Shown one piece after another: positions 1 through 64,000 of a stretch of DNA of 64,000 nt. The translations under genes and the position numbers were made by a program. This stretch comes from Macrostomum lignano (Eukaryota). Where the stretch lies: positions 62,001 through 126,000 of the forward strand of contig NIVC01000282.1 of NCBI GenBank assembly GCA_002269645.1, read 5' to 3'. Position 1 is the stretch's first letter. The number at the start of each line of letters is the position of its first letter. The notes beneath the pieces were generated by a model. That model saw nothing but the letters and a program-made list of their open reading frames with translations. It was not told the DNA's origin and did no database searches.

Positions 1-1349
1 CCAGTTGTACAGGTAAATCTGCTGAGATACTGTAGCCAGTTGTACAGGTAAATTTGCTGAGATGTAGCCAGTTGTACAGGTAAATCTGCTGAGATGCAGC
101 CAGTTGTACAGGTAAATCTGCTGAGATGCTGTAGCCAGTTGTACTGGTAAATCTGCTGAGATATTGTAGCCAGTTGTACAGGTAAATCTGCTGAGATACT
201 GTAGCCAGTTGTACAGGTAAATCTGCTGAGATACTGTAGCCAGTTGTACAGGTAAATCTGCTGAGATACTGTAGCCAGTTGTACAGGTAAATCTGCTGAG
301 ATGCAGCCAGTTGTACAGGTAAATCTGCTGAGATGCAGCCAGTTGTACAGGTAAATCTGCTGAGATGCTGTAGCCAGTTGTACAGGTAAATCTGCCGAGA
401 TGCAGCCAGTTGTACAGGTAAATCTGCTGAGATACTGTAGCCAGTTGTACAGGTAAATCTGCTGAGATGCAGCCAGTTGTACAGGTAAATCTGCTGAGAT
501 GCAGCCAGTTGTACAGGTAAATCTGCTGAGATGCTGTAGCCAGTTGTACAGGTAAATCTGCTGAGATACTGTAGCCAGTTGTACAGGTAAATCTGCTGAG
601 ATACTGTAGCCAGTTGTACAGGTAAATCTGCTGAGATGCAGCCAGTTGTACAGGTAAATCTGCTGAGATACTGTAGCCAGTTGTACAGGTAAATCTGCTG
701 AGATGCAGCCAGTTGTACAGGTAAATCTGCTGAGATACTGTAGCCAGTTGTACAGGTAAATCTGCTGAGATGCAGCCAGTTGTACAGGTAAATCTGCTGA
801 GATACTGTAGCCAGTTGTACAGGTAAATCTGCTGAGATACTGTAGCCAGTTGTACAGGTAAATCTGCTGAGATGCAGCCAGTTGTACAGGTAAATCTGCT
901 GAGATGCTGTAGCCAGTTGTACTGGTAAATCTGCTGAGATATTGTAGCCAGTTGTACAGGTAAATCTGCTGAGATACTGTAGCCAGTTGTACAGGTAAAT
1001 CTGCTGAGATACTGTAGCCAGTTGTACAGGTAAATCTGCTGAGATGCAGCCAGTTGTACAGGTAAATCTGCTGAGATGCAGCCAGTTGTACAGGTAAATC
1101 TGCTGAGATGCTGTAGCCAGTTGTACAGGTAAATCTGCCGAGATGCAGCCAGTTGTACAGGTAAATCTGCTGAGATACTGTAGCCAGTTGTACAGGTAAA
1201 TCTGCTGAGATGCAGCCAGTTGTACAGGTAAATCTGCTGAGATGCAGCCAGTTGTACAGGTAAATCTGCTGAGATGCAGCCAGTTGTACAGGTAAATCTG
1301 CTGAGATGCAGCCAGTTGTACAGGTAAATCTGCTGAGATGCAGCCAGTT
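1..1349. repeat. minisatellite, 36/39-bp unit ccagttgtacaggtaaatctgctgagat(actgt/gc)ag
   Basis: Direct reading; lies just upstream of the TAL acceptor. Confidence 0.97.
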
Positions 1350-1401
1350 TAATTTGATGACTTGACGCGTAAAGCAAATCGCAAAATGCCAAAATTTACA
1401 G

Positions 1402-2818
1402 AAATGGCTGAACCTGTTTGATGCCGACAACTCAGGCACCATCTCGATTGATGAGTACTGCGATACCCTCGGCCTCAGGCCCAACACTGAGTACATGTGA
1501 GTGCTTGGACTGGGGGGGGGGGGTCAGCCTCACAACCGTTGGAATGGAAGGAGCATGGATATCTAAGTACAAGGACGCTGTTCTCGCTGCACAGTGGGAG
1601 GGGGCAAATCCAAGGATTCTAGATGTACATTATTTTGAGAATCGGTGTTTGTCAGCGCTCATTTTGTCACCCTGAAGCACAATTATTGATTTTCATAACG
1701 GGTCACAACGTGGTGTGGGGGACAAAGCATTGGCATGTCCCCCCATAGCTTTTACGCTCGTACTGGGGGGGGGAACATGTCCCACCTGTCCTTTGAACAG
1801 GTCAAGAATCTTCTTTGACTGAGCCGAAACCACCTGAACTATACCCATCCCGCGCAGGGAAAAGGTGCAGGTCCAACGCTCCAATGCTGCACCAGCAGAC
1901 GATGACTGGATGAACGGCGTCAAGGTAATCGCAGTCGACAAAGCCCTCAACGAGGATCTGATGCGCCTGATCGTCCGGCTGGCCCGGGAGGCTCAGGCCA
2001 AGCACACCGTCGAGAAGGACATCGCCATGTACATCAAGGACCGGCTGGATGAAAAAGACCAGGCCGCTTGGCAGGTAAGATTTCTCTGAGATTTCGGCAC
2101 AGGTGCACAACTGTTATTAGAAATTACTGACTGGAAATTGGAAAGGTAGTCGGAGACCAGCCACCTCGAGCCCTACTCATGCCATCTTGTGCGTTCGTCA
2201 TTATAACAGAAGAGCAAGAAACCGTCGATTTAGTGCTTAAAAATATCGATTTTCTGTCTGGCTGCTCCAAGGGGTCCGTAGCCCCGTGGTCAAGCGCGGC
2301 GCTCTGGTGTACCAGCGGCCCAGGCTCGATTCCCAGTGCAGTCGCATAAAGTTGAGGCTAAATTGGAATCTCGGCTTGGCTCTGCTCGTGCAATTAACAC
2401 AGTGAAGTGTACATGCCTAACGATAAACAAAGTTAGGGCTGCTGTACACTCCTGTGTGAGTGTGTGCCTGTGCGTATGACTGCGTACGTATCCGCGCGCT
2501 TGTGTGCCTGCTCAGGGGAGTCGGCGGAATGGGCCGGCAGTAATGCCTCTCGCCGGTTGTGTGACATTGTCGCTTGAAGTGCAGGTCCTAAAGTATATTG
2601 TCCATCGCTCAACACGGTAACTTCTGGCAGTCTTTGTTCCTATGTATTCAATATAAAAGAATTATTGCTTTCAAGCTGGTTGATTTTCGACTCCGTTTAC
2701 TCAGGTGGTTCTCGGCCGATTCAAGTACGGCTCCTTCGTGACGCACGAGAACGGGTACATGCTGCACTTCTTTGTTGACCGCTTCGCTTTCCTCATCTGG
2801 CGCACTCCAAACTACTGA
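1402..2818 (+). CDS. EF-hand + dynein light chain domain protein (tegumental allergen-like, TAL family), 5' partial
   Basis: Exons 1402-1496, 1858-2074, 2705-2818 join with GT-AG and consistent phases (2,0). Canonical EF loop DADNSGTISIDE, then a DLC domain (EKDIAMYIKDRLDEKDQAAWQ|VVLGRFKYGSFVTHENGYMLHFFVDRFAFLIWRTP). The first exon lies upstream of the repeat at 1-1349. Confidence 0.85.
2270..2588 (+). mobile_element. tRNA-derived SINE family A, copy 1 (in TAL-like intron)
   Basis: A box tagccccgtggtc, B box ggctcgattccc; body shared with four other copies in the window. Confidence 0.8.
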
Positions 2819-3319
2819 TGGTTAGTAGTGCGAGACGCTACCCGACTATGGACAGGGCCAGTTGGGGTCGGTCTCCAGGACAGATACTGCCTTCGTTAAC
2901 CAATCCTCTACTTGAAGTAAAAATCAGGCTCATGGCAGTACTAAACTACAACAAATCATTAATGACGCTATCATTAACTAGAACTTGCCCTTGAATTTTG
3001 TTATCTGTTTATTCCAACCATTTTTATTTATAACAAGTCGTTTTTTAAAACTAATATTTTTATTAGAAGTAACTTACATGTTTAATAAAATCTTTCAATG
3101 CTTGTGCATTGTACTTGCTAACACTGTGCAGGAGATATTTTCGCTAATTAGTGTTATAAGCTAATATTTGAATATGTTCATTAAAAGTACTAATATAATA
3201 TGTTTTGAATGAAATCTTTACAAAGAAGATCAATGTTCTTACTGTGTTTACTAAAGTACAAATGTACTTGGGTCAGAGCATGGATATTGGCCGAGTGGGC
3301 TTGTCGCTATGTTTCCCTG

Positions 3320-3475
3320 ATTAGTTGGTGAATGTGCAGTCAATGAGATGGTGAATGTGCACTCATGAGTTGGTGAATGTGCACTCAATGAGTTGGTGAA
3401 TGTGCACTCAATGAGTTGGTGAATGTGCACTCAATGAGTTGGTGAATGTGCACTCAATGAGTTGGTGAATGTGAA
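3320..3475. repeat. 23-bp tandem gagttggtgaatgtgcactcaat
   Basis: Direct reading. Confidence 0.9.
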
Positions 3476-3559
3476 TGTGAAACATTATAATACTTCACCA
3501 AGATTGGACTGCAGCGTATAGTCTATGGCCAAAGTTTTTTTATTTTTTGAAGTTAGATT

Positions 3560-3892
3560 AACGGCAGAGGGACAGTGTGCACCCAGGCGCACTTTAAGCG
3601 ACATTGTCACACAACCGGCGAGAGGCATTGCTGCCCATTCCGCCGACTCCCCTGAGCAGGCACACAAGCGCGCGGATACGTACGCAGTCATACGCACAGG
3701 CACACACTCACACAGGAGTGTACAGCGCCCCTGACTTTATTTATCGTTAGGCATGTACACTTCACTGTGCCTTGGGGGTTGGCCCTCAAGGGCGTTGAGT
3801 GCACGAGCAGAGCCAAGCCGAGTCCAATTTAGCCTCAAATAAATTTGACTGCACTTGGAATCGAGCCTGGGCCGCTGGCACATCAGAGCGCC
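3560..3892 (-). mobile_element. SINE family A, copy 2 (5' end decayed)
   Basis: Reverse complement of the family A body. Confidence 0.75.
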
Positions 3893-4135
3893 TCGCTCAA
3901 CAAAGACCATAGACATCAGTAGATTAAAAAAGGCAATCAATTTTAATGCCCGCCAGCACACGCCAGATCCGAAATAGCTGGGCAGGGGCAGATGCAAGTC
4001 AGACAGATTTCAAAATCTGTCCCGCGTTGTAAAAGTTGATCAGCAAGTGCTTGACCAGTTGGCGGCGGCAGCAGACTCAGGCCAGACGGAACATCAAGGA
4101 AATCGCCGCTTTTCAGCTGTAGGCAGCCGCCAGCC

Positions 4136-4468
4136 ATGCCGCAAGCGCCTCTGAAGCAGTGCCGGCGGTCGCGTAGCCGCAGCAAGCCGCCCAACAGTTA
4201 CAACAACGCCGAGATGGAGGCCGAGCCCAATCACGACTTGACGGCCGCCAGGGATCCCGACGAGTTCAAATTCCTGCTGACCATCAGCGACCTGGTGCCG
4301 CGCAACTCGCATCATTCCAGAGCCTCTGGCAAGGTGCCCCTGGCAGCGAAGTCGTCCTGCGGCCGGGCCGCCGAGTCCACTGAGGACGATGAGTCATCGA
4401 TGGCGAACAACAACCAGGACTTCGTCGTGCTGCTGACTGGCCTTGTGCCGCACCCGCCAGAAGCCTGA
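4136..4468 (+). CDS. putative small orphan protein (110 aa)
   Basis: GC-rich non-repetitive ORF preceded by acceptor-like tttcag/ctgtag. No recognisable domain. Confidence 0.35.
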   Translation: MPQAPLKQCRRSRSRSKPPNSYNNAEMEAEPNHDLTAARDPDEFKFLLTISDLVPRNSHHSRASGKVPLAAKSSCGRAAESTEDDESSMANNNQDFVVLLTGLVPHPPEA

Positions 4469-4736
4469 CTCTGACAATGACGGTGCTCAAACCCCAGCTT
4501 TTTAAGAACAGCTGATCTTGAGCTGATTCATTGAGTTGTTTTCTGATTTTCTAATCCGTTTGTTATTTTGAATGCACAAATTTTCCTATGAATTCAATGC
4601 ATTTAAATGGCATTGGCCCCCTTTTATATTTCCAGAAAAGGAAAGTAAAAACTTGAAACAAGACTTTGCAAATGCAATGCTGAATTTGTCTGGTTTGAGT
4701 TACCTCTGGATCTTCTTTTTTTCTCTCTGACCTGGA

Positions 4737-4918
4737 TTGAGTAGGTTATTGAGTAGGTTATTGAGTAGGTTATTGAGTAGGTTATTGAGTAGGTTATTGA
4801 GTAGGTTATTGAGTAGGTTATTGAGTAGGTTATTGAGTAGGTTATTGAGTAGGTTATTGAGTAGGTTATTGAGTAGGTTATTGAGTAGGTTATTGAGTAG
4901 GTTATTGAGTAGGTTATT
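4737..4918. repeat. 12-bp tandem ttgagtaggtta
   Basis: Direct reading. Confidence 0.95.
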
Positions 4919-5550
4919 TGTGAAGGGAGCCGCAGAACTCCCAGAATTGAGTAGGTTATCTGAGGGGAGCTGCAGAACTCCCAGGATTGAGTAGGTTATC
5001 TGTGAGGGGAGCTGCAGAACTCCCTGATCAGGATTGATCTCATCTACAGAACTTATTATACTTGTACCAGGTAAGTTTCAGACTTTTCTAAGGATCCAGG
5101 AACCTGTTGAGTCAGTAAGCGAGAGTTAAAAGTCAAAGAACTGCCAGAGCAAGCTACGTGGGTGGTGAAAAAAACAGTATTTCTTGTTTCAACACACGAC
5201 TTGCATTAGCACCAATTTATCCAGCTGTGCAAAACACTTGTCCGCAGTCAAGTGGAAAGATTTGCATAACAGAGGCAAGTAATTCAGTTATTGCATATTA
5301 GATTACTGAAATAGCGAGTGAGCTGCTAGCCGAAATCCAGCACCAACTAGCTTAGAAATTTGCTTATCAAATTAGACAAGAAATATTTCTGGTAAAGTTT
5401 TGTTTAACTTCTCAAGTTAACAGTGAACAGGTATAAATATCAACATTAATGAGTTCGCACGAGGGTCGCAGTGCATTTTTGGCACTTTTGCTAAACAAAT
5501 TTTTTAACTGTTCTAGCAAGCTGTGACTACCAGCTTTGCAGCCAGACGAC

Positions 5551-8500
5551 ATGACTGCTGCAACGCTTCACACAATTGACTATGTTGTCCTGGTTGCCAA
5601 CTTCATCATCACCCTGCTGGTGGGCATCTGGGTAAGAGTCTCATTGTGTGTCCCCAGCTCATGAGTGTTGCCTCAACAAAAATCATCAGAAATACATGCA
5701 AACTTCCTGTTCTGCAGCGCTGACTTCTCCGTTCTTGAAGAAATGAATTCCTCAAGCCCTGGGTCTTCCCAGGTAACCAAAACCTGTCTTTCCCAGGTAA
5801 CCAACACCTGTCTTCCCCAGGTAACCAACACTTGTCTTCCCCAGGTAACCAACACCTGTCTTCCCCAGGTAACCAACACTTGTCTTCCCCAGGTAACCAA
5901 AACCTGTCTTCCCCAGGTAAACAACACCTGTCTTCCCCAGGTAACCAACACCTGTCTTCCCCAGGTAACCAACACCTGTCTTTCCCAGGTAACCAACACC
6001 TGTCTTCCCCAGGTAACCAACACCTGTCTTCCCCAGGTAACCAACACCTGTCTTCTCCAGGTAACCAACACCTGTCTTCGCCAGGTAAACAACACCTGTC
6101 TTCCCCAGGTAACCAACACCTGTCTTCTCCAGGTAACCAACACCTGTCTTCCCCAGGTAAACAACACCTGTCTTCCCCAGGTAAACAACACCTGTCTTCC
6201 CCAGGTAACCAACACCTGCCTTCCCCGCCCTCACCAACCCGCAGTCGGCGTGGCGCAGCGAGCGCAGTACCACGGTGGGATATTTCCTGGCGAGTGCCAG
6301 CATGACGTGGCCTCTCATCGGGTTCTCCATCTTCATGACGAACATCGGCAGCAGCGCGGTGATCGGACTGTCTGGCGCGGCCGCGGCTTCTGGCATCCCG
6401 GTGATCTGCTACGAGCTGTTCGTGAGTACCGCCTGGATGAACCGAACTTATTAAAGGCATCCATAGTTAAAAATAAACTTCAGAATTCGATTCGAATTCA
6501 ACCAAAGGGAGTGTTCGGAATCCTGATCATGGGCTACCTGTTCATGCCGCTGTTCTACGAAGCCCAGGTCTACACCAATGCCGAATATCTGCAGAAACGC
6601 TTCGGCCGCTCGCGGCTACAGATTTACATATCGGCTCAGACACTGGTGTTCCAGGTGCTGCACAAAATACCTGTGAGTGACAGGCCGCTTAGGACCAGCT
6701 GGGATATTTTTAATGACTGAGTATGGATGATTCATATTGGTAGATGACCTCATTCATTCCAGTTCAAATCTAACCACTCCAAATCCCATCTATTCTCCCC
6801 AGATCCCATCTATTCGCCCCATATCCATTCTAACCATTCCAGATCCCATCTAACCACTCCAGATCCAATCAAACCACTCCAGATCCTATCTAACCACTTC
6901 AGATCCCATCTAACCACTCCAGATCCCATCTAACCACTCCAGATCCTATCTAACCACTCCAGATCCTATCTAACCACTCCAGATCCCATCTAACCACTCC
7001 AGATCCTATCTAACCACTTCAGATCCCATCTAACCACTCCAGATCCCATCTAACCACTCCAGATCCTATCTAACCACTTCAGGTCCCATCTAAAATAAAT
7101 AAATAGAGGCAGGGGGGTTGTGTGCACCCTGGCGCACTTTAAGCGACATAGGCACACAACCGGCGAGAGGCATTACTGCCCATTCCGCCGACTCCCCTGA
7201 GCAGGCACACAAGCGCGCGGATACGTACGCAGGCACACACTCACACAGGAGTGTACAGCGCCCCTGACTTTATTTATGGTTAGGCATGTACACTTCACTG
7301 CGCCTTGGGGGGTTGGCTCTCAAGGCCGTTAATTGCACAAGCAGAGCCAAGCCGAGATTCCAATTCAGCCCCAAATTAATGTGACTGCACTTGGAATCGA
7401 GCCTGGGTCGCTGGCACACCAGAGCCTGCGCTAGACTGCTGGGCTACGGCCCCCTTGATCCCATCTAACCACTTCAGATCCCATCTACCCACTCCAGATC
7501 CCATCTAACCACTTCAGATCCCATCTACCCACTCCAGATCCCATCTACCCACTCCAGATCCTATCTAACCACTCCAAATCCCATCTAACCACTCCAAATC
7601 CCATCTAACCACTTCAGATCCCATCTACCCACTCCAGATCCTATCTAAACAATTCACATGTCGTTTATAATACGAGTACTGACGAGTTCTAAGTTTTGGT
7701 GAAAACTACTATAAGTAGCATTACCGCATCTTGCAGTCGGAAATCTACGCTGGCGGCCTGATCGCCGAGGCCATCCTGAACTGGAACCGGTTCATCGGCA
7801 TCGCCATTGTGCTGGTCATGACGGCGGTTGTCACCATAGTCGGTGGCCTCAAGACCGTGCTGGTGACGGACTTCTACCAGGGCATCATCATGGTGGTTGG
7901 CGGTGCCATCCTGGCGGGCATCGCCTACAGCCACTACCCCAGTCTGGAGCTGATGAAGACAGCCTACTCGGAGGCCATCGTGGCTAACAAAGGCGCCCTG
8001 GCCAACACCACTTGCCGCGATCCGAGTCCGTGGGCTTTCCACATTGTCCGACCCATTAGCGACCCGGATTATCCCTGGCTGGGCACCCTGTTTGGGATTT
8101 TGATAATCTGCGTGTGGTACTTCTGCGGCAACCAGGACCTCCTGCAGCGCTGCTTCTCGGGAAAGAATCTCTATTAGGTGTGCTTGGGAGTTTATTGGCT
8201 TGAGTATAGGAGCCGGAGTGAATAGATGGGATTTGTAGTGGTTAGATGGGATCTGGAATGGTTAGATGGGATCTGAAGTGGTTAGATGGGATTTGGAGTG
8301 GTTAGATGGGATCTTAAGTGGTTAGATGGGATCTAGAGTGGTTAGATTGGATCTGGAGTGGATAGATGGGATCTGGATTGGATGGATGGGATCTGAGTGG
8401 ATAGGTAAGATATGGATTGGATAGATGAGAGCTGAAGGGGATAGATGGAATCTGGAATGGATAGAAGGGATTTGTAGTGGTTAGATGGGATATGGGGAGA

Positions 8501-11500
8501 ACCGATTGGATCTAGAGTGGATAGATGGGATCTGGAGTGGATAGATGGGATCTATAGTGAATAGATGGGATCTGGAGTGGATAGATGGGAGCTGAAGTGG
8601 TTAGATGAGACCTGAGGCGAATAGATGAGATCTGGAGTGTTTAGATATGATCTAAAGTGGATAGCTGGCATCCGGAGTAGGTTAGAATTCTAGAACTATT
8701 ATGAGCCATAGTTGGGTGAGAGCAGGCTAAAATTACTCGTAAGAATGAAGAATGGACTCACCAACTACCGCAGATCAAAGCCGGCTGCGTGCTGGCAAGC
8801 TTCCTGAAGCTGACGCCGACTTTTCTGTTTCTTCTGCCCGGCTTCATTTCCCGCATCGACTTCACGGAGGAGGTGGCCTGCGTGGACCCCGACACGTGCG
8901 ACAGCTACTGCCACAACAGGGGCGGCTGCTCCAACCTGGCCTACATTGTCCTGGTGCGGCAGTACGCGCCTGTGTGTGAGTGCCCTGGAGTGAGGTGGGT
9001 TGAGGGAGTGAAGTGAGTAAGGGAGTGAGGTGGGTGAGGGAGTGAGGTGGGTGAGGGAGTGAGGTGGGTAATGGAGTGAGGTGGGTGAGGGAGTGAGGTG
9101 GGTAATGGAGTGAGGTGGGTGAGGGAGTGAGGTGGGTGAGGGAGTGAGGTGGGTGAGGGAGTGAGGTGGGTAAGGGAGTGAGGTGGGTAAGGGAGTGAGG
9201 TGGGTGAGGGAGTGAGGTGGGTAAAGGAGTGAGGTGGGTGAGGGAGTGAGGTGGGTAATGGAGTGAGGTGGGTAAGGGAGTGAGGTGGGTAAGGGAGTGA
9301 GGTGGGTGAGGGAGTGAGGTGGGTAAGGGAGTGAGGTGGGTGAGGGAGTGAGGTGGGTAAGGGAGTGAGGTGGGTGAGGGAGTGAGGTGGGTAAGGGAGT
9401 GAGGTGGGTGAGGGAGTGAGGTGGGTAAGGGAGTGAGGTGGGTAAGGGAGTGAGGTGGGTGAGGGAGTGAGGTGGGTGAGGGAGTGAGGTGGGTAAGGGA
9501 GTGAGGTGGGTAAGGGAGTGAGGTGGGTGAGGGAGTGAGGTGGGTAAGGGAGTGAGGTGGGTAAGGGAGTGAGGTGGGTGAGGGAGTGAGGTGGGTGAGG
9601 GAGTGAGGTGGGTGAGGGAGTGAGGTGAGCGAGGCAGTGACTCGGAAGTTACGCAGACGGCACTACTGAAATCCCCTATGAATCCAATAAAATGCAAGTC
9701 GTGAAGGGCCTGGTGATCGCGGCAATTCTCTCCTCCGTGATCTCCACGATGACGTCGATATTCAACAGCGGCAGCACCATCATCACAAAGGATCTGTACA
9801 TCAAAGTCAGGAAGAATGCGTCTCAAACCGAGCAACTTATTGTTGGCAGGTAAGAGAAGCAAAATTGAGTATGAATCTGTTCTATTTTCAGGAAACTTTA
9901 CCCTCCAGAAAACCTGTTTGACCCTGCAGGGTGACGGTGGGCATCTACACAGTGCTTGGTCTGGCTCTCATCCCCGCTCTAGACTCGGCTGAGGGAGGCC
10001 AGATGTTCCACTACCTGCAGGCCATCGCGTCCTTCATTGCGCCACCGATCCTGGTGCTGTACCTGCTGTCCGCGATGTGGCCCAGGATTAACGAGAAGGT
10101 GCGCTTGGACCCTAAATGGGACCTAAAGTGGATGGGATCTGGAGTGGATGGGATCTGGAGTGGATGGGATCTGGAGTGGATGGGATCTGGAGTGGATGGG
10201 ATCTGGAGTGGATGGGATCTGGAGTGGATGGGATCTGGAGTGGATGGGATCTGGAGTGGATGGGATCTGGAGTGGATGGGATCTGGAGTGGATGGGATCT
10301 GGAGTGGATGGGATCTGGAGTGGATGGGATCTGGAGTGGATGGGATCTGGAGTGGATGGGATCTGGAGTGGATGGGATCTGGAGTGGATGGGATCTGGAG
10401 TGGATGGGATCTGGAGTGGATGGGATCTGGAGTGGATGGGATCTGGAGTGGATGGGATCTGGAGTGGATGGGATCTGGAGTGGATGGGATCTGGAGTGGA
10501 TGGGATCTGGAGTGGATGGGATCTGGAGTGGATGGGATCTGGAGTGGATGGGATCTGGAGTGGATGGGATCTGGAGTGGATGGGATCTGGAGTGGATGGG
10601 ATCTGGAGTGGATGGGATCTGGAGTGGATGGGATCTGGAGTGGATGGGATCTGGAGTGGATGGGATCTGGAGTGGATGGGATCTGGAGTGGATGGGATCT
10701 GGAGTGGATGGGATCTGGAGTGGATGGGATCTGGAGTGGATGGGATCTGGAGTGGATGGGATCTGGAGTGGATGGGATCTGGAGTGGATGGGATCTGGAG
10801 TGGATGGGATCTGGAGTGGATGGGATCTGGAGTGGATGGGATCTGGAGTGGATGGGATCTGGAGTGGATGGGATCTGGAGTGGATGGGATCTGGAGTGGA
10901 TGGGATCTGGAGTGGATGGGATCTGGAGTGGATGGGATCTGGAGTGGATGGGATCTGGAGTGGATGGGATCTGGAGTGGATGGGATCTGGAGTGGATGGG
11001 ATCTGGAGTGGATGGGATCTGGAGTGGATGGGATCTGGAGTGGATGGGATCTGGAGTGGATGGGATCTGGAGTGGATGGGATCTGGAGTGGATGGGATCT
11101 GACATTACCTAAAGCTGCAGTGCCCCCACTGCCGCAGGGCGCATTCTGGGGCAGCATGGTCGGCATGGTGCTGGGCTACGCCCGCCTCGTCGTCACCTTC
11201 GTGCTGCCGGCGCCGCCGTGCGGCAAGGCGGACAGCCGGCCGGCCCTGTTCCGCGACCTGCACTACCTGCACTACAATGTGCTGCTGTTCGTGGTCACCG
11301 GTGTGGCCATCGTGGCGCTGTCCTTTGTGCTGCCCAGGGGCGAGGATGAGCAGGTGAAACAATAAGAGAGCTATGATGTCATTCCACTCCAATATCACTC
11401 AGATATCAATAGCTGTCACTCTCGTGTCTCTCTTCTACCAATCTGACACTCTAATGTCACTCTGACATCAATCTGTCACTCTAATATCACTCCGGCACCA

Positions 11501-12331
11501 ATCTGTCACTCTAATATCACTCCGACACCAATCTGTCACTCTAATATCACTCCGGCACCAATCTATCACTCTAATATCACTCCGACACCAATCTGTCACT
11601 CTAATATCACTCCGGCACCAATCTGTCACTCTAATATCACTCCGGCACCAATCTGTCACTCTAATATCACTCTGACATCAACCTGTCACTCTAATATCAC
11701 TCCGACATTAATCTGTCACTCTAATATCACTCTGACATCAACCTGTCACTCTAATATCACTCCGACATTAATCTGTCACTCTAGTATCACTCCGACACCA
11801 ATCTGTCACTCTAATATCACTCCGGCACCAATCTGTCACTCTAATATCATTCTGGAACCAATCTGTCACTCTAATATCACTCCGACATTAATCTGTCACT
11901 CTAATATCACTCCGACATTAATCTGTCACTCTAATATCACTCCGACATTAATCTGTCGCTCGCCACTCCCGCAGCTGGACGGCCTCACCTGGCCAACCCG
12001 CCACCAGCTGCCGCACTTTGGTTGGCGCCGCTCAGCCCCAGCTGAGCAGGAGGAGGCCGGGCCGGACGAGAAGACGTCAATCAGCGTGGCGGCCGTCGTC
12101 TCCGGCACCACCGTGGAGCTCAGCGGCAGCGCCAGCATCGCCAGCACCTCGACGGCGCTGACTAGCGGCGAGAAGTCAGCAGTGGACGACGTCGGCGGTA
12201 GCAACGAGAAGACGCGGCTGCGGCTGCTGGGCTGCCAAGTCGGCTTTATCGATCGGCAGCATTTTCTGCTGTTCATCCTGGCCTGCAGCTCCAGCCTGAT
12301 GTCCTCAGCCATCTTCTTCTATTTTGTTTAG
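5551..12331 (+). CDS. SLC5A: SLC5 sodium/glucose(-inositol) cotransporter-like; in-frame TAG at 8175-8177 (possible null allele, pseudogene or sequence error)
   Basis: Nine exons 5551-5631, 6245-6421, 6508-6672, 7737-8177, 8774-8975, 9699-9849, 9930-10098, 11138-11353, 11975-12331; phases consistent; about 652 codons. SGLT-type motifs GYFLA, TNIGSS, EYLQKRFG, GGLKTV..TD, PW.G, QRCFSGKN, SIFNSGST, R.NEKGAFWG, HYLHY. Confidence 0.92.
5770..6222. repeat. 24-bp tandem caggtaaccaacacctgtcttccc (SLC5 intron 1)
   Basis: Direct reading. Confidence 0.95.
6770..7650. repeat. 20-bp tandem agatcccatctaaccactcc (SLC5 intron 3)
   Basis: Direct reading; interrupted by a SINE. Confidence 0.93.
7093..7456 (-). 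mobile_element. SINE family A, copy 3, inserted in an intronic minisatellite
   Basis: Full-length reverse copy with a (ttta)n tail, interrupting the 20-bp array. Confidence 0.8.
8220..8690. repeat. 20-bp tandem ggagtggttagatgggatct (SLC5 intron 4; inverse of the intron 3 array)
   Basis: Direct reading. Confidence 0.9.
8985..9630. repeat. 17-bp G-rich tandem gggagtgaggtgggt(a/g)a (SLC5 intron 5)
   Basis: Direct reading. Confidence 0.95.
10127..11101. repeat. perfect 16-bp tandem gatgggatctggagtg (SLC5 intron 7)
   Basis: About 60 identical units. Confidence 0.97.
11420..11957. repeat. 30-bp tandem atctgtcactctaatatcactccgacacca (SLC5 intron 8)
   Basis: Direct reading. Confidence 0.95.
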
Positions 12332-12590
12332 AAGCAGTCAAGGACGTAAAAAACAGCGATATTCGCCAGCAATCATTCTTATTTATACATGGGCAATCTC
12401 TTGTTATTTTTATTATTAGAATTTTTCTTGTATTGATAGCTTGTGTCTTCATCAAGAGTTTGATTAACTTGATGCTTTTAGAAGAAGAAATGTGTGCTAA
12501 AGGTGTGTTAAACAGCAGATAGAGTAACAGGTATATAAGGCAGTTATCTAACCTCGGAAGATGTTTTTACGGGTTTGTTGCTGCTTCTTT

Positions 12591-12888
12591 GGGGGCTGTA
12601 GCCTAGTGGTCAGAGCGTCGGACTCACGACTGGAAGGTCGGGGGTTCGATTCCCGATCCCACTGGAACAATTTGTGTCCTTGAGCAAGACATTTAACTCT
12701 GCATTGCTTCAGTTCACCCAGCTGTAAGATGGGTGCCAGCATTAGCTGGGGTAATTGAGGGTGTGTGGCGACCCCCCCCCCCCAGTCCTTGGACTGAGCA
12801 GCCAATAGCTGCGGCTGAGCTGTCGGTTGCACATCTGGCCCGATTGAGGCACGTGTAATCAATTATATTATTATTATTATTATTATTT
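12591..12888 (+). mobile_element. tRNA-derived SINE family B (CORE-like central domain), copy 1
   Basis: A box tagcctagtggtc, B box ggttcgattccc, central tgtgtccttgagcaag..cagttcacccagctgtaa..atggg, (att)n tail. Confidence 0.8.
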
Positions 12889-13082
12889 TACGGGGTTGTA
12901 TTGTAGAAATTGTTTAAAAAAATTTAGGATTTAAAATATTTAACACAAATATTATCAATCTTGCTACTCAATGCTCATTCGGCATGCAAACAGAGGAGGG
13001 TTAATGATCTCAGCGGCTCAATGGGAAAGGTTTAGGGCCGATTCTCCGGGAGTTCTCAAAGCATCTCGCAGACTCGCCGAGC

Positions 13083-16000
13083 TCAGACCGGCGGCAGCAG
13101 CAGCATCTCAGCCTCCATCATCGAGTAGGAGAAGCCAAACGGATTATACCAGACGATTCCGGAAGCGTCCAGGCTGCGAAATGTGTCAGCTGAGTAGTTG
13201 AAGTACTGCCCGTTTAAGTGGGCATTGTGGCAGCAGCCGAACCACCAGGCGCCGATGTAGCGCGTGGCGCAGTTGGCACCGTCACCGCAGGCGCAGTTGT
13301 TGACGTCCCGCGTGCTGAACGGCTTGCTCCTGTGGATGTACATGGAGTCGTCCAGGTTGCCAGAGTAGCCGGTCCAGTCAATTCTGTATTTGTCAGCCTC
13401 AGGCCCGACCCTGAATGAGCGGAGTTCGGCCCAGAACACGGTGGCGTTCCACAGGGTGAGCTCGATGCGGAGGGTTCGAGAGCCCGGCTGGCCGGTAGTG
13501 AGCTGGTGCATCGCGTCCAGGCCTGGGGCAGAGAGTCAGTTTTTTAGCTGAGCACTTTGAGCACTGCGTCTGCCTGAGCACTGAGCGTCTGCCTGAGCAC
13601 TGCGTCTGCCTGAGCACTGAGCGTCTGCCTGAGCACTGCGTCTGCCTGAGCACTGAGCGTCTGCCTGAGCACTGCATCTGCCTGAGCACTCCAATTGTTG
13701 GAGCACTCTGTCTACCTGAGAACTCAATCTACCTGAGAAATCAATCTACCTGAGAACTCAATCTACCTGAGAACTCAATCTACCTGAGAACTCAATCTAC
13801 CTGAGAACTCAATCTACCTGAGAACTCAATCTACCTGACAAAACTCAATCTACCTGAGAACTCAATCTACCTGAGAACTCAATCTACCTGAGAACTCAAT
13901 CTACCTGAGAACTCAATCTACCTGAGAACTCAATCTACCTGAGAACTCAATCTACCTGACAAAACTCAATCTACCTGAGAACTCGATCTACCTGAGAACT
14001 CAATCTACCTGAGAACTCAATCTACCTGAGAACTCAATCTACCTGACAAAACTCAATCTACCTGAGAACTCAATCTACCTGAGAACTCAATCTACCTGAA
14101 CAATCCGTGACAAAATGAAAAGCGTCACACCTACAGACACTCAAAGATACTAGTCTTGCTCTTTACAATCACAGCGCCCAGGTGTCCGAGCACTCACCGA
14201 GCCAGAAGTTGCAGTTCTCGCCAGTCCCAAAGCCGGCCTTATAGTCGGCCCAGGTGCGGTAGAAACTCACCGAATCGGACACTCGATGCTGAATGGTCTT
14301 CCAGCACTTGGCCAGGTGGCTGCTTCGAATCTGCGTTCGTTCAGTTTTGTCATTGTTCTTTTCCGAGAAAGAATCAACAATGCAAGCTGCATTTCTATTG
14401 CAGATTCTTTAGATTTTTTGGCAGACTGGTTGTTAGTAGAGTACCAGAGACTGAATTACGAGCTAATAATTAGCTACAGCCTGAGAGCTTGAGAGAGGCA
14501 TTGCTGCTGGCCATTCCGCCGACTCCCCTGAGCAGGCAAACAAGCGCGCGGATACGTACGCAGTCATACGCACAGGCACACACTCACACAGGAGTGTACA
14601 GCGGCCCCTGACTTTATTTATCGTTAGGCTGTACACTTCACTGTGCCTTGGGGGTTGGCCATCAAAGGCGTTAATTGCACGAGCAGAGCCAAGCCGAGGG
14701 TCCAATTTAGCCCCAAATCAATGTGACTGCACTTGGAATCGAGCCTGGGCCGCTGGCACATCAGAGCTAGCACTACGCTACGGCCCCTGGTGTTCAATGA
14801 GGTTTCAATTATTAAATTATTTCTCTTTTATTCTTTCCAACACGCACAGTAATTATGAAATTAATTAACAGTTTTATTCACACAGGTTTTTTATTTGCCA
14901 CTAACTGTCTTTACCCGTGTGGATAAGTTACATACACATGCGCCATTGTTGGCCGTAAAGTCGTTCTAAATGCTAATGTATATTGACATTCCATTAGTTC
15001 TGTTTGCAGACCATGCAGATGGCCCATTGCGTTTAACTTGGCTCTGGAAAATAACAATTGACACAAACGCACTCTGGGGGCAGGATAAACCTGATTATCA
15101 ATGTTTAACAGCCGGTCAATTTTATTTGATGAGCGCCACACATCAAATAAATTGGCTTTTAGTGCCACACAAATTTTATTTTGATGCTGGGTGCCTGACG
15201 ATCAAAATCAATAAATAATAGAGGCTCCATCCTGGCTTACTGCAAGTACTGTGGCAGCGTTGGGTATTGATATTTAGTGACTGGCACTAATCTGTTAGAC
15301 ACAGGCACTAATCTGTTAGACACGGGCAGCTGTGTTAGACACAGGCACTAATCTGTTAGACACGAGCACTAATCTGTTAGACACAGGCACTAATCTGTTA
15401 GACACGAGCACTAATCTGTTAGACACGAGCACTAATCTGTTAGACACAGGCACCAATCTGTTAGACACGAGCACTAATCTGTTAGACACAGGCACTAATC
15501 TGTTAGACACGAGCACCAATCTGTTAGACACGAGCACTAACCTGTTAGACACGAGCACTAATCTGTTAGACACGGACACTAAACTGTTAGACACGGGCAC
15601 TAATCTGTTAGACACGGACACTAAACTGTTAGACACGGGCACTAATCTGTTAGACACGGGCACTAAACTGTTAGACACGGGCACTAATCTGTTAGACACG
15701 GGCACTAACCTGTTAGACACGAGCACTAACCTATTAGACACGGGCACTAAACTGTTAGACACGAGCACTAATCTGTTAGACACGGGCACTAATCTGTTAG
15801 ACACGGGCACTAATCTGTTAGACACGGGCACTAAATTGTTAGACACGGCACTAATCTGTTAGACACGGGCACTAACCTGTTAGACACGGGAACTAAACTG
15901 TAGACACGGGCACTAAACTGTTAGACACGGGCACTAACCTGTTAGACACGGGAACTAAACTGTAGACACGGGCACTAAACTGTTAGACACAGGCACTAAC

Positions 16001-18281
16001 CTGTTAGACACGAGCACTAACCTGTTAGACACGGGAACTAAACTGTTAGACACGGGCACTAATCTGTTAGACACGGGCACTAATCTGTTAGACACGGGCA
16101 CTAATCTGTTAGACACGAGCACTAATCTGTTAGACACGGACACTAATCTGTTAGACACGGGCACTAACCTGTTAGACACGGGCACTAAACTGTTAGACAC
16201 GAGCACTAATCTGTTAGACACGGGCACTAATCTGTTAGACACGGGCACTAATCTGTTAGACACGGGCACTAAATTGTTAGACACGGCACTAATCTGTTAG
16301 ACACGGGCACTAACCTGTTAGACACGGGAACTAAACTGTAGACACGGGCACTAAACTGTTAGACACGGGCACTAACCTGTTAGACACGGGAACTAAACTG
16401 TTAGACACGGGCACTAAACTGTTAGACACGAGCACTAACCTGTTAGACACAGGAACTAAACTGTTAGACACGGGCACTAATCTGTTAGACACGGGCACTA
16501 ATCTGTTAGACACGGGCACTAATCTGTTAGACACGGGCACTAATCTGTTAGACACGGGCACTAATCTGTTAAACACGAGCACTAATCTGTTAGACACGGG
16601 CACTAACCTGTTAGACACGGGCACTAAACTGTTAGACACGGATACTAAACTGTTAGACACGGCACTAACCTGTTAGACACGGGCACTAAACTGTTAGACA
16701 CGGATACTAAACTGTTAGACACGGCACTAACCTGTTAGACACGAGCACTAAACTGTTAGACACGGGCACTAATCTGTTAGACACGGGCACTAATCTGTTA
16801 GACACGGGCACTAAACTGTTAGACACGGGCACTAATCTGTTAGACACGGGCACTAACCTGTTAGACACGAGCACTAACCTATTAGACACGGGCACTAAAC
16901 TGTTAGACACGAGCACTAATCTGTTAGACACGGGCACTAATCTGTTAGACACGGGCACTAATCTGTTAGACACGGGCACTAAATTGTTAGACACGGCACT
17001 AATCTGTTAGACACGGGCACTAACCTGTTAGACACGGGAACTAAACTGTAGACACGGGCACTAAACTGTTAGACACGGGCACTAACCTGTTAGACACGGG
17101 AACTAAACTGTTAGACACGGGCACTAAACTGTTAGACACAGGCACTAACCTGTTAGACACGAGCACTAACCTGTTAGACACGGGAACTAAACTGTTAGAC
17201 ACGGGCACTAATCTGTTAGACACGGGCACTAATCTGTTAGACACGGGCACTAATCTGTTAGACACGAGCACTAATCTGTTAGACACGGACACTAATCTGT
17301 TAGACACGGGCACTAACCTGTTAGACACGGGCACTAAACTGTTAGACACGAGCACTAATCTGTTAGACACGGGCACTAATCTGTTAGACACGGGCACTAA
17401 TCTGTTAGACACGGGCACTAAATTGTTAGACACGGCACTAATCTGTTAGACACGGGCACTAACCTGTTAGACACGGGAACTAAACTGTAGACACGGGCAC
17501 TAAACTGTTAGACACGGGCACTAACCTGTTAGACACGGGAACTAAACTGTTAGACACGGGCACTAAACTGTTAGACACGAGCACTAACCTGTTAGACACA
17601 GGAACTAAACTGTTAGACACGGGCACTAATCTGTTAGACACGGGCACTAATCTGTTAGACACGGGCACTAATCTGTTAGACACGGGCACTAATCTGTTAG
17701 ACACGGGCACTAATCTGTTAAACACGAGCACTAATCTGTTAGACACGGGCACTAACCTGTTAGACACGGGCACTAAACTGTTAGACACGGATACTAAACT
17801 GTTAGACACGGCACTAACCTGTTAGACACGGGCACTAAACTGTTAGACACGGATACTAAACTGTTAGACACGGCACTAACCTGTTAGACACGAGCACTAA
17901 ACTGTTAGACACGGGCACTAATCTGTTAGACACGGGCACTAAACTGTTAGACACGGCACTCACCCAGACAGTCAGCTGGCTTCCAGCTTGTATCAGTCGG
18001 CACTTGACGCTGCAGTCGGGCGCCCCGCCAGGGCAGCCGAAGAGTCGGCAGTGGCCGGCGGCGAGATCAAAGGCGGCCAGCTGAGCGGATTCCGCCCGGG
18101 TGGCCAGCTGGGCGCAGTGCTCCAAGGAGCTGGACGGCTCGGCGGCGCCCACTTGTTGATAGGTGGAGCTCAGCGCTTCCGCGTCCGCCGAGCCGCGCTG
18201 CCAGGTAGCTATGACTGATGCGTCACCATGGCAACTAAGCGTCGCCAGGGCTGCCATCAATGCATTCAGTAGGTATAGCAT
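13083..18281 (-). CDS. secreted fibrinogen-related domain protein with N-terminal PAN/Apple-like module
   Basis: Exons 18281-17964, 14330-14198, 13522-13083 (phases 0,1; 296 aa). Signal-peptide-like N-terminus, Cys-spaced PAN-like segment, FReD motifs [43 protein letters not shown]. Confidence 0.85.
13545..14100. repeat. two adjacent tandems: 17/19-bp gcactg(ag)cgtctgcctga and 17-bp ctcaatctacctgagaa (FReD intron 2)
   Basis: Direct reading. Confidence 0.93.
14495..14787 (-). mobile_element. SINE family A, copy 4 (3' truncated)
   Basis: Reverse copy with tRNA-like head, in the FReD gene intron. Confidence 0.75.
15280..17960. repeat. 21-bp minisatellite ctgttagacacgggcactaat with higher-order structure (FReD intron 1)
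   Basis: Direct reading; variant blocks recur at a 1149-bp offset. Confidence 0.97.
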
Positions 18282-18849
18282 AGTGCGAGTGTAATTTTTC
18301 GTCTTCTAATTGTTCGGAAAGTGTAGGCCAGTTGCATGCATTTATTTCGGCGCAGCACAGAAATTACCCACGCGAGGGAAGTGGGAGTTTTGCCACAGCG
18401 AATCGGGCACCGCTGAATCCACTCCCCCCCCCCCACCACACCCCAGCTGCCTAGCAACAAGTAAGCGCGAATGTAAACTGTATGGCCAAACACATTTGCT
18501 TTGTTGCATAGCCCGTAAATGATGTTTCCTCATAAGACTCCCCTTGCCTGCCAGTCAAGAACATAGCTAGTGCATCACCTCAAAAGAAAGGCATACCAGC
18601 TCTCGGAAGTCCAGCAGATGGGATTTTTTTACCATCTGAGTGCTAAAAAACGGAAAACTTCCTCGTATCGCAAATGCATTCGGCAACGAAACCCTCGGCC
18701 ACGAGCGAAACTTGCTGGACTTGCGAGTGCAGTATTGTTCTGCTTCAGCTGCCATCATCAGTTCGTTGGTTCGTGCCTATCAGTGTCAGTGACTGCTGTC
18801 AGTTTGAAATAGTTTCCATTTGTCTCTGTAAATGTACATGCAAGTGTTT

Positions 18850-19510
18850 AGTGTCTGCCTGTCTACCCGTCCGTATAATCTGTTAGAGTCTGTCTTTTTG
18901 TCTGCCTGTCTACCTGTCCGTATAATCTGTTAGAGTCTGTCTTTTTGTCTGCCTGTCTACCTGTCCGTATAATCTGTTAGAGTCTGTCTTTTTGTCTGCC
19001 TGTCTACCTGTCCGTATAATCTGTTAGAGTCTGTCTTTTTGTCTGCCTGTCTACCTGTCCGTATAATCTGTTAGAGTCTGTCTTTTTGTCTGCCTGTCTA
19101 CCTGTCCGTATAATCTGTTAGAGTCTGTCTTTTTGTCTGCCTGTCTACCTGTCCGTATAATCTGTTAGAGTCTGTCTTTTTGTCTGCCTGTCTACCTGTC
19201 CGTATAATCTGTTAGAGTCTGTCTTTTTGTCTGCCTGTCTACCTGTCCGTATAATCTGTTAGAGTCTGTCTTTTTGTCTGTCTGTCTACCTGTCCGTATA
19301 ATCTGTTAGAGTCTGTCTTTTTGTCTGCCTGTCTACCTGTCCGTATAATCTGTTAGAGTCTGTCTTTTTGTCTGCCTGTCTACCTGTCCGTATAATCTGT
19401 TAGAGTCTGTCTTTTTGTCTGCCTGTCTACCTGTCCGTATAATCTGTTAGAGTCTGTCTTTTTGTCTGCCTGTCTACCTGTCCGTATAATCTGTTAGAGT
19501 CTGTCTTTTT
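18850..19510. repeat. 47-bp tandem
   Basis: ctgtccgtataatctgttagagtctgtctttttgtctgcctgtctac repeated. Confidence 0.95.
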
Positions 19511-20084
19511 GTCTGTCTCCCTGTCCTTCTCTGTCTTAGTGTCTTAGTGTCTGTCTGTCTGTCTGTCTGTCTGTCTGCCTGTCTGTCTGCCTGCCAGCCG
19601 GTCCGTCCCCAGCCCTGGCAAAGTGCAGTCCTGCACCGCAATCGTCATCAGTGATCCGCGGCGGCTCCGTGCTGCGTTGGCAGACGTGCCAAAAAAATGA
19701 AAATCTGACACAGCAACAGGATTCACGCCAATGTTTAACTTGCCTGCCTATCAGTTTACAGTAAAAAACCTGGGAATTTCTTTCAAAGCAGGATACCTGT
19801 CAGTTTTACGGATGCCAATATTTGCCTTTATTTAGACAGATTTCAACAGAGATATGCTCTCTAGTTTAGCAAGACAAACGCATGCAGAAATTCAGAAAGC
19901 AAAAAAATGCACTCGAGAACAATTGTTATTATATATTCAAAAATGCCATGGCTTGTGGCCTGTGACTTCAGATAATAATCTATAGTTAATCGCACAGCAA
20001 ATGCCATTAAAGAGAGTCTGTCATCAACCAATGCAAGCATGATTCTTTTAATAGCGGGAAGACGGAAAGATATGTACGTCTGAT

Positions 20085-20262
20085 GGATAGACAGACAGAC
20101 GGACAGGCGCAGAGACAGACAGACAGCCAGACAGACAGGCAGACAGACAGCCAGACAGAGACAAGCAGACAGACAGGCAGGCAGGCAGACAGACGGACAG
20201 ACACAGACAGACAGGCAGGCAGGCAGACAGACAGACAGACACAGACAGACAGACAGGCAGGC

Positions 20263-20299
<37 letters not shown>

Positions 20300-20325
20300 G
20301 GCACTAAGACCGACAGACAGACAGA
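20085..20325. repeat. (caga)n microsatellite
   Basis: Direct reading; an inverse (tctg)n run lies at 19545-19595. Confidence 0.9.
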
Positions 20326-20427
20326 AAGGATAGAGCATAGAGACAAAGAAGAACAGACATCATTGCCAGCCCAATGAGCACCCAAGGCAGTTGAGCTGAG
20401 CTTTATCAGTCAAGGCAGCTGGACGCC

Positions 20428-23400
20428 TCAGCTCAGATGCAGCGTCTCCAGTGACCTGTTTCTAGGAAACCGGCCAGCCTCCGGATTCGGGCACCGCAAA
20501 ATCACATCGAACCGGCGCATGAACTGCAGGAAGCTGTCGCGCCGGAAGGCCACACGGAAGTCGAGTCGGACGGCGTCCAACAGGCGGCGAAGTCGGCGCG
20601 GACAGCGGCAGCACCGGCCGGGAGCGGCGGAGTTCAACAGCGGCCAGAGTTCGGCGACTTCGTCGTCAGTGCCAGCGGCCGTCAGCTGGGGGAAGATGGC
20701 GTCTCGATAGCGGGCTGCCTCGGTGGAAGCGTCCGCCTTGGTAACCGGCTGGCTGCTTTGGCGCAGCAGAAACTGCCTCAACGGTTCGGCCAGCGCCTCG
20801 CGCAGCTCCGGCCGGCGCCAGGCGCTCGGCTGTCCGAGCTCGGCGCGAGTCTCCGCCGGCCAATCGTCGCCGCCGACCTCCTGGCAGGCGGCAGACGACG
20901 GCGCCTTGGACAGCAGGCGGTCGGACCAGGCCAGGTAGTCCGGGTACCAGGCGGGCCTGTCGCAGATCCGGCCGGCAGACACGCAGCGTCGGTAGTCGCT
21001 GAACCAAGCCGAGTAGTTGAACAACAAAGACTTGGAAGAGTCTTTATCCGCAGATAATAGCGGAGCCGCCTGCTTTAGGCATTTCTCCTGAAGAGAATTT
21101 TTATCATGGGACATATTCTTTGCGCAAATCATTCAAATTCAAACTTCACAAAAGCAATCCGGCCCACTCGAGGTTTGTGTCTCTTCCTCAGCTCTCTAGT
21201 CTAGTCTAGTCTCCTCTCTTCTCTTCTCTTCTCTTCTCTCCTCTCTTCTCTTCTCTCCTCTCTTCTCTCTTCTCCTCTCTTCTCTTCTCTCCTCTCTTCT
21301 CTCCTTTCGTCTCTCCTCTCCTCTCTTCTCTCCTTTCTTCTCCTCTCCTCTTCTCTCCTCTCTTCTCTCTTCTCTTCCCTCCTCCTCTCTTCTCTCCTTT
21401 TCTCTTCTCTTTTCTCTATCCTCTGCTCTCCTCTGTTCTTTATCCTCTCCTTTCTTTTCCTCTCCTCTCTTTTTATTTATTCCCTCGCCTCTCTTTCCTC
21501 CCATCTCTCTTCTTTATTCCCTTCCCTTTCTTTCCCATCCTCCGGCCAGCAGTCATGCGCCAGGCTCTCTATGTGGCCCTTGAGGTAAAAAAGTTTGCCT
21601 GACACCTGCCATAAGGGATCTTAGCCTAGTGGTTAGAGCGTCGGACTCACGACCGAAAGGTCGGGGGTTCGATTATCGACATTATCGGAACAATTTGTGT
21701 CCTTGAGCAAGGCGCATTGCTTCAGTTCACCCAGCTGTAAAATGGGTGCCAGCATTAGCTGGGGGTAATTGAGGGTGTGTGGCGACCCCCGCCCCAGTCC
21801 TTGGACTCAACAGCCGTACACAGCCTTCAGATGCGCCATTAGGGCAGGTGTAATCAATAATTATTATTAATTCGTATCTAGTTAGGCACAATCACCTGTT
21901 CATCTGTCGGTGACCAGATGTCATCAGGGGACGATTCCTGCTGCTGACTCGGCTCAAACTTGAACTCATACTGACCAGCATCATCATCTACATCAACAGT
22001 CTCGCGTTTGCACCGGACTTCTGCGTCTGAGACATCGACCTGTTGCTCCTCATCGGCTGAGCTGCTCTCAGCACTACTTGAGTCGGCATCATCACCAGCC
22101 GAGCTGTCCCCACTGCAGCCTCCCAGCTCGGACTCCGCCGCATCGTCATCTGCATCATCGTCGGCATCTTCATCAACCGCAGACTCCGCCTCGGTGTCAT
22201 CGTCATAGCAACCGGCTTCATCATCTTCATCAGCAGCAGCATTCTTCTCCTGGGAGTCTGGACAGCCGATGCCGCTCAGGTAGCACAGGGCCAGCAGCAC
22301 GAGGCTGATGGCCAGCTTGTCCACTTCGAAATAGACCGCGGATTTGGCCAGTTCGATTTCGAATCCCGTCACATCCTGGTTGCTAAGCGGATGCCTAGCC
22401 GAATAGTTCCCTAGCAACCGAGTTGCTAGGCGGGACACAAACTCGGTCAGCTGGTCGGGCAGGCGCATCCGGTCGATAATGTAGGCACAGATGGTGAGGA
22501 ACCGGTGCCGGGGGAACACCCGGATGCTGAGCAGGCTGCTCAGGCGGGCCACAATCTCCACTAGGGTGTCGTAGCTGGGGGAGAGAAGATGAGGATTTGG
22601 GAGCGGCTTAGTAATGGAATTGTGGGCTGGCCGCCCCATAGCTTGCAGCTCCATAGGCACTTAAATTCACAGTGACCTGTGAGACTCAAAACAGCTACTC
22701 ATGGATTCACAGTGACCTGTGAGACTCAAAACAGCTACTCATGGATTCACAGTGACCTGTGAGACTCAAAACAGCTACTCATGGATTCACAGTGACCTGT
22801 GAGACTCAAAACAGCTACTCATGGATTCACAGTGACCTGTGAGACTCAAAACAGCTACTCATGGATTCACAGTGATCGGTGAGACTCAAAACCTACTGGA
22901 GCGGCAGTGACCCTCATTCAGCTGACTCACCGAGGCGCCGAGGACCTTCGCAGCATGGCGGCCACCCCGGGCTCGGTGACGCAGTACCGCTCAGGCAGCC
23001 GGCGCAAGGCATCAAAGTAGGGCACCTGGCCCACGGCAACCAGGTGTAACAGGTGCGACAGGCAGACGATTGGAGAAGCGACCGACGCCTCCAGCTGGCA
23101 GGTGATGTACAGCAGAGCGAGGTTGGTCTCGTTCAGCTTCTGGCCGGCCAGGCGTGTCCGGAGCAGCGGCCGGCCGGCCGAGGCCAGCTGGCGGGCGCGG
23201 AACGTCGACCGGAGCCCGGGCGGCGGTGGCTGCTCAGACGACGGCTGGCCGCGCGATTTCGACGACTCGTCATGGCGAAGCAGCCGACGAAGCGAACGCG
23301 CCACCGACTGCGACGTAATCGAGTGAGCGTCGTCGTCAAGGTCGTCGTCGTCAGCGTCGTCGCTGATGCTCGTGTAGAAATCGGCGTCGGAATCGTCCGA

Positions 23401-26400
23401 GTCCTCCCTGTGTGTTTTAATTGCCATTTTTACTCACATTTTTACTTACATTTACGCACATTTTTACTCATAGTAGGGCAGAACGCTTAAAGCTTTATTT
23501 CTTGCACACAACTTTGGGATAGTAAAATATCCGGATGATTATTGATTCTCTGTGTGATTATTGGAAGATTCTGTGTGATTATTGATGATTCTCTGTGTGA
23601 TTATTGAATGATTCTCTGTGTGATTATTGAATGATTCTCTGTGTGATTATTGGCTGATTATGTGTGATTATTGAATTATTCTCTGTGTGATTATTGGCTG
23701 ATTATGTGTGATTATTAAATGATTCTCTATGTGATTAATGTATGATTTTCTGTGTGATTATTGGCTGATTATGTGTAATTATTGAATGATTCTCTGTGTG
23801 ATTATTGGATGATTCTCTGTGTAATTATTGAATGATTCTCTGTGTGATTATTGGATGATTCTCTGTGTAATTATTGAATGATTCTCTGTGTGATTATTGG
23901 ATGATTCTCTGTGTGATTATTGGCTGATTATGTGTGATTATTGAATGATTCTCTGTGTGATTATTGAATGATTCTCTGTGTGATTATTGAATGATTCTCT
24001 GTGTGATTATTGGCTGATTATGTGTGATTATTGAATGATTCTCTGTGTGATTATTGGATGATTCTCTGTGTGATTATTGAATGATTCTCTGTGTAATTAT
24101 TGAATGATTCTCTGTGTGATTACTGAATGATTCTCTGTGTAATTATTGAATGATTCTCTGTGTAATTATTGAATGATTCTCTGTATGATTATTGGATGAT
24201 TCTCTGTGTGATTATTGGCTGATTATGTGTGATTATTGGATGATTCTCTGTGATTAATGTATGATTTTCTGTGTGATTATTGGATGATTCTCTGTGATTA
24301 TTAAATGACTTTCTGTTGACTGTTTCAAAAAATCATTTTTGGTGGTTCTCCTGAAAACCTGATCTGAAAGATTTTCTTTGAGCATTTATTTTCAAAGGTG
24401 ATTATTTGTGCACAATTACAAGAGCCGAGACCGTATGTACGAGCATTACTAGATTAAAACAAACGAAATCCCAAAGCACCTCGCCAGGCCAAGGTCGCAC
24501 AGCTCCCCGCCAGCGGCGCTCAACTGGGCAAGAGTGTCGGCCAGGTCGGCCTCCGTAATTTTGTCCGGTCGGGCCCGTTTCTGTCGGACAGTGCGGCCTC
24601 TGCCTGCGCCGCCGCCGCCTGAGGAGTGAACAGTAGAACGCTTGTAATAAAAGTGAGCACTGGCTTGGCAGTAAACTTTAAAGACTTAAGTGAAATTGCT
24701 TTGTCTATTTAGCTGCATGTAATTTTTTTGTTTGTCACTTTGTCCACAAATTCAGTCCTTGCTCCTGTCTCTGTCTGTCTGTCTGTCTGTCTTTCTGTGT
24801 CTTAGTGTCCGTCTGCCTGGTCTAGCTGAGAAAGTGAGACACTGACAACTCAATCAGAGGCAGAGTCTGAGTAGAAACGACCCTGCAGTTCATCTCTCTT
24901 GCTATTACGCACGTGCTCACTACGCGTAAACTTTATGATTGATCAATTTATACGAGTCTATTGATTGGTCATGTTGTCTTACTGTATGATATATTGTATA
25001 ATTTGTCTATCTATCTATCTATCTGTCTATCTGTCTATCTATCTGACACCAACCGTAGTGCTTGCGTGCCCATTGTCATTCCTTTCACGAGCTACTCTGG
25101 GCGCATCGTACACCAAATCAGATCGCTTATGGCTGAGCATGCCAAAGCGTTTGACACGGTGGCTGCGTACACACGAGATCGAACTCTATAAAAACATTCT
25201 GTGCCCATCCAAACTCCCTGCATTATTTAAACTATTTTTAGAATTCTGACTGCACGTGGTCAAGCCGGGTACTTCGTTTCTCAAGGCTTCGCTCCCATCA
25301 CTTCTAACAATTTATTGATTTTAATGTACCCAGCAACCCTCTCTGACTGCTCATATTTTACAAACCATCGCTTTATTATTTCTCGCAAAAAATTTTTTAC
25401 GGACCCTGACGAAGGCCACGATTTGGCCGAAAATTTGGTCGTCTACTTTAGAAACAAAACAAGTTATACTTTCTCTCACTGTGTGTGCGGTTTTTATTCT
25501 TTTTTGTCTATCTATTCCCAGTACCAGTGTTGAGAAGTATTTTTCTTTTTCCCTTTTCTTGTCCTCATTCTTTGGACGCAATGCCAAACAACGGCAGGAC
25601 TTGGCATTCGAAACGCTAAAAAAATCAAGGCCGTCAGCAGCAAGACAGGAGCAATTCACGACCAGCGGACAAACGCAACCAGCAGGCGCGTCACGGGGAC
25701 CACGCTGATGATCTGCGGCGGCCTAGACGGGAGCCGGAAGTTCCAAGGAACGGCAGCAGAGACAGGCGAGCAGGCCGAGACAGCCACCGCGGGGGTAACA
25801 CCCAGCGGACCGTGCTCAACCCGTTGTCAGCAGACGCTGCCCGCGTAGCCCGCCTCGTGAAACAACTTTTCCGCTCAGAACACCACCTTAACAACTGGAG
25901 GACAATCCCTTCTGGTGTGAAGCATAAGACCGAACAACTACGGACTTTTTTCAGGCTGGCCCTGCCGTCCAAAGCCTGCACTCGACGTCTGAAAGACAAT
26001 GCAGAAGCCTGGGAGTCCAGCCTGGCATGCCAGTGAAGTATGAGACAGACTAGGCCTACGAGCTAAGGTCTGCGATGCTTCACGCCTGCCCCATTTTCAG
26101 CAGGTCAAGGCTGGAGGGAGGTCTGCACCCTCTATTTGCCTCTGGCAGCCGCAGATCCCCCCCCCCCCCACACAGTCGACCAAGGGGTACTCGTCCCTGC
26201 GCGTGTTCAAGGTAGACCCTAGGGCTGCTGGACAGACTGGGCTCCGGCGCTGGCGACCCATCCAGTGGCTTCAGCCGAATTTGGGTATGCGGGTCTGGCT
26301 CGCCAGTCTGCAGGCCGTGGTGCTGCTTAACGTACCCTCTAATGCCTAAGGTGTTTGACCGTGCCGATGGGCTGGAAGGCCGGGGAGTAGTCCGGTCGCT

Positions 26401-29400
26401 AGCGGTCCCTTTTTCAAACCGGCTGGCTTGGGGTGTCGGCCAGTCAAATACTCAACTCGCGTAACGAGTAGCCCTACCCCGCTTTTCAGCTATGGCCACT
26501 AACGCCACCATCCCAAAAGAAACTGACCCGGTCGCCTTTGGCCCACCGGGATCAGCCGCTCCGGTAGCTACCACTGGTAGCACCAACGCCCAACCTGGTC
26601 CAACCGGGCCAGATGACGCTGCCGCCGAGCACCCTGGCCGCCAGTCTAGCCGACCGCGCACGGCCGAGTCCCGATGGCAGCGAAACATCCGCCGCAACCG
26701 TAAGCGGCAGGAGAAGCGGGCTGCTGCTGCGTCCGCGGAGGGCGGGCAAGCCGCGGTGAGGCCTTCGGGAGCCACCGCAGCGGGGAGGCCCTCTGGGGAG
26801 TCCGGCGGTGCGGCTGGGCCGTCAGGAACCGCCGTGTCCTCGGACTCTCAGGGGGACAACCCTGCCGGCCTACCGCTCTCCAAGGACAAAGCGGCCCCGC
26901 TCAAGACCTCCGAGTCCTACGTCTCCAAGGTCAAGCAGCCGCTGCAACCCGCCGTGATGATCCTCGGCGGGGACTTCGACCTGACGCCCGAGCAGCTCGA
27001 CGTCGCGTGGCGTACCATCGACGAGGGCTTGCTCAACCTAACCCTGGAGGGCGTCTTTGTGGACATCGTCAAGTCCACCAAGGCGAACGGGTGCATCCTA
27101 CTGTGGTGCAAATCCGAGGAAAGCACCTAGCTCCTGCGGGATCAGCTGCCCAAGTTCGACTGGCACGGCGACCTGGGCCAGCTGACCTTCGCCCTGGAGA
27201 GCGAGCGGCCGAAGACCATCCGCCATCGGATTTGGGTCCCGGCCGACAGTGCGATCAAGTCCGGGGAGCAGCTGCGGCAGCTCCTGCTCAAGCGGCACCC
27301 GGATCTCGACGCCAGTGGTCCTGTGTACCACAGCACGGTCCTCAAGGGCACGACCGGGGCCACCGTCATCCTCGGCCTGACGGAGGGATGGTCCAAGCTG
27401 CTACCGCACGGCACAAACCTCCACCTTGGTCTCCACCAACTGACCATCCTCCGCTGTGAGGAGGGCAAGGTGGAGACCAAGAACGACGGGAAGCGCGCCG
27501 CTCCCGGAGCTGGCGCTTAGGCTCCGCCGGCCAAACAGCAGCAGCAACCCGATCCCGAGCCTAACAAGGCTATTCGCGCTGCTGAGTCCGCCTCGCGTGG
27601 ACGTAGACCCGCCCGCAGTAACCGACAGTCCGGGCTAATCCAGCGCGCACTTGACGAAGCTCAGTCTCTGAGACTTCACCTCGAGCAGACTCGTGCCGCT
27701 CGCAAAAACACTGAAAGCCAGCCGAGGGAAATGGACGACGGCATGGCTCAGCCTTCCAACTGGTGGGATTACCACTAGGACGCTGCCGGCCGAGCTCAGA
27801 CTCCCGACGGCGGGGCGCAAGGCGAAGGCAGCAGCCGTACCCCAGTCGCTGGGGAGGAGGGCGGTGTAGCGCGGCTAGGTGACTCACCTGCCGTGGGCGC
27901 CGTGTCCGTCTCCGCGGCGGCTGGGGAGGCGGCTGAGCCTGAGCCAATGGAAATTGGCGACTCAACTCTCACCGATGAGGCTGAGAATGAGTTGCTTTTC
28001 TCCTCCCCTGGACAGTAGACATGACCGTCTCCCAGGGCATCCACTGCTTGCAGGTCAACCTGCAGCACAGCATTGCTGCTTCGGTCAACCTCTTGAAGCA
28101 CACTGACCAATACGCACCAGGGATTATCCTTATCCAGGAACCTTGGATGCTAAGGGGCAGCCCCCAACATGTCCCCACCGGCTACCAGTGTTTAACCGCT
28201 GGCAACCGGGAGGGAAACCTGGCACCAAGATCTTGCATCATGGTGTCTAGCTCTATTAACGCATGGCTCAGATCGGACCTGTCTACCAGGGACATCTGTG
28301 TCATCCAGTCTGAAGACATACTCCCTAGGAGGACTACTCTCATCGCCTCGGTCTACCTCACCGGGCGACGGCGAGATGATCCCAGGAGAGCTTTTCACAC
28401 TGGTCGAGCTCTGCTCCACCAGGAATTATGAGCTGCTTGTGGCAGGTGATATCAACGCCCACCACACCCACTGGGGCAGTTCTGATATTAACCAGAGAGG
28501 TGAAGAATTCCTGGCTTATATCACTACTACAACCCTTGAGTTCTGTAACTCGGGTAGTACCCCTACCTTCAATAACGGACGCCGATCGGAGGTGCTGGAT
28601 GCCACCCTCGCCACGCCCAGGCTCTTTCAGAGCACTAGGGAGTGGCGGGTGCTTCCTGAGGCGTCCCTCTCCGATCACAAGTTCATCTACTTCACGCTGG
28701 CCAGCGCCCGAAACGCAGGCCAGCTTTACTGGAAACGGAATGCTAGGAATACCGACTGGACCGCCTTCAGGCTTGCCCTGGAGGAAGCAGATGAATTTGC
28801 GGCCGCACTTACGGACTCGCTCACTGCTGCCTTCGAAGCCTCATGCCCACTAAAGGCATATAAAGGCAAACAGTCGGCCCCATGGTGGAACCCGCAGCTT
28901 GGCGACCTCCGTCGCAGAGCCAAAAGGCTTCACCGTAGGGCCCAAAAAAACTAAAAACCCGGCCGACCAAACCGCCTACCTGAACTCTATCCACGAGTTC
29001 AAGAGGCAGGTTAGGAACGCCAAAACCAACAAGTGGCGCGAATACTGTGAGGAACTTGAGGGCTCCCGCCCCACCTACAGAATCGTTAAAGCCCTCACCC
29101 TGGACAAAATGTCCAAACTCTCCTCAGTCAAGAGAGCCGACAGCTCGCTCACTGAGAACCCAGGAGAAACACTGGAAGCGATGCTAACAGCGTTTTTCCC
29201 GAACGAGCCAGCCAGGCCCGACCCCCCTGATCACTCAGTGGGCGGTCACGTACTGGCTGACTCAATCATCACGGAGGACCGCGTTACTAAAGCAGTCTCC
29301 TCCTTCAAACCCTTCAAATCCCCAGGATCGGACGGCGTTGTGCCAGCCTTCCTGCGAGAGGCGGTGAAATGCACCGGTTTCCTGCGGAACCTTTGCCGGC

Positions 29401-32400
29401 TTCTGAAAGCTTGCATTGCTCTCGGCTTTGTTCTGAAACCCTGGACCGAGGCTAAGGTGGTTTTTATCCCCAAGCCCGGCCGTCACTGGAACAGGTCATG
29501 GTTGCTTTGCCAGGCACTGTTTCCTCCGAAGTGCCCGCCGGAGCGAACTCTGCCCTTTCTGCAACCTCGAGAACGAAGACGCCAAGCACTTCGTCTGCTA
29601 CTGCCCGGCCTTCAACCGAGACCGGCTCAACCACCTCGGGCCCAACCCGTCCCTGGACGACGTTTGCCGGCCGAGAACATCCCACGGCTCATCCGGTTCC
29701 TCCGGGCCACCAAGCGAGCCTCCGTCTTCCCCACCGAAGACAACGCTGCAGACAGGACCGGCAGACCTCCCTGACCGGCCCCGCGCCCTAGCCTATGCGG
29801 GTCTTTCAGGGATTAGCGGAATGGGCGACGCTCGCCTCCCCGCTGCGTCTTCGGACCGCCCTGCAGCTAAGTCAAGTAAGTCAAGTCTGGGAGTCCAGCA
29901 CCCAGGACACGATGGAGGCACATTACGAGTTCTGCATTCACCGGCTATCGACGAAAATTGCAGAGACTGCGGACACTGCGGTCAGCCTGAACGACCTACG
30001 CACCGGCTGGCAGGTAGGCTTCCAGTGGGCGGCTAAAGACGCGGGCAGGCGTTTCAACAGCTCGTCCGGGACGCTGCGCTCTAGACTGAGTCTACTCCGC
30101 ATCGACCTGAGGTACCGGATCTGAACGACAATACCGGTAAGTCAATCGGTTCTTTTGCCAATTTTTAAGAGTCGAATGCCCTAACGGGGAGGATTGATGT
30201 GACTCTGGTTACTGAACTTATTCCGGCTACGGAGGGATTGCAACTGGAAGACAGGAACAACGTCCAGATTGACCCAGCCGATTTCAAATCCCCAGAGCAC
30301 CTGGCCACCAGCCACGCTCCACCTAGATAAAACTCTTCTGGTTGGTGCAGTTTCAACGAAGAGCCGAGCATGCTCAGTCAGGTCGAAAGGATAAACGGTA
30401 CCTCTGCGGTCCGGACGCTTCTCGAAGTGCAGAGCACTTAATAGCAGAGTCCAGCTGCCTGTGCTCAGGATTCGGACACGGGGGTGGTCTGCGACCAGAC
30501 ATCCCCACCTGTGAACCGAACTAGACACAGCTCAGCTGACCAGGGTAGTACCACCTCACCACCTCAGTTCGTTACACCTTAAGAGCAAGACGCTTAAGTG
30601 CAGGGTCGAGTTGCCTGTGCCCAGGAGCTCGACACGGGAGTGGTCTGTGCTCAGACACCTCCACCCGCAGCTGTAGTGGTTGGCGCTGGATGCCACAACT
30701 CGCCACAGCAGACTCCCACTGTCAACGTCCACGGGGGACTCAAAAAGGACTGGAGACTCTCCATCACCGAGAAGCAGACTATAGTAATCGGTGACGAGAA
30801 GCTGGCGCGACCTGGGATCGAACAGCTTGACTTCCAGTTTGAAATCTTCCCGAACCTTAGGGCAGAAAATTTGGTCAAAATGTTACGTGAACAGGTAGCA
30901 TCACCGAGTTCGAAGATCAAGGACGTTATTCTATTCCCTATCTATCTATCTATCTATCTGTCGATTCCTCTGTGTCAGACTAAAATAATTAAGTCCATAC
31001 AATAATTTTGTACACCGATCACTCTGAGCACATACTTGCCACACACTACGTACACTACCAAAACAGTCCATCAAAATCCGCAGCAATATTAGCACAAGCT
31101 ATTAAAGCCAATGCACTCACCCGGCTCTGGTACAATCAGGCCGCCCCAACCTCTTGCAGGCTTTTTATTCTGACTGGACGGCCGCTGCGCCTCAGTTAGA
31201 AATGCCTCATTAGTGCGGCTCAGGTAGAGGCACCACATGCGGAACAGGCCGGAGCGGAACTGAGAAGCCGGAGCAGCGCCCAGCTGAATAAGTGCGTCCG
31301 CCTGGCTGCTCAGGATCACCTGGGTTTTTAACCAATTTAAGCCATTTAAATCCTGTGATTAAAGTACATAAGGCTACCTGAGATAACCCCGATGAGGCTA
31401 CCTGAGATAATCCCAATGAGGCTACCTGAGATAATCCCGATGAGGCTACCTGAGATAATCCCGATGAGGCTACCTGAGATAATCCCGATGAGGCTACCTG
31501 AGATAATCCCGATGAGGCTACCTGAGATAATTCCGATGAGGCTACCTGAGATAACCCCGATGAGGCTACCTGAGATAATCCCGATGAGGCTACCTGAGAT
31601 AACCCCAATGAGGCTACCTGAGATAATCCCGATGAGGCTACCTGAGATAATCCCGATGAGGCTACCTGAGATAATCCCGATGAGGCTACCTGAGATAATC
31701 CCGATGAGGCTACCTGAGATAATCCCGATGAGGCTACCTGAGATAATCCCGATGAGGCTACCTGAGATAATCCCGATGAGGCTACCTGAGATAATCCCGA
31801 TGAGGCTACCTGAGATAATCCCGATGAGGCTACCTGAGATAATCCCGATGAGGCTACCTGAGATAATCCCGATGAGGCTACCTGAGATAATCCCGATGAG
31901 GCTACCTGAGATAATCCCGATGAGGCTACCTGAGATAATCCCGATGAGGCTACCTGAGATAATCCCGATGAGGCTACCTGAGATAATCCCGATGAGGCTA
32001 CCTGAGATAATCCCGATGAGGCTACCTGAGATAATCCCGATGAGGCTACCTGAGATAATCCCGATGAGGCTACCTGAGATAATCCCGATGAGGCTACCTG
32101 AGATAACCCCGATGAGGCTACCTGAGATAATCCCGATGAGGCTACCTGAGATAATCCCAATGAGGCTACCTGAGATAATTCCGATGAGGCTACCTGAGAT
32201 AATCCCGATGAGGCTACCTGAGATAATCCCGATGAGGCTACCTGAGATAATCCCGATGAGGCTACCTGAGATAATCCCGATGAGGCTACCTGAGATAATC
32301 CCGATGAGGCTACGTGAGGCAGTTTGAGTTACAGAGAATCCCAATAAGATGATCCCAATCTCCAAGCCAGCTCCAAGCCGCAAAGCCAGTAGCTACCGTC

Positions 32401-32891
32401 CCTACCTGGTACAGCTCCGACAAGGTGTAACTGCACAATTCCTCTCGTTTCCGCTTCCTACTGAGTCGCGAGGGCGGGGGAGCAACGTCAGGGGCTGTCG
32501 GATCGTCTCGGAGATGCTCGTCTTGAGCGGTTGCAGCTGCCGATTGGCCGAGTTGAAACAGCGGTTGCGAGTGAGACGGATGAAGGGGATGCTGAGGCTG
32601 CTGCTGCTGCAGAGGCGCCAGCGGCTGGGATGCCGAGTAGCGGACATTAGCGGCTGAGGCCACAGCTTTGAGCCGGGCGCCGGACACGAGTGCGGACACC
32701 AGCGATTGCGAGAACGTCTCCAACCGTTGGCTGGAGTCGGCTAGCACGGCGCCGCAGGCGGTGCAAACCAGGCTGTCGCCGGCTTTGCTGACATCCTCGC
32801 TGCCGCAGGTCTGGCAGAATGGACGATGCTGCGACTGCTGAAATGTTGCTACAGGAAATGAAATGAAATGCTCCAATATTGCTACAGACAT
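20428..32891 (-). CDS. TAF1B: RNA polymerase I SL1 subunit TAF1B/Rrn7-like
   Basis: Exons 32891(or 32837)-32406, 31319-31121, 24618-24480, 23407-22931, 22574-21896, 21087-20428; phases 0,1,2,2,0 are consistent. N-terminal zinc ribbon CQTC..CTAC; ILSSQADALIQLG..W..YL and LALLYITC..LSHLLHLVAVGQVPYFDA resemble TAF1B segments. Confidence 0.8.
21205..21540. repeat. CT-rich low-complexity tract
   Basis: Direct reading. Confidence 0.9.
21615..21872 (+). mobile_element. SINE family B, copy 2 (TAF1B intron)
   Basis: High similarity to 12591-12888. Confidence 0.8.
22665..22885. repeat. 40-bp tandem (TAF1B intron 4)
   Basis: cacagtgacctgtgagactcaaaacagctactcatggatt repeated. Confidence 0.93.
23540..24310. 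repeat. about 23-bp tandem tgattctctgtgtgattattgaa (TAF1B intron 3)
   Basis: Direct reading. Confidence 0.93.
25402..25440 (+). ncRNA. minimal type I hammerhead ribozyme motif
   Basis: gacc|ctgacga|a|ggcca-cgatt-tggcc|gaa|aatt|t|ggtc: stem I gacc/ggtc, CUGANGA and GAAA cores, 5-bp stem II, palindromic 4-nt stem III. Confidence 0.7.
26022..29886 (+). mobile_element. R1/LOA-like non-LTR retrotransposon, internally deleted and decayed
   Basis: 13-bp TSD ctgggagtccagc at 26009-26021 and 29887-29899. ORF1 from 26492 with an internal stop at 27128; ORF2 APE domain (QVNLQH, IQEPW, GDINAHHTHWGS, SDH) with frameshifts. RT breaks off after IPKPG and joins the C-terminal TGH..CPFC..H..C zinc finger. 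(aagtc)-type tail. Confidence 0.88.
31370..32315. repeat. 24-bp tandem cccgatgaggctacctgagataat (TAF1B intron 1)
   Basis: Direct reading. Confidence 0.97.
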
Positions 32892-33019
32892 ACTTTACAT
32901 GCGCAACGAAGGGCCAAGCAAAATTCGAAAAATTCCCCCCTAAATAGACGCAAAACTAAATAGATGATGAGGCATTTAGCCTTAATATTACAGTTTTAGT
33001 TACCCCTGCCGTCTACCCA

Positions 33020-33670
33020 ACAGACCCACCTGGGAGTACACAGACTCATCTGGGAGTACGCAGACCCACCTGGGAGTACGCAGACCCACCTGGGAGTACA
33101 CAGACCCACCTGGGAGTACACAAACTCACCTGGGAGTAGAGAAACATCACATGGGAGTGGAGGAACATCACATGGGAGTAGATGAACATCACATGGGAGT
33201 AGATGAACATCACATGGGAGTAGAGGAACATCACATGGGAGTAGAGGAACATCACATGGGAGTAGAGGAACATCACATGGGAGTAGAGGAACATCACATG
33301 GGAGTAGAGGAACATCACATGGGAGTAGAGGAACATCACATGGGAGTAGAGGAACATCACATGGGAGTAGAGGAACATCACATGGGAGTAGAGGAACATC
33401 ACATGGGAGTAGAGGAACATCACATGGGAGTAGAGGAACATCACATGGGAGTAGAGGAACATCACATGGGAGTAGAGGAACATCACATGGGAGTAGAGGA
33501 ACATCACATGGGAGTAGAGGAACATCACATGGGAGTAGAGGAACATCACATGGGAGTAGAGGAACATCACATGGGAGTAGAGGAACATCACATGGGAGTA
33601 GAGGAACATCACATGGGAGTAGAGGAACATCACATGGGAGTACACAGACCCACCTGGGAGTGGAGGAACA
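33020..33670. repeat. 20/21-bp tandems (acagacccacctgggagtac; catcacatgggagtagaggaa)
   Basis: Direct reading. Confidence 0.95.
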
Positions 33671-34582
33671 TGTATATATCAGAGATATATTCTTCTCTTT
33701 ATATGTACAGAGGCAGAAAGAAATGAAAAGGGGATTAAACTACTTTTTGAAATGAGTAGAAATAGTAAAAAAACAAGTTTTGAACTTTGGTTTGGATCGC
33801 AGTGAAGTATGTACATGTCCATAAATATGATATTGTAGAGCTGTTATAATTTTTTATCCTATTATAAGAAAAACGATAAATATAGAAAGTTAAAATACAC
33901 TACATTTTCTACACTAGCCATTACCACTAGAAATTACATGTAGTATCAATACAAAAAAGAGAAATAACACTGATTTAGTACAATGATAAAATCTGATAGC
34001 TAAAAGTCTGTTTAGTTTTTTTATTGTAAAAAAATATGGATCTATTGGCTTTCAATCAACGAATCTATTAACAAAAGCAAACTACAGAGGAAAAGCAGTC
34101 AGATTTTAACAAATAGTCTCTTTAAAGTGATTAAAAATGCAAGATGTAAACAATCAAAATAACCAGATCTTATTCTTATAACCAGAATTGCAATAAAGGT
34201 AACAAGTTAGAAAGCCGCAGTTTCTAAGTAAAAAAATATATTTTTATTGTGTCAGTAAAATAGAGTGGTTGTATTGCAAGTCTTATCAGAAAAAGAAATC
34301 CATAAAATATCTAAAATAAACACACAATTCTAAGATAACAATCAGAATTAGCGATTATCATGTGTGAAAAATTTAGCAATAAATCTATAGGTGAGACATG
34401 AAAAAAATCTGTGAAAACTGAAAATCTCCCTTACTTGCAGGTACATGGGTGTGTGTTAAAAAGCAGACATCTGCTAAAAAGTTCAAAATCAAATGAGATA
34501 TCAACTCAAATCTGGCAATTCAAAGAATTCTTGAAATCCATAAAATCCATATAATAGTGAAATTTTCGATACCGGGGTGGGG

Positions 34583-34945
34583 GGGGGCGTAGCCCAGTGG
34601 TCTAAACATCAGAAATTTCCCAGCGTCCCAGGCTCGATTCCAAGTGCAGTCACATTAATTTGGGTCTAAATTGGAATCTCGGCTTGGCTCTGCTCGTGCA
34701 ATTAACACCCTAGAGAGCCAAGGCACAGTGAAGTAAGTGTACATGCCTAACGATAAAATTCAGGGGCTGCTGTACACTCCTGTGTGAGTGTGTGCCTGTG
34801 CGTATGACTGCGTACGTATCCGCGCGCTTGTGTGCCTGCTCAGGGGAGTCGGCAGAATAGCCGGCAGCAATGCCTCTCGCCGGTTGTGTGACAATGTCGC
34901 TTAAAGTGCGCCAGGGTGCACACAGCCCTCTGCCTCTAATAAAAC
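34583..34945 (+). mobile_element. SINE family A, copy 5
   Basis: A/B boxes plus full body and aataaaa tail. Confidence 0.8.
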
Positions 34946-35031
34946 AGTTACAGGGATAGACTTCTACAGAAATTCACAGCCACAGCACACTGCAAAATGA
35001 GTATTATATTCAAACAATATTATTATAATGG

Positions 35032-38000
35032 TTAAGTAATGTACGCCACTAGGCTAGCCAACACGACACCGTGACAGCGGAGACAGGCCCCTGACAGCTC
35101 TAAGCAGCGCTCGCACGAGACAAAATGTGCGCACGGAAGCGACACTCGATTCCGAGTTCTCATCCGGCATCGAGAGCATTTTTCATCGTCGACATTGGTG
35201 TCGTCAGTTGCATCTGGGCCGGATGGCGCCGCGGCAGCTGCGGCAGCGGTAGCAACAATAGCAGCACCAGAGCCCATTGGTGTAACTGACACAACTGACT
35301 GTTGAACCAGCTGATTACTACTAATAGGAGGCTGATCAACTAAAGCCAAATCTATTAAACCGAGAATGTCGAACTCGCTATAGTAGTAAAATTGTTCCAT
35401 ATTTTGAGCCAAGGCTATGATATCGCCAGCTCGGAGACTGGGCAAAGCGCCATCACTGTCTGGGCCAATCAGTTTGATAGAGTAGAGGTGGCGGGCTATG
35501 CTCAAACAAAGAAGATTCGTCTGAAATTTGAATATTTTAAGCAGCTGCCTATTGGCGACTTTTACACAAACTTTTGCTCATAGACTTTTAGAAGTCGATC
35601 AGGCACCGGCACCATCGGCACCGGCACCGGCACCGGCACCGGCACCATCTCAGTGAGACTCTCTGCTTCGGTCATTAACCAGCTGAGTCACTCTCTGCCT
35701 CGGTCATTAACCAGCTGAGTCACTCTCTGCCTCGGTCATTAACCAGCTGAGTCACTCTCTGCCTCGGTCATTAACCAGCTGAGTCACTCTCTGCCTCGGT
35801 CATTAACCAGCTGAGTCACTCTCTGCCTCGGTCATTAACCAGCTGAATCACTCTCTGCCTCGGTCATTAACCATCAGTCAGACTCTCTGCATCGGTCATT
35901 AACCATCAGTCAGACTCTCTGCATCGGTCATTAACCATCAGTCAGACTCTCTTGCATCGGTCATTAACCATCAGTCAGACTCTGCATCGGTCATTAACCA
36001 GCTGAGTCACTCTCTGCCTCGGTCATTAACCAGCTGAGTCACTCTCTGCCTCGGTCATTAACCAGCTGAGTCACTCTCTGCCTCGGTCATTAACCAGCTG
36101 AGTCACTCTCTGCCTCGGTCATTAACCAGCTGAATCACTCTCTGCCTCGGTCATTAACCAGCTGAGTCACTCTCTGCCTCGGTCATTAACCATCAGTCAG
36201 ACTCTCTGCCTCGGTCATTAACCATCAGTCAGACTCTCTGCATCGGTCATTAACCATCAGTCAGACTCTCTGCATCGGTCATTAACCAGCTGAGTCAGAC
36301 TCTCTGCATCGGTCATTAACCAGCTGAGTCACTCTCTGCATCGGTCATTAACCATCAGTCAGACTCTCTGCATCGGTCATTAACCATCAGTCAGACTCTC
36401 TGCATCGGTCATTAACCATCAGTCAGACTCTCTGCATCGGTCATTAACCATCAGTCAGACTCTCTGCATCGGTCATTAACCATCAGTCAGACTCTCTGCA
36501 TCCGTCATTAACCAGCTGAGTCAGACTCTCTGCATCGGTCATTAACCATCAGTCAGACTCTCTGCATCGGTCATTAACCATCAGAGTCAGACTCTGCATC
36601 CGTCATTAACCACAGAGTCAGACTCTGTTTTAATGCCGCTCACAGCTCACCGAGTAGCCATAGCTGGAAGCCAGCTGCACGGGCAAGAGTTCCAAAGCCA
36701 ATCTCAATTTTCTCATGTCGCCAGCTATCCGTCTGGCTTGAGCAGCAATTCCAGCTGGATCAGCAACTTGTATACTCAGTAGACTCACTACAGAACAATG
36801 AGTACCCTTGGACAATGCTGATTCTGTATGCAACCGCAGCACAGCTTCATAGTCGGCATCAAACCACGGCTGTATCTGACAGATGCAGCTGCAAAAACAG
36901 CATCGTACAGTTCCGATACCGCTAGACGAGTCCATAGCAACCAGATAGAAACCATTAGCCGACCAAACATCGATAACAGATTGATTTTCTGCGCCTGTAT
37001 CAGGCAAAGCTGACACAAATGTGGCTCGGCGATTGGTGAACAAAAGCCGATTGAGCTCGGTGGGAGCGATGAGCAGCCAAAGAAGATGGCCTGAGATGAG
37101 AGGATTGAGGAGTTCGAGTTTGAAAAGCAGATATTGTTTTATATTTCTTTTAATGGAGTGATTTGTACTTTGTAGCTAGCTGGGGTGGATAGCTGGGGGT
37201 GGCTAGCTGGAGGTGGCTGGCTAGCTGGAGGTGGCTGGCTAGCTGGGGGGTGGCTACATGGGGTGGCTACATGGGGTGGCTAGCTGGGGGTGGCTACATG
37301 GGGTGGCTAGCTGGGGGTGGCTAGCTGGGGGGTGGCTAGCTGGGGGTGGCTACATGGGGTGGCTAGCTGGGGGGTGGCTGCATGGGGTGGCTAGCTGGGG
37401 GTGGCTAGATGGGGTGGCTAGCTAGGGGGTCGCTAGATGGGGTGGCTAGCTAGGGGGTGGCTAGATGGGGTGGCTAGCTAGGGGGTGGCTACATGGGGTG
37501 GCTAGCTGGGGGGTGGCTACATGGGGTGGCTAGCTGGGGGTGGCTAGCTGGGGGGTGGCTACATGGGGTGGCTAGCTGGGGGGTGGCTGCATGGGGTGGC
37601 TAGCTGGGGGTGGCTAGATGGGGTGGCTAGCTAGGGGGTCGCTAGATGGGGTGGCTAGCTAGGGGGTGGCTAGATGGGGTGGCTAGCTGGGGGGGTGGCT
37701 TGCTGGGGGTGGCTAGATGGGGGTGGCTAGATAGGGTGGCTAGCTAGGGGGTGGCTAGATGGGGCTGGCTAGCTGGGAGTGGCTAGCTGGGGGGTGGCTA
37801 GTTGGGGCTGGCTAGCTGGTAGTGGCTAGCTGGGGGGGGTGGCTAGTTGGGGCTGGCTAGCTGGGAGTGGCTAGCTCGGGGGGTGGCTAGTTGAGGCTGG
37901 CTAGCTGGGAGTGGCTAGCTGGGGGGGGGTGGCTAGTTGGGGCTGGCTAGCTGGGGGGGGTGGCTAGTTGGGGCTGGCTAGCTGAGAGTGGCTAGCTGAG

Positions 38001-38139
38001 AGGTACAATTTTATTCAACGTTGACCTCACCTGTCACATAAACCTGGGCGTGATCCACCGACGAGTTGTACCTTTGCAGTTTCTGTCCGAGGCAATGTCC
38101 GAACGTCCTTTCAAAAATTCTACTTAGCTGCTCGGTCAT
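35032..38139 (-). CDS. IAP-like protein: divergent BIR domain + C-terminal C3HC4 RING
   Basis: Exons 38139-38031, 37090-36651, 35520-35032 (phases 1,0; 345 aa). RRATF..ANGFY..VRCCFC..W..H..C BIR-like pattern; RING CSRC..LPCAHFVSCERC..CLRC at the extreme C-terminus. Confidence 0.7.
35660..36625. repeat. 32-bp tandem cggtcattaaccagctgagtcactctctgcct (IAP-like intron 2)
   Basis: Direct reading. Confidence 0.95.
37175..38000. repeat. G-rich 13-15-bp tandem ggctagctgggggt (IAP-like intron 1)
   Basis: Direct reading. Confidence 0.93.
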
Positions 38140-38729
38140 AACTACTTGACGCATATAAAATGAAGCAAGTTGCTAACTGACTGAGAGCGCACAACTTCGC
38201 GCGCATCAGTTAAGTTAGCTGCTTCATTATCTGAAATTTAGTGGAACAAAACCTGTGCAAGTGCAAAGTACTGTAAGTACATGCTCCTTTTCAGATACGG
38301 AGCCCTGAAAACGTCACTTGTTAGTATGAGAGTGTATCATCTGATCATTAGTACTTTAAACTATTATAACTGTCTTACATCAAAGTGTTAAGAACCCACG
38401 TTGAATGTACAGTTGGAGAGAGAGCTCTGATGCTGTACAGTACATGCTTGTCTACCCTGTCGGGATAGATTGGTATTGACATTGCGCGTTGGACTACGTA
38501 CATTCTGCATTACAAGATCTTTGCTTTCCTCTCGCTGCCGTACAAACATAAATAGTTCACTTATCTGTTTTAGTGCACAGATATGACCATTTTAAAGTCT
38601 GCGTGGGTAAAGAACATCGGCTAATACCTAACTAAGGGTACGGCAGTTAAAAAATCTGATAACAAAATTGACCTTGATTCAATATTATTTTGCTTTAAAT
38701 TAGTGATTTAGTATTTTAATTTTATAAAT

Positions 38730-40290
38730 TGGGAAGCTTAGGGATTGGAATGCTTGAGGATGGGATTGGGAAGATTAGGGATTGGAATGCCTGGGATGGG
38801 ACTGGGAAGCTTAGGAATTGGAATGCTTGAGGATGGGATTGGGAAGATTAGGGATTGGAATGCCTGGGATGGGACTGGGAAGATTAGGGATTGGAATGCC
38901 TGGGATGGGACTGGGAAGATTAGGGATTGGAATGCCTGGGATGGGACTGGGAAGATTAGGGATTGGAATGCCTGGGATGGGACTGGGAAGATTAGGGATT
39001 GGAATGCTTGAGAATGGGACTGGGAAGATTAGGGATTGGAATGCCTGGGATGGGACTGGGAAGATTAGGGATTGGAATGCCTGGGATGGGACTGGGAAGA
39101 TTAGGGATTGGAATGCCTGGGCATGGGACTGGGAAGATTAGAGATTGGAATGCCTGGGCATGGGACTGGGAAGCTTAGGGATTGGAATGCCTGAGGATGG
39201 GACTGGGAAGCTTAGGGATTGGAATGCCTGGGCATGGGATTGGGAAGATTAGGGATTGGAATGCCTGGGATGGGACTGGGAAGATTAGGGATTGGAATGC
39301 CTGGGATGGGACTGGGAAGATTAGGGATTGGAATGCCTGGGATGGGACTGGGAAGATTAGGGATTGGAATGCCTGTGATGGGACTGGGAAGATTAGGGAT
39401 TGGAATGCCTGGGATGGGACTGGGAAGATTAGGGATTGGAATGCCTGGGATGGGACTGGGAAGATTAGGGATTGGAATGCCTGGGATGGGACTGGGAAGA
39501 TTAGGGATTGGAATGGTTGAGAATGGGACTCGGAAGATTATGGGCTGGAATGCTTGAGGATGGGACTGGGAAGATCAGGGACTGGAATGCTTCAGGATGG
39601 GACTGGGAAGATTAGAGATTGGAATGCCTGGGATGGGACTGGGAAGATTAGAGATTGGAATGCCTGGGATGGGACTGGGAAGATTAGGGACTGGAATGCT
39701 TCAGGATGGGACTGGGAAGATTAGGGATTGGAATGCCTGGGATGGGACTGGGAAGATTAGGGATTGGAATGCCTGGGATGGGACTGGGAAGATTAGGGAT
39801 TGGAATGCCTGGGATGGGACTGGGAAGATTAGGGATTGGAATGCCTGGGATGGGACTGGGAAGATTAGGGATTGGAATGCCTGGGATGGGACTGGGAAGA
39901 TTAGGGATTGGAATGCCTGGGCATGGGACTGGGAAGATTAGGGATTGGAATGCCTGGGCATGGGACTGGGAAGATTAGGGATTGGAATGCCTGGGGATGG
40001 GTCAGGGAAGCTTAGGGATTGGAATGCCTGAGGATGGGACTGGGAAGATTAGGGATTGGAATGCCTGGGGATGGGTCAGGGAAGCTTAGGGATTGGAATG
40101 CCTGAGGATGGGTCAGGGAAGCTTAGGGATTGGAATGCCTGAGGATGGGACTGGGAAGTTTAGGGATTGGAATACCTGGGGATGGGTCAGGGAAGCTTAG
40201 GGATTGGAATACCTGGGAATGGGTCAGGGAAGCTTAGGGACTGGAATACCTGGGGATGGGTCAGGGAAGCTTAGGGACTGGAATGCCTGG
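38730..40290. repeat. 36/37-bp tandem gggattggaatgcctgggatgggactgggaagatta
   Basis: Direct reading. Confidence 0.95.
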
Positions 40291-40500
40291 GGAATAAAGA
40301 GTTTGTCAATAACGCGGACCCTGGCTTAATCTGCTTAACAGTTAAAAGACAGCAAAATTAAAACTTAAATCAACCAAACTTAGATTAACAAAACAACACA
40401 ATTGCGACCATTTGTATATTAACATAGCGACAGCAAATCAATGAATAAATAAAATCTAGATAGAATGTCAATAGGATCTCTCGAAGCATACAGCAGCAAC

Positions 40501-42095
40501 CTACAGTGCGGCACTTCTAGAAAGCCTTGCAGACCACAGGTAGAACGGCAGGCCGACCACAGCCGCCAGTACTGCCACTCCTGCGGTGAACAGGCTGCGC
40601 GAAATCCACTGCGCTCGGCTTGCTAGAAGTCTTTTGTACAGCCGAACCGCCTGATCCCTGCTGTGCGCCTCGCTGTGCTGGTTGTCAATCACCACAGTAG
40701 CCTTGGTTACCTTCGAGTCCAATGGCAGCTGGGCTGCGATGCGCTGCTTGGCCTGGCGGTGGAGGAGAGAGCGTGAACTAATTACCACTTTTTTATTAAC
40801 CCTGCAGAGATTGACATTAGTTGCCTCTCCGCTCCCTATCAGTACTTAAGAATCTGCCTCTGTTCTCCATAAGTGCTTGAGAATCTGCCTCTCTTCTCCA
40901 TCAGTGCTTGAGATTCTGCCTCTCCGCTCCCCATCAGTGCTTGAGAATCTGCCTCTCCGCTCTCCCCATCAGTGCTTGAGAATCTGCATCTCCGCTCTCC
41001 ATCAGTGCTTGAGAATCTGCCTCTCTTCTCCATCAGTGCTTGAGAATCTGCCTCTCTTCTCCATCAGTGCTTGAGAATGCTTGAGTGCTTGAGAATCTGC
41101 CTCTCTTCTCCATCAGTGTTTGAGATTCTGCCTCTCCGCTCTCAATCAGTGCTTGAGAATCTGCCTCTCTTCTCCATCAGTGCTTGAGAATCTGCCTCTC
41201 TTCTCCATCAGTGCTTGAGATTCTGCCTCTCCGCTCTCCATCAGTGCTTGAGAATCTGCCTCTCCGCTCTCCCCATCAGTGCTTGAGAATCTGCCTCTCC
41301 GCTCTCCATCAGTGCTTGAGAATCTGCCTCTCTTCTCCATCAGTGCTTGAGAATCTGCCTCCTTCTCCATCAGTGCTTGAGATTCTGCCTCTCCGCTCTC
41401 CATCAGTGCTTGAGAATCTGCCTCTCCGCTCTCCATCAGTGCTTGAGAATCTGCCTCTCCGCTCTCCATCAGTGCTTGAGAATCTGCCTCTCTTCTCCAT
41501 CAGTGCTTGAGAATCTGCCTCTCTTCTCCATCAGTGCTTGAGAATCTGCCTCTCCGCTCTCCATCAGTGTTTGAGAATCTGCCTTTCTTTTAGCTTCCGC
41601 AATTCAGCGATTAACTGCACCCACCTGTTCCACGGTCAGCTGAGCATTTCGCTTCATCAGTCTCTCCAGCTGCTGCTCGGGGCGGCAGTAAACAACGACA
41701 ACTTCGGTCAGCCAGGGGAGCATGCCGGCGCCAGACTTCTCAAACAGCAGCGGCAATTCCAGCACAACAAATTGCTCCAGCATAAAGAAATGATAAATCA
41801 ACTGGTAGGCAATCTCTCTGTAAACAGTAGGATGCACGATCGCATTCAATTTGGCCCGCTTGCCAGCGTCGGCAAACACGATGGCGCCGAGTCGGTCCCT
41901 GTCAATCTCGTCAGAGTCTGGCAGCAGCACGCCTGGCCCGAATTCTCGCACAACCTGGGCCCAGGCTGGCTGGCGCGGCTCCAGCGCCGACTTGGCCACC
42001 GAATCGGCGTCGATCACCAGCACGCCCATTCGGCGCAGCTGGTCCGCCACCGTTGACTTGCCCGACGCGATGCCACCGGTTAGACCGACCAGGTA
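40501..42095 (-). CDS. DCAKD: dephospho-CoA kinase domain-containing protein
   Basis: Exons 42095-41625 and 40752-40501. P-loop VGLTGGIASGKST, IDAD, LNAIVHP, PLLFE, QLERLMKRN, RIAAQLPL, C-terminal TM helix. Start codon unresolved (see findings). Confidence 0.93.
40820..41580. repeat. 31/33-bp tandem cagtgcttgagaatctgcctctccgctctccat (DCAKD intron)
   Basis: Direct reading. Confidence 0.95.
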
Positions 42096-42159
42096 CTGAA
42101 GGCGAGGGGGTGGTGGGGCTTGAGGTGCAGTGGAATTTGACGGGGTTATTGATTTGGGG

Positions 42160-43220
42160 GTGGTGTAGTTTGAGAGGTGGTGGGTTTTGAGGTGGTGGGG
42201 TTTGGGGTGGTGGGGTTTGGGGTGGTGCATTTGAAGGTTGGAGTTTGGGATGGTGGGAGTTGAGGGGTGGTGGGAGTTGAGGGTTGGTGGGAGTTGAGGG
42301 GTGGTGGGAGTTGAGGGGTGGTGGGAGTTGAGGGTCGGTGGGGTTTGAGGGGTGGTGGGAGTTGAGGGTTGGTGGGAGTTGAGGGGTGGTGGGATTTGAG
42401 GGGTGGTGGGAGTTGAGGGGTGGTGGGAGTTGAGGGGTGGTGGGAGTTGAGGGGTGGTGGGAGTTGAGGGGTGGTGGGAGTTGAGGGGTGGTGGGATTTG
42501 AGGGGTGGTGGGAGTTGAGGGTCGGTGGGGTTTGAGGGGTGGTGGGAGTTGAGGGGTGGTGGGAGTTGAGGGGTGGTGGGAGTTGAGGGGTGGTGGGATT
42601 TGAGGGGTGGTGGGAGTTGAGGGGTGGTGGGAGTTGAGGGAGGTGGGAGTTGAGGGGTGGTGGGAGTTGAGGGTCGGTGGGTTTGAGGGGTGGTGGGAGT
42701 TGAGGGTTGGTGGGAGTTGAGGGGTGGTGGGAGTTGAGGGGTGGTGGGATTTGAGGGGTGGTGGGAGTTGAGGGGTGGTGGGAGTTGAGGGGTGGTGGGA
42801 GTTAGGGGTGGTGGGATTTGAGGGGTGGTGGGAGTTGAGGGTCGGTGGGGTTTGAGGGGTGGTGGGAGTTGAGGGTTGGTGGGAGTTGAGGGGTGGTGGG
42901 AGTTGAGGGTTGGTGGGAGTTGAGGGGTGGTGGGAGTTGAGGGGTGGTGGGAGTTGAGGGGTGGTGGGAGTTGAGGGGTGGTGGGAGTTGAGGGGTGGTG
43001 GGAGTTGAGGGTTGGTGGGAGTTGAGGGGTGGTGGGAGTTGAGGGGTGGTGGGAGTTGAGGGGTGGTGGGAGTTGAGGGGTGGTGGGGTTTGAGGGGTGG
43101 TGGGAGTTGAGGGTTGGTGGGAGTTGAGGGGTGGTGGGAATTGAGGGGTGGTGGGAGTTGAGGGGTGGTGGGAGTTGAGGGTTGGTGGGAGTTGAGGGGT
43201 GGTGGGAGTTGAGGGATGGT
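42160..43220. repeat. 18-bp G-rich tandem gtggtgggagttgagggg
   Basis: Direct reading. Confidence 0.95.
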
Positions 43221-43759
43221 GGGGTCGTTGTAAGTATTGTGTTGGGTTTCTTAATTCTAAATATAAGAGCATTATGTCTAACTAGACTTTAGTAGATGTT
43301 GATTTTTATCTCAGTTTTTGGTAGGGTTTGAAGGGCGTCAGACATTAAAGGAAGGATTTTTTAAACATGTATGAAAATATCAATAAATACAATGGAAAGC
43401 AACAAAAAATAACTTGTTTAAAAGCAAGTTTGTTTTATCGCACAAAATCACTTTGAAATACAACTATTAAATGCGCGCAAAAGGCCTTATACATTGCGCA
43501 AACTATTGCATACAACTTGATAAGAACAGAGAAATGACGCAAAAGCCAATTATGGCAACAAAAGCAAAACTTTACCAACGTCTAAAGTTTGAAATTTAAA
43601 TACAAACAATTTTTACGATTCTACATGTATGAACTAGAAAACTAGAACTGAAGTTCAATAAAAATTCTGTGCGTAGGACTAAAACAAGTGCAAAGTATTC
43701 AGGTATAGGTTAAATGGCAAGTTAAACAATTGATAATTACACGAAGTTTTCTTTAATAC

Positions 43760-44530
43760 CCATCTGCTGACAGACACCTGACCCCATCAGCTAATAGAGA
43801 CATCTGACCCCATCAGCTGACACAGACATCTGACCCCATCAGCTGACAGACATCTGACAGACATCTGACCCCATCAGCTGACAGAAATCTAACCTCATCA
43901 GCTGATTCTGATACAGACATCTGACCCCATCAGCTGACAGACATCTGACCCCATCAGCTGACAGACATCTGACCCCATCAGCTGACAGAAATCTAACCCC
44001 ATCAGCTGATAAAGACATCTGACCCCATCAGCTGACAGACATCTGACCCCATCAGCTGACACAAAACTGACCCATCAGCTGACAGACATCTGACCCCATC
44101 AGCTGACAGAAATCTAACCCCATCAGCTGATAAAGACATCTGACCCCATCAGCTGACAGACATCTGACCCCATCAGCTGACAGACATCTGACCCCATCAG
44201 CTGACAGACATCTGACCCCATCAGCTGACAGAAATCTAACCCCATCAGCTGATAAAGACATCTGACCCCATCAGCTGACAGACATCTGAACCCATCAGCT
44301 GACACAAAACTGACCCATCAGCTGACAGACATCTGACCCCATCAGCTGACAGAAATCTAACCCCATCAGCTGATAAAGACATCTGACCCCATCAGCTGAC
44401 AGACATCTGACCCCATCAGCTGACAGACATCTGACCCCATCAGCTGACACAAAACTGACCCATCAGCTGACAGACATCTGACCCCATTAGCTGACACAAA
44501 ACTGACCCATAAGCTGACAGACAGCTGACC
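43760..44530. repeat. 24-bp tandem gacatctgaccccatcagctgaca
   Basis: Direct reading; abuts the TEN1 stop codon. Confidence 0.95.
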
Positions 44531-44533
44531 ACA

Positions 44534-44989
44534 TCAACTGAAAGGCAGCAATCCCATCAACTTGTATGCAGCAGTCGCAGCCTTCCTGTACATCTCTGGC
44601 TCAACAGAGCTCATATCACGAAACGTATATGCCTTTAGCGTCCAAGACACTGGGCCTGGCGTCTGACTCTCGTAGCAATTCAACAGTTCACCAATAATTT
44701 CAATGCGCTGATGCATTGGCGGCGGAGTGTCCACATCAAGTAGTGACAGGTCGACATGTATTGTGTTCTGATTAGCAGAGGCTGCAGTCAGGGATGATTG
44801 GCAAGTCTCATCGCGCAGTATAGAAATGCAGCTCTCAGCATTCAGGCTGACCAGTCTGCCCAATGTTCGAATGTGACAAGGCGATGCAGACTGGCGCTGC
44901 TGCTGCTGATGACACAGTTGAGGCATCAGGGGGCTGGAGCCATTAATCAGCTCACTGATAATTAGATAGGTGCAGCTATTATTTGTAGC
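44534..44989 (-). CDS. TEN1: CST complex subunit TEN1-like OB-fold protein
   Basis: One coding block after acceptor tttgcag. TYLIISEL, IRTLGRL, IIGEL and LKAY.FR..EPEMYRKAA parallel TEN1 motifs (TYYLPWEV, LRTFGRL, IVLGEL, VKARV). Confidence 0.65.
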   Translation of the reverse strand, partial: ATNNSCTYLIISELINGSSPLMPQLCHQQQQRQSASPCHIRTLGRLVSLNAESCISILRDETCQSSLTAASANQNTIHVDLSLLDVDTPPPMHQRIEIIGELLNCYESQTPGPVSWTLKAYTFRDMSSVEPEMYRKAATAAYKLMGLLPFS

Positions 44990-46559
44990 CTGCAAATGAT
45001 AGCAGCCTTTATGACATTATATAGGCCTACTGTAACATTTTATTGAAAGAACTTTTGCCATAGTTTTATTTCTAACCAAAACAGGATTTTGCTAGTTTTT
45101 TTATATTTGATAGTCAAATTAAAAGCCAAAGTTATATAAGAAGACAGAGAATTATTTAATGAAATGAAAATAACTTACTAATACTTTGTATATGCATCAA
45201 TTATATAAATAGTTGTCCAAAATTCTAAAATTCTAGCAAATATTAAGGACTATTTAAAAAAATATAAATTAGTCTTTAGTCTAAGATAACTATATCAGCT
45301 TTCATTTCAGACTGATTTCAACCAAATTTATTGTATAGTTCCAGCCACATAATGTCTAAGAAAAGGCAGATTGAATTCTTGTATGAACTAGAAACAATAA
45401 TTAGGCCTATTAAGAAATTGCCAAACTTTTTGGGGCTCAAAAGTGACATTGTCTAAAAAGTACAAAAACTCCTATAACTCAGCCCCAAAGCACATAGCAT
45501 CCATAGTTTGGAAGGTGACATATATGCCAAGATTTCCTAACATACAACAAGGGTAGGCTTACTTGCCTTTTTTCAGCATATATCAGTATTCATCCTAGCA
45601 TAGATACATTTTTGTCCCAGCATAAAAATGAGAACCTTTTTATTATTCTCCCACTAGACTTAATTTACACTAATACACAATCTGAGCTATTATACACAAT
45701 ATTGTCATTAAATTGGTATAGTACTGTGGGAATAAGCACTGCCTACTATTTTTTAACATTATTTCTAAATCTTAGGCCTAGCATTTAAATATCTGGTTTA
45801 TTATTTAGTTTAATAAGTTTAATAACTAACTTATAACTAACTAACTAACTAACTAATTATAACTAACTAATTATAACTAACTTATAATAACTAACTTATT
45901 AAATCTATAGTTTAATAACTAATAGATTTAATAATATTTTAGGACATGTAAGAGTTATTTGGCATAGGAAATAAGTTGAAATTTAGCTTTCATTTGACAC
46001 AATGACACATCTAATATGCTTATTAGGTTCATTAATAATAACTAATTGGAGATGCAGTCAATTATGATTAGATTATTATGATTATTATGTTATTATATTA
46101 TGATTAATGGAGTCATGGACCTGACCTCTTTTATCAATTTAAGCAGCATCCTTGCAGACCTTGCTCATGATCATAAATGCTGCATTCCTATACATACAAT
46201 GCATTGCTTGGGTGCGCGTGCGCGGTCATTTCGTATGCCGTCTTTTCGTCTGCCGGCAGACGAAACGACTTTCTAAAAGACTTGATAATAAAACTGCACT
46301 GCTCCCAAATAAATTTTATGAATTTAAAATAGTTTTTTCCTAGATTTTTATTAGAAACCCTTAACTAGTACTGATTTAATTTTATTTCAAAAACATTCAA
46401 CTAAGAGTTTTATACGTGTTGAAAAAAGACAGCTAGATTAATTGTTTAGTAAAAGTTATCTAAATTTTAGTTTAATTTGTAAATTTTCCTAGAAACCATT
46501 TTTTTTTCGCTGCGGCATCGAATTAATTCAACTCTACTCTCTTCATAGGGGTAAGGACA

Positions 46560-47186
46560 AGGTCCGGTCGTTTCGCCCATAAACCGTTTCGGCTATGTAC
46601 ATTTCGACCCAAACAAACTAATTGGACCAGTTTGGCCAAGCCAAGGTGGCAAGTACGAATGCCAAAACTTGGAGAAAGTTTACATTTCTTTTTCTTTTTC
46701 TTTTAGTATAAATATGGTTTTACCAAAACCCTTTCTCAATCTCACCCTCTAATTCAAATGGCTTATCGCGCTTTTGAAAGGAATGACTTTCTTAGAAAGA
46801 ACTCAATATTTCACAATTTTAATATTTCTAATAAACACAATTGATTGTAATAACTAATAATAATAATTAATAACTCATGTTATTTTATAGCAACAATTCA
46901 TTTTTTATTTCAATATAACAATATTACATATTAAAACTAAAAATTATTAAATTAGCATTGAAAAAATACTAAATTTAAGATACATATGTACATGTATAGA
47001 TGTATCTGTAAATTACATACATATGATATAATTCACTAGGCCTATTTTGGCCGAAATTTTAGCTTTAGCCTATAGCGGCATAGCCTATAGCCAAACAAGT
47101 TTATAGGCAAAACAGACTATGGGCAAAATGGTCTGAGGACAAAATGTCCATGGCCAAAACAGTTTAAGGGTAAAACAACCAGATTT
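46560..47186. mobile_element. possible MITE/foldback-type non-autonomous DNA element
   Basis: Imperfect inverted ends gtccggtcgtttcgccc ... gggtaaaacaaccagatt with short subterminal tttcg/caaaa repeats. Confidence 0.35.
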
Positions 47187-48397
47187 CTACATAGGTAGGT
47201 AGGCCTAATATTAATAATTTGACTTTTAGTTTTACTTTCAAATCAGAGAAATGTAATAGGCCTATTCCTATAGGCCAAATGCCAATAGGCCAATTCACAA
47301 AGTTTATTAGCTCTTTGCTATTGGCAATTTCTAATATATAAATTAAGTTTTAAAAAAATGGCTAGTAAAGGTACGCTTAAGCCTTTTTCATTTAGCTTTT
47401 ATTACAGCTATGAGCTAAGCCAAGTTTAAAACTAGGGAATACAAATGATCCTAGAAATGGCTAGGATCATAGAAGGCAATGGCTAGAGTTCCGGCACCAG
47501 AACCCATTTTTTAACGGCTACGGATCCGGTAGTGCCATTATAATATAGATGGAACATTAATTTTTTTCTTTCTACAGGTGGCTGATATTGAGATTTTGTT
47601 CTAGATTAAAATTTAAGACAATATGATAAGATTCAGGACGAGATGTTTCTAATATTCAGACTTCTTAAGATATGCTCTTAGCAGTCTTCATATGCTTCTA
47701 TACGGCATTGCCATTAGGATCCCAATCCCACTTTGTAATTATTCAGTCTCATTTTTGATTCTCACATAGTATTAGTACTAGTATATGTAGCTATAAACCT
47801 ATAAATACTTATCTAAATAGATAAAAATCATAACCTATGTAGTTATCTTGCTTTGATCTAATTATCTAGCTAGTGAATAAAAGGTATAGCTAGGGCTACA
47901 AGGATACATAATTGAAGTAAAGCCATTGATAGATTATAACGTTGTAAGGGGATTTATTAAAGTGTAAGAATAAAGTGTATAATTATAACATAAAAGCCAA
48001 TCTCTCATTGTTTTAGATCATAGTGCTTGCCAAATAGGAGTTAAATCATTATTCATTTAAACTTATTCTCTATTTCAAACTATTTAAAACTAGGGTTCTT
48101 AATTTTTCCTTGCCCAGATCAAACTTTAGAAGCCCTCTATGCATAGGCCTAGGACCATTCTTACAACTTTCATGACACCCTTTAGATCCCTAGCATAGGG
48201 GTGGTAGTAGAACTATTTTAAGTAATCAATAGGCCTACCTTTAAAACTCCTAGGTGTTGGCCATAATTGGGATTAAAATAATAGGACCTTGCTATTAGAG
48301 CATAAACCAAGCTGGCAAGCTACTAATTTTCCATTTAAGATAAGTGCCTTACTAGGTAACTAAGAGGGTAAGGTTTGATCCTTTTCTACTAATGGTA

Positions 48398-49754
48398 TTA
48401 TTTTGCCTGTCTAGAATGTCGTGAGAATGTGTCAGTCAAGCAAGAAAGCAGCAAGCTAATGATATGGCACACATAAAATTTCAATAATAGACTTATAGAT
48501 GTCTATGGTGAAAATTCTTGTTATTCTAGCAGCAAAATTGGGGGCAGGGGCGAGCTCAGCATAAAGTGCTCAATAACTAATGCAACGCGGTGATCAAGCT
48601 TGAAAAATTTAATAGCGAGTTTGTCAAAATGGAAGATTTCCAGGCTTATGCCTACGCTAGATACCGTCTTGGAATCTCTGCTATTAGTTGTTATGACGAA
48701 CTACTTAAAGTTTATGGAGATGCCGCACAAGGTCAGTCAATGGTTTACAGATGGTACTCAAAGTTCCGTGATGAAGCATTTCCCCTGGCCTCAGCTCCTT
48801 GGACTGGCCAGCCACAGTCAACAAGGACAACGGAACTGATCGAAACCTGCCAAGCTCTTGTTGAAGAGGATTCAAAAGTTAGTGTCCAAGACCTTGCCGA
48901 CTTTTTGGAAGTTGGTAAAACAACAGTGCACAAAATTTTGATTGAGGATTTGCACCTTCAAAACGTTTCTGCCGTCTGGGTTCCTCATGCTCTATCCAAG
49001 GAGAACAAGACTGTTCGCATCAATTGTGCCAAGTAAATCTGCAGGCTTTTTTACAACGAGGGGGTGGAAAACTTTTGCAACAAGCATGTGGTGGAAGATG
49101 AGATGTGGGTGTACCTGAACAATGGCACAAAGCAAAACAACAGGTGCTGGCTTAGCCAATAGGGATCATCGGCCCCAGGTTGTCAGGCACTCAGTCGGGA
49201 ATGCAAAGACAATGCTTCTGGTTGCTTTCACTCCAAGCAAGCGCTTCTCCATTAAATCCACAGCCCCGAAGCAAACTGTTGATGCAGATGGCATAGTTGA
49301 ATTCATTTGGCACACGGGAGACCTATGGCGTACTCTAAGGTCAAAGCCAATTCACCTGTCAGATGTTCTTTGGCAGTGGGACAATGCGCGACCTCATGTA
49401 GCCCGTTCTGTGCAGCAGTACATTGGAGTCCCGTGGAGTTCAGCTGGTGTTTCAGAGTCCTTACAGCCCAGACTTCAATCTGTGCGACCATTTTTTGTTC
49501 AGTTGGATGAAGAATGATTTCTCCAGGCGAGTATTCAGCGACCACAATGAAGTTCGAGAAGCTGCGTTGCAGTGGACAAGAGGCCTTGACAAAGATTGCT
49601 TAAAAAGAGAGGTTCAGCGACTCGTTGACCATTGCCAAGCTGTAATCAATGCAAGGGGAGATTACATTACCAACTAGTGCTGTTATCGTGTTTTTTGATA
49701 GTTCTGACTGATTTTTTAAATACATTCTCGCAACTTTCTGGACAGCCAAAGTAG
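48398..49754 (+). mobile_element. mariner (Tc1/mariner) transposon, decayed
   Basis: TA flanks; 33-bp TIRs 48398-48430 and 49722-49754 (26/33 identical). Transposase motifs WVPHAL, EDE, WDNARPH, SPYSPDFNLCD, with stops and frameshifts. Confidence 0.92.
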
Positions 49755-50383
49755 TACTTCATGCCATAGTTCTATAAGCTATCATTCTCCAAGTTATATC
49801 ACAATCAAATGTGAATTTCTTGAGCTGATATTGGCATATAAAGCATGTCAATTATGCTAGCCTATACATTGCATACCAATTCAAAGCTCAGTATCAGTTT
49901 CTTGTTTGCCAAATATATTATTTTATTTTATTTTTATTACTGAAAGCCTTTTAAAATCAGATTAGATGGCTTTGTAAACCAAAATTTGTATTAACAAAGA
50001 TTAGAAACTTTTTCAATCGCAGGATTGTCAAAGTCCAAGATATCCCAATCCTAAGAATCCTAAGATTTTTCAAGTCTGACTGGCTAGGATATCCCAATCT
50101 TGAGAATCCTGGGATTGGCAAACTTAGAATTTTGTATTCCCTAGTCTGAACTATGTTAGGCCCATGCCTCCTTTTCCTACACTATAATGTACTAGGCCTA
50201 GCACAAGTCCCAAAGATCAATGATTTAGTAAATGGTGCATTCTCTTCCCTGTGCCCCTGTGAAATATTTTAAAATATGTGGTCATTCTTCTGGTCTCTCA
50301 CTTCTATGGCTCTAGGTCTACTTCAAATATCAATGTGAGAGCCAAATAACTAAGGCTGCAGATTCAATTGACTTTTCCTGATA

Positions 50384-50659
50384 ATGCAAACACTTGATGT
50401 TAACTTACAGACCATTGTATTTGATAGTTGCAATCCACGTGCTCCTGATCTACTACAATGCGATAACATTTTATGGAAGCTCAACTCGAGAGAACAAGAA
50501 GGACGGCTGACCAATGGTGGTAGGTGTGCCGACGGCTGTGGCAGTTGGAAGTATTGCTACAAGACGGCTGGCCACGGGACACGAAGTGGGGCAAACGGCG
50601 AGGCCTTTGGCTGCTGTCATTTTCGGACGGCTGATCACACCAGTCCGCAAGTGGTGTGA
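50384..50659 (+). CDS. Cys-rich ORF or exon of unknown family, possibly a decayed gene fragment
   Basis: Coding-like island in AT-rich DNA (FDSCNP..CDNILWK..NGGRCADGCGSWKYCY..GHG..FGCCH). No partner exons identified. Confidence 0.3.
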   Translation: MQTLDVNLQTIVFDSCNPRAPDLLQCDNILWKLNSREQEGRLTNGGRCADGCGSWKYCYKTAGHGTRSGANGEAFGCCHFRTADHTSPQVV

Positions 50660-51905
50660 GCGCCGCCTTGAATGGTGACAAAAGCTCCAACACATAGAAG
50701 AGGAGATAGTGGTGGGACGTCGTTGGGGTAATTTTATTTTGGTTTAATTTGAATTATGGGAATAACTAACCTGAAGTTGGGGTGACTTTAATTTGACTTC
50801 TTTTTTGTAATTTTTGTGTAGTTTTTGTATATATATATAATCGGATAACTTATCAGTTGATATATTGTTGTTACAATTTTTGTGTAAATTTTGTAAAATA
50901 TATACATATATACATAACTAAAACTGACCTGTTTAACTTTTTTAAATCAACACAGGCTGCTTAAAGGCAGAGTGGGGAAATATGGGCATAGTTCTATTTT
51001 AATAAAGTAGATAATAGATAGCGTTAAATGTAGTTTTTTGTAAAGCTACTAGCAAAATAACTAGGATACAAGCTATATGGGGTACCAAACAGCTTTTGTC
51101 GCTGGCAATTGGGAGATGGGAGAAAAGTTAAGGTTAATTCGGTCGTAATCCATCATGCGAAACAGGAAATCCTCAGCATTCTGAATGATTTATAGGGAGC
51201 AGATATCAGGATCAGCAATCCGGAAAAGGTTTTGGTCGATAAGAAGTGATGGATGAGGCGCGTAGGCTTTGCAAACAGTAAAACTTGGGCTCTAATCAAG
51301 AAAAATGATGGGTGATCAGGCAAGCAGCCTGCAAAGATTAGCGAAAAGGTTTTCTGATAGCAAGAGAGAAGTGATGGATGAGGCGTGTAGGCTTTGCAAA
51401 CAGTAAATCTGAGGCTTTAACTCATGAAAAATGATTAATAGTCAGGCAAGCAGCCTGACTAAAGCAGTACATAACTGATTTTCATTGGTTGAAGTTGGGG
51501 TCATGTTCTTAGCTTTTGCTAGTTGGAGCGCATTCATTTGTTAAAATACATTCAATCTGGATGGGAACTTTCTAGAGCCAAAATATGTCACTTCACCTGC
51601 CCCATGCCATTACCATGTGCAGTGCTAACTGCTATATGCCACACCATTGCTAGGGGCCAATCTGCAATGGCTGCTATTTCCAATAATGACCATTGGCTAC
51701 AATAGGGTCAGGGGATGGGAATATTTCATAGGCATATAGAAATTAAACTTTTTAGGACAAGCCTTTTGCTGGGCATACTAACCTTGTCCTAGGCTATTAA
51801 ATTAGTCATGTCATGTGTATATCAATCATAATAAAAAACAAAAATATCAGAAGTCAAGCCACGTTTTTTCAGCACTAATTCAGTTATTCAGTCCAGACGC
51901 GCACA

Positions 51906-52229
51906 ATGGACAGTCTAATTAATGCATTAAAAAGTCGGCTGCCACCATCGCACATGGATTTCGAAGGTCAGCGTCGTGCTGAAACTGCCTTCCAATGGGT
52001 GTTGGGCATTTTTGCCACTATTGGCTTTGCGTGCGGCTATGCCTACCAGCAATTCTCGCTGACTGTGTACATCCTGGGCATTGGCTTTGCCATTGCTGCC
52101 TTACTAACGCTGCCACCGTGGCCGATGTACAGGCGGAATCCGCTGAAATGGCAACCTGTTCGCGTTAATAACACTGCAGGTGAAAATGATGTTAGCGTTG
52201 GCGCTAAGTCTTCTAGGAAGGATAAGTGA
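51906..52229 (+). CDS. SPCS1: signal peptidase complex subunit 1 (SPC12)
   Basis: 107 aa with HMDFEGQRRAE, two TM helices, GYAYQQFSLTVY and LPPWPMYRRNPLKW, typical of SPCS1. Confidence 0.95.
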   Translation: MDSLINALKSRLPPSHMDFEGQRRAETAFQWVLGIFATIGFACGYAYQQFSLTVYILGIGFAIAALLTLPPWPMYRRNPLKWQPVRVNNTAGENDVSVGAKSSRKDK

Positions 52230-54964
52230 CCGTTGATTGTGTTGATTACTGTATGTTCCTAGTTTAATGTTAAAGTCGATTTGCTAACTTGCGAGTTTGA
52301 AACTAATTCAATAATGATCTCTTGCACTCAATTGAATACAGTCACTTTAGTTAATCACCCTCCCAGATCCTCAGTTGCTATAGGCTCCCCCTCCCAAATC
52401 CTCAGTTGCTATAGGCTCCCCTCCCAGATCCTCAGTTAATAGGCTGCCACCTTCCCATATTCTCAGTTGCTAGGCCGCCACCTTCCCATATTCTCAGTTG
52501 CTAGGCCGCCCCCTTCCCAGATCCTCAGACTGGGCTTCACCTCCCAGATCCTCATTTGCTTAAGTTAACTTCGTACTATTCTCGTACCTGATTCTTAATA
52601 AAATAATTTATCAATTACGTTGCTATTAATACTAAATAGAGCCTTTTGTTTTGCTTGTTTCGCTTTTTTAATAAAAACACTACAATCTGGCTGAGTATTG
52701 ATTATGGCTGGCCAGTGGCCATTATTTTACAGTGCTACACGTACATGGCGCGGTAAGAGTATTATATCGGCACACTGCTTGTTGTGTCCTCGTAGGCTAT
52801 GCAAGGCGTTAATTTTAGAATTAGGTGATCACATATGTGGCCACCGCCTCGCATTCCTACTGATTGTTAAGCGCTATTTTATTGTCTTGCTACTTGTTTT
52901 ATTTTAGCTATTTGTGGTGCCTGTAGCTGCATGTATCTTTAAAATTACTGTACATTATTAGTATAGAAAAATGGAGAAATATATTATTAACCCGGTAAAA
53001 TTTGCGGTACTGTTGCACAATGTGCTCCTAATAATAAATATTCGTCATTCAAGTCTGCGTTTGATCTTCGTGTTTCTACATGTAATTCTTTTATTAGACC
53101 AAACCACTCATAACTATAACTAATAATAATGGATTCATAACTAATAATGAATGTGCATATGCAATGCATGTGCATACACACATGCCCCGGTGTGAATACG
53201 AATAGCGATAGCTACGCTCTTAAAACACTCGCATTAACGAAGCTAAAAACTGATAGACGATTGCAAAATTGAGATTTTAAAATGACCTATATTACAATTT
53301 CCATGCGAATTTAGTGCTGTTTTATATAATTAAATTAGTAAACTGACTATATAGTTTGTGTTGCTAATCGATATATGCATTGACTATATACATGTATGTG
53401 TTCAAAGCTGACTCATTGTAGATGCGTACCAGTGGAGGCAAACAAAAGAATGCAATAAAAATTTTGAATAAACTGCAAGTACATCTATAGCTTCTGACCA
53501 GCGATCGATCTTAGCCTTGACATCTCAGCAATTTCCCCATGATGATCGAGCCTAGCATCAAAGCAACTTCCAATATGCCCTTGACTTTTTAAGAATTCGT
53601 CCACTCGTCGAAAAATTTCGTCCAATTTTACATGACGCAATTCTTACATGTATGTACAGTAATTTGACATGACGCTTTTTTAGTGGAAATTGCAAGTGCA
53701 TTCAGAATTTACATGTTCACTATCCGTATAGATTCGTAGAACATACATGTACTGCATACGTCGATGTTCTAATAGCAGCATGAATAGCACACCTGCACAC
53801 AGTACAGTACATGGAAACTGTTGATACGATGACTTTGCCTGGTGAATAAGCTACGAGAGCTTTTTGTTTTGATTTTACTTTTTACATCTATAGTTATTTA
53901 ATTTTAGCACCATTTGTATAAATTTGTCATGGAGTCGGCTTGGAACTTGCATAAAAACGTAACAAAATTTACTGTCTTTTAAAAGTAATCGCGCATGTAG
54001 CTATAGCGCAAGTTTGCATTTTTTGTTTTTTTTTCTTTTCCAAAATACGATGTAATAATCCTCAAAACATTATGGTTTGTTATATTTGGTGAAACGAAAA
54101 TACGATAATTGATTGTGTTTGATTTGAATTTTGATCCGGGCGCTCGATCATTCGCAAAATTCAACTACCATTATTTTAGCTACTCAAAACTACCAGTTCA
54201 TATACTGAGCGAAGCTAAAGATAAAGAGAAAATTCAAAAGAGACTCATTTCTATAGAGAAAACTGTCTTAAATAACTTATTTAAGTAGGACTATGTTTGA
54301 TCGACCGGTATTTAGTTTGATTTCATTATGATTGTTCATAAATTATCAAGACTATTTTGTAAAGGATTCTATAGTGAAATATTGAATTTAATTCATTTTT
54401 CTGTCTTTTATTGTAATCAGAATCTTTTTAGCGATACAGTCAATTCAAATTATTTTAAAAAACAGTACATGATTTTATTATTTTAGAAGTTTATTTTAGC
54501 CTGATATTTAGATTATTGATTTAAAGATTCTGGCGATAAAAAAGCCCTGCTTATTATAAATACAACCTATAGCCTTTGTAACTATATTTCAATTTATAAT
54601 TTAGTTTGAGTCAAGTATGAATAGTAAAAAACTATTTTTATTGAGCAATTCAAAACAATCATTTGAATTTACTTCTGAAATTCATATTCACACCTAATTT
54701 GTGACTCCATCATTTCACACTAAGTCAATACTTAAATAAACAGATTATGTTGATTATAAAACAGCTTAAAGCTATAGATTAAGTAAAATAGCCATGAAAA
54801 CTTTACTGCATTTAGATGCATATTCATTTAGATGCAGACAATTTAGTGTCTTCGAAATTCTTTCTTTGCATCATTATTGATTGCCTTTTTGCTAACTTAA
54901 GCGTCGAAGATCTCCCCAACCAGTTCACCGATGCTTTTTTCAACTTCATCTTGCTACACCGCAG

Positions 54965-55850
54965 GCAGCCGTCAACTACTTCTACAGCGATATCCAGTCG
55001 CCAGACGAGTTTCTCGTCGGCGAGGATGGGAACTGCGGCACCGACTGGCTTGACGAGCTCTGCGGCTCGCTGCCCAGTCCGCCAGTTCTGCACGATCACA
55101 TGATGTCCCAGACGGCGACGTCTACAGCCAGCAGTAGCCAGGGTCAGCAGCTATCGGCAGGTGAAATCCTGCTGACAGCTTCTTCATCAACCGCAGCATC
55201 CTCATTCTCATCGCCGAGCTGCTCCAACGGGCCGGACGTTGCGGCTACGGACGACGGGTCGGACAGCGGGCTGGACGTCAACCTGAACTCGCCCACAACT
55301 TGGCTGCTTATGGGGGATTATGGGCATGAGCCGGGGCGGGAGCAACTCGCTCAACAACAACAGCAACAGCAACAACATCTGTCGCTTCAGCAGCAGCAAC
55401 AACAACAACAACAGCAGGGCATGGAACTCGACTGGATTAGCCCTCTAGACAGAGAAGAAGTGTACCGCTTGCCTCCTCCTCCTCACAGTGGCAACAGCTG
55501 TTCTTGGAACTGGAATCTCAAGCCCGGTAAGTCAGCTCGACTGTAAAATACAGCAGTGTGCGCGCGTGCACTGAACAGTGAGTGGGTGGAGTGGATTCTC
55601 CGAGGACTTACTTTTGACTGCAGTATTGCTTCGTAAGGTAAAATAAATAAAGCCGGATTAGCCGTCAATGAATGAGTGTGACTCATGCTCTCTCCCCCTT
55701 CCTCTCTCGGCCTCCTCTCTGCGGCCTCCGCTATTGAGGGTCTCCATGATTTTATGATCTTTGGGTCTCCATGGACAACTCGTGTCCAAGGTAGCAGAAG
55801 CATTTATTCGCTGTTTTTGATCCCGCTTTCTTAGAAAGAGGCCACTTAAA

Positions 55851-55905
<55 letters not shown>

Positions 55906-58765
55906 GAGCTTCGTCAGAAATTTTGGCGCACTGCAATTCAATACGCAGACTTGGAGAAAGTCAGAAATCCTACTCTAGGAATTTTAACTCGCACTCCCCC
56001 TCATACGAGCTAGCAAAGATAGAAATGCATGTAGAAATGGGGAAGAAATTTTCTGTGCTCCCGTTTTCTGAATTGCCAATTCGCACCGCGCGGCTAAAGC
56101 AACTAAAACTGTTTCTGAAAGCAAACGTGTTTCACAAAATTCTAATAAATTTGCAAAAATTTTCCAAGCTAAAAAAATTATTTTGTGGGTTAGATAGTGG
56201 GTGAAATCCACACTCTGACCCACAGTCTGACCCACAGTCTGACCCACAGTCTGACCCACAATCTCCCCCACAATCTCACCCACAATCTCACCCACAGTCT
56301 GACCTACAGTATCACCCACAGTCTGACCCACAGTCTGACCCAGTCTCACCCACAGTCTGATCCACAGTATGACCCACAATCTGACTCACAGTCTGATTCA
56401 CAATCTGATTAACAATCCGGCCCATAATCTGACCCAAATTCTGACCCACAGTCTGACCCACAGTCTGACCCACAGTCTGACCCACAGTCTGACCCACAGT
56501 CTGACCCACAGTCTGACCCACAGTCTGACCCACAGTCTGACTCACAGAACTCGCCAATCACGCAGAGCTGGGCGCCCAGCTCAGCTCCAACAGGCCCGGC
56601 CAGTGCCTCCTGCAGCTCACCGCGGAGGAGCGATTCACCTACGCCAGCGAGGGCATCCCGCCACCAACCGGGCTGCCGCTGAGCGCGCACGAGGAGAAAG
56701 CTTTGAAACGAATCAGGCGGAAGCTGAAGAATAAATGGAGCGCGCAGGAGAGCCGGCGTCGAAAGAAAGAGTACATGGAGTCGCTGGAGCAGCGGTGAGT
56801 ACGAGTTGGGCCATCTGACTGAGTTTATTGATTTCACTATCTATATACTCGAAGTTTTAGGATTTAATTGTCCACCATCCAGCCATCCAGGTAACAGAAA
56901 TCTGCGTTGACCCGGTTACGAGTATCTTCAAGCCTTAGTCTTCAATAATCCTAAAATCCTAAAGTCTCTATGGCTTTACTATCTATGATCCAGTTATCTA
57001 TGACTCAACTATCAATGATTCGACTATTTATGACTTGACTATTTACAACTCAACCATCTATGACTCAACTATCTATGACTCAACTATCTATGACTCAACT
57101 ATCTATGACTCAACTATCTATGACTCAACTATCTATGACTCAACTATCTATGACTCAACTATTTATGACTCAACTATTTATGACTCAACTATCTATGACT
57201 CAACTATCTATGACTCAACTATCTATGACTCAACTATTTATGACTCAACTATCTATGACTCAACTATCTATGACTCAACTATCTATGACTCAACTATCTA
57301 TGACTCAACTATCTATGACTCAACTATCTATGACTCAACTATCTATGACTCAACTATCTATGACTCAACTATCTATGACTCAACTATATATGACTCAACT
57401 ATCTATGACTCAACTATCTATGACTCAACTATCTATGACTCAACTATCTATGACTCAACTATATATGACTCAACTATATATGACTCAACTATATATGACT
57501 CAACTATCTATGACTCAACTATCTATGACTCAACTATCTATGACTCAACTATCTATGACTCAACTATCTATGACCCAGCGATCTATGACTATAGTCTATA
57601 ATGTATCTATGACTGAGCTGTCTAACAGTCTCTAACAGAGAAAAATCTCTTAGACCCCGCTATTTAAGCTCGTATGACCCAACCAGCAATGACCCAACAG
57701 TTTCTTAGTTGCCATATGTGCAACTAGGAAATCTATTACTTAAAACGTTTCTATGACCCAACAGTCGTTGAAGTGACCATCTTTATAAACCTGGCTTGTA
57801 CACGCCAGGCTTAAGCTACTGCAATCATAAAACAGACCGACCCCCTCCCCCAACCCAGAGTGGACCAATACGCCACCGAGAACGACAGCCTGCGTCGCCG
57901 AGTGGACCAGCTGGAGAGCAGCAACCGCGGCCTGCTCGCCCAGCTCCGCCAGCTGCAGCAGACCTGCGCCAACGCCTCCGCCACAGCGGCCGCCGCTGCA
58001 GCTGCTGCAGCCTCCAGCGCCGCGGTCCCCAGAACTCGCCAGCATCAGCCGCTGCAACCTCCGATTGGCCGAGGCAGCTCGCGAACTGCATCGACAACTC
58101 CTTCGACAACGTCGCTATCAGCCGCGGCGACCTCCACCACCACCCTGGCCGCCGTGGTGCTCTGCTTCGCTTTGTTCTTCACGGTGCCACCGACCGCCCT
58201 GCTGACTGGCGGCGGCGGAGGCGGTGCCAGCGGCTCATCCCAGCATCCCGAGCTGCATCAGCACTATCACTATCACTATCACGGGCAGCGAGGCCACATC
58301 AACCAGCGAAGCCACCAGCATCATCACCAGCAGCAGCAGCAGCCGCAGTTGCCAAGGGCAACGCTGTCGCTATCGCTGGACCCGGGGCTCCTGCGACCCA
58401 CGGCGCCGCTGATCTGGTGGCGTCGCGACGCCGGCGGCCAGCGAAACAACGAGACGCCTGGCGCCGGCTGCTACTCCAGCTACGACTATTATTACTATTA
58501 TTATTATTACTACAGCAGGCTGGGCGGGTTCGGCCCGGCAGCGGCCGCACCGGATATTGATCCGAATCTCCACCCGGCTGGCCCGGAGGTGCCGGACGAG
58601 GCCGCGGCGTGGCGCAACTGGCGACGCAGGTGGCCCGGCCGGGTGTTCCCAGCTGGCACCGCCTACGGCCCCAGCCTGCTCAGCTGTCAGGGCCCCGATA
58701 CCGCGCCGGGGAACGACACCCTGGTCACTGGTGGCAGCCTGCTGCTGGCGCCGCCTGGTGCCTGA
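54965..58765 (+). CDS. CREB3L: CREB3/OASIS-family membrane-tethered bZIP transcription factor
   Basis: Exons 54965-55526, 56548-56794, 57859-58765 (phases 1,2). [42 protein letters not shown] leucine zipper, then TM helix [12 protein letters not shown] and a luminal tail. Confidence 0.9.
56210..56547. repeat. 12-bp tandem ctgacccacagt (CREB3L intron 1)
   Basis: Direct reading; the last unit is the acceptor used in the gene model. Confidence 0.93.
56985..57600. repeat. 15-bp tandem tgactcaactatcta (CREB3L intron 2)
   Basis: Direct reading. Confidence 0.96.
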
Positions 58766-58834
58766 CGGCTGGACTGTTGGATGCTGGAGACATTGTAGGG
58801 CAACGGAACTGGATGCTGGCTGGGGGACAGGACA

Positions 58835-59395
58835 GGGAATGGCACTGTGACAGATTCATAGGAGAGGGAATGGCACTGTGACTGGAAGGAGAGGGAATGG
58901 CACTGTGACTGGAAGGAGAGGGAATGGCACTGTGACTGATTCATAGGAGAGGGAATGGCACTGTGACTGATTCATAGGAGAGGGAATGGCACTGTGACTG
59001 GAAGGAGAGGGAATGGCACTGTGACTGATTCATAGGAGAGGGAATGGCACTGTGACTGGAAGGAGAGGGAATGGCACTGTGACTGGAAGGAGAGGGAATG
59101 GCACTGGGACTGGAAGGAAAGGGAATGGCACTGTGACTGGAAGGAGAGGGAATGGCACTGTGACTGGAAGGAGAGGGAATGGAACTGGGACTGGAAGGAG
59201 AGGGAATGGCACTGTGACTGGAAGGAGAGGGAATGGCACTGCAACTGAGTAACAGGAGAGGGAATGGCACTGCAACTGAGTAACAGGAGAGGGAATGGCA
59301 CTGCAACTGAGTAACAGGAGAGGGAATGGCACTGTGACTGAGTAACAGGAGAGGGAATGGCACTGCAACTGTAACAGGAAAGGGAATAGCAAGAG
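58835..59395. repeat. about 27-bp tandem ggagagggaatggcactgtgactggaa
   Basis: Direct reading. Confidence 0.93.
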
Positions 59396-59949
59396 AAATT
59401 CCACAACAATTAGAAAAATGGCTTTTACACGTGTCTCAACTTAAACGCATAATTGATTTCTCAAGATGCGCAAAACTACTTATATTTATCATTTTCTCAT
59501 ATTTTACTGGTGTGCCGATTTAAGTAGTATATCTAGTACTTTGACTAATCACTTATAATTATTTTTTTACTGGCAAAAGTATCTCACTACTGGTGTTGCA
59601 AGTAGTATAGTCGAATATGATCCGATCTTCTCTGACTTGCCATTGTTCAGCTCAAGTAGTTTGGACTTCATGCTTACTGACCAATTTTACGGTTGATTTA
59701 TTATGCATTATAAAGTTTTTGATTTTTCCGGGTGATCAGGATTATTTAGAATAATTGCATTATTTTTAGTTAGCGAGGCCTCTAACGAGTGTTCTTATTT
59801 TGTCAATAAATTCCGAGTTTGATTCCTACAACAATTGTATTGTTTCATTTCTTGTGAATTTTCCAGAAAGTCTTTTATTCGATTGTTAATTTTTCAGAGA
59901 TGTGAATAAGATGTGAATAAGATGTGAATAGGTAAATGAGAAACAACCG

Positions 59950-60210
59950 TCGCTAGCAGACATGGGGTGAGAGTCTGGTACTGGAGTCTCAAAGGTAGAG
60001 CTTCCGCTAGCAGACATGGGGTGAGAGTCTGCTACTGGAGTCTCAAAGGTAGAGCTTCCGCTAGCAGACATGGGGTGAGAGTCTGGTACTGGAGTCTCAA
60101 AGGTAGAGCTTCCGCTAGCAGACATGGGGTGAGAGTCTGGTACTGGAGTCTCAAAGGTAGAGCTTCCGCTAGCAGACATGGGGTGAGAGTCTGGTACAGG
60201 AGTCTCAAAT
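59950..60210. repeat. 54-bp tandem
   Basis: gctagcagacatggggtgagagtctggtactggagtctcaaaggtagagcttcc repeated. Confidence 0.92.
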
Positions 60211-60664
60211 GTAAAGCCGTCTCAGCGAACACAGCGAACAGATTATAGTTTGTTTGCTTGTTCAGATTTGCCCTAAATAAAGTCGGTCAACGGCACTTAA
60301 TGGCATACCGGATTTGGACTGTCAACAAGTTGGCTTGCTGGGGGGGGGGGCAGCTCAAGTGTCAGCATTTGAGTTTTCGGGTCTGTATATTCTATTCTGA
60401 TTCGCATGAAACTGCAAAAACTGCATAAACTGCGCAAATCCTATATACTAAATCAAGACTAATTTCCCATTCATATGATGTCTCAGAACTCTCATTTTGA
60501 GGTAGCGGCTATATGCGGCTTACATACCTCACATACAAAAATTCCGTTCCACTGAGATACCTGCGAAGGCTGTCCCTAATCGGATTATTTCATATCTGAC
60601 AAAAAAGTGAGGTCAAACTTTCCCTATTGACAGTATGACATAGGTGTAGAATGCCATTTTAAAC

Positions 60665-61002
60665 GAGTGCCTGTGGCGCCAAAATGAGTGCCTGCGGCGC
60701 CAAAATGAGTGCCTGCGGCGCCAAAATGAGTGCCTGCGGCGCCAAAATGAGTGCCTGTGGCGCCAAAATGAGTGCCTGCGGCGCCAAAATGAGTGCCTGT
60801 GGCGCCAAAATGAGTGCCTGTGGCGCCAAAATGAGTGCCTGCGGCGCCAAAATGAGTGCCTGCGGCGCCAAAATGAGTGCCTGTGGCGCCAAAATGAGTG
60901 CCTGCGGCGCCAAAATGAGTGCCTGCAGCGCCAAAATGAGTGCCTGCGGCGCCAAAATGAGTGCCTGTGGCGCCAAAATGAGTGCCTGTGGCGCCAAAAT
61001 TG
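60665..61002. repeat. 21-bp tandem gagtgcctgcggcgccaaaat
   Basis: Direct reading. Confidence 0.95.
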
Positions 61003-61119
61003 TAGAGTGTTCTACCTCCCGTTAAAAAAGGAAAAAAGAAGATAATCGTATAATACTACTATAAGTAAGTAAGTACACGCATGTGCGCCTAAGCTTTGAA
61101 TGAATCACGCTACCAGAAA

Positions 61120-64000
61120 AAGATGTTACCAGAATAATACGCCATGAGCCATTTTCCCCTTTTAGCGCAACACGTGAATTGTCATGATACTATTTTGGAT
61201 CAAAAACTTGTCTATAAATACAAGCGATCTGAAGCGGTACCGGAGCCATTCTCCCCACGGAAGAGGAGCGCTCCGAAGAGGAAGCCTTAGGAGGACTTCC
61301 TGATCTACCAAGTCAATCGAGACTCGGTCGAGTTGTTGCGGTAAGCCTTCCTTATTTGCGCCCGTTGTGTTAGAGACGTCTCGCTCAAGTCTATTGAGAC
61401 TTGAGTCTAATTGAGTCTGTTGAGACTCTTGAGTCTGTTTAGACTCCATTGGTTGCAGTCTCCAGAAGGACTGCCCTTGATAGATCTTAGAGGACTATCA
61501 GTGGTTTCCGGAGCTATACCTAGAGTGCATAGAGGCACTGCTAGAAGAAGGAGGCTTAATTTAGACCGCAGTTTGGCGCAGGGTACCCATTGTTGCTACG
61601 AGGCCTCTGATTGGTCCTGACGGAAGATACCGGCCGGAAGAACTTATCGGAAGTACAAGAGGAACCAGGACCAGAGCAACTGAAGAATCAAGGCGCCTGA
61701 TCTACGAGATCTACTGACAAGTTCCTAGCGAGAACTACTCAAGAAATTCAAATCCGGATTAAAGGTAATTGAATACCTTCGTTTGACTTACTGGGTTGCC
61801 TAGCTGTTGAGCTAGAAGTGATTGTTCCTTGATTATCGAAAGTCGGGTAATAAGGAACACATCAATTGGTGATCTCGCCCTCTCGGCACTACTCAAACCT
61901 TGAGCAATAGCCTGGCCAAGCTATTGTAAAGTGACGACAGAGCGACTTCATTAATTTTGCGCGCACGTGTTAGAGTTAACACTTTTTAAGTCCGTTACGT
62001 TTTGAAACTCGAGTAAAATTTGGTGTACAGGTTTGAGCACCTGTCAAATTTGAGTACAGTTTGAGCACGCGTGTTAAAATTTTGTTTTGACGAGCTCGAG
62101 CAAGTGTGAGTTTAAAACAAAACCGAAATTAACTTCGTCGGTACACTGAAAACAAACCAAAAATAAAAAGAATCGTCGACGCAAAACAAACAAAAAATAA
62201 CTGAAACATTTTGCCGGCACAAAAACTAAAACAAAACCGAAATTAATTGAAACTTCGTGGAGAGCAGAGTTAATTGACAAAAGAGAGAGAGTCAAAGAAG
62301 AGAAGAAAGACTTTGCAAAGCAAGAAGACAAGTCCACTTCAACTTGAAGATACACTTTGCGGGACGCCTCATAAGTGCGAAATCAGCAAGCGAACAGAAC
62401 AAGTTCATTTGAGGACAACCAGTGGCAGCAAGCCACACCGCATCCGAGGCCAGCGAATAACAAATCGACACCACAAGGCAATTCGTTACAGTCGAGGTTT
62501 ATTCCGAGGCAAACACCACACTGGACGATCCGTTACAAATCGATCCAGATCTTGAACTACCGTTCTACCCTATCAACAACATGGCGCGGCGCAATCCAAC
62601 GGTACACAGAGACATCAAAGAAACGGTCGGTACTTTCTCGATGGAGAAAGATTTTAACACATTTGTCGACCATTTTGACCTGGTATGTAGGGAATACAAC
62701 CTACAAAATCCAGAGAAGGCACAGCTGCTGCCACCTCTTCTCCAAGGTACTGCGCGAGAAATTTACGGCAAGCTGGATGCGGCAACACAGCAAAATTATC
62801 CAGCACTAATCATTCAACTGCGCGCGCATTTCAACCGTTGCGGCACAAACAGATCAGTGCTGCTGCACAAGTTGCATAACAGAAGGATGCAAGCAACAGA
62901 ATCCTTCCTCGCCTTTGTGGACGATATCCGCCAGATAATTAAGGCACTGCATCAGCCACCGCTGCAAGCTGCGGACCAACCACCACTGGGAGCGGCAGAA
63001 TTGGCCGCCAGAGAAAGACAACGATTGATGGATCGTGAACAAAACCTCATCCTGCACGTAATAAACAACGCACAGCCGTCACTTCGGGATAGACTTTTGC
63101 GTGAAAATATCGAAACCGAAGAAGACCTTTTGCGTTGCGGAATGCAATGGGAAGCCAGTGCCCCATTAATGACGACAGGCAACAATGAAGTGCAGAAACT
63201 GACGCAGCAACTAAACAAGTTAATGCAGCACCAGACAGCTGCTATCGCCGAACAAAAAAGACGAAATGAACAAGCCTCAGCCAGATGTTACTACTGCGGA
63301 CAAGAAGGACATTATCAGATTAATTGTCCTCATTGGTCAACAAGATACGACAAGCCGCGACAGATATTCAACAATCAGAAGCCGCAGAAACCATGGCAGC
63401 ACTATCAAAATCGCCAACAACAAGGAATGAGACGCTTCGGAAATGATAGACGCTTCGGAAATAATGACCGCTCCGGAAATGATGGCCGCTTCGGAAACGA
63501 AGGCCGCTTCAGAAGTAATGGCTACAGGCCACGCAACGTCAGATACACACAAAGACAGCCGACGCAAGCAATGCCACGATACGCGAATGCCATCACGTAC
63601 ACACCGGAAAATGAACAGCAAGAACAGCAAGTGTTCACAATTGACGACTTGGAAATGGACTTCACAGTCCCGGAACTTGACATCAGCTTGATCGAAAAGA
63701 AGACGACGCACGAGGACAACACTGACAACACAGAAGAGACGAATGAAACCGAAATGATCAAATTAAAAGAGACCACCGGAGACAGCAGAGAAAACAGGAA
63801 GAAAGTAAATCACAAGACAAGGGAGGAGGCGGAGAGCGACATCGGCAACGAAGAAAAGATGAAAACCGGCGAAGAAAACAACTATGAATCGACAACAGTG
63901 GATGACGACAAAACGAGCATGAAAGACAAAGAAATGAAAGAAGAAGAAGAATGTAGAAGTTACGGCAACGACCACGACTGCGAGGTGCGTGATGACACGA
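61120..64000 (+). mobile_element. 5' part of a Gypsy-like LTR retrotransposon (putative LTR/leader + gag)
   Basis: Adjacent intact gag ORF. The LTR boundaries are a guess because the second LTR is outside the window. Confidence 0.55.
62581..64000 (+). CDS. gag: retrotransposon Gag, 3' partial (open to the window end; absent from the ORF track)
   Basis: Translated by hand from ATG 62581 with no stop. Capsid-like F..HFDLVC..LLQGTAREIY..L..HF and zinc knuckle CYYCGQEGHYQINC. Confidence 0.85.
   Translation, partial: MARRNPTVHRDIKETVGTFSMEKDFNTFVDHFDLVCREYNLQNPEKAQLLPPLLQGTAREIYGKLDAATQQNYPALIIQLRAHFNRCGTNRSVLLHKLHNRRMQATESFLAFVDDIRQIIKALHQPPLQAADQPPLGAAELAARERQRLMDREQNLILHVINNAQPSLRDRLLRENIETEEDLLRCGMQWEASAPLMTTGNNEVQKLTQQLNKLMQHQTAAIAEQKRRNEQASARCYYCGQEGHYQINCPHWSTRYDKPRQIFNNQKPQKPWQHYQNRQQQGMRRFGNDRRFGNNDRSGNDGRFGNEGRFRSNGYRPRNVRYTQRQPTQAMPRYANAITYTPENEQQEQQVFTIDDLEMDFTVPELDISLIEKKTTHEDNTDNTEETNETEMIKLKETTGDSRENRKKVNHKTREEAESDIGNEEKMKTGEENNYESTTVDDDKTSMKDKEMKEEEECRSYGNDHDCEVRDDT

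What the first reader, a model, noticed from the sequence alone, without database searches (positions are those of the whole stretch)
42085..42120. DCAKD lacks its canonical ATG; the spliced leader may supply the initiator AUG
Seen: on the minus strand, a pyrimidine tract and acceptor (ccaccaccccctcgccttcag) sits exactly before TAC CTG GTC GGT (YLVGLTGG) in phase 0. By eye I found no ATG|GT donor between here and the TEN1 stop at 44534. The only in-frame ATG (42230) lies in the decayed end of an 18-bp array and would add 45 low-complexity residues. Known: DCAKD homologues begin M-[FY]-L-V-G-L-T-G-G, and flatworm spliced leaders end in AUG, shown to act as initiator in Schistosoma mansoni. Inference: trans-splicing adds the Met and recreates the canonical N-terminus exactly, so the gene would depend on SL addition.
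Basis: partly seen in the sequence, partly recalled or inferred. Interest (0 to 1): 0.8.

Follow-up and report, generated by a model that had tools for sequence, protein, structure and literature searches.

The report
Start codon supplied by spliced leader
A conserved kinase-like gene (DCAKD) of the flatworm Macrostomum lignano has no start codon in the genome and almost certainly gets its AUG from the trans-spliced leader RNA, a mechanism already shown in schistosomes, so this is a clean new example and not a new phenomenon.

Summary
On the minus strand, ...ccctcgcCTTCAG|TACCTGGTC puts a splice acceptor (AG at 42097-42096) exactly in front of codon 2 of a dephospho-CoA-kinase-domain protein (exon 1 42095-41625, exon 2 40752-40501). 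The only in-frame genomic ATG (42230) lies in a C-rich tandem array whose period is 17 nt, not 18. The window is Macrostomum lignano, whose single 35-nt spliced leader ends ...TTGCATG. The acceptor matches the published trans-splice motif [T/C]TNCAG. The deposited protein models (one tagged Mlig005497g2, flagged "partial") start at this same Tyr. Three diverged genomic copies keep the acceptor and an indel-free 240-codon ORF under purifying selection (dN/dS 0.06-0.14). The upstream ATG falls in frame 0, 1 and 2 in the three copies, and one copy has no in-frame upstream ATG at all. No consensus ATG-bearing cis exon lies within 5 kb upstream. The spliced-leader AUG would give MYLVGLTGG, matching homologues (MF[LI][VI]GLTGG). 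I saw no spliced-leader reads, so trans-splicing at this site rests on indirect evidence. The mechanism is known (Cheng et al. 2006, Schistosoma mansoni), so this is a new member of a known kind and of modest interest. A TEN1-like ORF just upstream may use the same trick.

The parts
42096..42120 (-). End of the outron: a C-rich pyrimidine tract and the trans-splice acceptor CTTCAG (AG at 42097-42096).
   Evidence: Sequence. It matches the M. lignano trans-splice motif [T/C]TNCAG. CCTTCAG|TACCTGG is identical in the three gene copies. It is one of only two YTNCAG sites in the 2.4 kb upstream interval.
41625..42095 (-). DCAKD exon 1: 471 nt, codons 2-158 of the mature protein, starting at Tyr and holding the P-loop GLTGGIASGKST. 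Donor is CAG|GTGGGT at 41624.
   Evidence: Pfam CoaE match at 2.5e-52 covers residues 2-185. Solved CoaE structures align from residue 2.
40753..41624 (-). Phase-0 intron of 872 nt, almost filled by a 33-nt tandem array (40822-41584).
   Evidence: Intron length differs between copies (872, 1084 and 1135 nt).
40501..40752 (-). DCAKD exon 2: 83 codons plus the TAG stop (40503-40501), including a hydrophobic C-terminal tail.
   Evidence: It is identical to deposited protein P0121 and to the C-terminus of P0001.
42228..42230 (-). The only in-frame genomic ATG upstream. It is not conserved in frame and is probably outron sequence removed by trans-splicing.
   Evidence: Frame 0 in the window (135 nt upstream), frame 1 in L001 (136 nt), frame 2 in L002 (116 nt).
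42157..43223 (-). Tandem array of 17-nt units (63.6 copies), C-rich on the coding strand, forming most of the outron or intergenic spacer.
   Evidence: GC skew is 0.61 on the + strand for 42001-44000.
43224..43758 (-). Unique AT-rich spacer with the only poly(A)-signal-like hexamer (ATTAAA, first base at 43757). It is possibly the 3' end of the upstream gene.
   Evidence: Function is inferred, not shown.
43759..44541 (-). Tandem array of 24-nt units (32.5 copies) directly after the upstream ORF's stop codon.
44534..44995 (-). TEN1-like ORF. Acceptor TTGCAG ends at 44990, coding runs 44989-44537, and the stop is at 44536-44534. It is a likely upstream partner in the same transcription unit and a possible second gene that uses the spliced-leader AUG.
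   Evidence: The ORF and acceptor are conserved in L001 at 98% amino-acid identity. TEN1 identity is weak (22.2 bits, below the Pfam cut-off).

Best explanation
The gene is the Macrostomum lignano orthologue of DCAKD, a dephospho-CoA-kinase-domain protein of the CoaE family. Its genomic coding sequence starts at codon 2. The pre-mRNA is probably the downstream part of a transcription unit that also carries the TEN1-like ORF. It is trans-spliced at the acceptor CTTCAG| (42097-42096) to the 35-nt spliced leader, whose last three bases are AUG. The junction ...UUGCAUG|UACCUGGUC puts that AUG in phase 0 directly before Tyr. Translation then yields MYLVGLTGGIASGKST..., the canonical N-terminus one beta-strand ahead of the P-loop. 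Everything upstream, including the 17-nt array and the ATG at 42230, is outron and is discarded. Production of a full-length protein with its P-loop therefore depends on leader addition.

What is shown here:
- the anatomy of the site;
- the leader sequence, taken from the literature;
- the fit to the acceptor motif;
- conservation of the coding-sequence boundary across three copies;
- the deposited gene models starting at this residue.

What is inferred: that leader-joined reads exist at this exact site, that ribosomes start at the leader AUG, and that the gene sits in an operon with the TEN1-like ORF.
For: 1. Organism and leader. The translated gene is 100% identical to a UniRef M. lignano protein. 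The M. lignano leader is CGGTCTCTTACTGCGAAGACTCAATTTATTGCATG, and about 30% of genes are trans-spliced to it.

2. Acceptor. The site is CTTCAG, and the published trans-splice acceptor motif is [T/C]TNCAG.

3. Deposited models. P0001 (A0A1I8GAZ8) and P0122 (PAA84875.1, 'BOX15_Mlig005497g2, partial') are both 240 aa and start YLVGLTGG. In copy L001 the CDS begins at base 10001, the first base after the AG. Three of the other four deposited CDSs in the fetched loci start with ATG. The annotation pipeline (TBONE) cuts transcription units at peaks of leader-containing reads after trimming the leader, and then runs TransDecoder. The frame stays open for 84 codons upstream in L001 and includes an ATG, so a model that extended upstream would not have started at the AG.

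4. Three copies (window, L001, L002). All keep the acceptor and an indel-free 240-codon ORF, with dN/dS of 0.06-0.14. The upstream 135 nt carry indels that shift the frame between copies, net shifts of 1 nt (L001) and 19 nt (L002). The homologous ATG therefore sits in frames 0, 1 and 2. L002 has 105 open codons upstream with no ATG.

5. No phase-0 ATG...GT[AG]AG exon candidate lies within 5 kb upstream.

6. Homologues begin MF[LI][VI]GLTGG. CoaE structures and the Pfam profile align from residue 2. The next in-frame Met (codon at 42029-42027) lies after the P-loop.

7. Use of the leader AUG as initiator is established in S. mansoni, where more than 40 cDNAs need it. All flatworm leaders end in AUG. 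The Macrostomum leader ATG has been called a translation start codon.
Against: - I saw no leader-containing read, cDNA or peptide for this gene.
- The exact protein MYLVGL...AAL is not in the 15-billion-protein collection.
- No supplement held as text lists Mlig005497.
- A CDS that starts at an acceptor could also arise if the transcript assembly simply broke in the repeat array. The 83-aa exon-2-only model on L002 shows that such breaks or internal cuts do occur.
- The window copy and L001 each have an in-frame upstream ATG, at non-homologous positions, that could be used on any untrans-spliced RNA.
Confidence: 0.85

Rival explanations
1. Translation starts at the genomic ATG at 42230 on an RNA that is not trans-spliced at 42096. 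This would give DCAKD a 45-residue His/Pro-rich N-terminal extension.
For: The ATG is in frame, with no stop before the exon. L001 also has an in-frame upstream ATG, at 9830.
Against: The two ATGs are not homologous. The 42230 homologue is out of frame in L001 and L002, and L002 has no in-frame upstream ATG at all, although its ORF is under equally strong purifying selection. No deposited protein carries the extension. Homologues have no extension. The ATG lies in a 17-nt array.
Confidence: 0.05
2. A conventional cis-spliced 5' exon further upstream ends in ATG, or carries an ATG in phase 0, and is joined to this acceptor.
For: Acceptors can be shared between cis- and trans-splicing in flatworms. 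Six weak ATG...GT[AG] candidates lie between the upstream stop and the acceptor.
Against: None of the candidates within 5 kb has the M. lignano donor consensus GT[G/A]AG. Most of the interval is tandem repeats plus another ORF. The deposited models end at the acceptor and are flagged partial instead of continuing into an upstream exon.
Confidence: 0.05
3. Initiation occurs at the first internal AUG (Met codon at 42029-42027) or at a non-AUG codon. Alternatively, the locus is a decaying pseudogene copy and the missing ATG is simply damage.
For: There is no genomic ATG at the canonical place. M. lignano carries many redundant gene copies.
Against: Starting at the internal Met would remove the P-loop GLTGGIASGKST. 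All three copies lack the ATG in the same way, yet keep intact ORFs with dN/dS of 0.06-0.14 and no indels. The in-frame codons just upstream (CCC CCT CGC CTT CAG) are not near-cognate starts.
Confidence: 0.04

Closest known systems
[quoted passage not shown]
   Same: The leader ends in AUG. The acceptor is in phase 0 directly before a conserved codon 2. No usable genomic start codon exists. The leader AUG restores the conserved initiator Met position.
   Different: The species is a different, early-branching and free-living flatworm (Macrostomorpha), and the gene is DCAKD. There is no experimental proof of translation here. The dependence is shared by three diverged genomic copies.
Spliced-leader trans-splicing and operons of M. 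lignano (Wudarski et al. 2017, PMC5730564; Ustyantsev & Berezikov 2021, PMC8629364)
   Same: The acceptor fits the motif [T/C]TNCAG. The locus tag Mlig005497g2 marks the second gene of a transcription unit. The stop-to-acceptor distance is 2437 nt, about 600 nt once tandem repeats are subtracted, which is under their 1-kb operon threshold. Repeats inflate the spacer, as they describe.
   Different: In the text I searched, those papers do not discuss genes that lack their own start codon. Trans-splicing of the upstream TEN1-like ORF is unverified, so operon status is an inference.
DCAKD / CoaE (dephospho-CoA kinase, Pfam PF01121)
   Same: Full-length CoaE domain, P-loop, 42-49% identity to the listed animal DCAKDs, and a hydrophobic C-terminal tail like theirs.
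   Different: The initiator Met is not encoded in the gene.

Membership tests
Genes whose initiator AUG is supplied by the flatworm spliced leader | The organism has a spliced-leader RNA whose leader exon ends in AUG. | tested here: met
   The window is M. lignano. The published 35-nt leader ends ...TTGCATG, and the ATG is noted as conserved in the genus. No leader gene lies in the window itself.
Genes whose initiator AUG is supplied by the flatworm spliced leader | A trans-splice acceptor sits at the 5' end of the coding exon. | tested here: met
   CTTCAG| fits [T/C]TNCAG and is conserved in three copies. In copy L001 the deposited CDS starts at the first base after the AG.
Genes whose initiator AUG is supplied by the flatworm spliced leader | Leader-containing transcripts are actually joined at this site. 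| not testable with these tools
   No reads or cDNAs were reachable. Support is indirect only: the model Mlig005497g2, flagged partial, comes from a pipeline that cuts at leader-read peaks.
Genes whose initiator AUG is supplied by the flatworm spliced leader | The leader AUG is in frame with the ORF and reproduces the conserved N-terminus. | tested here: met
   The junction is phase 0 and gives MYLVGLTGG, against MF[LI][VI]GLTGG in homologues.
Genes whose initiator AUG is supplied by the flatworm spliced leader | No conserved genomic in-frame AUG can serve instead. | tested here: met
   The upstream ATG is in frames 0, 1 and 2 in the three copies, and L002 has none in frame. The next internal Met lies after the P-loop.
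Genes whose initiator AUG is supplied by the flatworm spliced leader | Translation from the leader AUG is demonstrated. | not testable with these tools
   This needs proteomics, ribosome profiling or a reporter.
DCAKD / CoaE (PF01121) | A CoaE domain above the Pfam gathering score, with the P-loop GxxxxGK[ST]. | tested here: met
   177.6 bits against a cut-off of 27. The P-loop is GGIASGKS. PDB CoaE hits reach 2e-28. The listed animal DCAKDs are 42-49% identical.
M. lignano operon (Ustyantsev & Berezikov criterion) | Neighbouring genes on the same strand, both trans-spliced, with a repeat-adjusted intergenic distance under 1 kb. | tested here: inconclusive
   The strand is the same. The distance is 2437 nt, of which about 1840 nt is tandem array. 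Trans-splicing of the TEN1-like ORF is only suggested by an in-phase TTGCAG acceptor. Copy L002 lacks that ORF.

The most novel reading that the evidence does not exclude
Obligate dependence on the spliced-leader AUG may be an evolutionarily stable and common gene architecture in this early-branching flatworm. All three diverged DCAKD copies, and probably the TEN1-like gene immediately upstream, have no start codon of their own. If so, many '5'-partial' proteins in the M. lignano annotation would in fact be complete, and such genes would be what keeps the AUG at the 3' end of every flatworm spliced leader under selection.
Probability: 0.55. Interest if true: 0.4.

Novelty: new member of a known kind. 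Interest (0 to 1): 0.25.

Why it matters
The finding has three practical consequences.

1. It fixes an annotation problem. PAA84875.1 and A0A1I8GAZ8 are probably complete proteins that lack only the Met contributed by the spliced leader. Other 'partial' M. lignano models that start at YTNCAG acceptors probably need the same correction.

2. It gives a clean test case with three copies for the idea that genes lacking their own AUG are what hold the leader's terminal AUG constant across Platyhelminthes. The test is feasible because M. lignano can be made transgenic.

3. It means expression of this protein is gated by trans-splicing.

It does not reveal a new mechanism.

Tried and rejected
- **Direct transcript evidence.** An exact look-up of MYLVGL...AAL found nothing in the protein collection. 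The homology search returned no RNA-seq-derived Macrostomum proteins.
- **Published lists.** I searched the literature and supplements for Mlig005497 or DCAKD and found nothing. Cheng et al. 2006 is not held.
- **Leader gene in the window.** None was found.
[quoted passage not shown] Support is too weak and orthology is unchecked, so I kept it only as a lead.
- **TEN1 identity.** The ORF has no homologue in the protein database and no PDB hit by sequence. The single-sequence AlphaFold model had pLDDT 43.9 and was unusable, so I ran no fold search.
- **Pseudogene reading.** Considered and rejected because of dN/dS.
- **Upstream cis exon.** Considered and rejected after the donor scan.
- **Collection scans.** I did not scan the metagenome, viral or prokaryotic collections for the leader-exon junction, because they cannot hold flatworm transcripts.

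Full report
**What is in the sequence.** On the minus strand the window reads ...agccccaccaccccctcgccttcag|TACCTGGTCGGTCTAACCGGTGGC. The AG is at 42097-42096 and the first coding base is 42095. The exon translates to YLVGLTGGIASGKSTVADQL... and runs for 471 nt to 41625, where the donor is CAG|GTGGGT. An 872-nt phase-0 intron follows, nearly filled by a 33-nt tandem array. Exon 2 (40752-40501) ends in TAG. With a Met added, the 241-aa product is a full-length CoaE/dephospho-CoA-kinase domain. Pfam PF01121 scores 177.6 bits over residues 2-185. PDB CoaE hits reach 2e-28 and align from residue 2. The product is 42-49% identical to the listed animal DCAKD proteins, which all begin MF[LI][VI]GLTGG.

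- From 43300 down to the acceptor, the minus strand has only two ATGs: 43272 (frame 1) and 42230 (frame 0). The second adds 45 low-complexity codons.
- A scan of 5 kb upstream found no ATG followed in phase 0 by a GT[AG]AG donor, the consensus reported for this species. Only six weak GT[AG] candidates lie between the upstream stop and the acceptor.
- The upstream ORF stops at 44536-44534.
- Two small corrections apply. The C-rich array (42157-43223) has a 17-nt period, not 18. The 'TEN1' label rests on a sub-threshold Pfam hit of 22.2 bits against a cut-off of 27.

**Whose genome it is.** The protein is 100% identical to a UniRef entry from Macrostomum lignano. This species has one known spliced leader, CGGTCTCTTACTGCGAAGACTCAATTTATTGCATG. 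About 30% of genes are trans-spliced to it, and the top motif at trans-splice acceptors is [T/C]TNCAG. The acceptor here is CTTCAG. On this strand, YTNCAG occurs only twice in the 2.4 kb between the upstream stop and the exon.

**What existing annotation implies.**
- The two full-length deposited M. lignano proteins both start at this same Tyr. They are A0A1I8GAZ8 (P0001) and PAA84875.1 (P0122, 'BOX15_Mlig005497g2, partial').
- On the Mlig_3_7 contig NIVC01000356.1 (L001), the CDS begins at the first base after the AG. Three of the other four deposited CDSs in the fetched loci begin with ATG.
- That annotation was made by trimming the leader from reads, mapping them, cutting transcription units at the resulting peaks (TBONE) and then running TransDecoder.
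- The frame is open for 84 codons upstream in L001 and contains an ATG. A model that extended even slightly upstream would therefore not have begun at the AG.
- The suffix g2 marks the second gene cut out of transcription unit Mlig005497.
- This is indirect but experiment-derived support for a trans-splice site here. I could not see the reads themselves.

**Comparative test.** The window, L001 and L002 (NIVC01003016.1) are three diverged copies.
- All three keep CCTTCAG|TACCTGGTC and an indel-free 240-codon ORF. Synonymous divergence (pS) is 0.06-0.09, non-synonymous divergence (pN) is 0.006-0.009, and dN/dS is 0.06-0.14.
- The constraint stops at the acceptor. The 135 nt upstream carry indels that shift the frame between copies, net shifts of 1 nt in L001 and 19 nt in L002.
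- As a result, the ATG homologous to 42230 lies 135, 136 and 116 nt upstream, in frames 0, 1 and 2.
- L001 has a private in-frame ATG elsewhere, at 9830.
- L002 has 105 open codons upstream with no ATG at all.
- An upstream genomic start therefore cannot be the shared mechanism, and the pseudogene reading is excluded.

**Mechanism.** The most likely account (about 0.85) is as follows.
1. The leader is trans-spliced at 42096/42095.
2. Its terminal AUG sits in phase 0 directly before Tyr.
3. Translation from it gives MYLVGLTGG..., the canonical start one strand ahead of the P-loop.
4. The 17-nt array, including ATG 42230, is outron and is discarded.

The next in-frame Met (42029-42027) lies after the P-loop, so a functional protein needs the leader AUG.

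The gene probably lies downstream of the TEN1-like ORF in one transcription unit. The spacer from stop to acceptor is 2437 nt, but about 1840 nt of it is tandem array. That leaves roughly 600 nt, which is under the repeat-adjusted 1-kb operon threshold used for this species. This last point is an inference.

**Comparison with what is known.** Use of the flatworm leader's 3'-terminal AUG as initiator was shown in S. mansoni by Cheng et al. 2006. [quoted passage not shown] The Macrostomum genome paper of 2023 already calls the leader's final ATG a translation start codon. This case meets every sequence-level criterion of that class. Two criteria, leader reads at the site and translation from the leader AUG, cannot be tested with these tools. 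It is a new member of a known kind, a tidy instance conserved in three copies in an early-branching free-living flatworm.

**Things that led nowhere.**
- The exact MYLVGL... protein is not in the large protein collection.
- No held supplement lists the gene.
- Cheng 2006 is not held.
- The TEN1-like ORF has no database homologue or PDB match, and its single-sequence structure model was unusable.
[quoted passage not shown] This is a lead only.

Noticed in passing
window 44534-44995, minus strand: The TEN1-like ORF upstream also lacks a start codon where one is expected. An acceptor, atcatTTGCAG|GCTACAAAT, ends at 44990. It matches YTNCAG and is in phase 0, so the spliced-leader AUG would give MATNNSCTYLIISEL.... 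The first genomic in-frame ATG is 23 codons further in. The ORF and acceptor are conserved in L001 at 98% amino-acid identity, but no CDS is deposited for it. TEN1 identity is weak (Pfam Ten1_2, 22.2 bits, below cut-off).
   Followed up: partly
L002:6800-6815, compared with window 45530-44540: The third gene copy (NIVC01003016.1) has lost about 1 kb, including the whole TEN1-like ORF. The sequence ttaggaaatcttg joins directly onto the 24-nt array. DCAKD there is intact and under constraint but has no TEN1-like neighbour.
   Followed up: partly
L002:10001-10252: On this copy only exon 2 is deposited as a CDS (83 aa, P0121), starting right at the exon-2 acceptor ...cccactag|GCCAAG. The intron is phase 0, so a leader joined there would also be in frame (MAKQRIAAQ...). 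This could be an internal trans-splice site, or a transcript model broken by the intronic 33-nt array.
   Followed up: no
window 42096-42230, compared with L001 and L002: The 135 nt before the acceptor show fewer substitutions between copies than synonymous sites of the CDS. There is 1 substitution against L001 and 3 against L002, versus pS of 0.06-0.09. The same stretch nevertheless carries frame-breaking indels. Possible causes are constraint on outron splicing signals, gene conversion, or a composition effect.
   Followed up: partly
window 38730-40291, 40822-41584, 42157-43223, 43759-44541: Four long tandem arrays, with periods of 36, 33, 17 and 24 nt, fill the 3' flank, the intron and the spacer of this small gene. 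Their lengths differ between copies. The 17-nt array is extremely C-rich on the coding strand, forming a kilobase-scale pyrimidine-rich outron.
   Followed up: partly
window 28021-29774 (+) and 48590-49517 (+): Mobile-element remnants are present. One is an endonuclease-reverse-transcriptase ORF (Pfam Exo_endo_phos_2, 1.6e-20), apparently split over several frames. The other is a Mos1/mariner-like HTH_48 transposase fragment.
   Followed up: partly
window 7731-11365 (+), 13083-13511 (-), 35032-35505 (-): Other gene fragments were seen. They are sodium:solute symporter exons interrupted by a long tandem array, a fibrinogen C-terminal domain exon (1.1e-26), and a RING zf-C3HC4_3 exon. The RING exon probably belongs to the gene downstream of DCAKD, whose paralogues have an ordinary ATG.
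   Followed up: no
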